Shown: positions 1 through 64,000 of the stretch, piece by piece | Layout of the letters: each line of letters begins with the position of its first letter | Position numbering within the stretch: position 1 is the stretch's first letter | Assembly (NCBI GenBank): GCA_020184695.1 | Contig: JAANOX010000156.1 | Span: forward strand, 1 to 64,000 | Reading direction: 5' to 3' | Length of the DNA stretch: 64,000 nucleotides | Source of the DNA: Histomonas meleagridis 2922-C6/04-290x | Lineage: Eukaryota > Protista > Parabasalia | The notes under the pieces: model-generated | What the model saw: only the letters and a program-made list of their open reading frames with translations | The model's database searches: none | What the model was told of the DNA's origin: nothing | Program-made: the position numbers and the translations under genes

Positions 1-463
1 GGTTGATTAACAGGTTTCCTTCTTGAATAATGCATTGATTTCGGCATAAAACTAACCCTCTTTCTTCGTTGATAAATATTGGTAGTAAAAACGAAATATG
101 TGGATCTGATGAAATAATTACCCATTGAGGTGGGACTCCTTCTTCTCCATATAAATCGGGGTTTGGGTTTGGATTATAATGAATACCACTAACAAGAAGG
201 AATTCTTGTTGAAGTGGTTCACTAAAATTTAAAATCAATTTCGTTATCTTTTTCTCGCAAATCTGAGGGGTTTCAGCAGGTGAAGGACATCGTCGTAGGT
301 GCTTCTGTATAATAGGAGATCGTTCAAGTCGTTTACGCATTTCCGAATCGTCGATATAATTTATTGATCGAAATTTCGATTCGCCAAAAAGGGTATCATT
401 AGAGTGCCCTGGGGGAGATATTTCCGAAAATCGAGTTCTCGGACGCAAAAAATCAATATTCAT
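1..463 (-). CDS. Hypothetical protein, 5' part only (runs off the window start)
   Basis: ATG at 463 and no stop in frame down to base 2 (154 codons: MNIDFLRPRTRFSEISPPG...). Absent from the ORF track because it is incomplete. No recognisable domain. Confidence 0.65.
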   Translation of the reverse strand, partial: MNIDFLRPRTRFSEISPPGHSNDTLFGESKFRSINYIDDSEMRKRLERSPIIQKHLRRCPSPAETPQICEKKITKLILNFSEPLQQEFLLVSGIHYNPNPNPDLYGEEGVPPQWVIISSDPHISFLLPIFINEERGLVLCRNQCIIQEGNLLIN

Positions 464-480
464 GAAAAATCAAAAAAAAT

Positions 481-554
481 CTCCTCCCGTGTGGATCGAA
501 CACACGACTTCCAGATTAACAGTCTGACACTCTAACCAACTGAGTTAGGGAGGA
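481..554 (-). tRNA. trnN-GTT: tRNA-Asn (GTT)
   Basis: Acceptor stem TCCTCCC/GGGAGGA, D stem ACTC/GAGT, anticodon arm TCAGA-CTGTTAA-TCTGG, T arm GTGTG-TTCGATC-CACAC, discriminator G, followed by a T8 Pol III terminator. Confidence 0.97.
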
Positions 555-720
555 AGTCTGCTTTATTTTAAAAGTATATAATAAAGTGTCAAAAACAAAT
601 GGTACGATCATTCTAACATTGTAGTACTTTACTAAATAAATTTATGAAAATTTAAAAATGACATAGAAGAACACAAAAACTAGTTTCAAACACCAAAGTC
701 TATTTTTTATTTAATTTGAT

Positions 721-3700
721 TTAAAACAAAGATCTATCATATACAGGCACTCTAATTTCAAACTTGACCACCTTTGTATGTGATTTTTTATTCTCACCGA
801 ACGAAGGTATTTGTGCCTTTTCTTTCATCTCTGTTAATTCTTTTATTACTTCCGGATTATTTAAACCAAATAAATTCAGACCGAATTTCAATTTCTTATT
901 ATCATATTCTTCGACGCCCAAAAAATTTAATAATTTTTCGGATAAACCAATTAATGAATTATCTTGTAATACAACATCACCATTATCTTCTTTTGTAGTT
1001 ACTGTAAATATTGGTTGATCACCTCCATCAGAAATTTCACATTTGTACCATTTCTTAGAAGTTGTCCCTTTATGTCCAACAAACATTCTATTACAAGCGT
1101 AACCTGGTGGGAAGATGTAATTTCGATAGAAATAATGTTGTTTTGGGACAACTTCTCCATAAGAAATAATTTTTAATCGTACTGAAGGTTTTGCAATATA
1201 TTCTGTATCATCATTTTCTTGTTTTTTGATATTTTTCTTAGTATTAATATTATTAATTCTTTTGTTAACATATTCGATAACTGAAAGTGCACGTGCAACA
1301 CGTGAACGTTCTCGATAAACATAACTTAAATCTCCAATATCTTTATTTGGTCTATTAATTTTTGTCTTATTAAATGATTCTGATGAAGCCAATTTTTCGA
1401 TAATATTTACAAATGAATTTGGTATATGTTGTCTAAATGGTAAACGTGGATCGATAACCCATTTGGATACTATAAATATACCATATTTACCGATAGAACG
1501 TATTAATGCTTCATCTTCTTCTCTTCCCCACCATTCTGGTAAATGGTTATTTCGTGGCGCATCTTTGATAAGATCCCAATGTTTAGATGTAGCTTCATTT
1601 AAGAATTCATATATTATATCCATTTCTTTAATACTTTGTTCAATTTTCCGATATTTTTTTGGTGTAATAATTGATGCAAATGGTTCTAATGATGGATAAC
1701 CATTAAAATCAATTAATTCATCATTGTTTTCTTGTTGTTCTTCATTTTCATTAATCGAATGTTCTTGAATAAATGTTATTATATCTGTTCCGACTTGTTT
1801 TACTGCTTCAACAGTTACAAAGTTTAATCCAGAGTTTTCTCGTATTAATACCCAATCAATAGTACCATCACGTTTCTTAGGTAAACCAATTGATGTAATG
1901 GTTTGAAACAATGCTTTAAATTCATGTTCATATAATATATCACGTGCCATTAAATTAGGATGCGAATTACGCCAATCTTCAGGTGACATTAATTCAATGT
2001 TTTCTGGTATGAAATATATTTTTGTATCAAATTGTTTTTCAATATCTTCAAATAAACTTTGTACTCTTTTCTCAATTGCATTTCGCTTTAAAGGTTTTGC
2101 CTTACTTAAACCTAATTCAGTATCATCAATTAATTGTACAATATCACGCCATCCATAATTGAAGACTCCAAGCATTAATGCATATTCTGATCCAGGATCT
2201 TCCCAAAGCGGAAATAATATTGGCCATTGAATATCTGTTCCTTGTACAAAACATAATGCTCTTTGTAATCGAGCGAAATATGAAACTCGTTGAATGATTT
2301 TCTTTGCTCTTTCTTCTATTGTTAAAGTAATTTCACCAAATTCTTTCATAGGATCTTCGATTTCTATTGGTGGATCATCTTCATTTTGAACTCGACCTAA
2401 TATTAACCAATGAATCATATCTAAAGAAATCGGATCATTACAACCTACTAATGATAAAGCAATCCTTAATATTATACGTGCATTATCCAAATTCTTTGGA
2501 CTCAAATCTTTAAATCCATGATCAATTAAATTTTGTATTAATTCTTTGATAAGTTTTGGATTCTCCATAAAATTCTTATTTTCATTATTTTGTCGACATT
2601 TTCGAACATGTAAATCATCATCAAATCGATCATAACTATTTGATATTGGTAAAACTTTAGACCAAAAATCGGGAGCATTAATATCTAAATCATCTTGATC
2701 TACATTAAATGAAGCTTTTGAAAATATTGATCCACCTCCTGCTACAACATCTTCTTTATAAACTGTAGCTCTTTTTGTTAATATTTGATCTATATCAGCA
2801 GAACAAAAATTATCTAATTCAGTATCATCATCATTAAATATTCCATATGCACCTTCACGTAACATTTTTTCAATTTCATCAGCTTTCATAGGAGTTTGTG
2901 TATTAAATTCTCCTCCATCTAATATTACATGATCTAAACCTAATTTTTTAGATGCACGTTCAAACATTTGACTTTCATAAGTACCCCTAGTAATTAAACG
3001 ATAAACTTTTACAACTGATTTTTGTCCAATTCGATGACATCTAGCTTGAGCTTGAATATCATTTTGAGGGTTCCAATCACTATCATAAATGATAACTATA
3101 TTAGCAGCTGTTAAATTAATTCCTACTCCACCAGCTTTAGTAGATAATAAAAAGATAAATCGATCAGGATCTTCATTAAATCGATTAATAGCTGATTCTC
3201 GATCATTTTTAGCGATTGATCCGTCAATTCTTTCATATGTATAATGTTTATTATTTAAATAATCTTCAATAATATCTAATATTCGTACCATTTGTGAAAA
3301 GATTAATACTTTATGTCCATCAGCTTTAAGTTTTGGTAATAATTTATCAATTAATATCATTTTCCCAGCAGATTCAACTATAGCTCTTTGTTTAATTTCA
3401 GTATTTGTAAGTAATACTAAATTTGGATTATTTTCACGCATTTCTTTAATAACTCCATCTTCTGCATCATGAATTAAAAATGGATGATTACATACTTTCC
3501 TTAATTGCATCATTAAATTTTGTAATGATGGAAGTTCCTTTGATCCTGTAATTTGTTGTAATAAAATTCCTGCATTTTCATGTAAAAATGCTTTATATAA
3601 TTTCTTTTGAATTCGTGTTAATTCGACTTGAATTATAGTTTCTTCTTTAGGTAAAATTGCTTTTTCTACATCACCTTTCTTTCTTCTTAACATTATATTA

Positions 3701-5271
3701 CCAATTAACTTTTGTATTTCTTTTACTTGTGCACTATCTTCCATATTTCCATAAGATTTCATGAACCCATTTAAATCATTAAATTTCTCCGGATTTAAGA
3801 AATGTAATAATGACCATAACTCAGTCATGTCATTTTGTAATGGCGTACCTGTTAATAATGTACAATGTTCAAATGTTAAACTTTGCATTAATTGATATAT
3901 TTTTGTTTTATAATTCTTTAATTTATGTCCCTCATCTACAACTAAATATCTCCATTCAATACTTTGTAATAATTTATATTCAGTTCGAAAAATATCATAA
4001 TTAGTAACCATAACATCAAACGCTACACGTGTAGGTATAATTCTTGCTCGTTCATCAAAAACTTGAATCTCATATTCGATAATCATTTTACGTGATTCAC
4101 TATCTCCATGAAATACAATACAATTTAAATCAGTCCATCGTTCAAATTCATTTTTCCAATGTGGTAATGTTGATAATGGCGCTACAACTAAAAATGGTCC
4201 AGTAATTTTTTCTCGTGTTGCTAATGTATTTAACATACAGACTAATTGCGCTGTCTTTCCAAGTCCCATTTCATCAGCTAAAATAGAATTACGTCGATTA
4301 TACCAACAAAAAAGTAACCAATTAAGTCCTTCAAGTTGATATTCGCGAAGTGTCGTCCCAACTTTAGAATTAACAGGCTCGGTGATAGCTTCATACTTAT
4401 TGGGTGGTGGATGTTTATATCTTGTTGGAATTTTCTTTGGATTACTATGGCGTAAACGGTTTCTGTATTCCTCAATTTTTGCTTTGTCTTTAATATCTTC
4501 CTCAAGTTCCCACGTCGATTCAATATAATCAAGTGATTTCCATTTAACAAGATATTCAACTTTTCCGGGTTTTTCACATGCATCATTTATGATGCGATCA
4601 ACTTCATACCAATCAGAATTGACAATGGTTTCATCGTAAGAAACAAGTGATGGAATGGAAAGAGAATGTGTCATTATTGAATTACTAGAACGAGTTTTAA
4701 ATCGCCGTAATGCAGCTTCACCACCTTCAAGTGAATTAATTTGTTCTTCATTAAGCCACTTACAATGTATATAAGATTTTTCATGGAATTTGACATAATA
4801 TAAGGTCTCATCATTTTGAGAGTCAAAATCTTCTTTGATCCCAAGAATGTTTTGTACTATATCTGGCTCCTTTTCTTCTTCTTCTTCATTTTCTTCATCT
4901 CTAAATTCTTCATCATTGTAAGAATAATCTGATGATTCTTGTTTAACTGGCTTTTTTTTTGGCTTACTTTTCTTTTTGTTTTGCTTTTTTTTCTTTTTTG
5001 GGGGTTCTTCATCACTTGAAAATTTAACTTTTTTAATTTTACGCATTGATGATGAATAAACAACATCAGAACTTTCCAATGACTCTGAATAAGATTCTTC
5101 CTCTGTTTCTGCTTGTTCATGTTTTTCTGTTTCAGAATTTGAAGCATTGCTTGGAATTGATTTATCTGATTCAGATTCACTTGAAGAGTCTCTCAATGCT
5201 TGGGACCATAAACTTTGTTCACTATAATTAACTTTTTTTGTCGTGCGCTTACTCCTACCCCAAGCAATCAT
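721..5271 (-). CDS. CHD-family (CHD6-9-like) SNF2 chromatin remodeler with tandem chromodomains and a C-terminal FYRN/FYRC domain
   Basis: Two chromodomains (YYVKFHEKSYIHCKW; YEVDRII...YLVKWKSLDYIESTWE); helicase motifs LADEMGLGKT, DEGH, SDWNPQNDIQAQARCHRIGQ; subfamily-III-like EKAILPKEETIIQVELT; FYR-like tail (ISYGEV...IFPPGY...YKCEISDGGDQPIF...LFGLNNPEV). First ATG is at 5271; the ORF track used an upstream non-ATG start. Confidence 0.95.
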   Translation of the reverse strand: MIAWGRSKRTTKKVNYSEQSLWSQALRDSSSESESDKSIPSNASNSETEKHEQAETEEESYSESLESSDVVYSSSMRKIKKVKFSSDEEPPKKKKKQNKKKSKPKKKPVKQESSDYSYNDEEFRDEENEEEEEKEPDIVQNILGIKEDFDSQNDETLYYVKFHEKSYIHCKWLNEEQINSLEGGEAALRRFKTRSSNSIMTHSLSIPSLVSYDETIVNSDWYEVDRIINDACEKPGKVEYLVKWKSLDYIESTWELEEDIKDKAKIEEYRNRLRHSNPKKIPTRYKHPPPNKYEAITEPVNSKVGTTLREYQLEGLNWLLFCWYNRRNSILADEMGLGKTAQLVCMLNTLATREKITGPFLVVAPLSTLPHWKNEFERWTDLNCIVFHGDSESRKMIIEYEIQVFDERARIIPTRVAFDVMVTNYDIFRTEYKLLQSIEWRYLVVDEGHKLKNYKTKIYQLMQSLTFEHCTLLTGTPLQNDMTELWSLLHFLNPEKFNDLNGFMKSYGNMEDSAQVKEIQKLIGNIMLRRKKGDVEKAILPKEETIIQVELTRIQKKLYKAFLHENAGILLQQITGSKELPSLQNLMMQLRKVCNHPFLIHDAEDGVIKEMRENNPNLVLLTNTEIKQRAIVESAGKMILIDKLLPKLKADGHKVLIFSQMVRILDIIEDYLNNKHYTYERIDGSIAKNDRESAINRFNEDPDRFIFLLSTKAGGVGINLTAANIVIIYDSDWNPQNDIQAQARCHRIGQKSVVKVYRLITRGTYESQMFERASKKLGLDHVILDGGEFNTQTPMKADEIEKMLREGAYGIFNDDDTELDNFCSADIDQILTKRATVYKEDVVAGGGSIFSKASFNVDQDDLDINAPDFWSKVLPISNSYDRFDDDLHVRKCRQNNENKNFMENPKLIKELIQNLIDHGFKDLSPKNLDNARIILRIALSLVGCNDPISLDMIHWLILGRVQNEDDPPIEIEDPMKEFGEITLTIEERAKKIIQRVSYFARLQRALCFVQGTDIQWPILFPLWEDPGSEYALMLGVFNYGWRDIVQLIDDTELGLSKAKPLKRNAIEKRVQSLFEDIEKQFDTKIYFIPENIELMSPEDWRNSHPNLMARDILYEHEFKALFQTITSIGLPKKRDGTIDWVLIRENSGLNFVTVEAVKQVGTDIITFIQEHSINENEEQQENNDELIDFNGYPSLEPFASIITPKKYRKIEQSIKEMDIIYEFLNEATSKHWDLIKDAPRNNHLPEWWGREEDEALIRSIGKYGIFIVSKWVIDPRLPFRQHIPNSFVNIIEKLASSESFNKTKINRPNKDIGDLSYVYRERSRVARALSVIEYVNKRINNINTKKNIKKQENDDTEYIAKPSVRLKIISYGEVVPKQHYFYRNYIFPPGYACNRMFVGHKGTTSKKWYKCEISDGGDQPIFTVTTKEDNGDVVLQDNSLIGLSEKLLNFLGVEEYDNKKLKFGLNLFGLNNPEVIKELTEMKEKAQIPSFGENKKSHTKVVKFEIRVPVYDRSLF

Positions 5272-6024
5272 GATATTTTTGGAATGGCGGCCAAATAATA
5301 ATAAACTATTCAAATAAAAAAATTAAACGTACAATATAGACAAAAAAATTTTTGGATGAAATGAGAACGGGTCCCATCTATAGATTTCGATTATTTCATT
5401 GATAAGAATATAAACATATAGTTTACTTTCATTGTATATAATTTTTATTCTTGTAGTCACTTTATGCAATTAATGAGAGCACATTTAAGAAACTTGAGAA
5501 GAAATTATTAAACATTGAATAAAAAAAAGTTCTCTTGAATTTTTTCAATTTATAAATAATTTAAATTCAAAATAATTATAAACATATTTATATCATAACA
5601 CACAACAAATCCCAATTTCCTGATCTTCTTATCCCTTTTCCAAGTTTTAGAGAAATAAGATTATAAAATCTGATCTTCATAAATATTTGGAAGTCTATTA
5701 AAATGTGACTTTTTGCCACTTATTCCGTTTTTTGAAATTAGTAATAAATCTTCACTGCAATAATTTGAATAAAAATCAAAATAAAATTGCATTACAACTT
5801 CTTTGAAATCTGCATTGGTAAAATAATTATTAGTGACTAAGTATTTTTTTCGAATATAATTATTATATAATAATTTCTTTTTTCTCATTTGCTAGCAGAA
5901 TATCAAATTTGATATCACTCAAAGTGTGAGTTCACCCACCACGAAACGTTCTGCTCAGTGACACTGTTGTAGAGCCTTCACTGTATACTCATCTTCCCTT
6001 CTCTATCCTTTGTTGAAGTGATTA

Positions 6025-7289
6025 CAGAGGTATAAAAGAGGAAAATTAACGTCCACACTCACAACTTTTTGAATGAAATAAAAATTTTTCAAAATGAAAA
6101 TATCTTGGTTTTTACTTGAATAATTATAAGATAAGATATAAAATTTATAACAAATAAAGTTTTATACAATAAAATTTTAAAATATATTTCATCTAATTTT
6201 GATATTCATTTAGAATTATATTATATCGAATATAGCGTTTCACAAAACGATAGACCAGTAACTGATCGAAAATTGGTTAAAAAGTCAATTTAATAACCAA
6301 AAAGTGTCATTTAATAATTTGTTATTTTGTGAAACCGAATTTATTTCATAAATGTTTAGTAACCATTTGGAGCGCCATTTAGTGCAATAACACGAATTAA
6401 TCTATCTGGCATTGAGTCAATGAGATTTTTGATTGTTTTCTCTTCTATGGTTTCCCATACTTGAAAAACAATTTCGATCAGATTCTCAATTGTGTCAGGT
6501 TTTGCCGGCCAGTTTGGCAATACATTACACATTAGCTTCAAATAATCCATGGTTGAAGCACATGTGTGAATTGCTGCCCCGTCTTGCATTAATTTCCATT
6601 GACCCACGCCATATGCTTCATTCATGCCTCATCAATGTTAATGATTAGTTCTGTTGGTACATTTTCGATATACTTTTTTAAGTGAGATATATGTTTTTCG
6701 GCAATATCCTTCGAAACTGTCAATCGCACTTCTACCTGTGGATATGCCACCCCCAAAGCAATTTTGTCTTCATGTCTTTTGATAAAGTTCACATGCCACG
6801 AACTGGAAACCAAAACATCAAATTGATCAAAAATATAATTTTTAATTTCTCTTGGTGTCATGGCATCATTATCACACGCGCGTACCAAAATTACATTTAA
6901 CACCTTGATTTCTTGTTCGTTTGTTAATGATGTTGGTCTTCCAGATGGTTTTTTATTCTATGATTCCTGAGATTTTTTGACAAATTTGAAGAATCGACTT
7001 CATTATATCGTGCAACACGTCTTATTGAAACATTTATCTCAAGGTCATTGCGCAAAACATATAATAATGTCATTGCTTGTTCGATTCTATATAAATAATA
7101 ATTTTTTTCAAGTAGTCGAATTGCAAATCTAACGTCAGTTTTGGATAGCTCCTTTGCCAGATTTTGGTACAGAATGCTAGAATCTAGTGGAGGATGGATG
7201 GTTCCTGGTTTCATCATTTTTTGCAAAATAACAAAAAAATAAACGTCTTTTAACGTGCAAAAAGTGCGGAACCCTTTTTTAAACCTCTG
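6025..7289 (-). mobile_element. pogo/Tigger-like DNA transposon, internally deleted
   Basis: TA on both sides (6023-6024, 7290-7291). Termini CAGAGGTATAAAAGAGG and CAGAGGTTTAAAAAAGG (14/17 identical, inverted). ORF pieces 6924-7295 and 6622-6903 give HTH, CENP-B-like HTH and the first catalytic motif (NIDEA); homologous to 18296-18964. Confidence 0.8.
6233..6625 (-). mobile_element. Tc1-type transposase 3' remnant nested in the pogo element
   Basis: LMQDGAAIHT...NWPA...LIDSMPDRLIRVIALNG, a Tc1 C-terminus with the SPDLNPIE segment deleted. TA-TAGCGTTTCACAAAA candidate terminus at 6231-6247. Confidence 0.7.
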
Positions 7290-7291
7290 TA

Positions 7292-7420
7292 CCACAACAT
7301 GAGGTACCTTACGTTAAACAATAGATCAAGAATGGAAAATTGTTTCCAAATACAATCAGAACATTTAGGTACAAGTTAAATGTTTCAGGAAGGGAGGAGC
7401 TCATGCAGCATCATTATCAC
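7292..7420 (+). pseudogene. Tyrosine recombinase C-terminal remnant (YR5)
   Basis: Frame from 7381 reads CFRKGGAHAASL, matching SFRKGAAHEASL (50001-50233) and CFRRGAAYYASL (28540-29337). Confidence 0.5.
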
Positions 7421-7598
7421 CAGAAATCCCTTTTATAAAACGTTTTATAAATTCCTATTTTTGGAATGTGTATCTGGTTTAGCTATAGTGGCTGAAGCTC
7501 CCGGCCTTCGGGATATAATGCGCGTTATATACCTTTTTAATTTAGCTTCATGACTGAAATAGAAATGCAAATTTAAAATTACTATTTATAAATAATCA

Positions 7599-7656
7599 TA
7601 AAAATAAAAAAAAAAATAAAAATAAAAATAAAAATAAAAATAAAATAAAAAAAAAA
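7599..7656. repeat. (TAAAAA)n-like low-complexity A tract
   Basis: Visible AAAATA periodicity just downstream of the PCI gene stop. Confidence 0.8.
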
Positions 7657-7666
7657 TGTGATTTGT

Positions 7667-8689
7667 TTATTCAATCACGAATGATGATAATAATTTGATT
7701 TCGTCTTCTATCTTATTGTTAATGCAGACTCCGGCGAAAGAAACTATGTCATCTTTGATTGTGATATTAATTTCACCAGATTTCCGGAGATGATTAATGA
7801 TTGGTTCAATTTCCTCAACTCCGCAAAGTGCTTTAATTTGCTCTAAAGGAACGACTGTCATTGTGTTCGCTGCATCGACTAAAACACGTATAGCATGTTC
7901 AATAGTAAGTTCTTTTGCGAAAATTTTCAAAAATTTATCTTTGCATTCAATTGGTGAATCAAGCTTCCAAATAGGATCTTTCTCACGGATAGTACGGAAC
8001 TTGGGCTTCAAACGTGAAATAAAAACTTCATAAGATGTATGGTTCAAAAATGAAGCAATGGATAATTTGGAAATGATTTGTTGCCTTACATCTTTAGCAT
8101 GCTTTGATAAAAGAAGAGAGTGTATAAGATCTGATTCAGCACGAGAGTATTCCTTGAGCAAAAGTCTATTGATTCCACTATAATAAAAATTCAATACATC
8201 AACGCGGCCAACCCCGGTAACAATTGGGTCAACACTGTTGTCTGGATGTTTAGATTGGCATAGGTAATAAAGGTAAGCAGTTGTATATAATACTTTATCA
8301 AATTCATATAATTGTTTCATTATTTTTGGCACTTCTGGATCTTTTATATAATCAGTTTCTGCAAGGGCGCGTACATATTTCATGGAAAGACCAATCTTTG
8401 TTGAATATTCTTTGTATGTTTTTTTGGAAATTATATGTTTGTAAAGGACAAATTCTCCAAAAATCTGAAGGAACAGTTTTGCGCCTTGTGGCAAAGGAAT
8501 TAAAATACATAATCCCATAATTTGTTCTGGTGTCAAGCTTTTTATTGTTTTTTCATCTAATGATAAAAAAACTTTATTAAATTTTCCGCTTTTCGACAAC
8601 TTAATTTCCGTACCTAAGCTAAGAAGATCTTCAGGCGATTTTAATTTTGCTAAAGCTTGTTGAAGGTTGCTTTGGTATCCTGGTTCCAT
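7667..8689 (-). CDS. PCI-domain protein (CSN3/Rpn3-like)
   Basis: NFYYSGINRLLLKEYSRAESDLIHSL resembles the CSN3/Rpn3 helical repeat; C-terminal winged helix (TMTVVPLEQIKALCG...SGEINITIKDDIVSF). Start set at ATG 8689 because TCATT lies 6 nt upstream. Confidence 0.8.
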   Translation of the reverse strand: MEPGYQSNLQQALAKLKSPEDLLSLGTEIKLSKSGKFNKVFLSLDEKTIKSLTPEQIMGLCILIPLPQGAKLFLQIFGEFVLYKHIISKKTYKEYSTKIGLSMKYVRALAETDYIKDPEVPKIMKQLYEFDKVLYTTAYLYYLCQSKHPDNSVDPIVTGVGRVDVLNFYYSGINRLLLKEYSRAESDLIHSLLLSKHAKDVRQQIISKLSIASFLNHTSYEVFISRLKPKFRTIREKDPIWKLDSPIECKDKFLKIFAKELTIEHAIRVLVDAANTMTVVPLEQIKALCGVEEIEPIINHLRKSGEINITIKDDIVSFAGVCINNKIEDEIKLLSSFVIE

Positions 8690-8695
8690 TAAAAT

Positions 8696-8700
8696 AATGA
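8696..8700 (-). promoter_or_regulatory. Parabasalid-type initiator (Inr, TCATT)
   Basis: TCATTATTTTAATG; fits the Trichomonas TCAYW Inr a few nt before the ATG. Confidence 0.6.
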
Positions 8701-9058
8701 CAATTAACGTTCTCCTTGGACTATTTGACATTTTCAACAATTTCGTTTTGTATGGTTTACTGGGGTGCCCCTTCCAAACCATCAAGAAACTTCCCTGTTT
8801 TAAGTCTGAGATATTTTTCTATTCAACATTACTTTACGCAAGCAAAATATTTAAAGTTTTTAAATCCATAGCAAGCTTTCTTTACAATTACATTTGCAAA
8901 TTATCTTGCATGGCCCACAAGCAGTGCACGCTGGAATTATTTGACGCCATTTTAAAATAAAGATACTAAACAAATCTAGTCAAAATTGTATTATCGTCTT
9001 ATGACACTTTTCAAATGAATTGTTTTTGAATATTTTACACATTACAATCTACAAAATT

Positions 9059-10963
9059 ATGGAATTTCTTCATCAACTTCAAGCTCAACAAGCAAATTTT
9101 CTTACCCAAATTTCGCAAAAAAAAGAAGAAATTCAATACTTACTAAATTTTCAATTAGGAAATTCATCTGTTATGAATCAAATGATCAAATCTATCAAGT
9201 ATAAAATTAATCCAATTATTGAAACCATTCTGAATGAGTTAGCGAATTCAAATGAAGAAAATGTAAGATTGACATGTAAAGCAGAAAATGCCACAAATCA
9301 ATCCCTTCTTTATCTCAAAGCATTTTCCGAGATTTCTTCATACATATCAAAACTTCAATCAAACTACTCACAGTTGTGGTCAATTTCTGTGTCTCTTGCC
9401 AAACTCTTAATTTCGAGTGATAAAGATTATCAAATACTTAAATCCAAACTTAATGATTATTCTGGTCATATAAAATTATTAATCAACAGGATTCACAAAC
9501 TTGAATGCGAGTTATTAACTGCCAATAAACGTGAAGAATGGATCCTCCAAGAAATTCAAGAACTTTTTACGTCGCCCAATCTTCTTATTAATGCCCAAAA
9601 CTCGTTTAATTTACTTTGTGCTTCTATAAGCAAAGAGAACGAAGCCAAACTTTCTGAGTACGAATCACAAATTGCATCATTAAATCAGAAATATAAAGAC
9701 TCCACAGAAGCGTCAATCAAATTACAAGCAGAGTGTGATGAAAAGATACGAATTCTTGAAGAAGAAAACAGCGCTCTTAAAGAAAAGAATTTATTATCTG
9801 ATAAATCCAATGAAAAATTCAAAAATGAACTTCAAGAACTTCATACCTCATTAGAAATCTTACACGAGAAAGCCGATCGAGCTGAAATCTTAGACACTGC
9901 CATTGATAAGTTCTGTTCTAAATGTCCGTATATATATTTTGATGGTGTTAATCTTCAATATAAAGTTGGGACAACATTAACGCAAGAAAATGCACTTGAA
10001 TCGGCATTAGAATCCATACGGAAAGAGAACAAAGAACTTCAACAAGAGATTCAAAAACTTAAAACTAACACGCAAAAAATTTCGGCGCATTATCAATCTG
10101 ATATTGATGAACTTCGTAGTAATACATCCAAAGAAATACATTCGTTACGGAAAGCATTAGAAACATCACAAACTTCATGCGAAAATGCATTAGCTGAAAC
10201 GCAACAATTAAATTTCGAAATCAAACAATTAAATTATGAAAAACAACGAGTTGAAAAACAATTAAAAAGTTTTCAAGAACAAAATCAAGAACTTAAACTT
10301 AAAAGTCAAGAAATTAAACAAAACCAAAAGAAAATTATTTCGAATTATCAAAAGAATCTTCCAACTTTAACAAGTATTTCATCTGAATCTGTATTATTTC
10401 CACAGATTAATATCCCTTCATTAGATAATGCTGATATTATATATAAAGAAGCAAACGAAACACTTACAAAAGATAATGAACAACTTAAAAAAGAAATCAA
10501 AAAATTAAAAAAGGAAATAATTGAATTAAAATCAAATAAAGAAGAAAAAACTGAAAAGATCGGAAATGTTATAAATGAGAATAAAATAGAAGAACTTGAA
10601 AATGAATTAAAAGTTTCTCAAGATAAAATAAATGAACTTCAACAAAAGATTGTCGGAATAGAAACAGATAAAGAGAAGTCACAAACAGAAATTAATGATT
10701 TAAATGAAAAAAATAATAAGTTGAAAAAAGCTTATCAAAGATATAAAAAAGATGTTAACTTACAAATAGATAGTTATAAAAATGAAATTCTTCAATTAAA
10801 ATTACAAATTGAGGATTTGGCTTACAGAAATGATCAAACAAGTGACGATGAAATGCCGCATAGAGAACCGCCAGAATTGTCTGATCCTGACTTAGATGAG
10901 ACACGTGAAATTGTGGAAGAAGAAAATGAAAATAAAAATGAAAATGAAACAGAGAATAAATAA
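9059..10963 (+). CDS. Long coiled-coil protein, function unknown (634 aa from ATG 9059)
   Basis: Uninterrupted ORF, heptad-like E/K/Q/L-rich sequence, acidic tail; divergent from the PCI gene. Confidence 0.85.
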   Translation: MEFLHQLQAQQANFLTQISQKKEEIQYLLNFQLGNSSVMNQMIKSIKYKINPIIETILNELANSNEENVRLTCKAENATNQSLLYLKAFSEISSYISKLQSNYSQLWSISVSLAKLLISSDKDYQILKSKLNDYSGHIKLLINRIHKLECELLTANKREEWILQEIQELFTSPNLLINAQNSFNLLCASISKENEAKLSEYESQIASLNQKYKDSTEASIKLQAECDEKIRILEEENSALKEKNLLSDKSNEKFKNELQELHTSLEILHEKADRAEILDTAIDKFCSKCPYIYFDGVNLQYKVGTTLTQENALESALESIRKENKELQQEIQKLKTNTQKISAHYQSDIDELRSNTSKEIHSLRKALETSQTSCENALAETQQLNFEIKQLNYEKQRVEKQLKSFQEQNQELKLKSQEIKQNQKKIISNYQKNLPTLTSISSESVLFPQINIPSLDNADIIYKEANETLTKDNEQLKKEIKKLKKEIIELKSNKEEKTEKIGNVINENKIEELENELKVSQDKINELQQKIVGIETDKEKSQTEINDLNEKNNKLKKAYQRYKKDVNLQIDSYKNEILQLKLQIEDLAYRNDQTSDDEMPHREPPELSDPDLDETREIVEEENENKNENETENK

Positions 10964-11030
10964 ATTTTATATTAAATAAACATTAAAGATATTATTATGT
11001 ATGGAGTTTGTGTCTCAGTTTTCATTTTAA

Positions 11031-11949
<919 letters not shown>

Positions 11950-12399
11950 AGAAATTGTTAATCATTTATTATAAAAAAAATTGGTTAAGCTAAAATGAAT
12001 CATTTATCATGTGAGAATAAATTGTTTTATCGATTTTTATTGGTTTTCGCTTTCTTACGATAAAACAAGAATGCACTTCGAGTTGTTTGACTTTGCTCGG
12101 CAAACAAAAAGAATTAAAATATATTTATTGAGATATAAAATAATAAAAAAGTTATAAGATAAAAATATTGTGTAAATTAAAAATGAGTTTATTTTATACT
12201 TTCAAATGAAACATATGTTCCCCTAGAAGAAAAGATATATATTTATAAATATATATTAGAATCTAATAGTCATTACGAAAGTATAATAAATCCACATATC
12301 ATGATTATTACCGTTGTGTTATTGTACCATCAATACAACAAAAAAATTAAAATATCTTTTGATAGACTAAATATATGTAAAAAATCATGATAAATAAAA

Positions 12400-12930
12400 A
12401 CCCTCCCGAAAACTTGTCGACAAGAACGTATGATTCAACATGATAGACAGATTTTTGTATACCGATTTTATACATAACAGGGATATGTGAAAGATTTTTT
12501 TTTAAGATTTTCAATTTTATTGTTGTATAAAGTGCCTACCTACATGTATTCAAAAAAATATTCCATACATTTCAATAATCCAAAACCCCACACAACATTT
12601 AAAACAAAAAATTTTATTTTTAACTCAGAATTGAGTCAACTTCTTTACCTACTCTATTCACCAGATATTTCCCCCAGTAACTTCTATTTATTCGTTAAAT
12701 TAAAAACAAATTTGGAGGGATGAAATTTTGAAAATGAAAGCCAATTATTTGTATACATAACCGAATATGTAGGGAATATTGATCATAATGAATTAATGGC
12801 TGTGATTGATGAATGGATAATTTGTCTTCAAGAAGTGATAAGTACAGGGGGTGAGTGCATATCAAAATAAAAAAGTTAATTTTTAATTAACTATTTTGCT
12901 GTGTTTCCGGGTCTTCATTATAAACCACTA
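12400..12930 (+). mobile_element. mariner (DD34D-type) 3' remnant
   Basis: IHFNNPKPH...YSPDISPSNFYLFVKLK...EWIICLQEVISTGGE aligns with the intact-length mariner at 38705-40000. Candidate terminus ...ATAAACCACTA then TA at 12931-12932. Confidence 0.8.
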
Positions 12931-13469
12931 TATTCCCGCTGAAGTTGCTAAAACTTATTTATTTTTAATTATTCTAATTACAAATTTATATGATATGAAA
13001 TCTTAAATGACCTCAAAATAGCAAATAAATTCTTCCTATAACACCATTCATGAATATACAATTTAGATAAATATATATACGGTATATTCTTTGATATAAA
13101 CTATAAGATCTAATGATAGTGTTTGATCAGATGAATGTGGAACAAGGAATAAAACTTTAATTTTTTTCCTTTTGCATTCTGTTAAAAAAATTAAATCCTA
13201 ATGTGAATGTAATCCATCCAAAATCAATCGTGCATTCCCCCCTCATAGTTCATTCATTTTCTTTTTTGTTGGACATGGGAAAAATATTCCATGTGTAAAT
13301 TGAATGAAAATAAATTTTAAATGTGGTATTTTTTTACCACCAAAATTGACATAGACTGTATATCGGAAAAATATGAAATTTCGACAGCTATAAATATACA
13401 ACCATATTTTTCATTTTATATTAAATTACTTTTATCAAATATGTCTAAGAACTCTCGGAAATAATGGTG

Positions 13470-13686
13470 GCAACTTTTTGAATCGAAAAAATTTAAAAAA
13501 ATTCTTTCGTACACAATTCTCGATATCGTTTTTTGACATTTTTTATGTTTCAAATTTTAAATGAACAATTACTAGCTGAAGCTGACACAATATCATCAGC
13601 AAATGTTCAACTGGAACAAAAAATACATATAATGAAATACCTATTATTCCGTGTTTATTCAAAAATGGATGGCTTGATGAGAATTA
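13470..13686. repeat. MITE-like pair of inward-facing arms related to the YR-cassette inverted repeat
   Basis: 13470-13521 is about 85% similar to 28455-28506; the reverse complement of 13670-13686 equals 28442-28458 exactly (TAATTCTCATCAAGCCA). Confidence 0.65.
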
Positions 13687-13764
13687 TAAATATCCATTTC
13701 CAAATTCTAATCTAAAATAGCTTTTTAGGACAATTTGATGATTGAATTTTAATGAAGATAAGGT

Positions 13765-14079
13765 TCAAAATAGAATATTCGAAACAGGCCTGTTTGAAAA
13801 ATAATATTTTAAATTATCAAAATTACCAAATAAATTATCTTTTGATAATTGTTCAGTTATTCTAAGTTTAAAATTAATAAAACATTCAGTTATTTGCGAA
13901 ATCATATGATCACCATGTGTAATTCTTAATCTAGTTTCTTGATATTGATTAAAGGGAGCATTTTGATCATGACAATCTTCAGTTCTTAAAATGAAGTAAC
14001 GGGTACCATCATATTGAGCAATTAGATCTTGAAGACGATCAAAATAGTGCACTAACATTACCTTGATCATCTTGTTCAT
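13765..14079 (-). pseudogene. Possible Maverick/Polinton-type capsid gene 5' remnant
   Basis: Joining two frames gives NEQDDQGNVSALF/YFDRLQDLIAQYDGTRYFILRTEDCHDQNAPFNQYQETRLRITHGDHMISQITECFINFKLRIT, which from memory resembles the N-terminus of repeated parabasalid Maverick-associated capsid-like proteins. Not verified by search. Confidence 0.4.
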
Positions 14080-14253
14080 TTTTATTATATTTTATTATTA
14101 TAATACATTTATAAAATGAAAAAAATATTTTCATTATTTTTTTAATGGAGTGGGGTTCTTGGAACAAAATTTGAAAAGTTTTAAATCTGTTTATTAAGTC
14201 CACTTTTTCACGTATTCCTATCGTCGTACAGCCAATTTCGGAGATAATAAAAC

Positions 14254-17073
14254 ATGAAAATATCAAAAAGATTTTTAGATTATCAATTGCTCAAAAGTCC
14301 TTCGTTAGATATTGACCTTTATCTCCCACATCCTTTGAAGAAATATTCTACTGAAGATGCAATTAAAATTTCCACTATTTTTGTTAGCAGTTATCCAAAT
14401 GCACCCAAAATTGATCTTCCTAAAGAAGTTCTTGATTGGGTTCTTATGTGCTATGCGTATTCACTTCGTGTTGAAGATTATGATAAAAGATATTATCTTA
14501 AAGCATTTAACTATTATAAAAGTGCCATTCTCATGTTATTAGTTCCAGGCTCTAATGGATTTCAAGAAAACAAGAAAAAATATCTTGATATTTGTTTATG
14601 TCATTTATCTCAAATTTTCCTTAATGAAGCATTTCTCAAAGAATATAACCATGTTGTCACCCCAACGTTTCTTAAATCTTTTCAGAAGTTATCACCTATT
14701 TCATCAGATTTCATATTATCAATAACAAAATTCCTTATATGTGGATGTTATGACCTTTTAACAACAGATTTACAATGCGAAGGTAAAGACGAAGTTATTA
14801 AATGTTTTCAAGAGAACATATTAAAAATTTTTACAGAAAACAACTTCGATTCGAATCATGAATTTTTCTCACAAATTGATTCAAATATTGATAAACTTCT
14901 CAATTTCAGTTCTTTTCGGGACGATTGGATACAAAGTTTCAATGGTTTATACGAATCAAAAATTAACGATAAAGAATTTCCAGGTTGTAAAAAACTTGTT
15001 CTGAACTACTTCATAGAAAAAATAAATGGTTTTTCAAAATCCGAAAAAGACAAAGCATTTACTAATGTCATTTCATTATGGAAACAAAGTAATAAAGGTG
15101 AAACACGGGCATTTACCAAATGGAAAACTGAAGAAATTAAACGCGATTACTTAAGTTGGATTTCAACAGATATACCAAATGAAGGGAAATATCACCCGTT
15201 ATTTGAATTAATTAAATATGGCGAAGAAGAAACTGATGGCAAACTTCAAGAAATAGCAAAAGAACACATTTCCTTACAATTATCTATAGGCTATGGCGAG
15301 GAGACTGATTTATTTTGGTATTTACCAGTTTATGCATATGACTTTTTAATGTCAAACCACGAAACATTATCCAAATTTGGAATTATCTCATTTTCAAAAC
15401 GTTATTCAAAAATTGCCAAACCCAAAGACATTGAAATTAATTTACATTTATTATATTTAGCAAATTATGTTTGTAGTATTAAAAAAGATGATATTAATTA
15501 TATTTCTAAAATCACCAAAATATTTAATCGATTATTAAATGATTTCCCAAATAATTTAGTGTTATTAGTTCCAACATTATTTTTCTTCTCATTTTGTCAA
15601 CGAAATGATTTGTTTTGGTTTCATTTTAATCGTTTTATAAACTTTGAACCTGATGAAACATTATTTGTTAATAATTTTAATTTTGATGAAGAAAAATCGA
15701 AGAAGTTTTCGAATGAATTAACAAGTATTTTATTGTTATCAAGTTTATTAACTGATTTTCGTGATAAAGAATTTAATAATGGAATTAACATTGTATCAAA
15801 CAAAGAGAATTTTTGGAATATAATAAATTCATTAAAATTAACATTTAATGATAAACTTCGTTTATTATTATCATTATATATATTTTCATTTAAAACAAAT
15901 CGATTTATAAATTTAGAGTTACCAAAATTTTTAAAAGAGATAAATACAAATGAAAAGAATGAATCATTAAATCAATTAATACAAATGTGTAAATTGTCAG
16001 TTGTTACAGGCGGTAAAATCTTTAAATTTAATCCCAACTATTCAATCACTGAAAACACAAAAATGTATATAACAAAAAAAGATTTTATTATCTCTATTCA
16101 TAATGATAATCAAATAATAATTCGACATGCTTTAGGTTTAACTTTATTTAACATCAAAGATATTACTAATTACTCAAATAACATATCAAATATTAATTTA
16201 GAGTTTAATAATTCAACAAAATTTAATCCTTTTGGCGAAGATTGTTTTAAAGGTAAAATCGATAATTTATATGAAAATTCGTTGGATGAAATGGAAAAAA
16301 TGTTCGAAGCTGATAATATTAATAATGATTTCATCGAATATATTGAACCAGAACAAAAAATTCCCGTTTCTGTAGCTCATTCATTATTAATTAATACTGG
16401 TTTCATATCATTAAATTCCGAATCGTATATTGGGTATCCGATATCACCAAATAAGAAAAATAATATCGACGCACTTGATAGATTGGAATCGAAATCGATT
16501 TTGGACATATTTATATTCCAATTAGTCGAAAAAAGTAATAAAAAATGTGAAATTGCTTTCAAGGAATCAAACGAATTTAAGAATTTCATCGATAAAATTA
16601 ACGTAAATATTCATTCAGATATATTCAATTATAAATTCCAATCAATTCTTTTCGAAAGACCTTTACGCGATTATAAAATTGATCAACAAAATTTGGGATT
16701 TATAATACTGTTTAATGAAACTGGAAGATTAGCGAACTTATATTCGGGCGATTTCGATTGTTATGGAGTAACAATAACTATAACCCCGTTCCAAAAAGAT
16801 ATTTATCTTTTGGAAATTTTGTTGAATGCAAATTCGGTTTTAAGTTGCGGACAATTAAGATTTTATTTGCACATATCGCAGGTGGGACAAGTGTTGGCAA
16901 TGTTGTCCGTCCTTTTCATTACAAAATCGCCAAAAGAAGCAAATTATGATAAAATTAAAAAATTGACAGCTAAGTTCTCTCAAAGAAAAGCTATGATTCA
17001 TGGAATATATGAAGGTACAACAAAAGAAAAAAGAGAAATAGCGCTGGAGTTGTTTCATCAATTCGAAATTTGA
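14254..17073 (+). CDS. 939-aa protein with a divergent C-terminal Rap/Ran-GAP (tuberin/RalGAP-like) region
   Basis: Long intact ORF. AHSLLINTGF...IDALDRLESKSILDIFIFQL...EFKNFIDKI and IILFNET...ITITPFQKDIYLLEI follow the RalGAP/RapGAP pattern. Product call is tentative. Confidence 0.55.
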   Translation: MKISKRFLDYQLLKSPSLDIDLYLPHPLKKYSTEDAIKISTIFVSSYPNAPKIDLPKEVLDWVLMCYAYSLRVEDYDKRYYLKAFNYYKSAILMLLVPGSNGFQENKKKYLDICLCHLSQIFLNEAFLKEYNHVVTPTFLKSFQKLSPISSDFILSITKFLICGCYDLLTTDLQCEGKDEVIKCFQENILKIFTENNFDSNHEFFSQIDSNIDKLLNFSSFRDDWIQSFNGLYESKINDKEFPGCKKLVLNYFIEKINGFSKSEKDKAFTNVISLWKQSNKGETRAFTKWKTEEIKRDYLSWISTDIPNEGKYHPLFELIKYGEEETDGKLQEIAKEHISLQLSIGYGEETDLFWYLPVYAYDFLMSNHETLSKFGIISFSKRYSKIAKPKDIEINLHLLYLANYVCSIKKDDINYISKITKIFNRLLNDFPNNLVLLVPTLFFFSFCQRNDLFWFHFNRFINFEPDETLFVNNFNFDEEKSKKFSNELTSILLLSSLLTDFRDKEFNNGINIVSNKENFWNIINSLKLTFNDKLRLLLSLYIFSFKTNRFINLELPKFLKEINTNEKNESLNQLIQMCKLSVVTGGKIFKFNPNYSITENTKMYITKKDFIISIHNDNQIIIRHALGLTLFNIKDITNYSNNISNINLEFNNSTKFNPFGEDCFKGKIDNLYENSLDEMEKMFEADNINNDFIEYIEPEQKIPVSVAHSLLINTGFISLNSESYIGYPISPNKKNNIDALDRLESKSILDIFIFQLVEKSNKKCEIAFKESNEFKNFIDKINVNIHSDIFNYKFQSILFERPLRDYKIDQQNLGFIILFNETGRLANLYSGDFDCYGVTITITPFQKDIYLLEILLNANSVLSCGQLRFYLHISQVGQVLAMLSVLFITKSPKEANYDKIKKLTAKFSQRKAMIHGIYEGTTKEKREIALELFHQFEI

Positions 17074-17474
17074 CTTTAAAGTGATTGTTTCATATCACAT
17101 TTCGTGTTTTCTATACTTTACTCAAAATAAAATCAAACGGTTATTTATGAATCTTTTTCTATAAATTGAATACTTTACATGAATAGTGGTACTATTTTTT
17201 AAAATTTTTTTATTACTTCTTTTATATATTTAATTCCCTTCCTTACTGACTTATTGTTTGATTTAATTATTGATTGTTATCATCCTTCTGTTTGGTAAGA
17301 AAATTTTTAATTACTTTAAATATTATTTATATTTTATTATTTAATATCAATTTTTATTTTTAATTTTTATTTCATCTTACATAGACTTTGATAACAACAA
17401 CTAAATTTCTAACAAAGAATGATCAATCACTTATGGTAACGATAAGAAACTTGATTCTACCCACGGTAATGTTA

Positions 17475-19040
17475 CAGACTGTCAAAAAAAGGTTCCTCAG
17501 TCTAAAATAAATATTTCATTTTTATGAATTTGACAGAAATTTTTTTCAAATTCAATCAATTTATCTAGACATACAATAAATTATTTTTAAGAAAACTATA
17601 ATTAATTATAAAGTAATCATATATATATCATAAATATTAATTCGAAAATGATTTGATTGGCTATTTATTAAGATAACTCTATTTTCGTATTTTTATTTAC
17701 AATAATCTCTGTTTATCCAGCCAAACTCTTTCTGGGTGAATAGTGATTCATTATCACTTAAATCTGAGTTGTTATTTATATCTTCATGGTAATCCTTGCG
17801 AATAATTGCAATATTCGGAATAACTGATGCCTGAATCTCCAAACCAGCACGATAGAAAGCGTTTATATTATTTGAAGATATCGTAGCTTTCTACATGCTA
17901 TAAATATTTCTGTGAATTACGTCAGTTTGGCTTCCTTTTTAATATGCTGATCTGCAAAATGCCTTTTCTTAATTAAACACGCCAAAAGTAACCAAGTCTT
18001 AAGGCTGGAATACATTTGTTGTATGTGGATAAAATGTAATTGCTCTAATATTGTATGAACCTAACGTTTGCAGTATTTCTTGACTCATATGGGAAGAACA
18101 ATTATCCATTGAAATAATTGCATGAGAATCAGCTAATTTCATTGCATTTATAGTATTTTATTTGTATGAGATTATTGAATTTTTCAAATACTCATATAAT
18201 ATATTTGTAGTGACATAACTTTTTTCCTGATATGAATAGACAAAATCCTGATTTTCTCTATATCCTGAATTAAGTAGTTCTTCATCAAGAGTTTTTTAAT
18301 TTGATATAATATGAGGAGGAAGAGCATCACCTGCCATAGAAATCGCTGCACAAATTGAAATTTTTTTATTTGCTCTTTTGATCGAAAACTGAACTGTTCT
18401 TCCATCGGATTCAATCGAAGCTATTACTCTTTTTGTTTTTCTGACTGCAAAATAGTCTGATGAAGCTTCATCAATATTAATTATAAGCTCTGTGAGCGTA
18501 TTCTGAACAAAATTAATCAAATTTTCGATATGGACTTTTGCTGTCATTTTGGAAACTGTAAGCCTCTCTTCTTCTTGTGGGTATGCTGTGCATGTAGTGA
18601 TTTAATCACTATGCTTATTAATAAAATTTATGTACCATGATCTTGAAACGACAACATTGAATTTTTCTTGAATTTCGCACCTAAGTTGTTTAGGTGTTAA
18701 TGCTTCATGGTTAGCTGCATTGCTAATAATTTAATTTAATACCTCATTCTCTTGTTCCTTGGTTAATATCGGAGGTCTTCCTGGTACTTTTTTGTTTTTG
18801 AAATTTCTGATATGTTTCGATAAATTCGATTGATCAACCAAATTATATTGTGCAACACGTCGTATTAAAATATTTATATCTAAATCTTCACGTAGAATTG
18901 AAAATAATTCAATTGCTTGCTCAATTCGAGATTGATAATCTTTAAGCTTAAGTCTTCGAATCACATATCTAGATGTAACAACTGAAAGTACTTATGAAAT
19001 ATTTTTAAATAATGTTTCGTCATCTCGCGGAAGAGCACTG
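17475..19040 (-). mobile_element. pogo-like (DDE_1) transposon, near full length, degenerate
   Basis: HTH, GRPPILT, NIDEA, ISICAAISMAGDALPP, SMDNCSSH and FYPHTTNVFQP-DLVTFGVF across stops and frameshifts. TA-CAGACTGTCAAAAAAAGGTTCC at 17473 resembles the 7289 terminus; TA-CAG also at 19040. Confidence 0.8.
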
Positions 19041-19386
19041 TAACTTGTTTTCATTAAGCTTTAAATATTAATTTTTCTAAATAACGGCTTCCTTAGTAAT
19101 TTGACCGATTTTGATAAAATTAAAATATCATACAATACATATGAATTATATATTAAATTTAATATTACAAACTTCATTATTAATCGAAACATATGAACTA
19201 CATCAAAGTGATGAAATAATTGTTGCAAATTCTATTGAAGAACTTTCTGAAAAATTACAAAATTTCGAATTTTATCAATTCTTTTATCAAAGAATTTCAT
19301 ATGAGAATTAAAGCCTAAATCAATCTTTGAATTAATGGAAGAATTTCAACTTTATATTTATACATTAATACGTATGCTAATTAATT

Positions 19387-19869
19387 ATGCACCACAAAAA
19401 GGAAGAAAACATTGAAAACAAAGCTAATCATCTTAAAGAACAAATCATGAAATCATTTAAAGAGAAGATCATAATGTATAAAGGCAATGAAAATGATAAA
19501 AATAATAACGAAATTGAACAAGAAGAAGATGAATGTATAGTTTGTCATGAAAATTCAGATCAACCATTATATTCTCCATTATTTTATTATGATTCATTCT
19601 TACCATTGATAGTTCAATCACAAAATCATAAAGATGCATTTATCTATATTTCTAAATCATTTTGTATATGTACACATACAATGCATAAGAATTATTTTGT
19701 CTCACGAACTAAACGATGTTCAATTGATCGATGTAATCGTAATAGTTTATTGCCTAAAATCCCATTTGCATATGATAAAAACAATGAACAAATTCAACAT
19801 ATAATAATATATATAAAAGATTTTATCAAAGAAATATTTCATGATAATTTCGAAGAAGCAGTTATATAA
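19387..19869 (+). pseudogene. UBR1/2-type (N-recognin) E3 ligase RING-region fragment
   Basis: KANHLKEQIMKSF then CIVCHE...PLFYYDSFLP...FCICTHTMH...CSIDRCNRNSLLPKIP. Flanked by stop-riddled sequence. Confidence 0.45.
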
Positions 19870-20396
19870 TTATCATCGGAAATTATATTATTAGAAAATC
19901 GATTTTCTAATTTTTTTAAAATATAGTTTCCAAGTCTTTTTTATATAATATAACAAGGAATGATAGTTATTGATTATGAAATATCAAAGAATTATCCATT
20001 TCAACAATATTTAAAGTTTTGTCTACAACAAAAAATAAGAAATATTCAAAAGATTTAAAAATTGAGCTTGAAAATTGTTACTAATATATGTTAATATTTT
20101 TATTTTATATAAAGACATAATATATTTGAAAGAATATTGGAATTTATGCTAATCATAACAAGCAATCTATTAATCATCCAGACTCTGAAATTTCAGAATC
20201 TTTAAGAAAATTACCAAAGCAAAAATTGATATATTCAACATTTAATGTTTAACAAGTTTTTGACAAATAAATTCAAATTATTTTTTCATAAATTATTTCG
20301 AAATCAATTTTTAATCACAGAATTGAAATAAAAAAAATTTATTAGGTCTGAAGATATTTTTACCTTTTTAAATGATTTATCACTTGTTGCGCTGCT

Positions 20397-22378
20397 TCAC
20401 CATGACCTAATATATTGCGTAGCATTTTTTACTTCTTTTAATAACTTAAGGTTATATATTATTCTGTATCCGATTGCTATTACGTCGTGAATATTTCTTC
20501 TATTTATGTATAGGTTGAATTTCCTCGAGCAGTGCTGGCGGTATTGCCTTGCTGCATGCACAAATGCCATAATGAGTTCTTCGTCGATGTTATATTTCCC
20601 AATTAACAAGACACTCGCAGCAAAATTATTGAACTCGATCAGTTGCAATCTTTCTATATTCGTATCATTTGCTGCATAAAACATCTTCGCATAAGCTCTG
20701 TGACAATTACATAACGAAGTATACAAATGATTTGCATATTTTACATCTTCATCATTTTCGATGTTTAAACATTTCGATATATCTCTAAATGTAATTAAAA
20801 TTTGTTCCAATTGTTTGCAATGTTGTTGTTGCTGAACATTACTTACGTCGAACATTGTCGCAATTGTTTGTATAACAAATGGTTGAACATCTCTTTTGTC
20901 AGAACTGTTCATCACTATGTTAAACAATGTAACAAACATTACGTCAAAGATTTGCATCATTTGCACATTACAATTTATGAATAATTGTTCTATTAAAATG
21001 GCACTTGCGTAAATTACTTTGTCGTTTTGTGCCATTAAGCATTGTTGTGTCAATGTTAAACAATAATTTATTTGTTCGTCAGTAAGATACTGCGGCAAAC
21101 ATTTGACTAATGCTGCGAAGCTGTATGACAATGTACCCAACTTTGCTGCTCTTTAATCAAATTTATTATTGTTTGCGAACATTTCTCAAATACTATTTCG
21201 GGTTCTACTTTATAAATGGACTGTAACGCAGTAGTTGCACGCATATGCGGAAGCTTATCACCGGGATCTTCAATTGAAACATCGTTAGGATCAATTGATT
21301 GTAAAATGTTAATGAAGATTTCGAAGTAATTTTCAATGACTGTTCGTGATAAATGTAAAAGATCGCATTTAAATGTCGGCCGATTTTGATACGCATATTC
21401 GAACTGCGCAAGGTCTTGCCAAAACGTGATTGACACGCATTGATGCTCGGGATTGCTCATGGCCATTCCTCTTAATACGCAATTGCTTATAATGCCCATA
21501 AAACTTGGCGAAAGTGGATAATATTTCTTAATGAGAAGAAGCATAATGTTATGAAGTGTTTCAAAGAGTTTTTTTTTGGTGTGATAAGTGACGATTGAAT
21601 GCTTTTGAAGAATTATCGAAATTTTTTTACTTCGGCATTGTCATCAATTATCTTGTCCGAAAGATGAAGAATGGTAAAATATATGGCATCACATGCAGAT
21701 TCACGAACTTCAGAAATTTGATCTGGAATACTCAATATTTTGAAAGAGGCATCAAAAATGTTGGCATAGATTGGAATGTGCGCATCTGTTTTAAGCTCAC
21801 TTTCAAAGTTGGGTAAATTGAGAATGTTAGAATAAATATTGAAAAAAGAAGTGAGAATACTGGAATTGGATGTGGAAAGACTACTGAAAATTTCTTGAAT
21901 ACCATCAACCCATTGACCTCCCTTCAATCTCCAAATATAAAGAATAAATGGCACGAAACATTTCGAATAACAGTGTCGTTTTCACCAATTGTGGTGGTAA
22001 TTAACCTTTTGAGGTTAGGAATTAACCCATTAAGAGACCATATATTATTTACAAGAATATTTCGCGCTCTGGCGTTGCGGGATTTAATAAATATGATATA
22101 ATTTTTGCTGAATAACGTCTAGTTTCATTCGGGTTGCTAGGATTTGCAAGTAAAAAACAAAATTTTTGGATATCATTTGGATGGTTAATAAGTATATCAT
22201 TACTTATTGAATTTACTTGATCATAAGCTTCTCTATCAATAAGATTTGCAAGCACATATAAAATTTTACTGAAATTTTGTGCTTCATTCGAATCATGATT
22301 TGGAATAAGTTCTTCATATCCCAAAGTTTCATTAGTACCTTGTAAAGCATTAAGGTTAGAGTACATTTTGTTACACAT
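20397..22378 (-). pseudogene. Importin-beta (karyopherin-beta) family pseudogene
   Basis: Four ORF pieces in different frames: HEAT-like helices, ETRRYSAKII, GQWVDGIQEI, VSITFWQDLAQFE, IEDPGDKLPHMRATTAL. Several frameshifts and stops. Confidence 0.7.
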
Positions 22379-22642
22379 CGATCGCAAAATCAAATCACCA
22401 ATGGAATGATTGAAGCATTAAACGGTCTGGCCATTCAAATAATTATGTATCAGTCATGCAAAAGCTCCAGCTGAATATGATAAATAAACTACAGAAATGA
22501 TTTATGTAAACTATTTAAAATTGAATGTGAGGAGCAGATATTTGAATGGGAATTTTGTACAAGCAAACATCGCAAAATGTTTGGCGCGGTAAAATGATAT
22601 TTACACTAAAATCGAAATCAATTTTTTACATTAAAAACACAT

Positions 22643-24040
22643 TCATGCACAAGGCTGTGGTACAAGAAAGCTCTTCTTCATATAACTCATTATGTCATCG
22701 AGGAGAACCACTCCAAGAGAAGGGTCCTCTTTCGCATCCAACACCAGTAGGGAGTTCGGCTGATCATTTTCTGCGTCTTTTTTGTCATAACATCCAAATT
22801 TGATTCGAACATCTGTACTTTCTTCTTCTTTTCTCTGTACTATGACGGGCGTCTTTGATATTGGCGAAGACACGCAGCATCTTTGTTTCATCAGATACTG
22901 ATGCATCTTTTGGTATAATGTGAATGCTGATACCGGAAATGCTTGACATTGATATGTACTTTCCTGTGTTCTCGCTGGCATTGTGCTTGTTGACACATTT
23001 ACTTTGTACGGATCATTAAGAGCATTCAAATTATACTTTTCATATTTCTTCTGATATAATGAATAAAAAAGTTTTTCCCTATTTGGTAATGGTGAACGTA
23101 GCTGTGCTAAGAATGAATCGAATGGTACACCGAGGACTTGGCTGAGCTTAGACATAAGGATTGTTGCTTCAGGTGCTTCGAGATTTGGTTCCACTACAGC
23201 TGAAAGAGGCTCCTTCTTCCTTCTCTGGGAGGAACGGAGAGCTGCGAACCCACGGGCTTCAGTAGCTGAAGGTCGATCGGCGGGATTTATTGATAAAAGT
23301 TTTGAGATGAGTGGTACAAAGATTGGAGGTATAGAAGAATAATCAACTTGGTGTGCTGAGAAATCATAATCCTTGCAAACTTTGAGGTATGGAAGACGTC
23401 GTGCAAATAAAGCATATAAAACTACTCCAACACTCCACATATCGGCTTTAAAACCATCAAACTCAGGAGTGCTGATAGCTTCTGGGGCTGAGTATTCAAA
23501 AGATCCGCGATTTCCATGAACTTTTCCATCAAAAGTTATTGATGCTAAACCAAAATCGCAAAGCTTTGGCCCTGTTGATCTTGACATTAGAATGTTCTCT
23601 AGTTTGATATCTCGGTGACATATTCCATATGAATGAAGATATTCAACAGCTGAAAGAATTTGATCAGCAATACGAATTGCAACATTATGTTCTATTGGTG
23701 ACTTCCTTAGTAAACGACATAAGTCTCCTTGATCAGCAAATCGCATAAACTGGAAAAATTGTGAGTGTGAATCTGCAATTTCGATAACTTCAATAATAGC
23801 TGGATGATCGAGTATTGGTGCTAAAATTGTTTCATTAAATAAAAGATGTTTGCCATGTTTTGAATTTTGAAGCTTAACTTTTGAAATGATTTTGACCGCA
23901 AAAGGATTATTTGACCTCTTATGAAAAGCCACTCGAATCTGAGCAAAAGATCCACTTCCGATTCTATCCCCTATATAGTAATCATGCACTTGAAGCTTGG
24001 TTTGCTTAAGACTCGATATCATTTTAGGTTTAACTTGCAT
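22643..24040 (-). CDS. CAMK-group (AMPK/SNF1-like) Ser/Thr kinase
   Basis: IGSGSFA, AVKII, HRDIKLEN, DFG, YSAPE, DMWSVG all intact; UBA- and KA1-like C-terminal region. Confidence 0.93.
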   Translation of the reverse strand: MQVKPKMISSLKQTKLQVHDYYIGDRIGSGSFAQIRVAFHKRSNNPFAVKIISKVKLQNSKHGKHLLFNETILAPILDHPAIIEVIEIADSHSQFFQFMRFADQGDLCRLLRKSPIEHNVAIRIADQILSAVEYLHSYGICHRDIKLENILMSRSTGPKLCDFGLASITFDGKVHGNRGSFEYSAPEAISTPEFDGFKADMWSVGVVLYALFARRLPYLKVCKDYDFSAHQVDYSSIPPIFVPLISKLLSINPADRPSATEARGFAALRSSQRRKKEPLSAVVEPNLEAPEATILMSKLSQVLGVPFDSFLAQLRSPLPNREKLFYSLYQKKYEKYNLNALNDPYKVNVSTSTMPARTQESTYQCQAFPVSAFTLYQKMHQYLMKQRCCVSSPISKTPVIVQRKEEESTDVRIKFGCYDKKDAENDQPNSLLVLDAKEDPSLGVVLLDDIMSYMKKSFLVPQPCA

Positions 24041-26779
24041 TCAAAAATAATGCTCAGAAAAAGTAATCATATTGAATTTAAAGAAAAGTATTTTGAATGT
24101 TTAATTTGATTATTATATTGAATTTTTTTGGGAGCAAATTCCCACAACAAGCTTCAAGATCGAACCTAATTTTCGTAATCTTAATAATAAAAAGCATTTT
24201 ATACACTTTCTTCTCGAAGCACAACTCAATCCACAAGAATATAGTCAACAAATTTCATTAAAAATAATACAATCATAATAACAAATTTATAAATTTTAAT
24301 CTTTTTAAACTTATAACGAAAATTTAAAATAGTATAGAATAAAGACATAACGTTTTACCATACGAATATCAAAAACATCGTGTTTTTGTGATTCTTCTGC
24401 AGAATGGTTTTCAATTTATAATCCAAGTAACAAACCCTTCTTTATATTAGTCACTAAATTTGTATAAAAATTATTGGATTTGATTTACTTACTATTTAAA
24501 TTATCTTAAATTATGTCTCACTGCAACTTTTTATTTATATTTTATATTATAAAATGGAAATCTTTTCGAAATCATAGAATGATGGATATGTAGAAATTGT
24601 CTGCAATTAACCTAAAAACAAAATCTTGATATGAAAATGTTTTCGTTGTCATAAAATCTTTAAATTTTAATCTCTCAAATTTTCTGATAACTCATTTCAA
24701 TTTTTTGATTGCTTATCTAGGTTTTCAATAAAACCGCTTTGTGGGGTTTAACGCTGTTTAATAAACCACACAATTAAAGATTTTCCTTTTTTTGAACTTC
24801 TACGATCTTTCTAAAATTGTTTTCACAATTTACAATAAACATACTTCTAAACTGTAATTATTGATATAGTAATTGTAAATTTTGGTTGAAATTTCAACAA
24901 ATTCTAGTTTTTGCATTAAAATTATAAGAAAATTCGATAGTGAGTTTAGGCACAGCTTAAGGCTAGCCAATTTTGATTGCTGTATTTTGAGTTATAGATC
25001 TGATCAATTTTCCACATTTTTCATAAATTTTCAAAAATCCTTTGGAATATTAAATCCTTTCAAGTGCTTAAAGTAAGATTTTAAAAATCATCTTGGCTTT
25101 TATTCAATGTTTTGAGAAAAAGCGCTTTTCATACTCAAATCTTCTTGATTTAATTTAAAGAATATTAATACATTTTATATATTCTTTACACGTGTTGGCA
25201 CTTTAATTATAATAATTTTTGTTTTTTTAGTTTATATATATTAAATTTAATATTAAATTACCTAAAATATTTCTAAATTAGGTGAAGTTTTCTACGTCAA
25301 ACGAACTTAGTCAATGAAAGCAATTGCTTTGGCCAAAAAAAAGTGACCAAATTTCAGGCACCCCGGAAAATTAACGTTCTCATGCAAACTAAATTTCTAA
25401 ATTTGCAAAAAAAAGTTAAAAATACAAATAATAATACAAAGACTAAAATTTGCTCCAATATGGAATACCAACTTTCACTAATATGACCAATTATTGTATA
25501 AACATTTTTCATATTTTCTGGGTAAATTTTTTTTTTCTTTTTTACGTTCTTAATGGTATTTTCTTAAGGTAGATTTAATATTTCATTTTAACTACGTTCA
25601 TGATTTTCATTTGTTTATAAATAAAATAGAGTTATTGAAATTGGGAATAAAAATTTTGAAATATATCAAGACAGAAATTATTTCAATTTTTAAGTATATT
25701 AATACTGTTAATAAGATTAAGAATGTCATTGCTAACTGATTGTACTGATTATGACATATGACTTATTTGTATTTTTGTTCGCATTAATTCATTTTTTATA
25801 TTATTGGTTTTTTTTTCTTGATTTTAAATGAACACCTTGATGTCTTCCTTTAGCTTCTTATTTTTATTTTTCATAGTTTCATTTTTAACTTTTAATATTC
25901 TGATTATGATTGTGAATACCATTTCCACATGAATTTCGACATATATATTCATTGACTGTGTTTTCTGAGATTCCTTCATATCTTATATTATATTTTTTGA
26001 GTTCTCTACAGAGTCTTTCTATTATTTTTATAAATTATTATTCGTTTTAGTTTCGAAATCAACAAAATTTTATTAATGATTAACAGTTTCATGCTTGTAA
26101 TCAACGAAAAAGTCATATGCTGTTCTGCAATCGGATTTTTTATTAGGACTATTGCTGTGCCACGCACTATGACATGTCATAGTATTAAAGAAGTGAAATC
26201 ATGATCGGCAATTTGAATCAAAATATCCCGCCATTCATATATTATCATGTTGCACTTGTTGTTATTATACTTACATTTTATTGATGAAGATGCTTATATT
26301 CTATTGATTACTTTTATTATTTATTCAACTCATTCTTAATTTCATTATTTATGCCTTACAACACTTACTTTGTCACACGTCTAATATTTTTATTCATTTA
26401 TAAATTCTATCATTCTTTATTTCCTTCTCATTTTAGAATCAAAGTTGTAAAATTGATTTTTTTACTTACTATGAATCATCATCATTTTTTTAATTTTTAA
26501 ATATTCTATCAATTTTTTAATATATCTGGTGGCTGGATTTTATTATATAATTTCATAATCATTTGGTCTGCTACGCCAAATTTTCCACTTAACTCTACAT
26601 CAAATGTTATGCCCATGGTGGATGGTGAATTATACAGACTGCATTTTCTATGTTTTTTGTCACCTGATGGATTTTTATATCGAAATATCTAATAATTAAT
26701 AATTGTGCAATTTTCAGTCGAATCTTTTTATCGATGAATCTTACGAACTTGAATATTATCTTTTTCTTCTCTTTCTTAT

Positions 26780-28150
26780 TGTTTTAGTTTTTATGTCCTT
26801 TCTTTCTTGGTTCTGCCATAATTATACCATTTTCTACATTAATTGGTAATAAATTTACCGATATCAATTCAGATAAATTATTGATAATTTTATCATACAT
26901 TCCATCACTAGCTATAGATCCAATTTTTGCTAATAGTTTAGATAAAACTAATGTCTTCATGTATCTTTTTTGTGAATCAAATGATATTAAATTTATGTGA
27001 AATTTCATTAGCTATAGAATTATTTATTGGTATATGTACTGTATTAACTAATAATTCAAGAGATTCTTCATTAATATCGAAATTCATTTTGATATTATCA
27101 TCATTAATAATAATCCAATGTATTATAAATTAAGTTTACAGGATATGTTTTAAGCTTTTCGTTAAGTAAAATATCAATAATATATAGACACAGATACCCA
27201 TATTGCGTATCTTAATTACATGTACAATTCACATATTGAAATCAACAATATTTATATCTTCCATATTTTTACAATGCTTAACAATTTCTATATTGTTATT
27301 CGCTTTTACAATTTGAAAATTTTATAGATTTTTGAATATTCTTATATATTTTTAATATACAAGTTTTCGAAACCTTATTTTAGATTTATATTTAGAGGAA
27401 ATTAACAGGATTTTGTTTTTTGGGATCATTATATAAATTATTTCTATATGCTTTTTTATGAGCATTATCAAATTGTTTTCTGAATTCCAATAATGTCAAT
27501 TTTCTTCCATTAGATATATTTTGATTAATTTATTTATTGATTCTGCGACGCTAGACGATTATATCTAGCAGTAAATTTAATCTTTTAAATATGCTTTTGC
27601 AAATGATTCTTTTTCTTCATATAATTTCCTACGATATGATACAAATGTCGAATCTTTTAATGAGAATAATGAATTGAAAGCTTTATCAACTGTTTCCTCA
27701 TTTCTTGAACACCATATTGTATAAAAATTATGCAAAGCAAGATAAAAATTTTTATATTTTTTTTTAATTCTGATATTTTTAGTTCTATATAAAAGTTTTT
27801 AATTTTATGCAATGCACATAGAATATGTTTCGGTTGATGCTTTTACTTTCATATAATCGATTTATATGCTTGATCCTCATCAATAATTATTGTTTTATTT
27901 AAATTTCTATACGATTCAAAAGAAAAAATATATTGGCACAAAAAACTTATTACTTCTTCGGTTTCATTAGCTACAAAAAATAAACCAATCGGAAAACAAG
28001 CCGACTATCATTAATAACACTAACTGGTATTGATAGCCAACCATCAATCAATTCTAATTCTGTGCTATCGAAAAATATAACTTCACCATATTTAAAGAAA
28101 TTAGCTTTTTTGGGAAAAATATACTTAATCACCAGTGGGGACCGTCGCTC
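26780..28150 (-). mobile_element. MULE/FAR1-type transposase pseudogene with SWIM finger
   Basis: Manual translation: YGEVIFFDST, PIGLFFVANETEE, TIIIDEDQAY, HILCALHK, SSSVAESIN, NCTCN-DTQYG-LC. Many stops. Confidence 0.7.
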
Positions 28151-28441
28151 GGAAAAGTGAAAAATAATTGTTCTACTCCACTTCGTTACGTATATACTTG
28201 GGGATGCTTCTGGTATTTATGATGCTTCGATAATTCCTTAAAATTTCAGTATATATCCATAACATATAAATATTAGTATTTATCCATTGTCATGTATATT
28301 AAAATGAATTCATATGTTATGTGTGTTAAAATTTATTCATTCCATAAATTCATAATACTGACTTTATTCATATGTTATTATTTATTTATTATAACTTTAC
28401 AAACTTTTCCTTCCTGCAGATATTGAGCCATTCAAAATTTT

Positions 28442-29404
28442 TAATTCTCATCAAGCCACTTTTTGAAATGAAAAAATTAAAAAAATTAATTTCGTTCACA
28501 ATTTTCAATTCAATTTAAAAATCGCAAAAATTTTATTGTTTATATAGAAAGTGCCTCTGAAATTTCCATACCAGCTCTGTTCATGTCTACTGAAACATAT
28601 CGAGTATATGCAGAACTTTTCCACCTTCCATGGGCTTTTATGATACAATCATTAACATTTTTTAGTGAGGCATAATATGCTGCTCCTCTACGAAAACAAT
28701 GAAATCCATAATTTTGATATTCTTCAACTCCAGTAGTCCTAAGTGCATAAAGAAGATGAGCTCTGAGTGTGGATTGAGTTCGAGATTCTATGTGATCATT
28801 ACTAGAAATTAAGTTCAAATAATTTATAAATCGGAATGGGCTATAATCTGTCTTATTATAATAAATATATGTAAACGTACCATTCCCGAACTGATCTGTT
28901 GTAGAAGTCTGTATGTTTAGTTTTATTAAGTTTTCGCCTTCGATTACAATATCGCTTTTTTTAAGGTTTAGCGCTTCACTTATTCTGAGCAATGCTGCAA
29001 ACATTAACGATATCAAGAATATAAACTTCAAATTATCAATATTTGTTGGTGGAAATTTTTCAATTATTTTCGAAAACCATTTTGGATCAAACGGTAACTT
29101 TGCATTCGGACAAAAACCTGAATATAGTGACCTCCTTATTCCACTCTTAAATATTTTGAATTTTATTAAATGTGTTAATATTTCCAAGTCATTTTGTTGA
29201 AAATAATGTGTAAAACTATTAATGTAAGCTAGTAACGTACAACATTTCATATTCTGATTCTTTTTAAATATAATGAATGCAACCATTTTGTCATGAGTAA
29301 TAGGAAATGGTTCTTCGTGTATTAGATTTAAAAACAATATTAAAAATTGTGAGCGAAATTACTTTTTTTAATTTTTTCATTTCAAAAAGTGTCGATGAGA
29401 ATTA
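28442..29404 (-). mobile_element. 963-bp tyrosine-recombinase cassette bounded by 62-64-bp inverted repeats
   Basis: 28442-28505 and the reverse complement of 29343-29404 match at about 59 of 64 positions; both start TAATTCTCATC and enclose the YR ORF. Confidence 0.75.
28540..29337 (-). pseudogene. DIRS/Crypton-like tyrosine recombinase (YR1), open frame but 5'-truncated
   Basis: PFPIT N-terminal domain, ALLRISE (R), HCFRRG (HxxR), AHGRWKSSAYTRY (W, Y). The catalytic Lys position reads STTDQ instead of SKTDQ. Track start is TTG; first ATG at 29286. Confidence 0.85.
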
Positions 29405-29410
29405 CACATA

Positions 29411-29469
29411 ATAAAGGCAACTTTTTAAGACGATGACCAAAGTTCATCGTCTTAAAAAGTTGCCTTTAT
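29411..29469. repeat. Perfect inverted repeat: 26-bp arms, 7-nt spacer
   Basis: ATAAAGGCAACTTTTTAAGACGATGA-CCAAAGT-TCATCGTCTTAAAAAGTTGCCTTTAT. Confidence 0.97.
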
Positions 29470-29486
29470 CATTTGTGAATTAACAA

Positions 29487-30400
29487 TTATTTATTACTCA
29501 AAAAGTCATTCTGCATTAAACAAACCACAAAAACCATGGTCAGCTTAGGCTCTAACCTCTTTTTCATTTTTTGATCACTTTTTGATAAGAGGTCATCGAA
29601 TTCATATATCTTAGCAATTATTTCTAATTTTTGAGCCCTTCCACTTTTTCTACATTCTTTTCTCACTCTTTGAACACAATTGTGATGGAATCGTGGAAAT
29701 GGAATAGAACATTTAAATTCCAACTTTTTGAATACTATGACACAGTATCATAGGTTTTTTTTTTTTTTTTTTGTTTTTTGTTTTTTAGATAATATATTCC
29801 CTTGTTCGATCAAGTTTTGTACAAAACGACAAGAGAATTGTCTATTTTTGATTCAAATTCCCCAAAAGATCCATACTTGTTTTAAACACCGTCCAACATT
29901 AATTTTCTTCAGCGAATTAAGTTACATCTATTTGAACAATTTCATCAGGATCATTTATAATAGGACATTATAAAGGCAAAACATATGCATCACAAGCATT
30001 TAGAAATAAAGTAAATTAATAAGTCACTGTGTTTCTGTTCACTCCTACTTCTCTGGCAGTATCCTTCCAATTTTGATACCCCCATCAATTTAATAAATGA
30101 AAAATTTTGAAAGTGGTATATTTGCTGAATGAAAAATACTTCTATATAGAATACTTTTTGATTTATGGCATTTTGGGCATATCTATTTTAAAATCTTTTG
30201 AAGAACTCTGAGTACATTTTCATATTTTATTTGCAGTCTTCATATATTATTTGAATGTAGATAATACCCTTTTATATGAGGTAGTACTGCTAATGCAAGA
30301 AATGTCGATGGGAAATGCGCAATTATAACATCTGTCTTGCATTAGCAATATTATTGAAATTCAAAATTATCAAAAATAGTAAATCATCCATTTTTTAGCA
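29487..30400 (-). mobile_element. Merlin (IS1595/ISXO2-like) transposase pseudogene
   Basis: Across frameshifts: ICPKCHKSKSI, TAREVGVNRNTV, EIVQID, NVGRCLKQVWIFWGI, FHHNCV...IYEFD, which is the ISXO2 motif order. Confidence 0.65.
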
Positions 30401-30904
30401 TTACTTGAATCCAAAATCAAATCACTAATACCAACAGAAATAGAGTATGTGTTTTCTATCATAAAATAAAAAAAATTGACTTTAGTCATGAGTACCCATT
30501 GTTACATTATATTCGGAATTACGATAGAAAATTTGAAAACTCTTAACATAAAATTTACAACAGATATTTATATGATCGATATTGTTATGAAAATTGGAAC
30601 CATTATATTGTGAAATGAGTTTTGTATCAAATATTAATTAATAAACAATTTTCAAATTTTAATTTATTTATGTAATTATATTTTATTTCGATATAATTTG
30701 TATTGATTATGGCGCCGTTTTTTTGCATTATTATGAAAGATATTCCACCTTTCCCAATTATTGGAATCGAATAAGCAAACTGTAAAGAATTAAGTGAAGA
30801 TTGGTTTCTATTGTAAATTTTTTATTTCCTTTCTGAAGGTTTCGTACTTTTGCTTTTTGTGCTTTCGTTTTTGGCGACATCAAAAAATGTTAACGGTTAT
30901 GGTT

Positions 30905-31023
30905 GCCACTTTTTGAATTGAGCAAAAATGAAGATTGGAAAAAATTCATATGTAGTCCCTGGTTTCGAAATATTTTTACAATGTGATTGACTTTTCGAAT
31001 TCAAAGTTCACAATTTTCAATTC
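30905..31023 (+). repeat. Third copy of the YR-cassette terminal motifs
   Basis: GCCACTTTTTGAATTGA (16/17 versus 28455-28471) and GTTCACAATTTTCAATTC (18/18 versus 28494-28511), with a longer spacer between them. Confidence 0.6.
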
Positions 31024-31287
31024 TCTCAGATTGAATGCCTCTCAATTTTGATATCAAAACGATAAAGTCTGAATTTATGGTTTTATTTATTGATTTAACG
31101 GTCATCCGAAGAATAAGTCGAAAAAAATTAATTTTATTTATTTTTTATAATTATATACAATATATTTTTTCTGAATTATCATATGAATAAAATCTGTAAA
31201 TACTTCATATTTACTAAGATATTCATATTTTAAAAACTTAATTTTGAATTGATATCTGGCCGGACTAATGCAATTGCTTTTGTTATC

Positions 31288-31400
31288 CATCCCGGCACGA
31301 AATGCGTATACTCAGTGTCGAATATAAGTATCACTCCTCTACCTTCCATGTTTCTTCGTGACACCATTCTGGATCCCATTTTCACTTAGCGAAATTTCAT
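31288..31400 (-). pseudogene. Tyrosine recombinase C-terminal remnant (YR4)
   Basis: SENGIQNGVTKKHGR*RSDTYIRH*VYAFRAGM versus YR1 NVNDCIIKAHGRWKSSAYTRYVSVDMNRAGM. Confidence 0.55.
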
Positions 31401-31577
31401 CAGCTTCGGTAAGGAGTTGTTGGAACACTTTAGTGACTAAAGCTTCCGCTAGAATTGTACCTCCCCAAAGCTAATTTTTGAGCTTCATTCACAAGTGATG
31501 GAAATATTTTCATAATAAAATTTTTAGTGCGCCCACATATATATTTCTGATGATTTTTATTCATATTACATTTCTTT

Positions 31578-32735
31578 TCAGTCATAACCTTCGTTCAGTG
31601 CCCAATCTTTGTTGCTTCTAAACAGCCCCAAAAACGCGTGGTACATCACTCCCATTGCAGAAATGTTTCGGTCGCTTGTTTGCACGAACACAGACACGTT
31701 TGACACCCATTCGTTTTTGGTGAAGTGCATGAACTCATCTCTGCACATCGCGATGTGATGCTGAAGAGATTGCGTTCCTCCTTGGAACACGGAGTAAGTG
31801 ATAAAAACGCTTTTACACGTGAAGCTGATTGCGCACATTCTTGCAAAACGCATCAAAAACTTGAAATGCGTTGAAAGTGCTTTCTGCGCAATTGGATTAG
31901 ATGAGTCATTTTCGATCTCCCTAAGCGGGTTAATTTGTTTCCCGGGCTCAGGCTGCACTTGAGCAACTTTCATTTCGTATTCGTAACAATTAGATAATCC
32001 ACGAGCACTGCATATGTCTTCCCATTCAACGTCAGTACCCTTTTTACTGGCTATAAAATTGATCAGAGAGAGTTCGTCTTTGTATCCAGGCTCATCAGGA
32101 CCACAAAGTTGAACAATTGAATGGCCCCATTCAGATGCAATTACTCGATATGAATCAGGGGAATCAATAGGGACAATAAAGGCTGACCCAAGCCCAAATG
32201 CAACTTGAATGACAGTGGCAGTTTCGCTGGAAAAATATAATGGATATAAAGTTGGCATAACATCCATGGCTGGAGGCTTCCAAAGCGAGACAAAATCATC
32301 TTCAAGACCATAAAATTCATCTGTGGAAATAAGACCGTGACCAAGAGATTGAATTTCATTTATGAAATTGACTTGGCCATTAGCAAGTGCAAGACCATTA
32401 AAGTCACTCCTCTTAAAATGGTTGTCTCCAGTGGCCCACCAATTAGGAATTTCTACAGAATCTTTGGTTATTGGACCTGGAAATGAAAATGTTGTAGCAA
32501 GAATAACAATGTTCTTTTGAGTAAGTAATTTGTCAAATTCTTTGACGTGGTTAAGAATTTCTTCCTTAGTAAATGAGCCTTTTTCTGTTTGAACATAAGA
32601 TATGGATACATCTTGATGTGCTGGATGAATACAAAAAGAAATTCCGTTTTTGCTAACGTGTACACCAAGAGAAGAGGTTTCAAATTCTTCACTTTGGAGA
32701 ATATCTTGTGAATTATTTTTTTGCTCAAAAATCAT
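31578..32735 (-). CDS. Bacterial-type glucokinase family protein, probably catalytically impaired
   Basis: FSFPGPI, ASEWGH and EWEDICSARGL sugar-site motifs are present; phosphate and catalytic motifs are altered (GVHVSKNG, INEIQ, VAFGLG). Confidence 0.85.
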   Translation of the reverse strand: MIFEQKNNSQDILQSEEFETSSLGVHVSKNGISFCIHPAHQDVSISYVQTEKGSFTKEEILNHVKEFDKLLTQKNIVILATTFSFPGPITKDSVEIPNWWATGDNHFKRSDFNGLALANGQVNFINEIQSLGHGLISTDEFYGLEDDFVSLWKPPAMDVMPTLYPLYFSSETATVIQVAFGLGSAFIVPIDSPDSYRVIASEWGHSIVQLCGPDEPGYKDELSLINFIASKKGTDVEWEDICSARGLSNCYEYEMKVAQVQPEPGKQINPLREIENDSSNPIAQKALSTHFKFLMRFARMCAISFTCKSVFITYSVFQGGTQSLQHHIAMCRDEFMHFTKNEWVSNVSVFVQTSDRNISAMGVMYHAFLGLFRSNKDWALNEGYD

Positions 32736-32738
32736 ATT

Positions 32739-32746
32739 GTCACTTT
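32739..32746 (-). promoter_or_regulatory. AAAGTGAC upstream motif (Trichomonas M2-like)
   Basis: 3 nt upstream of the glucokinase-like ATG; the same 8-mer lies upstream of the Ndc1-like gene. Confidence 0.45.
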
Positions 32747-33436
32747 CTAAAACCGTTGATAATGAACGATCAAAATCAACTCAAAAAACAGGTAATGTCA
32801 AAATATGATAGACAGAAATTGAATGTACGATAGGATAATCCAAATCCAAAAAGTGAAACAAATATTACGTCATCCAATATACCAAAAAATCAGATAAAGA
32901 TATTCTAAAAATATACATAATTACACTGATATGTAAATAATTGTTAATACATCTTCATCCGGAAGAAACATTAGGGATATTGAGAACCTTTGTTGTAAAA
33001 ATTACAACAAGAATAATCGAGAAAATTAATTGACGGATTAATATGATGGATGATCAAACTAATCAAATTCTCATGAACTATTAGCGTCATTTATAAACAT
33101 GCACAACAAAAATTTCTTGATCACAATAATATAACAAATCGCGTAAGAGGATTCTAAAAATGGCACCAGTGCTTCACAATTTCGGATATAAAATAAGTTG
33201 GCGTGTTCAAATGCATTAAACCAGAAGACCTGAAATAAAACAATATAGTGATAACGATATAAAATTATTAATAATGAAATTAGAAAGTGGAAAAACAGGA
33301 GTAACACAATATTAACTGATGTAACAGGAGAGTTTTTAGTTCGTCATGTTTATCACAACCTTATTTAAAAAAGAATTGTTTATCGTGAAAAATTGAATGA
33401 CGATAGATTTTTTATCAATTTATCATATGCCCTTAA

Positions 33437-34307
<871 letters not shown>

Positions 34308-34634
34308 TTTGTGACCGACCACGGTCACATCATTTTGAATGGGGTTTTACGGTTGTCCAAAAATTTTTAAACATTGTCTTTAAATGGAAGTTTTTGTCAA
34401 CAACCGTCGCTTCGCGACGGTTGACCGAAAACTTCTAATTTTTCGCACAATCGCTTAAATCTACCAACTTTTTGATGAAGACACTTTATATCAACTTTTC
34501 GATATAATTTTAATAATTTTCTGATAAATTTCGCCATTTCGGATGACACACCAAGATGAAGGCAATACATGAATTGTTTGAACCCAAACATTTTTAAAAA
34601 ATCCACATGTTTCATCCAGCAAAGAAATATAAAA

Positions 34635-36560
34635 TTAAGAATTTAATACATTTACTGGACATCGTGGTGCTGTATGGCTATCAGATCCACATATGCTGCA
34701 CCTATATTGTCTTCGTTTTCTTGGAACCCCAGGATGATCTATATTATTTCGTGAATGTGTTTTGGCTGGACCTGAAATAAGCAAATTTGGCGGTGGCAGA
34801 ATGTATTTATCTTCACCTGAAATATGTTCTATTGTTTGTAGTGTATCTAAGGTTTTGTTAAGTATATCACGAATTTCTAGAGATCTTTTTGCGAAAGTGA
34901 AATATCTTTCGAACTTATTAATGCATGAAGCATATGCTTTAACCAATCATTATTCGCATTTCGATTTCTAGCAATCGTTGTATAGAGTTCATTAAATTTT
35001 GGATAAATGGAACTCCTTCATCTAGTAGGTATATCATCTAATGTAATCAACGGATTAGTTTCAACATTCATTCGGGCTAACAATAAGTGTTTGCATGGAA
35101 GGTTAAATAATAAATGATTTCGACAACATGATTCACTGAACTCTTTGTTAAGAACGCCAATATTAATAAGGTCCATGTATTCCGATAATAATAACGTTAT
35201 AGCAAATGTTCCAATTTATATTATGTTTTTCAATAAATATTTACAATAATATTGTATTATTTTTTTTCTCATTATTACAAATTAAAATTCAGCATTTATT
35301 TGATATTATTATGATATGTTTACTTAATTATTTTGAAACATATTTTATGATTAAATATACATTATCTTTTTATATGTTTTAATTACGGATTTTGCTATAA
35401 AATTCACGTCGTTCATGTTTTTCTCATTATTATTATTTTCGACACTTAATAGTTCAGAAACTTTCATAAAATTTCCTCTCGAATTTAATAAGAATCATTT
35501 AATGTGATATATATCTATATTTTATGAAAAATCATTCTTTAATATTTTGTTCGAAATAATTATTTTCATCGCATGTTTTTCATAAAGTGTAGAACTTTTG
35601 AAGGAGATGACCCAAAATCATATGATGGATGTATTTCAACAAAAAATTATCATCATTCAAGACTTAAGGTTCAAGATTTTCAAAATAAAAATTTGCGCAT
35701 ATTATAGTATGTAAACATGAAAGATCATTAATTCCAAATCTGTTCCAATATATTTCGGTTTACCCGCAATTCATATAACATGTATCACATTGAACTATTG
35801 AAGAATGTTGTGCATCTCTCATTAAATTGCAAAGTGATCTATGAATTTGTTTTCTTGAATCTATCTCGAAATTATTATTAATATCAAAAATTGTTTCTAA
35901 AACAATTTGTGAGCTTCGTTTAATTTTGTAAAATCTGAAAACATTTACATTCATTTTTTTGTGTAAAATTTCGATGTGACTTGAGCATGTTGAGATTCCT
36001 AATGTTTGTCTATACCATTTCGATGATTACTACTTTTTGCAATAAGTTTACCTTTAATATCTGTAAATCAAATATTTTTGCGAATTTCATAATAATTTTT
36101 GAATCGATTTCTTCATTAACAATTAGTTCATTAACATATGCAATAGATTGAACTAAATGAACCTCGTAAAATGATCCCTAAAGGAATCGATGCATTATTG
36201 AATATTAATTGTGGTATTGAATACACGTTAGGACGAAGCATTGATTTGAATATAGAGACTACAATCATTGATATATAAAAATTCTAAAATTCCAGGAGAT
36301 TATCAAATAAAGCATTGAACTGGCTTATTATCATTAACTAATAAATTTTTTATTATATTGTTGTAAGTGGAAAAGGTACTCCACTTTTTGAGGACGATCA
36401 TATTCAATTGAAAAAGTGAAAATGTTAAAATATCCCAAATAATGAAAAAGTGAAGCAAAAATATCGATTAATAATATTTGGTGCTTATTCAACAAATTCA
36501 GCAGCAATTCCTTATCAAGGAGGTACCCAAAATACAAGAAATAATTTCAATATAAATTTT
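34635..36560 (-). mobile_element. MULE/MuDR-type transposase pseudogene with SWIM finger and C-terminal CCHC knuckle
   Basis: LRPNVYSIPQLIFNNASIPLG, SCCRNHLLFNLPCKH...DIPTR*, RCSICGSDSHTAPRCP. Many stops. Confidence 0.7.
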
Positions 36561-36684
36561 GATGGCTTTCATTATTGTTCATAAAAAAAGAATAGACATC
36601 AATGTACATTGAGATGTACTAGATGACTTTGGTAATCAACATGAACTTATTTCAAAAAGGGATATTATCAAATCGAAAGCTTTA

Positions 36685-37550
36685 TTGGAGGTAGGTTTTA
36701 TATCCCGTAAAGACATTTGTGCAAGATTCAAATGTTCTAATTCTACTATTTCAAAAGTTTTCAAAAAATTTGGGATTAAATATCCAAAACTTAATAAAGG
36801 AAGGAAATCAAAATTTGTTGATCTGAAAATGATTGACACAATTTTGGATTATACCAGAAAATCCCGGGTTGGTTATCAAAGGATGACTGATGTTCTTCTA
36901 AGAAAAAGTTTTACAGTTACGGAAAATGAAGTCAAAAGAATATTAGAAACTGAAGGACTTTACTTATTCGAGAAGGAATATAAACCAGATGATGTTAATG
37001 ATCTAAGGTTTGTTGCCCCATTTGTAAATCAAATTTGGCATACAGATCTGCATTATCTTAAGAAAAATAAGGTGAGGATCAGAAATATTTAATAAGTTTT
37101 ATTGATGATAGATCTCAAAAAATATTATATTTTGAGGTTCTAAATGATAAAACTGATGAAAGCGCTTCTGCTGCTTTAAAAAAAGCTCTTGATTTGGTTA
37201 TTGCAGAAACAAATCATGTACCTCACACCATAGTCACTGATAATGGGGGTGAATTCGTTGGTGATGCATTTGTCTCTGTTTTTAATCAATAACAAGTCAA
37301 ACAATTTCGAATCGATCCCTATACTCCTGAAAAAAATGCAAAGATCGAACGTTTCTGGAGAACTTATGAGCAAGCCAAGACCGATAACTCAACAATCGGT
37401 GAAATTGTGGATGAATATAATATGTATTGGCTTCACAAAGGTCTTTACATTATATACAAAAAGAAAATGACTCCACAAGAAGCTTGGGAAATAATGCCAA
37501 AGTATGATGGTTCACACAGTGATACGGAACTTCGACTAATTTATATCTAA
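36685..37550 (+). mobile_element. IS481-like (rve integrase) transposase, frameshifted
   Basis: HTH, VGYQR, IWHTDLH (D1), LISFIDD, IVTDNGGEF (D2), PYTPEKNAKIERFW (E). Frameshift near 37085 and one internal stop. Confidence 0.8.
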
Positions 37551-38030
37551 AAATAAATTTGGCATTAATCTATTTTAATTGATGAATTTTTAATCATTAT
37601 TGTATGCGTCGCTTTTGAATGACATCTGATCGTTAACCGCCGTACGATAGGGCAAGTGAATTAACGGCTACAAAATATTATGCCACGGTCCACTTATTGA
37701 TATGAATATGATCGTTATATATATTTTGTCTTTGTCCACTTTTGTTCGTGTCTTTTAATCGTATATTATTTTGCCATATTTATATTTTGCGTAGTTTCTA
37801 TCGTCAAAAGTGGAGTACTATTTTCATCTAACATAATAAATTTTATATTATAGTGTAGCATTGAGCTCACGATAAAATTTTTTAGCTCAAGTAAAAGTGA
37901 CATTTCCTTGTGGTGCCCCTGTGTTGACACATTTATGACGGTTAGGGGATTTTTAACGTTCGGCGTCTTAACGTTTTTCACTCTATTGTGAAACATTATT
38001 TTTTATACTATTAATTATTGAGAAGTTAAT

Positions 38031-40444
38031 TTAATAAATTCCATTTATAAATGTTATTATATGACATTCATTGTATACATTGATTCGATATATTGTTATT
38101 AAGCGGAATCTGACAAGCAGAAGATCATCAGATATGTTTGTCATTATTCCTCGGACAATAAATCGATGACTTGAAATGAGCCTTTCAACATCACTCTCGC
38201 TGGTTCCAATCGACACTAGTCGCATTCCTACTTCAAATATTCTTATCGTTTGAAGGAATTTGTACCCATTCTTCCACATTTCTGATTCTGGAATCTCGCC
38301 TTCGAATGATCTATTGGCAAATTCATTAGTATCGAAGATCCATTTGTCATAAATCAGCTCTGCATTTTCCGTTGGTGTCTCGTTTAAGCTCATAATTACT
38401 ATAAATTTCATGATCACATCTAATGATTTTTCGTATGCACCTTTTCTAATATCATAGGCAACTATTTCATCTATACTGTTCTCAAGTTGTTGGTTAACAA
38501 TGTGATTATATCTTTCTTTTTCAAATAGTTATTTAATAAATGCATTTTCCTCCTGTTCTGCAATGATTGCCTCATTGATCGACGAATTGTTATCTAGTTG
38601 TTCTTCTTCATATTGTTCATCCATTTCTTCATCGGATGTATCATCATCAACACCATTTTCTATTTCATTAAGTTTCAAAGTTACTCTTTCAGTATAGTCA
38701 TCTATAGGGTGTCCGGATAAATTTTAGTATCAGCGTTTGTGTTGAATAATATTTTTTAAAATTTTAAATATAAATACATTAAATGTATGTGATATTTTAT
38801 TTTAAATATTAGATTTTATTTTTATCTGGTTCATGAGTTATAGTAAAAATAATAATACAAAATCTGTTTATTTTTAAAATACGTTTAAATTTTCATTATT
38901 AAAATGAGTGATTATATGAAACATCTCGTCATATATTGGAACAGCAAAAATTTGAAGCCAAATGATATATATAATAAATGTTGTAAAAACTTTGGTGAAG
39001 ATAATGTTCACTATAGCACAATAACAGATTGGTGTAGAAAATTGTTATTAGGCCAAAACATTCTGGTAAGAAAAACTGGCAGCGGTTTATTTACAGATAA
39101 TTTTATTGACCCTTTAATTTGTGATCAATTAGAACAAATGCCATTTCACAGTGTCAGAACATTGAGCACAACTTTAAAAATCCCAAAAAGTACAATCCAT
39201 GATCATCTCCGCAAAATAAGATTTGTTGTGAAGCATTTAAGGTTCGTTCCCCACACATTTTTTTATAAACAAAAATTACAACGTATTGATAAGTCAAAAC
39301 AACTTTTGAAAATTATTCAACAGGCACGTCACCAATCTTGGAAGTTCTTCTTAACAGGTGATGATAGCTGGTTAATTTTAGAAAGGATTTTGAAATTCAA
39401 TGGCTCCAGCCTGATCAAAAACCTTTTACAAGACCTAGAAAAATTATTTCAACACCAAAAAGAATGCTAGCGGTTTTTTGGTCTCCTTTGGGATTTAGAA
39501 TAGTTGAAATGTTACCTCATGGTAATAAATTTAATAGCGTATACTTTACTGAATCTATCTTAAAGAAAATTGTAAAAACAAATCCTCAGCAAAAGGAAGG
39601 GCGGCCGAAAAGGAAAGTTGTGGTGCATATGGACAATGCGACACCTCATCGGTCAAATGAAACCAAGAAGTTTGCCACCAAAAATGGGTTATTTTTATGC
39701 CCTCATCCAGCATTTTCGCCAGATTTAGCACCATCAGACTTTTATCTTTTTGGTGAAGTTAAAAATGAATTAAAAGGTTCAGGGTTTGTCTCAGAAGATG
39801 AACTTTTTGAGGCAATTAAGTCAATATTGGAGAAGATCACAAGAGATGAACTTGAATCCGTCTTTATAGAATGGGAAAGGAGACTCCAAGCCTGTATTGA
39901 TAATGGGGGTGATTACATTGAGTGAAGTTTACTTTACTATAAAAATTTTGTTTGTAGCATTTTCTGATATTGAGATACTAAAATTTATCCGGACACCCAA
40001 TATTGTCTTTTTTTCTATATATTCTTCTTCATCTGTATTATCAAGCCCAATTTTGTTAATTAAATTTTCCATTAGTTCATTAGCAACTTCGTTTGATTTG
40101 ATGATTTTTTCTTCGTTGTGGTTAAATCTACTCGCTTTTCCCATGTAATTATTTTTCCTTAGATAATATCAGCCTGGCAATGTCAGTGTCCATGCTGCCC
40201 AAGCTTCGGCTGGTAGATAAACTATAATAATTGCTGTCAAGTGTGCTAGTTGTTGACTCGAAATCCTATATGATTCGGGTTCTGATAGTAGATTCCTATT
40301 TATAATTATTCTATAACATTTATAATAGGTTATGTATATTGTTGGAACAACATCTTGGAAATGTGATTGTTCGCATTCAAAAAATAAAACAGCTAGCTTA
40401 ATTGGTAAGAGAATAATAAACATGTCTTTGTATACTTGTGGCAT
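38031..40444 (-). mobile_element. hAT-like transposase pseudogene interrupted by a mariner
   Basis: C-terminal dimerisation-like GMRLVSIGTSESDVERLISSHRFI and ILLPIKLAVLFFECEQSHFQDVVP. The frame is continuous once the mariner is removed. Candidate TAGGG termini at 37943 and 42048. Confidence 0.6.
38705..40000 (+). mobile_element. Full-length mariner (DD34D), 1296 bp, single frameshift
   Basis: 27-bp TIRs T(A/T)GGGTGTCCGGATAAATTTTAGTATC with one mismatch; TA duplication at 38703-38704 and 40001-40002; LTGDDSW, HMDNATPH, HPAFSPDLAPSD with 34 residues between D2 and D3; frameshift at about 39372. Confidence 0.95.
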
Positions 40445-40769
40445 TGTTGAATATATGGAATATGTGGATTGGAATGTATGAAATTTAGTGTGATATCACC
40501 TATTGATGTGATGAATTCTTTCATATGGGGCGAAGATCCGAATGATACAGCATATTTTCTAAAGAGTATTTAAATTCAATGGGTATTCAAGTATTTCTGA
40601 GTGTTGTTATTTCTTTCTGAAAATATGGCGCTCAAATTCTGAGGGCATTCGATTCCATTCATCATAAATTAAAATTAAAGTATCTTGATATACTACTTAC
40701 TTTAATCAACAAAAAAAGGATATTATGTTGTAATATAATATATTAGTAAATTTAATATAATATAATATT

Positions 40770-41060
40770 GCAATTGATATAATTCTTGTTCATTCATTTT
40801 CAAACTTAATTTGCTTATTGTTTGTTCTCATTTATTCTGGTTTGTTTTTTTAATTCATTTATATTTATCCTTGCTTATTCTTGTTTATTTTCTTAAATAA
40901 TTCTTGTTTGTTCTTGTTTATTATCATTTATTCATTATTATTTATTCTAATTAATTCTTGTTTATTCTTGTTTATTCATTGTTTGTTCTTGATTTTTCAT
41001 TGATTATTCTCATCTGATTATTCATTTGTTTGCTTATATTTATTATCACTCATTCTTGTT
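40770..41060. repeat. Degenerate TTATTCTTGT-type minisatellite
   Basis: Recurrent ttattcttgttt/ttattcatt units. Confidence 0.65.
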
Positions 41061-41094
41061 TATTCTTTTTTATTCATTGTTTGCTCTAGATTTT

Positions 41095-41587
41095 TCATTG
41101 CAATGTGAGGCCTTGCATTATCTTGTTGCAGCACCCACTTTCCTTGTCCATATACTTTGTATGCCTCATTTTCAACACATCACTGCCGATTATGATATCA
41201 AAAACATATGATTCAGTATTCACTGGTCCCTCAACAGATATCAAATTACTTATGATATTGTAACCGGTTACCACCGGTGGCACCCCAAATCATTACTTTT
41301 GGGGGATGTGCCACTTTTTCAGAACAAATTTGTGAAGAATAATTATCACTTCTTCTCCACATCCATTGATTCCCATTATATAACCAACTCTCGTTCTAAA
41401 ACACTACTTTCTTGTAGTTGGTTCCATTTTGTAGTTGATAGTTTGCCCATTGAATGAGGATTTTTTTTGCATGTTCCGTTAGTTTAACAGAGTTTCTTGG
41501 AGGGATAAAGCTAAACCCTATTATCTCATTCATCTTATTTTTATACCCTAATAGATTAATTTGTGAATATTTGCATAAAACCAACAA
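41095..41587 (-). mobile_element. Tc1-type transposase remnant
   Basis: YKKVVF*NESWF, HPPKVMIWGA, LISVEGPVNTESY across frameshifts. Confidence 0.7.
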
Positions 41588-42719
41588 TTTGATTAAATGA
41601 CAATTCCATTAATAATGTTCAAAAGTAAAATTTTGATAAATCATAGAATTTAATAAAATATCAAAACTTTTATGATTTAATTCATATCTCGAAGGATCAA
41701 TAAAATATTAGATAAGAAGTAAATCACAATCTTTTGAGACATATAAAAAATAGGTAATATTTGATTCGTCTATAAATTTCCATTGTCGACATAAAATTGA
41801 AGAATTATTAATATTTGATGTTGATTAAAATTCATTTCTTTAAAATTTATATTTCGAAAATATAAAAAACCCCATCAATCATATTGATTGCATTCTACTA
41901 ATAAAAAATGATGTGAATTAATTTTCATCGCGTGTTATTATTCTTTGTTTTGAATATATTATTTATTTTATTTAACTTTTTGAATGTTTCATAGCTATTT
42001 GACGTTAAAAAAAACGTAACAAGCCTTCGCAACGTTTTTTGCACCCTAAACGTTGAAAAGTGGAAATAACAATCAGAAAATTTAACGTTGCCCATGTCTG
42101 GTTTTTCAGGAATTAATTACATTTTAATGAAAAAATAGTTTTTCGTGAAATCCTCTCATCTCAGATTGTTTCAATGATAATTTTAGATTGCTCCAAAGCT
42201 GAAGTCAGTCTGATGATTGACTAAGGAATGATTTAATAATAATAAAAAATTATTTAAATAAAATCTAATGTGATTAATCAAATAAATGATTTTTTTTTTG
42301 ATTTATTCTTGCAAATGGATATGCATTCATTTTGCAAGAACATTGTGATCAGTTATATCAACACCCATGCCATTTTCCTTTACATATGATATTATTTTTT
42401 GTGTTTGTGTACTTTGGGTATCATTATATCCCATGTTAAATTGAATTTTTGATCATAACTTGTTTTATATTGTTTTTGTATTTTAATGTTTTTAAAATTT
42501 TCTTTATTGTTGTCGTTATCCTTATTAATTTTTACCCGTGAGTTTGGTAAATGACAATTTCCAATTAATGCCAACATGTAAATTTGGCACTTTCCAAAAA
42601 AGTGCTGGGTGAAATTTCAATTAATTCTCGATCCGCCTGAAGCTACGAATAAAAATTAAAGCATGCTTTAACCAAATTTGTTTTAAAAATAGAGTTTATT
42701 AGTTATAATAAAAATAATT

Positions 42720-43151
42720 TTACTTATTGTCAGGGTGTTGGTCAAGTAATAAGAAAAACTGGTCTTGTATTGTTGTCCAATTTTCGTTAAACCATCGTAC
42801 CAAATCTGTCTTTTTCTTGATAGTTTTGGGGTCAAAAGGTAAATCATGTTTTTTTGATAGAAACATTGCAATATCCCTATAAACAATTGAAGTTGGTTTG
42901 ATGGGTTTATGATTTTTCTTTAATAATAACAAGTGATCTTCAATAGCTCTTTCTGCACGAGACTTGTTACCCACTTGGATCCCGCCTTCCTTTGAATCAA
43001 ATTGATATAATAATTCATTAAGACGATGTGTTGCAACGCCTTTTAAATCAGGATGGTTATGACAAATCGAAATGATATCACTGATAATTTCTAAAGTTTC
43101 TTGAAGTTCTGGAACATTTGTTTCTTCTTGCATTAATTTTTCATATAACAT
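42720..43151 (-). CDS. Small hypothetical protein with a C-terminal KKKTDLVRWFNENW motif
   Basis: Intact 143-aa ATG-started ORF; the motif resembles a recurrent parabasalid hypothetical family (from recall, unverified). Confidence 0.65.
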   Translation of the reverse strand: MLYEKLMQEETNVPELQETLEIISDIISICHNHPDLKGVATHRLNELLYQFDSKEGGIQVGNKSRAERAIEDHLLLLKKNHKPIKPTSIVYRDIAMFLSKKHDLPFDPKTIKKKTDLVRWFNENWTTIQDQFFLLLDQHPDNK

Positions 43152-43656
43152 GTCAGATGGTAACTCAAGCTGAAGTAAAGTAACTCAATCATTTGTTTTC
43201 AAGATGAATAATAAAACAAGTATCCCCGAAGTACAACAGTACTTAAAGTTGTTTTTAAGAATTTAAAGATGAAACAAAATGAAGGCAATGATAATTTTTC
43301 ATGTAATTTTATATGAAAAATATTTTTTTTAATAAATTTGAATAATTCTATAATTATATTATTATATTTTTATCTAACTTATTGTATTCAATAATTACTT
43401 AAAATATATTATATTATTAATTACATTTTTATACAGTTTGTACCTGAAATGATCAAAAACCGCTGATTTCCCAAACAAACACACTCAATTCACATGCCGA
43501 TCAAATTACATCAAAGAATACCGTACGAGTAAAGCAAAAACTTAATTCTATATCATATTTAGAAACGCAAAGATTTTATTTATAATTTTGTTCTATTTTA
43601 GACAATGAAATGTTTATTTTCGAAATTTCTCATAAAAATTTTAATTTTATTCTGAT

Positions 43657-45537
43657 TTATTTACTTTGATTTGCCTTGTTAAATCTATCCTGCATTAACT
43701 TCTGCTGCTTCCTCAATTTATTTATTTGTCCTCTTGACAATGGTTCACCTTTTGCATCCTTTGTTGGGAAACCTGTTTCATCCCATTCGGAATATTTATC
43801 AGTTTGTTCTCTAAAGAAAACCGCAGGATCGACGACAACTGCCTGTTTCTTGTTACCCTTTTGTTGCTGTTGTTGTTTCTTAACTTCTTGTGCATGTTTC
43901 ATTTGCGCTTGTTTTTTAAGTTTCGCTTCGACATCTTCTGGATCGCAAAGTTTAAATGTAACTCCATTGTTACTATCTTCGAGTCTAATTCCAAGTGCAG
44001 GTAATGTAATATCTCTTTGCTTATCCATCAATGACAAAATTGATTTCGTATGTTCGTCAAGAAGTTTAATTGCATCATAACGCTTTTGTGCTTCTTCATC
44101 ATTGTCGGGTCGCGGCTTTCTTATGTCGACTCCTAAAAGTTGTGCAATAGCTTTCGTATCAGTTAATAACGAACGTGCAGGAACACGAATTTCTTGGCGA
44201 TGATGTGCAAGAGATTCTGCGACAGCGCCAAGATTTGATGCTGTGCTTTCGGATAAGTTGCATGAATCTTTAGTGAAGCCTAAGATATTCATAATACGCT
44301 TTATAAAACGTGCGGATGATAATATGAGTCCATTGTTTGGTTTCATGGAATTTGCACTTGTAATAAGTTGTGATATTAATTCAAGAACTTGTGGAATATT
44401 GAAGTTATTAGAGAATGCGGATTCAACATCAAGCGATGTCTTGGTCAATAAAAGTGAAAATTCATTATCAACTTCATTGAATTCATGAACATCAGTGGCA
44501 TGTCCAGTGCTATGAATGGCTTCCGCATTTTGTAAGAAATTGGTGATCTTACTTAAGAGGGAATTCGCATGTTCGATTAAACCATCAGTAAGTTCTAATA
44601 CTTTTTGCCATGGAACAAGTGCAAATGCCATACGAAGTGTGCGCCAATCATGTGTTTCTAATGATGACGAAATCGTTTTGAAGTTGCCAAGTGATTTTGA
44701 CATTTTCTCGCCATTAATTTTAAGCTGTCCGGTATGAATCCAGATGCGAACCCATGGATCAACGCCAAATTTGGCTTGGGATTGCGCAATTTCATTCGTA
44801 TGATGTGGAAAACGAAGATCAATCCCGCCACAATGAATATCAAAATGATCACCAAAGAAAATTCCTGACATCGTGGAACATTCAATGTGCCAACCTGGAC
44901 GACCTTTTCCCCAAGGTGAATCCCAGAAAGGTTCGCCTGGTTTGGTAGCTTTCCATAATGCAAAATCAGCTGAATTCTTCTTTCCAAGCTCAGCAAGATC
45001 ATCTGATTGTCTATTCTCCTCGGAATATGAACCTGCTTCAAGCTCTGCATATTTAAAGCCAGAATTTATGTATTGTTGAACATCAAAATAAACGCTTCCA
45101 GCCTTTTCATAAGCAAAACCTTTTTCAACAAGGGTCTTAATAAAGTCAATGATCTGCGGAATAACTTCGGTAACACGAAGAAGTGAATCAGGACGACGAA
45201 CATTGAGAGAATCCATATCTTTGAAAAAAGCATTTTCACGGTTTCGTGAATATTCAAATATGGTAGAACAACCGGTTTTCCCTTGATTGAAAGAGTCGAT
45301 GATTTTATCATCAATATCAGTGATGTTCATGGTCCATTGAAGTGGAATATTGAAGTATTCGCTTAGGATACGACGAATCATATCAAGTGTAACATAGGTC
45401 CTTGCATGACCAAGATGTGAATCTGAATAAACAGTTGGACCACATGTATATACACGAAGAGGTTTTCCATTTTCGATTTGAATCGGGGATACATTTTTGG
45501 TTAAAGTATTATATACAGAAACACCAGTATTTTTCAT
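43657..45537 (-). CDS. cysS: Cysteinyl-tRNA synthetase
   Basis: YTCGPTVYSDSHLGHAR (HIGH), GRPGWHIECS, DIHCGGIDLRFPHHTNE, KMSKS; eukaryote-type C-terminal extension (DKYSEWDETGFPTKDAKG). Confidence 0.98.
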   Translation of the reverse strand: MKNTGVSVYNTLTKNVSPIQIENGKPLRVYTCGPTVYSDSHLGHARTYVTLDMIRRILSEYFNIPLQWTMNITDIDDKIIDSFNQGKTGCSTIFEYSRNRENAFFKDMDSLNVRRPDSLLRVTEVIPQIIDFIKTLVEKGFAYEKAGSVYFDVQQYINSGFKYAELEAGSYSEENRQSDDLAELGKKNSADFALWKATKPGEPFWDSPWGKGRPGWHIECSTMSGIFFGDHFDIHCGGIDLRFPHHTNEIAQSQAKFGVDPWVRIWIHTGQLKINGEKMSKSLGNFKTISSSLETHDWRTLRMAFALVPWQKVLELTDGLIEHANSLLSKITNFLQNAEAIHSTGHATDVHEFNEVDNEFSLLLTKTSLDVESAFSNNFNIPQVLELISQLITSANSMKPNNGLILSSARFIKRIMNILGFTKDSCNLSESTASNLGAVAESLAHHRQEIRVPARSLLTDTKAIAQLLGVDIRKPRPDNDEEAQKRYDAIKLLDEHTKSILSLMDKQRDITLPALGIRLEDSNNGVTFKLCDPEDVEAKLKKQAQMKHAQEVKKQQQQQKGNKKQAVVVDPAVFFREQTDKYSEWDETGFPTKDAKGEPLSRGQINKLRKQQKLMQDRFNKANQSK

Positions 45538-46574
45538 TTTTTAATATGGCCATAAATTGAGCTGTGGGAATAAAGTATACAAAAATTGTGGGGTTTTTTT
45601 GACATGCTAAAATTGGATTTTGCTTTATTTAAAACGGTTTTGAATAAATTTTATCAATTGTTAATATTTCTTTAAGAATAGCAACATTTAACTTAACATT
45701 TATTGGATTGAAATTAAACTGGTAAAATGTATTTTTTAAGATTGTAAAATTATTAATTTTTTTAGTTCAATTCACCGAAAATTAGATTTTGTTTTAGGAG
45801 TAAGATTACAATTATTATAAATAAAATCATATACTTTATTAATCACTTAATTTGGTAAGCTATTAATTGAGGAAATAGAGGAAATAATGTTATTTCATCT
45901 TTTAATTTGATTCCTCCTGCATCATTATGAACCATATATTAACGTTAATTGCAAACTCATTAGTTATATTGCAATCAGAGTTATCATTTAAATTTATAAT
46001 TTGTTGAATATCACTTGGTTGAGGAATAATTATTTTAATATTAAGATCATTAAGGATATCATTTACAGATCTCACAACAACACTATTTTTATTATTTGTA
46101 ATAAATTGATATTGTTTTACAGGTGATTTATGATTAGCATTTTACTTTGGAGGAAATACTATTAATGATCTTTTACTTTCATCATGAGAAGTAAGAATAT
46201 CAAAATTGGTTGATTTATATATCTTTATCAACTAATTTGAAAAGAAGTGTTTTAACAAGAGTTGATTGCTTATCCATAATTATATAAGAGTTATTAATAA
46301 GAGAAATGTTTTTTTATAATTATTTAACATTCACCAGATCACTAGTGATCACCAGATAAATCCTATTATATTGAAATGGAAACGCACACACGCTCTTACC
46401 CAAAAAATATATATCTTTTTATTATTTCTTGTTTCACTAATTGATTTTATAAGATCATTATAAACGTTAATTAATCATAACATGATATTATAACAAAACC
46501 TTGTTTTGTGTGTTCAAAACTTTTTTATTTTCCCCTTTTATCTTATAATCTAAAAACATTATTAATAAAAAATA

Positions 46575-47235
46575 ATGTTAATAAAAATAACTCACCAATC
46601 ACAGTATTTTATAAAGACTAAGAACCTGAAACTAAATACCTATGGAATGTCCATTGGATCAATTACTTCGAATGCAAATTCTTTCTTCGTTGAAGAAAAT
46701 GGAATTGATTTCGAAAAGCTTCAATTACTTACTAATCTTTCCTTTATTAACTATAGTTTATGATAAAGATGGGGGTGAAGAATCATGGTCAAAATTACCT
46801 TTATCGCATTTATTATGATAAGCTTATCTCGAAAAATGTTATGACTGTTGAGAAGGGAAAAGCATAGCTTACAGCAGTATGTTATCAAGCAATGTATTTA
46901 CATCCTGAAACTGTTACATTTTGTCCTTATCATCCAATAATAATATTGAAGAAGCCAAGAGAAGGACAAATGAATTGTGCTATTCTTTCGTGTAATATGT
47001 GCTTTTGCTTGAGTTGTAATGAATGGCATCAAAAAGATATTGTAATAAATTTCAATGGAAAGATACCCACAAATTGTTTATCAAACTGAGAAAATCACGG
47101 GCTGTAATCATATTACATGTGCGTGTGGAGCTCGTTGATGTTATAAATGTGGCGCAGAACCTTTTAAAACAGGAAATGATTGTTATTTCTCTCATATGGG
47201 AAGGGAAAATGGGAGTTCTTTTACTTAGGCTTTGA
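46575..47235 (+). pseudogene. RBR (RING-IBR-RING) E3 ligase pseudogene
   Basis: IBR-like FCPYHP...CNMCFCLSCNEWH and RING2-like CNHITCACGAR*CYKCG...CY; stops and frameshifts. Confidence 0.7.
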
Positions 47236-47525
47236 CTAAGAGAATCTTTTCTAATATCTGCTTTATTCTATTAAATTTTTATCATGTTTCTTATTTATAT
47301 GTTCTTTCTAAACAATAATTTTATTAATAATCAGATAATAATTTATGATATCAGTAGAGTTAACATTTGTCTAAACTTAAGCTTTTAAAATATTTAGCTA
47401 AATGTGGAATTCAAAATCAAAATAGAATTTCTATAAATTTGTTGTATCAAAATAATTATTAAGAAAATGATTAACGATTTTTAAATCAAATTTAAATATC
47501 ATTAAAAACAAAAAGAATTTATTTT

Positions 47526-48887
47526 TTATTTTAATATATCCTGATTTTCTTTTGATAATTTTGACGTATCCAATTTATTTTTGAATCTTTTAATAATTTC
47601 TTTAATTCCCCAATCAACAGTTTCCTTTGTTTCTATGATAAGATCTATTGGGTTATTTGCTATCCAATTGCTCCCGAACGAAGGCAACAAGAATCCATAT
47701 TGCAATGATATTTCCAATTCTTTTGACACATTCATTAAACCCTCGAGAATATTTTCGATATATTTTTGCCCAATTCCAAATTTATCTTCTTTCGGAAACA
47801 CATACATTAATTTAACAATCGATTGAACACTTAACATTACAATTGTTGAAGATTCGATTGCAGCTGTTTCTCTTTTATATTGATTCATATCTTCTCTTGA
47901 AACAATGAAAAACATTTGCTTAATCACTTGATTAACTCTGTTATTAATTGGGTTCTGAATAAGATTACGATTTGGCGTAGGACTTCGGTTGTTATGTCGA
48001 AGATTGGAACGATCGATTTGACTTCTTCGCCAATTTGAATCATGGAATAAATGCATTGGCACTCTTGTGCTTCCTGACTGATGCAGAAGCTGATGTTTTC
48101 GTCTATAACTTTCAAATAATGGTAAAATGCATTCTTTAATGACAATGTCAAAAATATGACCTGTCGGATACTTAAATAAGAAATTACGGCTGATCTCATT
48201 ACCACCAGAGATATGATATAAGTCGTTGTACGCTAAAAATTGGATGTAACCTGTGGACTTTAAGCCTTGGATGAGACGTTTATTATTTGATGAGGCAAAA
48301 CTAATGTTTTCACCACTAATAACAGATGTGGTTGCTAAGAAAAATTCTGAAACAATAAAAACTTTGATCGAGGATATTAAAAGTTGTGTTGAAAAGAACA
48401 TGAAAATAAGACCAATAATAATTGATATTAAAAAATGTGAATGGTAGGTTTCAAATACTTTCTGAAAACGAGATTTTTTTGTAAAATTAATATATGGAAC
48501 AAAATTTTGTTCAAATGTGAAAATAAGTGTTATAAAGAACGCCATAAAGGCTGCTATTTGTGGATTAGTTGAAGCAGAAAGAAGTTGTATGTCTGTAAAA
48601 AGGAAGAAACAAATAAACCATATTATTCTTATGAGTAATTTTTTTGCAGGAAGAACGCGCCAAGTTACTGGTACACTTGTAAGAGCTTTAATATGGATAT
48701 ATGCTAAAGCAATTAGAACCATGAATGAAAGGATCTCGAATTCCCATGAAAATTGAATGCCAAATATAATTAAAACATATTGATAAATAAAATCGATTAT
48801 AACATTAAATAGAACTGCCCAAACAACAATTCCTATGATTTTGTATAAAATTAATTTGGACTGAAATCCCAAAAAATCAGGTTCCAT
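47526..48887 (-). CDS. NDC1: Ndc1-like transmembrane nucleoporin
   Basis: About six N-terminal hydrophobic helices, then FLAYNDL...SRNFLF...IKEC and C-terminal KLMYVFPKEDKFGIGQKYIENILEGL, similar to Ndc1 EDRFGVVQ. Confidence 0.7.
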   Translation of the reverse strand: MEPDFLGFQSKLILYKIIGIVVWAVLFNVIIDFIYQYVLIIFGIQFSWEFEILSFMVLIALAYIHIKALTSVPVTWRVLPAKKLLIRIIWFICFFLFTDIQLLSASTNPQIAAFMAFFITLIFTFEQNFVPYINFTKKSRFQKVFETYHSHFLISIIIGLIFMFFSTQLLISSIKVFIVSEFFLATTSVISGENISFASSNNKRLIQGLKSTGYIQFLAYNDLYHISGGNEISRNFLFKYPTGHIFDIVIKECILPLFESYRRKHQLLHQSGSTRVPMHLFHDSNWRRSQIDRSNLRHNNRSPTPNRNLIQNPINNRVNQVIKQMFFIVSREDMNQYKRETAAIESSTIVMLSVQSIVKLMYVFPKEDKFGIGQKYIENILEGLMNVSKELEISLQYGFLLPSFGSNWIANNPIDLIIETKETVDWGIKEIIKRFKNKLDTSKLSKENQDILK

Positions 48888-48910
48888 ATGTTGCCTTTGG
48901 GCGCTGAATT

Positions 48911-48918
48911 GTCACTTT
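48911..48918 (-). promoter_or_regulatory. AAAGTGAC upstream motif (Trichomonas M2-like)
   Basis: 23 nt upstream of the Ndc1-like ATG. Confidence 0.45.
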
Positions 48919-50000
48919 TTTGAAATAAAGAATATTGTAGAACGGTTGACACGGAATACTTTTCGACAGATTTTTTTTATTTAAATATCCTATAAAACAC
49001 ATAAGACAATCTTTTTTGACTCAGTTATTTTTTTTAGCAAAAGATATTATTGAATGAAAATTGATCGATCATCAGATGTGTGAGTGTTACTTGTGTGACA
49101 CACTGATCAGTGTATTGGGACATCGAAAATGTCTCTCCTTATAGTTCTAAATTGGTTAAAAAGCAACAACCAGTAAACAGACGCAGAGATATACTCAAGG
49201 AAGTAAAATCATTGAAACTTACAATTAATAAATTAAATCATCAAATTGAAAAACTGAAAACAGAACCCTATTGCTCAAAAACAAATTAAACACGTCAAAA
49301 ACTGATCAGGAAAATGATTTCATTAGAAAATTTCAAGATCCCCATGCTATTTCATCTTATTTTTGAAAGTGTTTCCCAATTTTATTAAGAAAAATGGTTT
49401 TGCAGATTCCAAAATAACAAATATATTTAAAAATTTAGCTAAAAATATTAATGAATTGCCACCAATCAATATCATTGGATGCGTTTGACGCTGGATGGCT
49501 TAAATTAGTTAATGATCTAATCGAACGCACACCTTCATTCGATAGTATTGAAGAAAAATATAGGGATTCATTAAGAATACCATGCAGGAGAGTTAAGCTG
49601 CTTTCGGAATTGGATATATATTTACATGGATTAGTCACTTACGATGATATTCTTTTGAAAATTTACTTAATATGAAGTTCATATACTAAAATGTATACGC
49701 TATAGAATAACTTCAAAAAAGTCACATTTATCTTGTTATCTTATTATGTTTAATAGAAACATTATCAAGAATATGATGAGTGCTTAATGAAACTTTTCCC
49801 TCATTTTTTCCAATTAACATTATCAGAAGCAATTTTTACCGATAATATAGATAGAACTTCAATATTAAATTAAATTACTATTTCGTTTGCAATTATTTGA
49901 ATATATAAACAAGAATTCTAAGAAAAATTTTTGATAATTTTGTGTCACAACTTTTTCAATCTCATATAAAAAATTATATGCACAACTTTAAATTGAGTTT

Positions 50001-50233
50001 TTATTGGGTCTTTACTGTAATTGTATCTCCAGCCTCAATCATTTGGATAGAAGTATAACGTTGATAGCATGAAGAAATCCATCTTCCTTGGGCTTTAATT
50101 TTGCAATCAGCAATTCCAGCCAATGATGCTTCATGAGCGGCCCCTTTACGAAAAGAATATGTTGAATAACATTCTGGATTCACTCCAATTTTTTTTTATG
50201 CAATTTAAACTTTCTCCTAACTGTTCTATCACA
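50001..50233 (-). pseudogene. Tyrosine recombinase C-terminal remnant (YR3)
   Basis: IGVNPECYSTYSFRKGAAHEASLAGIADCKIKAQGRWISSCYQRY; cut off at TA 50234-50235. Confidence 0.85.
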
Positions 50234-50235
50234 TA

Positions 50236-51780
50236 CAGTTAGGGATTTGAACGTGTCCCAGGAATCATAGTGGTCCCATACGTTAAAATACGTTAATAAA
50301 TAATATTTAATAAAACCTCATTTTTCTCAATGTCAACATTAACACTAGCAATGCCACTAGATGAAATTAAACAAAAATTAGATACTATTTATATTTCTCA
50401 AATATTTACTCTATCATTATTAATAAATCCTGACTTTATGAACTTAGAATATAAAAATCATCAGCTTTATTTTCATCTACAAATTTGCATCTGAATTCGA
50501 TAATATTACTTCCACTTTTAATCAACTAGCATTCGACTTTAATATGTGTCGTAAAACGATATCTAGAAGTATCTCAAACTGCCCACAAGATCCAAAACCT
50601 TTAGGTCGACATAGAGCATTAGATGAAGATAAAGAATAAATAATTGTTCAAGCAATTATTGATTCATCTAATGGAGGTCATGCAATGACCCAAAGGCAGT
50701 TATTATATTTTATCAAAGAAAAATTTGATTTATCTATAACAAAGTAATGTATAAATCAATTTTATTATAGAAATAGAGATAAAATTAAAAAATGTAGATC
50801 ACTCTCTCAAGAAGACACAAGAATGACAGTTCCTAGAGAGCATTTATAATAACACTTACAAAACATGCATAAACATGTGGATGGAAGGTTAACAAAATAT
50901 ATTTTTAATTTAGATGGAGTAGGAACTTCATCTTGGGAAGATCGAAAACCGAAGAAAGTTTTTGTTGATGTCAAAATTAACTCAAACAATGTTCATCATT
51001 CTTCAACAAGAAAAGTAACGCATATGACACTCCTTACATGTGTTTCGACAGCAGGTGATGCTCTTACTCCCATGTTAATAACCAAACACTAATATAGTAA
51101 TGATTTATGATAAAACGGCTTACGACAAGATGAAGATGTAATGATTCGGATTCGAAATCCACCTTACGTTGATTCTGAGTTATTTAAAGAATATATTAAT
51201 GATGTATTGATATCATATATCAAATGTGTTATAGAAAAATATGAAGTTAAGAAGTATGTAGCAATTTTATTAATAAATTCTTATCGTGGGCATTGTAACG
51301 TTGATTATTTAAAAGTTTCAAAAGAAAATAAAGTAAGTGTTTAATGTTTTCCTCCCCGTACCACAAACATTTACCAAGCCCTTGATTTGTCATTATTTGG
51401 CGTTTTTAAAAAAATCAAAAATACTGTTAAGGATAAAGAATACCAAAAAATGGTTGAAAATGCAATTATAGTTATATAAAAAACATACAAGCAGACCACA
51501 ACATCATTTAACATTCGTGGGGTATTCAGGGCAGGAATAAGTACTAAAACTGTTGCTGGTAAGAGAGTTGTTGAATTTGTTGCCCATAAGCTGGTTTCGA
51601 ATCCGGGATTTCATGAACTTTTAAATTTTAATATAAAAATCGATGAAGTCAAAAAGAAAAGGCAACACAAATTCGGCATCGTGAATTCTGAATACCTTCC
51701 ACCTGGTCGTACTTTAATTAGCAACGAAACTCCAAAATATGAAGATGAAGATGAAATAAATCAACTCTTGCAATGAAGAT
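50236..51780 (+). mobile_element. pogo-like (DDE_1) transposon, degenerate
   Basis: TA-CAG left end; GRHRAL, HAMTQRQL, IFNLDGVG, HMTLLTCVSTAGDAL, FPPRTTNIYQALDLSLFGVFK across stops. Confidence 0.8.
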
Positions 51781-51898
51781 TAAATTGCAATTTTTTCCTT
51801 TCCTATATGAGATATCATAGTCTAAATAAATCTCTATACGCAAAAGAATAATTCAAATCATTTATATAAATATGAATAATTAAAACAAGACTATCCTA

Positions 51899-53154
51899 CA
51901 ACCGTGGGCAATTTGAATACTGCCTCTTCAAAAAGTGGAGGCCCCATTCAATCATAATGAAGAATTTGAACTAGGTGTAATTCGCATTCAAAAATTGGCT
52001 CTCAATTCGTTTTCTGGACAAATATTTTCATTCAATTTCATTTCGAATAATTTACAATTTCCGCTATGTTTTTTGGACAAGAATAAAATTTGGCAAATAT
52101 GGTGTGGAATGAATGTTGTAATATCTCATTTTCCGCTTTTCGATTCTTATTGTTTCATGTTAATTCTCATCTATAAGCGCTCATTGTTACTAACTGTATT
52201 TGTTTTCACTTGTATGTGTTTATTTCATTGTTTCATGTTAATTCTCACTTATATGTGCTAATTCTCATTTATTCTCATTTATTTTCACTTACTTATAATA
52301 TATTTTTATTCTCACTTATATGTGTTTCTTTTCATTATTTTATGTACCAACATCTGCTCAAATCATTCAAATATAATTTGGCAAATATATAATTTGAACG
52401 ACTTTCATTTGATATAGATAATACATAGTGAACATGGGGTTTAGTTAAAGATGAATTCAAACTTATTCTAATATCAGAAATAAAGCTCATATGATTAATT
52501 ATATTCAAAAAGTTTACAAATCAATGTTTACATTATTATTTCAATGAGCAATCGATTTAATTATTTCCATCCAACTTCCACATAACATTGTATATTTTTT
52601 CTTTTTATTTTAATTGCTCTGATCGTTGTATAGATTAAATTTTATAAAATTTTAAACTAATAAAACATAATTAATATGTAGAACATGACAATTCACAAAA
52701 ATTTATATACGAAGCAATTGATATTATTGCTCAATCTGTAAAATATTAATTAAGTCAAAAATGAATTTTAATGTAACATTGATATAAAATTTGTGTTGTA
52801 ATACAGAGACGATTAAATATTTTACAATATCCTTTTTCTTGATCGTAATTTATTTTGATAATAATAATTGTTTTTTTTGATTCATTTTAATTAATGCAAT
52901 GTATAATGTATGCAATGTCGATAACTTGCTATTTAATAATATTTGTTTCAGCATCTATGCCGAATTTTATTTTCGTTTAAAAAACATGGCGAAAATCGTA
53001 AATTATTCAAAATGATATTGAATGAAAATATTTCTTTAGAAAAAAAATTGAAAGTTAATTTTTGAATGCAAATTACACCTAGTTCAAATTCTTCATCACG
53101 ATTGAATTAAGTCTCCACTTTTTGAATACTACCTATTCAAATTTCCCACGGTTG
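51899..53154. mobile_element. Non-autonomous element with about 160-bp TIRs and TA duplication
   Basis: Termini CAACCGTGGG(C/A)AATTTGAATA; TA at 51897-51898 and 53155-53156; arms align over about 160 bp including an identical ATGAAGAATTTGAACTAGGTGTAATT. No coding content; internal degenerate repeat at 52150-52340. Confidence 0.85.
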
Positions 53155-54004
53155 TAGAACAGTACCATTAATTGTTAAAAACATTCAAAATTGGAAAAAA
53201 TTATACGAACTTTCCACGCACCCTATAATTAATAAGATAATTTTCTGCTATAATCAAAATTATTCAGAATGATAGCTCTGTGAATTGAGAATGATTCATC
53301 AAGACCCAAAAAATAAAAAATTAGAAATGAGTATTCAAGATTATTAACTTGAATAAATTAGTTCTAAATAATGGAGAATGAGACACGAACAACTTAATAA
53401 TATCTAAACAATAATCACAAGAGATACAAACAACTAAACGAGGCACCAATAGCAATTAATTGTAGCGCATTAACTTGGAGTCGGATAAATAGTATTAAAT
53501 GATTAATAGTCGTATTTAATGAGTGAATTAGTATCAGGTGACTTTACCTTTAATGCCTACAAAAATATACATTAGGGAAAAAAGCACAAAATCTTTCACT
53601 TTTTTGCGATTCATTTAATTTTACTGGAGTTGGTTGCCAATTAATCCTTTTTCTTTTTGACAACATTACTAAAAGTAAATATACTTATTGTTCTGTTCAA
53701 AAACAAATAATGAGACAAATGAGAGGGTTCGAACTACTAAATATTATCCGAGACCAGAGCATCCCAGTATTTCATTATATTGTCAAAAGATGTGAGCCGA
53801 AATTCTAGCAATGTCTTTCCATTACGGCTATGAATATGCAATGTTAACTCTCACTCTAAATAATAAGCGGGTAGATTTAGATCCAAAAAAGCGTACTGAC
53901 ATTTATCTTATCATTGTTGTAAAGTTAGTCAATTTTGCAAAAAATGCACTGATACAACTTCAGTACTATTGTAATTGATTATCATATCATTATTCATTTT
54001 TATG

Positions 54005-54220
54005 GAGAAAAAGTACGGAGTATATTTCATCCTTGATTATTATTTCAGGTATGAGAATAATCATGAAGTTCTATACTTTGTAGTGTTATGGGAGAACGGC
54101 TGAACCAGTTAACTATTTGACGAATTGTGATATATTTATGTCGGAAAATTGAGCGATTTAAACAAATATGAACAAGCTGAAGGTATAATCAACTACCTAA
54201 ATTCAGTCGTAAATAATGAG
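54005..54220 (+). pseudogene. Possible chromodomain-like remnant
   Basis: YGVYFILDYYFR...LYFVVLWENG*TS...LNKYE pattern; stops present. Confidence 0.25.
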
Positions 54221-54463
54221 TTTTGATATCGGATTTATATATTATTGATGTCGATTTTTGAATGTTTCTGTATGTATTAATGCTATCTAATACTAATATT
54301 TGTTATTGACTTTTATTCAATACATTGTTTTTTAAATAAAATTCTTTTCTATCATTATTTAATTCACGATTGATAAATTAATTTAATGGCAAATAATTTG
54401 TATCAATCCTTTTGAGTGAAGCAATAAATTCACTTCTGATATGTGGTTTTCTTTGAAATGTGT

Positions 54464-55170
54464 TGTATATCGGAACGTTGCTGAAATTAACGGCCGCTAA
54501 TTTTCAATGATTTACATTATTCGAAAAGTCAGTGATGTCAAAATATTTCGGAGTACCCGTAATTACTATAACGTTCTCTATCGTTGTTCACATGTGATAA
54601 AGTATTCATTTCTTATAGTATAATATTGTATAGTTTACATAAAAAGTAACATAAAATGCAGAGCGGAAGCTACAAGATCAGAAAATTCTTAAATGAACGA
54701 ATTTTGTATCTCGAAAACAAAATCATGAACGATGTTCCAGTGCGTTTAATTATAAGACGACAAAATATCTGCCTCAAAAGATCAAAAAAATAATTTACAA
54801 AAGCCAAAATCGAATACCCAATTGTCCCCAGAGGAAGAAAAGCTATAGAGCCATCTAAAAAGCAAATTGACAAAGTTACTGAATACCGTGAACAATTTCC
54901 TGTTGGTTATCAAAGATGTGCATTCGCTGTAGCAAGTAAAGAAAACATAACATTTACTGAAAGGCAATGTCACAAAATATATGAAGCAAAGGGCTTATAT
55001 ATTTATGAACATGAATACAAAGGAAAAGACGATGATCGAATTAGGTATGTTGTGAAAATTTGGAACATTGATCTTCATGAACTCGAAGACATGATTATGC
55101 GAAATATAAATGGTGAAGAAGAGCACAAGAAACAATATCTGCTCACATCAATGAATTCACTATATAATAA
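54464..55170 (+). mobile_element. Second, truncated IS481-like copy
   Basis: GRKAIEPSKKQIDKVTEY...VGYQR...GLYIYEHEYKGKDDDRIRYVVKIWNIDLHEL aligns with 36685-37092; TGTATATCGGAA candidate terminus at 54464. Confidence 0.7.
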
Positions 55171-56199
55171 CTAGGAGATCCATAGAAGGCCATATATCAA
55201 GGAGAATCAGGAACATAATCAGGTTGTAAATCAATCAATTGAATCATGAAGCTACTAGTGGGTTGCAACAGTTAATGATTATTCATAAGCAAATTACGAT
55301 AGTATTAGAATGGCAGCAAATAGGCGGTTGACTAGGTAAAAACCCGGTTGACACCTAATTTTATCCGATTAAAATCCAAAATTTTATATGACTAATAATA
55401 ACGGGAGCGTATTTTACATACGCACTTTTATACGCGCTTTTCGTAATAAACTATTCAAATACGCACTTTTTTGAATGCACGCCGATCTAACCGAAAAATA
55501 TTGCAATTTTATTCATTTTTTTCTAACTTCGAAAATCAAACTTAATAATTATTGATAAAATTAATATATAATATAGCTTATATAAAGTAATAAAATAATT
55601 TAATGTTAAATTTTCGAAAAATTAATTATATGATGAAATAAGATTAATTTGAAAAAATATTTTAATTTTAAAATTCCAATAGCATTAATCGAATCTACAC
55701 ATTCAAGAATATATATCTATAATGTTTTTTTGGATTAAAATATCTTGTATTCATGGGAAAAAATGATGATATTTACCAAAAAAATTGAGTTTAATTGAAT
55801 TATTGAATGAGTATTCAATTCTTACGTGGAAAAACCGTAAATAAAAACAACACATTCAAAAAAATTTGACGTACGATATTTAACTCAAAAGTGATTTTTT
55901 GTTTGAAATAAAAATATTTTAATTAAAAATGATAAACTGATAATTTTATTACTATTATATGAATAAATATCGATAATTATTGACTATATCAGAGTTTTAT
56001 AAATTTTATCAAATTAAATTTTTAAATCTCAATTAGATTGCATTCAAAATTTAGTTGATGATCATTAAAACATTATATGATAATTTATGCATTTACTCAT
56101 CATTAATTATTTTATTCATTCATTATTATTCATCATAATGTATCTTAAATATTTATCATTCATCATTATATATTATTAATCATTTATTGTTATATTTAT

Positions 56200-56430
56200 T
56201 TATGAATAACATTATGCATTACATTAATGAATAACATTATACATTATATTATACAATATATTATACATTACATTAATAATGAATAACAATATTCGTTACA
56301 CTAATGAATAACAGTATAAATAACATTATACAATACATCATGAATAACATTATACAATACATTAATGTATAACATTATACAATACATTATTAGTAACATT
56401 ACAATACATTATGAATAACATTATGAAATG
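56200..56430. repeat. Degenerate ATGAATAACATTATACAATACATT minisatellite
   Basis: Multiple imperfect copies of a roughly 24-27-nt unit. Confidence 0.75.
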
Positions 56431-56539
56431 TATGATATACAATAATTACAATTATATTTTATTTACAATTATAATCTCTTCCTGTTATTAAATGTCGATA
56501 AAAAATTCGGATCATTTTTAAAATGTCTAACTCTATTTG

Positions 56540-56760
56540 CATATATTTCATCAACTTTGATCAATTTTTATCCTCGATACAATGAACTAATTCAAAATAT
56601 ACTGTGAGTTACATATAGAATGACTTACATATTCTTGTGGAAGAACCATGATTTTGAAGCCGAAATAAACGCTATAAAAGAAGTTTTTATTATAGATTCA
56701 AATTCATTACGATTATGTTACTTTCATTATACTCAAGCTAGTAGTTGCAGTCGATGTTTA
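56540..56760 (+). mobile_element. MULE transposase core fragment
   Basis: DFEAEINAIKEVF...LRLCYFHYTQA (D...CxxH). Confidence 0.6.
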
Positions 56761-57329
56761 AATAGACTTCATCTCCCTATATTTCCTTTGAGGGTTTCCA
56801 TCGGCTAGGGAGTGTTATCTCCTCGAGTTTGTAAATCTTCTCTCGACCAACATGTTGGAAATACAAATGACAGCTATGCTGTTCGTAAGAAGGATGAACT
56901 CGAGCGCATTGCTAAGTCTAATCGTTAAAAGGTTTGCATTTTTTTAAGATTTTTTTTTTTGTGATCACCAAAATTGCAAAATTTTTTCCATTTTCTTTTA
57001 GGTTAGTAGTTAAGTAGGTAAATAAAAAAAATATTATTTTTAAAGTAATCATTTGATGATTAAAATAATTATATCCAAATGCTGATAATAATGATGTAAC
57101 ATAAACATATTAAATTTGATTTTTATGCAATGCTAAATTGTTAGTACATGTTACCAAAGATAAAAAAGCATTTTTTGAAGTTGAACCTGATGCATTTTCA
57201 CGTTGAATTGTGTATAGTTCAGGCTTTTAAATTTATTCATAATTACTCAAATGAATTCTTGTTATGTTCTTCTTGCTTGTTGTTAACGTTACTTGCATAC
57301 ACATTAAAAAAAAGGAATTGAGAATCATT

Positions 57330-60300
57330 TTATTTATTTGGCTCATATTTCAGTGTATTTGTTTCAAATTCACTGATTTCATCACTTTCCAAGACCAAGT
57401 TGGGATCCTTGAGTATATATCTGCACCCGTATTTAATTGATGTAACGCATCGAGGTCCATATTTATCAAATTGATAATCAGATGCATGAATTGGCAAAAA
57501 TTGAACAGATTTTCGATTGATTCCATTATAATAGTTATTTACGCGCCACATTTCCTTCTTATAAAATAATTTATTTACGCCCCAATGAAAATAATTCTCT
57601 GATAATATAAAAGCATTTAACATTTGTACATTTTTCGGTAAGACTGTTAAACGCTCACCTTCTTTAAAGGACGTAATAAAAATTGTGTTTACTCCTTGTG
57701 TAGATTCGATCTTGCGAAGTTCTTCTTCATTAATGCCTTTAGCATAGATGAAACTTATTTGTGAAGGAAGTGTAGTTGTTCGTTTTTTGGCATAGCGTTC
57801 AAATCTTGTTATCACTTTTGATGTAGTAACATTTTCATGAAGTATCATATACTTATCATCTTTTGCATCAAGTTTTATACCTGTTAAAGATTGAAAAAGA
57901 AGTGTTGAATCATGATTCGGTTGATCATAAAATACATATAATGGTTGATCACTTTTAACCAATCTTTTTGTAAATCTATTCATATCAATTACGCTAAATT
58001 TTCTTTCTCTTATGCTTCTTTCCCAAATATAAGGATAAAAGGTCGTTGTTAAATCATTTTCAAGTTTTCTATATACTGCCATAATATTATTGCTTTCTAA
58101 TTTCATTCCTAAAACATATGATCCAGCAAATGCAAAGAGTGCAATATCCCCGATAACTGGAATATATGCAATTGCCGTGGCTATTGCTACGTATGCACCT
58201 GTAATATGCCATTTTTTATTGGTTAAAAACTTTTGTTGTGACATTATACTTTGCCATTTTGCTTTATTTGCATTTACATATGAACACATATCACTTTTAA
58301 TTTCCCATACATATTGGTTAAAGTCAAAGAATGGTATTTCATCATTCCCTAAAATATATGGTAATATAATATTTACATAAAGACTAATTAATATTTCTAA
58401 TTTCTTTATGATATCTTCTGGATTTTCAGATTCAAAATTTGAATTCATTTCTATTATAATAACTGTATTAAGAAGCATACAACACGCACAACAATGCCTA
58501 AGCGATGATTCAAGTGTATTTGGTATTTTTTTGTTTTCAAATTTCAAAACAAGATTCATAAAGTTCATAAAGTATGGATCAAATAATGGATAAGAACTAT
58601 ATGTCAGTGCTTGTATGTATTGAGAGGGTTCAAATTTTACTTTAGGTATGGAACTCAAAATATAATATAAACTTTGATACACTGTATTAACATAACCAGG
58701 ATAATTATGTTCAACATCTCCGAGTGGCAATGGCATTAATGAATCTGGCCTATAAAGGTTTTTTGCAATATTATGCTCATTCCACCATAATTTTGTAAAA
58801 ACTGAAATATTTTCTTTATATTTTTCAGGATCCATATAATCCAAAACATTATCTAGGTCTCTATATTTTTTCACAAGAAAATAAACTTTTGATAATGGAA
58901 AAGATGAAGAAAGTTGTGCACGACGAATTGTTGTTAATATTGTTTTCATATCATCAACTTTATCATTGAAATTAGATACAGTAAGACATATTGTTGTTAT
59001 TGATGTAAATACTGCATTAACTTTATCCAATACTGGTTTAAGATTTAATTCATAATCTTCATCGCCAATACCTTGTGAATCAATGAAAAAAATTGCTGTA
59101 TCCTTATCAATATCAAGTGAATTACATTTTTCTTTAAGTTGACAATAGTCATCATCAAGCCTATTAATTAAATCAGAAACAATATATGGACCATCAATTA
59201 AAATTCCTTGTGTTTGACTTTTTATACCCTTACCTGCATAAAATGCCGCGTTTCCAGTAAGTGTCCGAAGAAATGTAGATTTTCCTGATTGATATGGACC
59301 AAATAGCATCACTAAAACAATTGATCTATCTCCTGCTTTTTTCAAAACAGACTCAAATACATCTAATAATATTGGATAAGATCCTTTTTCATTCCATGGG
59401 TGTTGTTTTCCAGGAAGTTCAATTAAAGGTGTTGGAATAATAAAATTATTTAATGGACATAATGCTGAATCCAATAATTGATTTTTATATGTGTCAAGAA
59501 CTGATCTATTAACTTTTAAATCATCAAGGCCATTTTTTATCTTCTTAAATATATCCTTTGATTTTGGCCTTTCACTTGGATCCTTTTTAATGCATTTCAT
59601 AAATATTTTTTTAAATAAATTCGGTATTCCAGAAGCAATTTGAGGGGGATTACCATCCGCGATGTTCTCATTAATTTGTTGAATACTCAAACCTTTATAA
59701 GGAGGAGATCCAGAAAAAATTTCATTTACAAGAAGCCCAAATGAATATACATCAGTTTTTGGTGTATATTGTCCTCCTGATAAAACTTCAGGTGCAATAT
59801 ATGGAAGGGTAGACATTAGTTCTCCTTGAGGATTTTTATGTGAATCACCAAAACCTGCAATAATTGGATGAAAGTTATCATCAATGAGAATATTATCGAC
59901 TTTAAGATCATGATGTATTATTCCTTTTTCATGAAGATACTTTAAACCAGTAGCAATTCCGAAGATAATCATAGTTTTTGTGAGTAAATTCCATTCTGAA
60001 GGAGGTGAATTAATGATGTTACGTAAAGTACCATTAATATAAAACGGGGTAATAAGAACTGCCTTTTTGTAATCAGGATTGGGATAAAAACCAACCAATG
60101 ATTGGACTGCTGGATGTGATAATTTACATAACGTCTTGAATTCATTAACAAGTGATTTATATGAATCTTCTGTTAAGGCTCTTTTCATTGCAACGATTTG
60201 ACCTGTGTATTTGATGATTCCTTTATCAATACAGAATTCTCCTTTATGTATATTTTTTTCTGAAATTTCGAACAAGTCAAGAGAATCAATGAAACGACGC

Positions 60301-60347
60301 TGTTCTTCCTTAGTGAATTCGTGCTCATTTCTTTCTAAAACAAGCAT
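57330..60347 (-). CDS. TKL-like pseudokinase fused to a GBP/atlastin-like GTPase, hydrophobic hairpin and degenerate second P-loop domain
   Basis: Kinase fold with VAMK, HHDLKVDN, AGFG in place of DFG, APE and DVYSFG; G1 GPYQSGKS, G2 SQTQG, G3 DSQG; hydrophobic ITGAYVAIATAIAYIPVIGDIALFAFAGSYVLG; LYVFYDQPNHDSTLLFQSLTG. Confidence 0.88.
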   Translation of the reverse strand: MLVLERNEHEFTKEEQRRFIDSLDLFEISEKNIHKGEFCIDKGIIKYTGQIVAMKRALTEDSYKSLVNEFKTLCKLSHPAVQSLVGFYPNPDYKKAVLITPFYINGTLRNIINSPPSEWNLLTKTMIIFGIATGLKYLHEKGIIHHDLKVDNILIDDNFHPIIAGFGDSHKNPQGELMSTLPYIAPEVLSGGQYTPKTDVYSFGLLVNEIFSGSPPYKGLSIQQINENIADGNPPQIASGIPNLFKKIFMKCIKKDPSERPKSKDIFKKIKNGLDDLKVNRSVLDTYKNQLLDSALCPLNNFIIPTPLIELPGKQHPWNEKGSYPILLDVFESVLKKAGDRSIVLVMLFGPYQSGKSTFLRTLTGNAAFYAGKGIKSQTQGILIDGPYIVSDLINRLDDDYCQLKEKCNSLDIDKDTAIFFIDSQGIGDEDYELNLKPVLDKVNAVFTSITTICLTVSNFNDKVDDMKTILTTIRRAQLSSSFPLSKVYFLVKKYRDLDNVLDYMDPEKYKENISVFTKLWWNEHNIAKNLYRPDSLMPLPLGDVEHNYPGYVNTVYQSLYYILSSIPKVKFEPSQYIQALTYSSYPLFDPYFMNFMNLVLKFENKKIPNTLESSLRHCCACCMLLNTVIIIEMNSNFESENPEDIIKKLEILISLYVNIILPYILGNDEIPFFDFNQYVWEIKSDMCSYVNANKAKWQSIMSQQKFLTNKKWHITGAYVAIATAIAYIPVIGDIALFAFAGSYVLGMKLESNNIMAVYRKLENDLTTTFYPYIWERSIRERKFSVIDMNRFTKRLVKSDQPLYVFYDQPNHDSTLLFQSLTGIKLDAKDDKYMILHENVTTSKVITRFERYAKKRTTTLPSQISFIYAKGINEEELRKIESTQGVNTIFITSFKEGERLTVLPKNVQMLNAFILSENYFHWGVNKLFYKKEMWRVNNYYNGINRKSVQFLPIHASDYQFDKYGPRCVTSIKYGCRYILKDPNLVLESDEISEFETNTLKYEPNK

Positions 60348-62299
60348 TCGTTGTTAATTTGAAGTGAGATCCAAATCCCCAAAAATTCTATCAAAATGTT
60401 CTGAAAAAATGCCAGTTTACATTGCTGTATCGTGTTAATCAAATTGTATACTTTATCAAAGTTTGATGAAAAAGTTCCTTTAAAACTCCGCACTCTCAAA
60501 TTTATTTGTTGTGAATTATCGGCAGCATAATTCAAAAAAAATGAAAAATGTCATTTTGTTATTGTACGATTATTTAAACACAATAATGCGAATGATAATG
60601 CTTTATTAATGGTTCGCTAGACATGTCTGTATTAATAATAATTCAATTTGATTTCGAAAATGTATTTGATTTAGAAAACTTATTCGATTTACTAAATAAA
60701 TATGTTTGTGTTAAAGTGTGTGTTGGGTAAATATATTGGGTACTTTTTTTATTTATAATCACCTGCCCTTTTCATTCATTCATCTCCGATATCATCTAAT
60801 AAATGAACATTTATAAGTTTTTTAAGTGTAAGATAAAATATTTGTACATTTTTACTTTGTAATAACCCACATGAAAGATTCTCGAAAAATCCTGAATTAT
60901 GATCATATGGGAAAACTTCATTTCGGATCAATTTATTATCAGATCCTATTAGTGAAACAATCGCAGATTGTAAAAATGAAAATTTGATATTTAAAGATAA
61001 TTCTTTATCATGTTGTGTTATTTGATTAACATTTAATTCTTGATTATTATCGAAACGAATGTTGTTATTATATGAATAAAATTAATCGTCCATAAACATT
61101 TGGAATACAATCACATTAGAAATCAGAAACAATAATGTTACTTTCATAATTAATAATGATTCCAATCACCTTGTCGAATTTTACTTAAAATTTCGTTCTC
61201 TGAAAGGAACCAGTTTGATTAAATAAATTATTTTTTGATTTATTATTATAACAATCTATATAATAATAATGAGTAAAAGGTCTTGCTGTTTTTACTGTTT
61301 CATCGATTGGAAAATCAATATTTTGTTCAGAAATATAACGAATTCAGGTTTGAATATATAACTTGATTAAATATATATTATTATATTCCATATAAACACT
61401 TTTTAATTTGATGACATCTCAGAATTTTGTCGATTCATCTGCAGCAATTATTGCAAAAATAAGGACAAGATAATACTAAAAAAAAATCATTAAAAATTGT
61501 TAATATAATTTCTTTAGTTAATTTTTTAATTATCAAATTAGAATTCTGATTTAATATGTTTCTAAATCCATAAATAATTTGTGGGAATGTTGGAATAATT
61601 GAATGCAATTGATACTGTGCAATTAACATAAAATACTTTATAATGAGCATGAAATACTTTGGAGATATTCATTCGTGATATATAAGCGTTTGTGGGGACC
61701 TGTTTACTTATTAATGCTACTAAATCTCAAAATTTAACAATAAGCAAATTTTTGCAAAATATAAATTTCTAGAAACACAATAAAATACGATAATTATACC
61801 CAAAATTTAAAGTTTAGGAAATTAATGATTACATAATTTTATTTATATCAATTAAAATATAAAAACCTAATTAAACTTCAAAGATCATCAAAATAATTAA
61901 TCAATTTTTTTCGAAAACACCACTCATGAATGTATAATTGATATGAATATTGAGTATAAATCGAACGTCTGAAAGCTATTGAATAGACTCTCAATTTGAT
62001 AGAGTAAATTTCAATAAATATCTTCCATAGTGTTGATTTTATCGAGAAAATTTCTCAAAGACAGGGTCAACCAACTTTCCCTCTTATAGATTTATTTTTA
62101 ATTTTAAAATTATTTGTAATATGCTTAGTACATTCTAATATATAACATATAATGACAGCAGACAAATTTTTATGAAGATAAAATAATTTATTAAAAATTT
62201 CATTTCCTTTGAATTTATTCACTTTCCATTTAAATTTGTATACAATACAATACAGTTTTTAAACCCAAAATGATCGTCTAGGTCAAAACAACACAATCA

Positions 62300-62560
62300 A
62301 TCAATCAGCCACAGCTAAGCCAGAGGCTGCTTTAATCAAATCTGATTAAAGAAATATTAAGAAGTAGTTTTACTTACTGTTTAATTTCGTATAATACCTG
62401 GAAGCAATGTTTCTTCCAACTTTATTAGTCGATCTGTGTTTTGAAGCAGTCAGAATCCAATTTTGATTCGAAATCCCATTAATAAATGTCCCTTCTTTGC
62501 TTTTAGATTGGCCTCAATTGAATTACAGACTGGTAAATTCCTGTTTTGGAATCCTCTTGT
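62300..62560 (-). pseudogene. Possible UBR4/BIG-like fragment
   Basis: KGHLLMGFRIKIG pattern recalls the UBR4 beta-domain; heavily degraded. Confidence 0.2.
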
Positions 62561-62999
62561 ACACGGATACGAAAAATTACTCATAAATGAAATAACTGGT
62601 TAAGATTTTGACGATGAAATTTACCTCAAAAGGCAACAAAGTAACGTGTTTTCAACAATTTTTCAAATATAAATACCTCAAAACGTTATGCGGAAAATCC
62701 TTAGATATGAATTTTTGATTGATAAATATCATATTATAAAGTATTATTTTAAATTTATAAATAGATTTTCAAGGCCATTTTTTTTGTCCCATGTTCTGAT
62801 GTTACAACCAACTGGCCATATATATAAATTTACAAACTCCGATTTATATAGTTAACTATAAATGAAATTTACAGGGCGCCCCTTATAACAATTTATGGCA
62901 AATTATTGTCAAAATAAGTCAAATCGTTTTGCAGCTTGATCGGTTTTGACTGAAAAAATAAATTTCACTTATGATTTCATAATTTTTGCTTGTTGGTAC

Positions 63000-63681
63000 T
63001 CACCATCTGATGCATGGTGAACGAATAAAATATGGTGATGAAAAGAGAAGTTCTCTGCTTTGATTAGGTTCTGTTAATTTCCAGATAGTGATCGATTGTT
63101 CAGAAGATGCAAGAAGATATCCTCTCTCATCAGAAACTTGCAGTGGAACAAAGCTAAAATCTGTGATGTATGATAAATTTTTTTCGTCGTCATCAAACAT
63201 ATCATTAAAAGAAGATTTTTTGCTAGGAGAAGTAATAGTTGTGTATTTGGGAACAGAAACCGATACGTCCGGAGGTTTAAAGGCAACAGGACGAATTTCT
63301 TCTAAAGGATGAAATAATGTAAATAAAATTGGAAAATCCAAATACTGTGACATAGATGATTCAGGTGACCTAAGTAATAGAAGTGATTTGTGGAGTGGAA
63401 ATATTTTTGCAATTTGAAATGGAAGAGGAATTAAAAATTAAGCCGCTCTTGTGAAGCACGGCCAAGAATTGGTCATTACCAATCACACATAAGGTTGCAT
63501 CGATTGCTTCGTTTGAAACTGTTAAATGATGAAGAAGACAGCGATGCTTTGACCATATCAATTGATTACTGAACCATAATAACTCAAAACCATCACTGTT
63601 AACTTTGTAATGATGTTTTTGTGTTGGATCTGGTAATTTATTGATTCCAAATGGGGAATAAACCCCAACATTTCGAATCAT
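63000..63681 (-). pseudogene. APC1 (anaphase-promoting complex subunit 1) 5' fragment, frameshifted and truncated
   Basis: ELLWFSNQLIWSK, then after a frameshift in a T run near 63435 IPLPFQIAKIFPL...PILFTLFHPLEEIRP, matching the ANAPC1 N-terminus. Stops at 63000. Confidence 0.75.
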
Positions 63682-64000
63682 TACCAGTTAAGGATCGAAT
63701 TTTTAAACGGTCGCTGGTTTCGAAACATTGTTTTTAATGAAATATTTTTAAATATGTCAAAAAAAATTGTGAATTTTAAATTATGCCATAATGACCAAAC
63801 TGAATAACGTAAATTAACGGTCATTCTATGAATAAAAGATTCACAACGCATTTTATTTGATGGGTTTCTTGATTTTTTATTTTTAGAACTCAATCATAGA
63901 GGCCTTCTATGGGAGGTTGACATTTTTTTCCCAATTTATTTCTCATGTTTCATCAAACATTGAAGTAAAACTTTTTGATTGGAGGTTTTCGGTGTATCTT

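Follow-up and report, generated by a model that had tools for sequence, protein, structure and literature searches.

The window analysed here is a 64,000-nt stretch of Histomonas meleagridis DNA (contig JAANOX010000156.1). On its minus strand, positions 28540..29337 hold a tyrosine recombinase (YR) frame of 265 codons that starts with TTG and has no ATG. It is the only long frame between two inverted repeats of 64–67 bp that are 87–92% identical. Aligned without gaps, the arms at 28457–28523 and 29325–29391 are 67 nt in length and 87% complementary; when a 2-nt indel is allowed, the match extends outward to TAATTCTCATC at 28442 and 29404. The ungapped arm score is 44. Since 391 control pairs of the same geometry elsewhere in the window give a maximum score of 21 and a median of 8, a chance inverted repeat is ruled out. 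The arm core is found at two sites in the whole window, where 0 are expected, and both sites are these arms. A first-pass annotation had described arms enclosing a YR frame, and these arms score far above the controls. It had also delimited a 963-bp unit, of which the arms and the YR stand; the boundary does not, as the element runs past 29404 through an adjoining palindrome to position 29477.

The whole element copy is thus a 1,035-bp, 5′-deleted derivative at 28443..29477 on the minus strand. In gene orientation its order is a palindrome (arm a, loop, arm a′), repeat b, the YR frame and repeat b′. Three observations set the ends at 28443 and 29477: the alignment to two relatives (L001 and L011), the point at which flanks diverge among ten contigs of the nearest relative, and the position of the ends in a deleted copy at 13459–13685. 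Arm b′ (28443..28523) is the element's true 3′ end and includes the conserved terminal GAGAATT (28443–28449, minus-strand reading) as well as a box, CACTTTTTGA, at 28457–28466. Arm b (29325..29403) has the corresponding box at 29382–29391 and TAATTCTCATC as its outer end (29394–29404, minus strand). The palindrome a′-loop-a lies at 29404..29477 and is 73 bp long; its arms measure 33 nt and enclose a 7-nt loop, CCAAAGT, at 29437–29443, and a CAACTTTTT box is present in each arm. The element's true 5′ end is the outer palindrome arm; arm b, previously taken as terminal, is internal. The outermost TA is not a target duplication, as relatives end in GAGAATT followed by C. The sole direct repeat at the ends of the window copy is AATT, found in the flank at 29478..29481 and again at 28443–28446 inside the other end, and this is a candidate crossover core.

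The translated frame retains the R (LRISE), HxxR (HCFRRG), W (HGRWKS) and Y (TRYVS) residues, all four of which had been reported as kept. The two defects reported with them are also present. The codon at 28900..28902 (minus strand) is ACA, so that in comparison with the family Thr stands at the invariant catalytic Lys (SKTDQ to STTDQ). The missing start is explained by a deletion of ~137 bp, seen in alignment to two relatives, that removed the 5′ leader, the ATG and ~37 codons; its junction maps to 29320..29325, near 29322/29323. In addition, Cys replaces the invariant Ser next to His (HSFRRG to HCFRRG). The catalytic R-K-H-R-(W/H)-Y set is incomplete in the window copy and complete in the family. 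With the Pfam Phage_integrase model the window frame gives an E value of 2.6e-4 and 21.3 bits, below the cut-off of 27.1, and the full-length 302-aa relative P0001, to which the window YR is 75% identical, gives 28.2 bits, above the cut-off. Because of the Thr at the Lys position and the Cys at the invariant Ser, the window copy is predicted to be inactive, and with no start codon as well it would supply no enzyme. Both ends are kept, however defective the gene, and the copy might therefore be movable in trans.

Four further pieces of the YR family lie within the same 64 kb. A search of the window with the family located a second, internally deleted copy of ~227 bp at 13459..13685 on the plus strand, in which the start of the palindrome arm is fused to repeat b at a CTTTTTG box. 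The leader, the ATG and ~30 codons follow, and the copy closes with the terminal GATGAGAATT. A degenerate YR relative from a divergent subfamily is at 33380..34237 on the minus strand; its N-terminal half is recognisable and shows 28% identity to P0001 (E 2e-10). At 50016..50195, also on the minus strand, there is a C-terminal YR fragment of ~60 aa that is 38–53% identical to family members. The fourth piece, at 30890..31390 on the minus strand, is probably a remnant of another copy, although the evidence is weak: it consists of box-bearing, repeat-like sequence with CACTTTTTGA at 30907 and TTCACAATTTTCA at ~31006, and a 33-aa C-terminal match at 31291–31386.

Word depth in assembled contigs from four runs is ~500–560 in the flanks versus 2,000–27,000 over the element, and the family is present at roughly 4–55 copy-equivalents in this genome. 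One Logan contig skips the interior of the element (28520 to 29330), and contigs break in the repeat and at the palindrome centre. No empty site, circle, excision product or inversion at this locus was seen in the assembled contigs of the four runs, which miss rare forms. The joined-end pattern expected of a circle junction is absent from all 67 fetched loci.

The full a-loop-a′-b-YR-b′ layout is found in six lineages: the window copy, P0001 (L001–L007), P0002 (L011), P0164 (L018), P0174 (L058/L059) and P0036 (L062/L063). A search for full-length copies had been suggested in the first-pass annotation, and the five lineages other than that of the window, all from animal-gut metagenomes, provide them, with YRs of 298–304 aa in the same layout. 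Five further lineages (L013, L015, L016, L017 and L022), Tritrichomonas foetus included, show the flanking inverted repeats alone. Inverted repeats of 18–67 nt are thus present in 10 of the 11 lineages that have usable flanks; in the lineage L060/L061 no flanking repeats were found. The lineages are 27–77% identical in protein, and the repeats are lineage-specific and have co-diverged with their own YR. The palindrome is found upstream of arm b, at a distance of a few to ~30 bp, in L001–L007, L011, L018, L058/L059 and L062/L063, and its centre in the relatives has a conserved C-GAA-G mini-hairpin. A terminal motif, TGRTGAGAATT, is common to L001–L011 and to T. foetus L012, and end sequences are common to the window copy, L001 and L011. 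In the T. foetus copies the ends are weaker or degenerate and the palindrome is not clear. The YR is the single open reading frame of each ~1.1-kb unit, and in intact copies a candidate TCA-type initiator precedes the ATG by 10–30 nt. The earlier remark that no reverse transcriptase (RT) is nearby agrees with these loci, as none was found in the unit or within 5 kb of the T. foetus YR loci.

The palindrome was also considered as a separate, neighbouring miniature inverted repeat element (MITE). This was rejected: six lineages keep it upstream of the internal repeat, with a lineage-specific sequence, and flanks diverge outside the palindrome and not between the palindrome and the repeat. The relatives come mostly from unbinned metagenome contigs, and for this reason we infer their hosts. 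Two unusual arrangements were seen among them. At L003:105–160 a lone palindrome arm is joined to an inverted paralogous flank, which represents either a rearrangement or an assembly chimera. In L021 two diverged elements lie end to end with 2 nt between them, the downstream end being outside the view.

Ten contigs that encode an identical P0001 protein have in common a sequence that runs exactly from CACAAATAATG... to ...GGTGAGAATT. Their flanks differ, with the divergence falling exactly at a and b′, and the units are complete at ~1.17 kb in these different flanks. When the two flanks of L005 are joined, they align end to end with an uninterrupted paralogue, L001:1614–1782. This empty paralogue has a single TTCA, and the filled L005 site has one at each side. 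The comparison with empty sites that had been proposed for the window thus succeeds in a relative, where a filled site matches an empty paralogous site and a 4-bp core is shared. Cryptons are expected to have terminal direct repeats of 4–6 bp that act as crossover substrate, with no true target duplication; TTCA in L005 and AATT in the window copy are short direct repeats of this style.

In two lineages, copies encoding an identical protein differ in the 3-nt loop of the palindrome, which reads either GAA or TTC. Inversion of the loop alone is a common outcome of template switching during replication of hairpins. The loop flip was not accepted as proof of a YR-catalysed inversion, since only the loop and the perfect stem change, as in template switching. 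The L004 flip is at a contig end and may be a palindromic k-mer artefact; those of L005 and L058 look real because asymmetric bases lie within a k-mer of the loop. When the ends of the element are joined and folded, they form one hairpin with arms of ~110 bp and a dG of −87 to −93 kcal/mol. In this structure a′b pairs with b′|a over ~110 bp, and the mismatches concentrate at the crossover region.

An AlphaFold2 model of P0001 has a pLDDT of 96 and a pTM of 0.88. In a Foldseek search of the PDB with this model the 32 best matches are all Cre chains, matched over the full length with E values down to 3e-11, and TM scores are 0.75–0.80 among the best 30 Cre matches. Cre is also the best sequence match among solved structures (E ~1e-6). 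The family protein models as a compact Cre-like YR with a core-binding helical domain and a catalytic domain. Among 58 diverse members R154, K182, R253 and W276 are invariant, and H250 and Y284 are nearly so. The YR gene is under strong purifying selection, with a dN/dS of 0.056 for the window copy against L001, a pair in which the synonymous sites are saturated. In the same comparison the outer repeat b is 95% identical and b′ 83%, versus 49% at third codon positions.

At a threshold of E<1e-30 a profile search gave 100 representatives, and at E<1e-10 it gave 2,518; almost all are proteins of ~300 aa. The contigs of those matches that were looked up are ~1.0–5.4 kb in length, with nearly all representatives on contigs of 1.0–1.6 kb. 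A neighbouring glucokinase groups in a Parabasalia cluster, and the sole named homologues of the family are from T. foetus. In 185,579 prokaryote species genomes the matches do not exceed 26% partial identity, and a search of IMG/VR gave no relative; on these results a bacterial or viral origin of the metagenome relatives was rejected. The nearest Atlas clusters consist of unnamed eukaryotic "phage integrase" proteins of molluscs, sponges, oomycetes and basidiomycetes.

The explanation that best accounts for the locus, with a probability that we put at roughly three in four, is that 28443–29477 is a dead copy of a multi-copy, ~1.1–1.2-kb, YR-only family of mobile elements of parabasalid protists. 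The first-pass annotation had offered an undescribed YR-driven element with terminal inverted repeats or else an invertible segment. The YR-driven element with inverted repeats is upheld by a layout conserved across lineages, an identical protein in different flanks, filled and empty sites and the lack of an RT; the invertible segment is not. On the best reading, the family is a Crypton-like YR-only integrative element, a placement made by gene content and ends rather than by phylogeny, with one DIRS-1-like trait, an internal inverted copy of the circle junction.

A complete element would then read a-loop-a′, b, YR and b′, with the outer palindrome arm a and repeat b′ as termini, and the internal a′b would be an inverted copy of the joined ends b′|a. 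The YR may bind putative CAAAAAG(T)GGC-type boxes in a, a′, b and b′ and recombine the two ends, such that the element leaves as a circle. Re-insertion of the circle could then occur at AT-rich sites, with a conservative crossover inside a short AATT(CA) core, an event that would leave no duplication beyond the shared 4 bp. It is from the sequence only that we deduce the box binding and the precise position of the crossover within AATT(CA). With the internal inverted site, the circle would carry two sites in inverted orientation on either side of a tiny loop, as in the topology of 2-micron and Flp. Alternatively, a single strand may fold the ends into one long hairpin, the topology of the CTX-phage attP. 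Recombination through folded or cruciform DNA of either type, i.e., a hairpin attP or a 2-micron-like circle that is flipped and thereby amplified, is a tentative proposal that we judge rather unlikely; it would give a function to the conserved palindrome, with its C-GAA-G centre, and to the inverted junction copy inside the element.

Other explanations of the family were weighed against a YR-only mobile element. The small units could be modules of a larger integrating element of the single-strand or rolling-circle type, themselves devoid of Rep and with the palindrome as an origin-like structure. The conserved C-GAA-G mini-hairpin at the palindrome centre would suit an origin, and a mollusc relative, P0071, has a weak Rep_OBD match. 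However P0071 is a 1,111-aa model with repeated stretches that looks like a mis-joined gene model. No Rep lies beside any YR piece within the window, the family has no relatives in IMG/VR, and the identical-protein units are complete at ~1.17 kb without Rep, which makes such a module distinctly unlikely.

We consider it very unlikely that the family is a deletion derivative of a DIRS-type retrotransposon that has lost RT and RNase H and depends on RT-bearing masters for its movement in trans. The repeat logic does resemble that of DIRS-1, with termini and an internal complementary region (PMC6681497), and YRs of similar fold are fused to or located beside RT in cnidarians. Nevertheless nearly all of the best 150 profile matches stand alone at ~300 aa, the contigs that were looked up are short (~1.0–5.4 kb), and no RT lies within 5 kb in the T. 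foetus loci. No RT-bearing relative is present among the parabasalid-like matches, and the deleted copies of the window stem from the 1.1-kb form.

A Flp- or Fim-type invertible cassette, in which the YR flips a segment and so switches its own expression or that of a neighbour, is highly improbable. The YR does sit between inverted repeats, and a small inversion exists, that of the palindrome loop (GAA vs TTC) in two lineages. Yet both orientations are known, from contig data, for the 3-nt loop only; wherever a copy has sufficient flank, the gene points the same way with respect to the palindrome, and this holds in six lineages. The unit is mobile and is found in unrelated flanks, and it brackets no host gene or promoter that could be switched.

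There is a very small chance that the unit is a non-autonomous MITE of the Tc1/mariner or pogo type, moved by a DDE transposase, that captured a fragment of a YR gene: the window arms start and finish with TA, and CACTTTTTGA is over-represented in the window (7 matches vs 0.5 expected) and is found again within 215-bp inverted repeats that belong to an unrelated element (51890–53163), but the ends of the relatives, without a TA duplication, and the opposite polarity of the shared 12-mer relative to the terminus in the 51890–53163 element rule out TA duplication and pogo capture, the repeats vary by lineage yet stay paired and co-evolve with their own YR, which is under purifying selection, and the real upstream end is the palindrome and not the repeat.

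No published description of YR elements in parabasalids was found in the literature searched, Repbase being outside its scope. To our knowledge, eukaryotic YR-only Cryptons are poorly understood, as their ends are hard to define and their transposition has never been reconstituted. Equally, we know of no explanation of the DIRS-1 internal complementary region other than by reverse transcription. The family described here has sharp ends, a high-confidence model of a Cre-sized enzyme, candidate boxes, filled and empty sites and many diverged lineages, and is therefore a tractable system for the excision and integration of such elements. Its repeat layout connects the DNA-only Cryptons with DIRS-1. 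Compact, eukaryote-adapted Cre-like recombinases with new site specificities are potential tools for genome engineering, and in genome annotation the family accounts for many short stand-alone "integrase" frames and the inverted repeats around them. Should a folded or cruciform substrate be used, this would be the first known case of a YR transposon in eukaryotes that works on structured DNA, and the element would be among the smallest autonomous mobile elements of eukaryotes.

Cryptons have a single YR gene, are proposed to be excised as circles that re-integrate site-specifically, and have short terminal direct repeats (PMC3212892); they are defined as having no terminal inverted repeats (PMC3212892; PMC13465315). 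The family is similar in its YR alone, in the lack of RT and RNase H, and in 4-bp terminal direct repeats that are read as the crossover core. It differs in its 30–67-bp inverted repeats, in its palindrome and in an inverted copy of the circle junction inside the element, in its much smaller unit of ~1.1–1.2 kb, and in that no DUF3504 was found by Pfam in the family YR. Within DIRS-1 lies a segment that is complementary to both extremities of the element (PMC6681497). In layout only, the family resembles DIRS-1, with a′b complementary to b′|a, and its YR is also of the R-K-H-R-W-Y type. In contrast to DIRS elements, the family unit is DNA-only, ~1.1 kb, and has no RT, RNase H or methyltransferase, and only the short box is repeated in inverted orientation between its two termini.

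Like Cre, the family enzyme is a simple two-domain YR that has no arm-binding domain and has Trp at the fifth catalytic position. However the two are 14–17% identical in sequence, the family host is eukaryotic, and the family sites are not lox-like, with inverted boxes 31–34 bp apart. In the 2-micron plasmid, a circle carrying a YR gene is split by two inverted sites into two unique parts, which allows flipping. The family circle, if it exists, would likewise carry a YR and two inverted sites, but its second unique part would be only 3–17 nt; no plasmid form, origin or partition genes are seen in the family, and the protein is Cre-like and not Flp-like. The attP(+) of CTX phage and the attC sites of integrons are folded single-strand substrates of XerCD and IntI, respectively. 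In these sites two inverted half-regions pair to give a duplex site, and integration then leaves a hairpin-like pair at one end and a single arm at the other. Although the host of the family is a eukaryote, its elements have folding potential and a conserved C-GAA-G centre, and their ends, with a palindrome at one side and a single arm at the other, would by analogy match this topology.

The inverted repeats that the first-pass annotation placed around a tyrosine recombinase (YR) frame are borne out by direct comparison. The arms at 28457-28523 and 29325-29391 are complementary over 67 nt at 87% in an ungapped pairing, and with one 2-nt indel allowed the match extends outward to TAATTCTCATC at either end (28442-29404). 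The window is AT-rich (23-36% G+C), and the ungapped arm score of 44 compares with a best of 21 among 391 equally spaced stretch pairs elsewhere in it. The arm core has no further occurrence within the window.

The sole long frame between the arms lies on the minus strand at 28540-29337 and has 265 codons, the first of which is TTG; its Phage_integrase match is below threshold. Alignment to relatives shows that two caveats already attached to this frame were correct: the invariant catalytic Lys of SKTDQ is Thr (ACA, 28900-28902), and the ATG is missing together with about 37 initial codons. The invariant Ser of HSFRRG is also replaced, by Cys. An alignment with two relatives attributes the loss of the leader and the gene start to one deletion, about 137 bp long, at approximately 29322/29323. 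Between the window copy and L001, a locus encoding its nearest relative (P0001, 302 aa), dN/dS is 0.056 and synonymous sites are saturated. Identity between the two is 49% at third codon positions, 95% in the outer part of the internal repeat arm (b) and 83% in the 3′ terminal arm (b′). Thus the ends are conserved cis elements.

Full-length relatives of 298-304 aa, with 40-77% identity, were found by protein search; the majority are on short metagenome contigs with inferred hosts, and named relatives are confined to hypothetical proteins of Tritrichomonas foetus. When 1.84 billion representatives were searched with a profile, 100 matched at E<1e-30 and, at the looser limit of E<1e-10, 2,518. 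The best 150 are almost all about 300 aa long, and the contigs of the matches looked up are mostly 1.0-1.6 kb and stop at repeats. In a 58-sequence alignment R, K, R and W never vary, and H and Y hardly do. For P0001, the AlphaFold2 model (pLDDT 96, pTM 0.88) has Cre, over its full length, as all of its 32 best solved-structure matches (TM up to 0.80), and by sequence, too, Cre is the solved structure that matches best. The family protein is a simple YR and lacks an arm-binding domain.

In intact relatives a TCA-type initiator-like motif precedes the ATG by 10-30 nt and TAAA is found at the stop, both of which fit parabasalid gene signals. A neighbouring glucokinase falls within a Parabasalia cluster. 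No relative above 26% partial identity was detected in 185,579 prokaryotic species genomes, and none in IMG/VR. Remoter stand-alone relatives occur in molluscs, sponges, oomycetes, basidiomycetes and a tardigrade. In a distant animal relative, the Tegillarca granosa gene model P0071 (1,111 aa), five stretches resemble YRs and Rep_OBD is matched weakly; the model is probably a mis-joined array.

Directly outside the right boundary proposed at first is a palindrome (29404-29477) with 33-nt arms and a 7-nt loop. The order of palindrome, repeat arm (a few to about 30 bp away), YR gene and second arm recurs, and the full layout is present in six lineages: the window copy and those of proteins P0001 (loci L001-L007), P0002 (L011), P0164 (L018), P0174 (L058/L059) and P0036 (L062/L063). 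Flanking repeats are found in five more (L013, L015, L016, L017 and L022), with flanks too short or decayed for the palindrome to be judged; in the L060/L061 lineage flanking repeats were not found. In L058 a RadA/Sms-like gene (1-1224; AAA_25, DnaB_C, Lon_C) is situated 150 bp upstream of the palindrome.

The element ends were located from insertions. An identical P0001 protein is found on ten contigs with differing surroundings. Upstream, the identity of these contigs sets in precisely at CACAAATAATG, which is the outer arm of the palindrome; downstream it extends through GGTGAGAATT and is lost a few target-like bases further on. Several of the insertions are within the spacer of a repeated ankyrin-like gene (flank examples L005:1-81 and L001:1614-1782); those of L001, L002, L005 and L006 are repeatedly in one such array spacer (...GIDINAKD...). 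The joined flanks of L005 align end to end with the uninterrupted paralogue L001:1614-1782, an empty site, where TTCA is present once; it is found on both sides of the filled L005 site. The crossover point is resolved only to the shared 4-6 bp.

Alignment shows these ends to be common to the window copy, L001 and L011. AATT is at both junctions of the window copy, and the terminal TGRTGAGAATT is kept as far away as T. foetus, where protein identity is 40%. A second, internally deleted copy of 227 bp at 13459-13685 starts with palindrome-arm sequence and ends with GATGAGAATT, which confirms the same termini in the H. meleagridis genome. From the shared ends, flank divergence and this copy, the unit is 28443-29477 (minus strand). 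The arms and frame of the unit first drawn at 28442-29404 stand and its right boundary does not; b′ is a true end, and the upstream "terminal" repeat is internal.

Two loci show other arrangements. At L021:280-480 two diverged P0164-lineage elements abut with 2 nt between them (...CAGTGAATT ac AATTCTGTG...), the right end of one leading into the internal-type repeat of its neighbour, and a separate palindrome is absent; the arrangement may reflect insertion into a resident end, tandem or nested, or an alternative circle opening, on a contig that stops before the downstream end. At L003:105-160 a lone outer palindrome arm and loop are joined directly to an inverted paralogous ankyrin-like flank, which reflects either rearrangement at the hairpin or a chimeric assembly.

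In gene orientation the layout is a-loop-a′-b-YR-b′, and internal a′b is the reverse complement of the joined ends b′|a. When folded, the joined ends form a single, almost perfect hairpin (arms about 110 bp; −87 kcal/mol for the window copy, −93 for L001), and its few mismatches cluster at the junction. All four segments (a, a′, b and b′) contain a CTTTTTG/CAAAAAG box, with a second, deeper box in b and b′ of some lineages; inverted box pairs are 31-34 bp apart around both the joined ends and a′|b. The palindrome arms are wholly different between lineages, but the centre C-GAA-G is conserved: CCGAAGG in L001 and L011, GCGAAGC in L018 and L059, GCGCAGC in L062, and a degenerate CCAAAGT in the window. 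Among DNA mini-hairpins, d(GCGAAGC) stands out for its stability. Among copies with identical proteins the loop is GAA or TTC in two lineages (L001 versus L005; L059 versus L058), which we take as evidence that the hairpin forms in vivo. The loop flip was rejected as proof of recombinase-driven inversion, because it is limited to the loop and perfect stem.

Contig word depth in four H. meleagridis runs is about 500-560 in the flanks and 2,000-27,000 in the element, highest in the repeats, which is consistent with tens of copies together with shorter derivatives; four further pieces from the family are within the window. A separate short repeat at 29968-30074 has very high copy number (depth about 24,000 versus about 560 in unique flanks).

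The best reading is that the family is a Crypton-like, YR-only integrative element and the window copy a dead derivative. Comparison of filled with empty sites, the 4 bp shared at the core, and existing knowledge of simple YRs and Cryptons (PMC3212892) lead us to infer that the YR would recombine the ends, excising the element as a circular intermediate that would insert conservatively at an AATT(CA) core. Derivation from a DIRS element is unlikely, because no reverse transcriptase is near any relative. A gene switch, the invertible segment of the first-pass annotation, would have the YR flip the DNA between its inverted repeats, but all copies seen have a single gene orientation; circles, empty alleles and inversions were not seen in the assembled contigs, in which such an absence means little. 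Its other suggestion, a MITE that captured a YR gene, is likewise not supported, since TA duplication is absent and gene and repeats have evolved together. A link to Rep-bearing elements is improbable, with no Rep within the 64-kb window.

An unrelated element of about 1.27 kb at 51890-53163, which has no long ORF and whose inverted repeats are 215 nt long and 83% identical, holds in its arms the 12-mer TTCAAAAAGTGG of the YR-element ends, but with its polarity relative to the terminus reversed. It may be the "pogo end" to which the annotation referred. CACTTTTTGA is over-represented in the window (7 matches versus 0.5 expected).

What makes the find interesting is the family, with the architecture of its ends, rather than the damaged window copy. 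No description of parabasalid YR elements was found in the literature searched, which did not extend to Repbase. Cryptons are by definition without inverted repeats, in recent papers too (PMC3212892, PMC13465315), and what is unusual here is that the circle junction has an internal inverted copy. The internal complementary region of DIRS-1 follows the same logic (PMC6681497), but here in an element without any reverse transcriptase. By analogy, the topology may also be likened to that of the two inverted sites of the 2-micron circle and of the folded CTX-phage attP.

Follow-up and report, generated by a model that had tools for sequence, protein, structure and literature searches.

A parabasalid protein family that probably joins a kinase or pseudokinase to a GBP/atlastin-class G domain and a helical stalk with a predicted membrane hairpin

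Results

The window, the whole 64,000-nucleotide stretch of DNA analysed here, carries on its minus strand at 57330-60347 an intact, single-exon open reading frame (ORF) of 1005 amino acids, which runs from ATG to TAA and ends in ...YEPNK. An earlier note, made from the sequence letters, had described this frame as intact, and its start, its stop and the position of every motif named there were confirmed. This ATG is the earliest start codon in frame once the preceding stop has passed, and the alignments of relatives to the protein begin at Met1. An open frame of about 3 kb in DNA of about 28% G+C is far above chance expectation, and no second ORF of at least 150 aa was found in 48887-64000. 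At the homologous Histomonas locus the gene is open over about 3 kb except for one frameshift within an A7 run, and both of the other forward frames there have stops every few dozen bases. The features assigned to the gene, in the direction of translation, are as follows.

60361..60367, minus strand: candidate initiator-like element TCACTTC, 14-20 nt 5' of the ATG, with an implied 5' UTR of about 17 nt
59541..60245, minus strand: protein kinase domain, TKL-like, predicted pseudokinase, residues 35-269 (Pfam)
60183..60185, minus strand: Lys55 of VAMK, equivalent to the VAIK lysine, kept (family alignment)
59907..59915, minus strand: HHD in place of HRD, residues 145-147; Asp147 kept, Lys149 and Asn152 downstream
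59847..59855, minus strand: GFG in place of DFG, residues 165-167; the Mg-binding Asp is lost and is now Gly165
58566..59447, minus strand: large G domain of the GBP/atlastin/Sey1 class, residues ~301-594
59277..59300, minus strand: G1/P-loop GPYQSGKS, residues 350-357 (alignment to GBP5 and family)
59211..59213, minus strand: G2/switch I Thr379, in SQTQGILIDGPY (aligned to GBP5 switch I)
59070..59081, minus strand: G3/switch II D423-S-Q-G426, invariant or nearly so across the family
58857..58877, minus strand: G4 position after strand 5, LVKK-Y-RD, residues 491-497, with K493-K494 in place of the canonical RD
58209..58565, minus strand: helical stalk, residues ~595-713 (DSSP of models and conservation)
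58104..58208, minus strand: hydrophobic helix-turn-helix tip, residues 714-748, predicted membrane hairpin (hydropathy and models)
58023..58103, minus strand: return helix ending in a YPxIW motif (conservation and models)
57333..58022, minus strand: C-terminal alpha/beta domain of 230 aa, residues 776-1005, candidate degenerate G domain
57870..57941, minus strand: P-loop-shaped strand-loop-helix without GK[ST], residues 803-826 (model and family alignment)

The TCACTTC element upstream of the ORF may correspond to the parabasalid initiator (Inr), TCA+1Py(T/A). Contigs from RNA libraries span the ORF in three runs, with contig X1 covering 57337-59904 and contigs X6 and X7 extending to 60320, and the flanks at 57041-57334 and 60422-60568 are without RNA-library contigs, yet are spanned by a DNA run. 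The gene is apparently transcribed, on coverage by assembled contigs that are of low depth and leave 59981-60127 uncovered. The variants listed within the ORF number 35, of which 17 are synonymous and 18 non-synonymous, and the resulting crude pN/pS of 0.27 indicates constraint. We conclude that 57330-60347 is a real and probably functional gene of a parabasalid related to Histomonas.

The N-terminal kinase domain (residues 35-269) is matched by the Pfam profiles PK_Tyr_Ser-Thr (PF07714; 2.7e-39, 135.5 bits with a cut-off of 23.1) and Pkinase (PF00069; 4.9e-35, 121.6 bits with a cut-off of 31.7). A PDB sequence search with the kinase matched 2519 kinase sequences, the best being Pto, MST3/4, Eph and IRAK4, and the model of the domain has a pLDDT of mostly 85-95. 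Lys55 (VAIK), alphaC Glu69, the catalytic Asp147 and Asn152 are all retained. The Gly-rich loop is lost, reading KGEF-CIDKG where the family consensus is xGGFGxIxKG. By the standard residue criterion, a kinase that lacks the VAIK Lys, the HRD Asp or the DFG Asp counts as a pseudokinase; on this count the domain is one, given that the DFG Asp is absent, and it is predicted to be inactive. The reading as a pseudokinase in the earlier note, which rested on GFG, HHD and the missing Gly-rich loop, thus holds at each of these residues. HHD and GFG are also present in Histomonas protein P0056, which is probably the ortholog; hence the kinase changes are not private to this copy, an objection that had been raised against the reading.

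For the fold searches, the part of the protein after the kinase was modelled separately because kinases swamped the search with the full-length model. The best 50 Foldseek matches in the PDB are all GBP, atlastin, RNF112 or Sey1, with an E of 4e-9 for GBP5 and a TM score by target of 0.63-0.65 for the GBP5 G domain. In the Swiss-Prot set of AFDB the matches are atlastins, SEY1, GBPs and GVIN1, with GVIN1 best, and the rows of an ESM Atlas search include GBP, atlastin, RHD3, RNF112 and ZFYVE1. On the sequence level, a profile places the P-loop and switch I on those of GBP5. The Pfam GBP profile (PF02263) scores 16.7-17.4 bits, below its threshold of 21.1, in a match confined to residues 337-384 (P-loop and switch I), and reaches E <= 0.01 in 8 of 36 relatives; RHD3_GTPase (PF05879) gave no match to the 1005-aa protein at E <= 1. 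In its fold the middle domain is a large G domain that stands nearer to the GBP/atlastin/Sey1 (GB1/RHD3-type) members of the dynamin superfamily than to other GTPases, and it is assigned to them. This is the class named in the earlier note, and Foldseek gave no sign of the contrary outcome, a fold outside the superfamily.

The first three nucleotide-binding motifs reported in that note are all in place: GPYQSGKS and D423-x-x-G426 are strictly or almost strictly conserved in the family, and Thr379 is invariant among 13 sequences and nearly so among 36. The position of the GBP/atlastin arginine finger is occupied by Gln353 in the profile alignment to GBP5. An 'RD' dipeptide at G4, directly after strand 5, is specific to the GBP/atlastin/Sey1 subclass (PMC4576867). 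By this test of the class the dipeptide is absent at its place, where L491-V492-K493-K494 stands instead, and the RD at 496-497 lies three residues past the G4 position, out of register. Among relatives, 7 of 33 have (V/I/A)RD at this position, the T. foetus protein TRFO_05780 being an example with LVRD, and in the remainder R or K stands before a different residue. Because the RD is absent at its place, the nucleotide specificity, and even the binding affinity, could differ from those of the class. The earlier label 'GTPase' therefore calls for caution in this copy: G1-G3 are in place and the G4 RD is lost, a loss that had gone unnoticed. We also considered RRxQ (residues 475-478, with an invariant Arg475) as G4 and rejected it: this segment is helical in the models, and the G4 place is after the strand at 487-493.

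The helical stalk that follows carries a conserved motif, LPYxLGxDxIxxxDFxQY, and leads to residues 714-748, where hydropathy reaches its maximum for the entire protein (2.05 on the Kyte-Doolittle scale with a 19-residue window). A hydrophobic hairpin had been proposed at about 58105-58215, in agreement with this maximum at 58104-58208 and with its conservation: hydrophobicity is kept in 26 of the 27 relatives that cover the region (P0002 is the one without the stretch), and the sequence itself is not conserved. The turn is a Pro-x-x-Gly at residues 730-733, and the models predict helices at 673-726 and 733-769, which would place the hydrophobic stretch at the tip of a hairpin made by two long helices. 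Its arms are flanked by Lys-Lys-Trp and Met-Lys and have only about 14-16 residues, which is short for a full bilayer span. Model confidence is at its lowest for the post-kinase part here (77-80 in the second model, in parts <50 in the first). The Foldseek alignment to atlastin-1 continues to atlastin residue 508, across the membrane segments of atlastin. After the tip, Pro772 and Trp775 of the YPxIW motif are conserved in >90% of family members. Judging from hydropathy and the models, residues 714-748 are likely a membrane-inserting hairpin, placed as the two membrane segments of atlastin are.

The C-terminal domain is modelled as six strands alternating with helices. The P-loop-shaped segment lacking GKS of the earlier note lies at residues ~803-826, where a strand passes through an 8-residue loop into a helix, and the motif FYEQxNxDSxLLFQSLTG is conserved in the family. 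Comparison of this domain with the protein's own G domain by hhalign gave a collinear alignment over 175-188 columns (P 0.002-0.017, probability 3-5%), and its score of 21.8, against 12.5 +/- 2.4 for column shuffles, was reached in 1 of 100 shuffles. A language-model feature search with the domain returned G-domain families at 0.85-0.88. The same search with the C-terminal domain of a relative (P0043) returned ADP-ribosyltransferases with low 'recognition', which conflicts with the G-domain lead. An ADP-ribosyltransferase was set aside as an unlikely identity of the domain, as no such Pfam match exists in 28 members and the alternating order of strands and helices is unsuited to it. Pfam gave nothing coherent and no match for the C-terminal domain, and a PDB profile search with it gave only a chance match to FANCD2 (E 0.44). 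The 'degenerate GTPase' of the earlier note accordingly has the collinear alignment in its favour and no Pfam or PDB sequence match; a degenerate duplicate of the protein's own G domain is likely, not proven.

In total, 155 representative proteins match at E <= 1e-3, 49 of them at <= 1e-30, and all members with a species name belong to Histomonas meleagridis, Tritrichomonas foetus or T. musculus. To judge from these sequences, the family is found so far only in parabasalids and has a length of about 1000 aa and a fixed module order. An exact look-up of the 1005-aa protein found no record of it in public assemblies. Histomonas meleagridis, at 50-61% identity, is the nearest species with a name; at the 48-59% protein identity that separates the protein from Histomonas, synonymous sites are saturated. 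Each species has many paralogs, diverged to 22-59% identity. A survey of paralogs for active-kinase versions had been proposed, and such versions exist: among 36 relatives the kinase is active-looking in 16 and degenerate in 20, three of the latter being merely N-terminally truncated; the Histomonas P0007 type is one that contains DFG. On a tree made from the non-kinase part of the proteins, the state of the DFG Asp changes 6-9 times. The model pTM is 0.76-0.86. Against AFDB clusters the full-length model returned, besides kinases, only the family member of Tritrichomonas foetus and A2EFL8, possibly a relative from T. vaginalis. The only names given to these proteins in public databases are 'protein kinase domain-containing', 'TKL family kinase' and 'hypothetical', and within the literature searched no kinase-GBP-like fusion in parabasalids is described.

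Discussion

Taken together, it is probable, though well short of certain, that the gene belongs to a parabasalid family of ~1000-aa proteins built from a TKL-type kinase or pseudokinase, a GBP/atlastin/Sey1 G domain, a helical stalk with a hydrophobic tip and a G-like domain that is likely dead. The first three modules of the earlier domain reading are backed by the tests above; the fourth is plausible, with weaker support. The function suggested there, membrane remodelling or defence gated by the pseudokinase, is to be read as a hypothesis.

By analogy with known members of the superfamily, the hydrophobic tip would sit in the membrane as a short double-pass or re-entrant hairpin, and the kinase, G domain, stalk and C-terminal domain would all be on the cytosolic side, the arrangement known from atlastin, Sey1 and mitofusin. 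Like its structural relatives, the G domain would bind a nucleoside triphosphate and dimerise via its nucleotide face, and this dimerisation would tether or remodel the membrane in which the protein resides. The nucleotide may be GTP or ATP, the latter being conceivable because the G4 Asp is gone. In roughly half of the paralogs the kinase head may be catalytic, and here it would have turned into a non-catalytic regulatory or docking module, and the dead G-like domain may serve as an in-cis partner or brake of the live G domain. A bolder version, which we offer tentatively and regard as rather doubtful, is that these proteins are new hairpin-anchored mechanoenzymes of the dynamin superfamily, in which dimerisation is controlled in cis by the kinase head, repeatedly converted to a pseudokinase, and by a dead duplicate of the G domain standing in for the dimer partner, with the protein in the window, whose G4 is altered, maybe driven by ATP.

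One close comparison is with the ER fusion GTPases atlastin, Sey1p and RHD3, in which a G domain is followed by a helical bundle, two close membrane segments and, in the cytosol, a short tail that includes an amphipathic helix (PMC9804665). The order of G domain, helices and hydrophobic pair is present here by prediction and the short tail is not; in its place is the 230-aa globular C-terminal domain. The fusion GTPases are also without the N-terminal kinase, and in the parabasalid protein the hairpin arms are shorter and the G4 RD is lost. Given that Sey1p was found in all sampled eukaryotes without atlastin (PMC9804665), a bona fide Sey1 probably also exists in parabasalids, and the kinase-G-domain family would be additional to it. 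GBP1/2/5 and GVIN1 share the G-domain class. However, GBPs have a GBP_C helical domain, an arginine finger and, in many members, a lipid anchor (CaaX), whereas the parabasalid protein has Gln353, a built-in hairpin and a kinase fusion; neither a match to GBP_C (PF02841) in the 1005-aa protein nor a CaaX box at its C-terminus was found. DFCP1/ZFYVE1 likewise joins an NTPase of the GBP/atlastin fold to a membrane-binding region, with FYVE domains and no kinase, and it has been shown to be an ATPase (PMC10329651). This precedent, that the fold need not use GTP, is relevant because the G4 Asp is missing in the parabasalid protein. ROCO proteins (LRRK2 and the Dictyostelium Roco kinases) also unite a G domain with a TKL-type kinase in a single chain, which makes cross-talk between the two a fitting idea here as well, but theirs are a Ras-like Roc with COR and a C-terminal kinase, in contrast to the N-terminal kinase and GBP-class G domain seen here. 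Pfam Roc and COR gave no match in the 1005-aa protein, and the likeness to ROCO proteins is an analogy that does not make the protein one of them. SMG9 and other pseudo-GTPase partners are separate soluble subunits that act with a PIKK kinase, whereas here everything is in one chain with a hairpin.

The ROCO/LRRK logic nevertheless suggests an alternative, a membrane-resident signalling scaffold in which a G-domain switch controls the kinase or pseudokinase, or the reverse, and no mechanical remodelling takes place. In its favour, kinase and G domain are united in one chain, and in roughly half of the paralogs the kinase looks active; the fixed module order and length and the pTM of the models suggest communication between modules, and Gln for the arginine finger together with the lost G4 would suit a slow switch over a motor. 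The long stalk and hairpin anchor, however, are the architecture of a tether or fusogen (PMC9804665). The G domain belongs to the GBP/atlastin/Sey1 class and is not a Ras-like Roc, COR is absent and many lineages can dispense with kinase activity, and we consider the scaffold unlikely. Parabasalids are phagocytic, and a role in cell-autonomous defence in the manner of GBP, IRG or GVIN proteins, with assembly on the membranes of engulfed or resident microbes and the (pseudo)kinase as a sensor or decoy, would fit this general habit. It would also fit the presence of GBP and GVIN1 among the closest folds, and the many diverged paralogs with repeated loss of kinase catalytic residues. A built-in hairpin, by contrast, implies constitutive residence in a host membrane and not inducible targeting by a lipid anchor, the CaaX box and the GBP_C helical domain are lacking and the crude pN/pS speaks for constraint; defence is thus an improbable reading.

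Finally, the gene could be in decay or silent, with kinase and G4 changes that are damage to this paralog alone, as the degenerate state of two kinase catalytic motifs and the G4 motif, the lack of another ORF of at least 150 aa in 48887-64000 and the low RNA depth might suggest. Against this stand 1005 open codons in AT-rich DNA, intact G1-G3 and family-specific motifs throughout, HHD and GFG shared with the probable Histomonas ortholog, the low pN/pS and the RNA contigs that lie across the ORF and not on its two flanks, which also answers the concern of the earlier note about an unexpressed copy. Decay is already largely refuted and is very improbable. The preferred reading remains that of a constrained, four-module membrane protein.

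The four-module architecture would be a lineage-specific addition to the GBP/atlastin/Sey1 group, and one that is easily overlooked, given that the curated Pfam GBP profile fails to catch the G domain and the names in databases omit the G-domain fusion. Paralogs with a live or a dead kinase attached, separated by at least six changes of state, form a natural series that is suited to asking what a pseudokinase does when it is tethered to a nucleotide-driven membrane protein. If true, the pairing of a live with a dead G domain, and the possible switch of nucleotide, would inform how the dynamin superfamily is regulated. Some parabasalids parasitise the gut or the urogenital tract of animals and people. 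In Tritrichomonas, a GBP-like G domain is also fused to calponin-homology domains and, with the kinase fusions described here, this makes the GBP-like G domain a mobile module in parabasalids.

Gene and domain architecture

The gene lies in an AT-rich window (G+C 23–36%) as an uninterrupted open reading frame (ORF) of 1,005 codons at 57330–60347 on the minus strand. No ATG, GTG or TTG occurs in frame between the upstream stop and the ATG of the ORF, and Met1 is where the alignments of relatives begin. The ATG is preceded by a TCACTTC element that presumably resembles the parabasalid initiator. Between 48887 and 64000 no further ORF of ≥150 aa was found; an antisense ORF at 58090–58380 merely mirrors the codons of the hydrophobic hairpin on the opposite strand and was rejected as unsupported. 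An earlier note, made from the sequence alone, had correctly placed the GFG, G1 and hydrophobic stretch listed here.

Landmarks of the gene
59847–59855, minus strand: GFG in place of DFG (residues 165–167; the DFG Asp is Gly165)
59277–59300, minus strand: G1 (residues 350–357), intact and nearly invariant in the family
58104–58208, minus strand: hydrophobic tip (residues 714–748), the hydropathy maximum of the protein (Kyte–Doolittle 19-residue mean 2.05)
14–20 nt upstream of the ATG: TCACTTC element, read from the sequence

AlphaFold2 models of the full-length protein (13 sequences; pLDDT 80.6, pTM 0.76) and of the post-kinase residues 285–1005 (36 sequences; pLDDT 86.8, pTM 0.86) place the middle domain among the GBP-like G domains, as the earlier note had proposed. 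The top 50 Foldseek matches in the PDB are solely GBP1/2/5, atlastin-1/3, RNF112 and Sey1p (E 4e-9 to 6e-6), those among Swiss-Prot models are GVIN1, atlastins, SEY1 homologues and GBPs, and an ESM Atlas shape search agrees (GBP, atlastin, RHD3, RNF112, ZFYVE1). By sequence profile, the P-loop and switch I match GBP5 (E 0.014). Curated profiles stay below threshold for this domain (GBP, 16.7 bits versus 21.1), which is why public annotation names these proteins as kinases only. Like G1, G2 (Thr379) and G3 (D423xxG426) have been preserved and hardly vary across the family, bearing out the earlier reading. However, Gln353 stands where GBP has its arginine finger, and K493-K494 replaces the G4 RD dipeptide, which is peculiar to atlastin, Sey1p, RHD3 and GBP (Yan et al., PMC4576867); (V/I/A)RD is kept by 7 of 33 relatives. 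Because DFCP1, which has the same fold, works as an ATPase (PMC10329651), we call the middle domain a predicted GBP-class NTPase, which may use GTP or ATP. Our own searches also found related G domains fused to calponin-homology domains in Tritrichomonas; this G-domain type follows such domains in two proteins of 1,010–1,116 aa annotated "alpha-actinin" (P0070, T. musculus KAK8841391.1; P0086, a relative from a Logan assembly). They also found stand-alone forms of 560–660 aa (P0073, P0076, P0079), one bearing the UniRef title "GB1/RHD3-type G domain-containing protein".

After the G domain the models show helices at 549–666 and then two long helices (673–726 and 733–769) linked by a Pro730-x-x-Gly733 turn. 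The outgoing helix is polar over its first 40 residues and the return helix over its last 20, and Lys-Lys-Trp and Met-Lys flank the hydrophobic tip. The two-segment hydrophobic hairpin seen earlier recurs as a modelled helix-turn-helix; its sequence is poorly conserved among the 27 relatives covering the region, 26 of which are hydrophobic there (19-residue Kyte–Doolittle mean 1.25–2.47), the sole exception being P0002. With atlastin-1, the Foldseek alignment extends from the G domain as far as atlastin residue 508, a range that we take to include atlastin's two membrane segments. We infer that the tip forms a membrane hairpin whose two flanks lie on one side; with arms of just 14–16 residues, it is no less likely to be re-entrant (monotopic) than to cross the membrane twice. 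One RNA contig from library run X6 skips 474 nt within the ORF (57865/58340, ends CA..TT), an in-frame loss of 158 codons that takes out the hairpin region; at depth 4.4, with a shorter side of 25 letters, support is too thin for an isoform.

The model of residues 776–1005 (pLDDT mostly 85–96) alternates six strands with helices. The P-loop-shaped segment lacking GKS that had been noted here is recovered as an opening strand, 8-residue loop and helix, with no GK[ST] in the loop and a conserved FYEQxNxDSxLLFQSLTG instead, which resembles the protein's own live P-loop region. Profile-profile comparison aligns the family's G and C-terminal domains collinearly, element by element, over 175–188 columns (P 0.002–0.017; HHalign probability just 3–5%), scoring 21.8 versus 12.5 ± 2.4 in 100 column-shuffled controls, 1 of which equalled it. 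Language-model features place the window's C-terminal domain with G-domain families at 0.85–0.88, a lead only, and that of a relative with ADP-ribosyltransferases at low recognition; Pfam and PDB sequence searches with the domain gave no match. On balance we favour a degenerate duplicate of the protein's own G domain.

Family and kinase history

The kinase domain (residues 35–269; Pfam, 2.7e-39 and 4.9e-35) is closest in sequence, among solved structures, to Pto, MST3/4, Eph receptors and IRAK4. It keeps Lys55, Glu69, Asp147, Lys149 and Asn152. As described earlier, the DFG Asp is lost, the HRD Arg is replaced (His146) and the Gly-rich loop is degraded, with a single Gly left and one residue deleted; judged by the residues conventionally used, the domain is a predicted pseudokinase.

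A word-indexed search with the non-kinase part as query returned 14 proteins, and an exhaustive profile search 155 representatives at E ≤ 1e-3, 49 of them at ≤ 1e-30. Named members belong to Histomonas meleagridis, Tritrichomonas foetus and T. musculus; all others were recovered from publicly available assemblies of metagenomes and read sets (ENA, Logan). Full-length members have 976–1,068 aa and identical module order, and a form of 1,575–1,578 aa (P0012, P0013; ENA/Logan assemblies) carries Sel1 repeats (PF08238) and ~550 additional N-terminal residues ahead of the kinase-G-hairpin-C-terminal core. Lys, HxD and DFG are all kept in 16 of the 36 members having a kinase region; 3 of the other 20 are merely N-terminally truncated. 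When the DFG Asp state is mapped on a tree inferred by maximum likelihood from the non-kinase columns alone, 9 changes are required, at least 6 of them forced by well-supported branches. The window protein forms a clade (100% support) with two Histomonas proteins, one with a degenerate kinase (P0001; HRH, GFA) and one with an active-looking kinase (P0007; HRD, DFG). A third, P0056, is the closest relative overall (59% identity) and a probable Histomonas ortholog. Its annotation describes a kinase of 377 aa (KAH0791694.1; locus L001, GCA_020184695.1, JAANOX010000099.1), an otherwise open frame of ~1,010 codons being split by a one-base frame change within an A7 run at ~7100–7115, past which the remaining 620 residues run on in another frame to position 9000; either the assembly is wrong at this point or the frame was lost recently. 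Since P0056 has the same HHD and GFG, the predicted pseudokinase state is inherited and not, as the earlier note had allowed, a set of private mutations.

We found no description of the architecture in the literature searched. The individual modules are already known; what is new is their combination, in which an N-terminal kinase or pseudokinase precedes a GBP-class G domain, a hairpin and a probable dead G domain, together with restriction to parabasalids (named members) and repeated kinase death. Sey1p is reported from every sampled eukaryote without atlastin (PMC9804665), and the family is therefore probably additional to the housekeeping fusogen.

Proposed function, expression and alternatives

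Starting from the observed architecture, fold class, motif states, conservation and signs of expression, we tentatively propose by analogy, in a reading at best about as apt to be right as wrong, a hairpin-anchored protein whose G domain would dimerise through its nucleotide face, as in atlastin, Sey1p, GBP and DFCP1, and so act as a membrane tether or remodeller. In this reading the pseudokinase would be a head for regulation or docking, and the dead G-like C-terminal domain a partner in cis. A switch and scaffold of the ROCO kind, with no mechanical role, seems unlikely. A defence protein of the GBP-like kind, which the fold class would suit, is more doubtful still.

A decaying gene copy is hardly credible. 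The earlier note had considered an unexpressed copy; contigs from three RNA libraries with the same organism label span the ORF (X1 covers 57337–59904; X6 and X7 reach 60320), and none covers 57041–57334 or 60422–60568, both covered at full depth by a DNA run. This coverage, taken from assembled contigs with gaps, is consistent with a transcript of low abundance whose limits are those of the ORF. The 35 variants listed inside the ORF comprise 17 synonymous and 18 not (crude pN/pS 0.27).

Around the gene, a short, very abundant RNA piece with a poly(A) end at 56947 maps to 56856–56947 (plus strand) in all three libraries (contig word depth 473 in X1 and 558 in X7; binned depth 122–462 over three runs). 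The 67–117 nt upstream of 56856 in those contigs do not match the window locus. The piece is either joined, by splicing or another junction, to sequence from elsewhere, or a 3′ end that another gene shares. About 300 nt upstream of the gene, at 60646–60676, contigs of both DNA and RNA are interrupted, with loose ends and 26–38 additional letters between the sides, a pattern suggestive of polymorphism in a variable short repeat or an indel. Elsewhere, the 2-kb bin at 10001–12000 has a GC skew of +0.495, versus values within ±0.23 in all other bins of the window.
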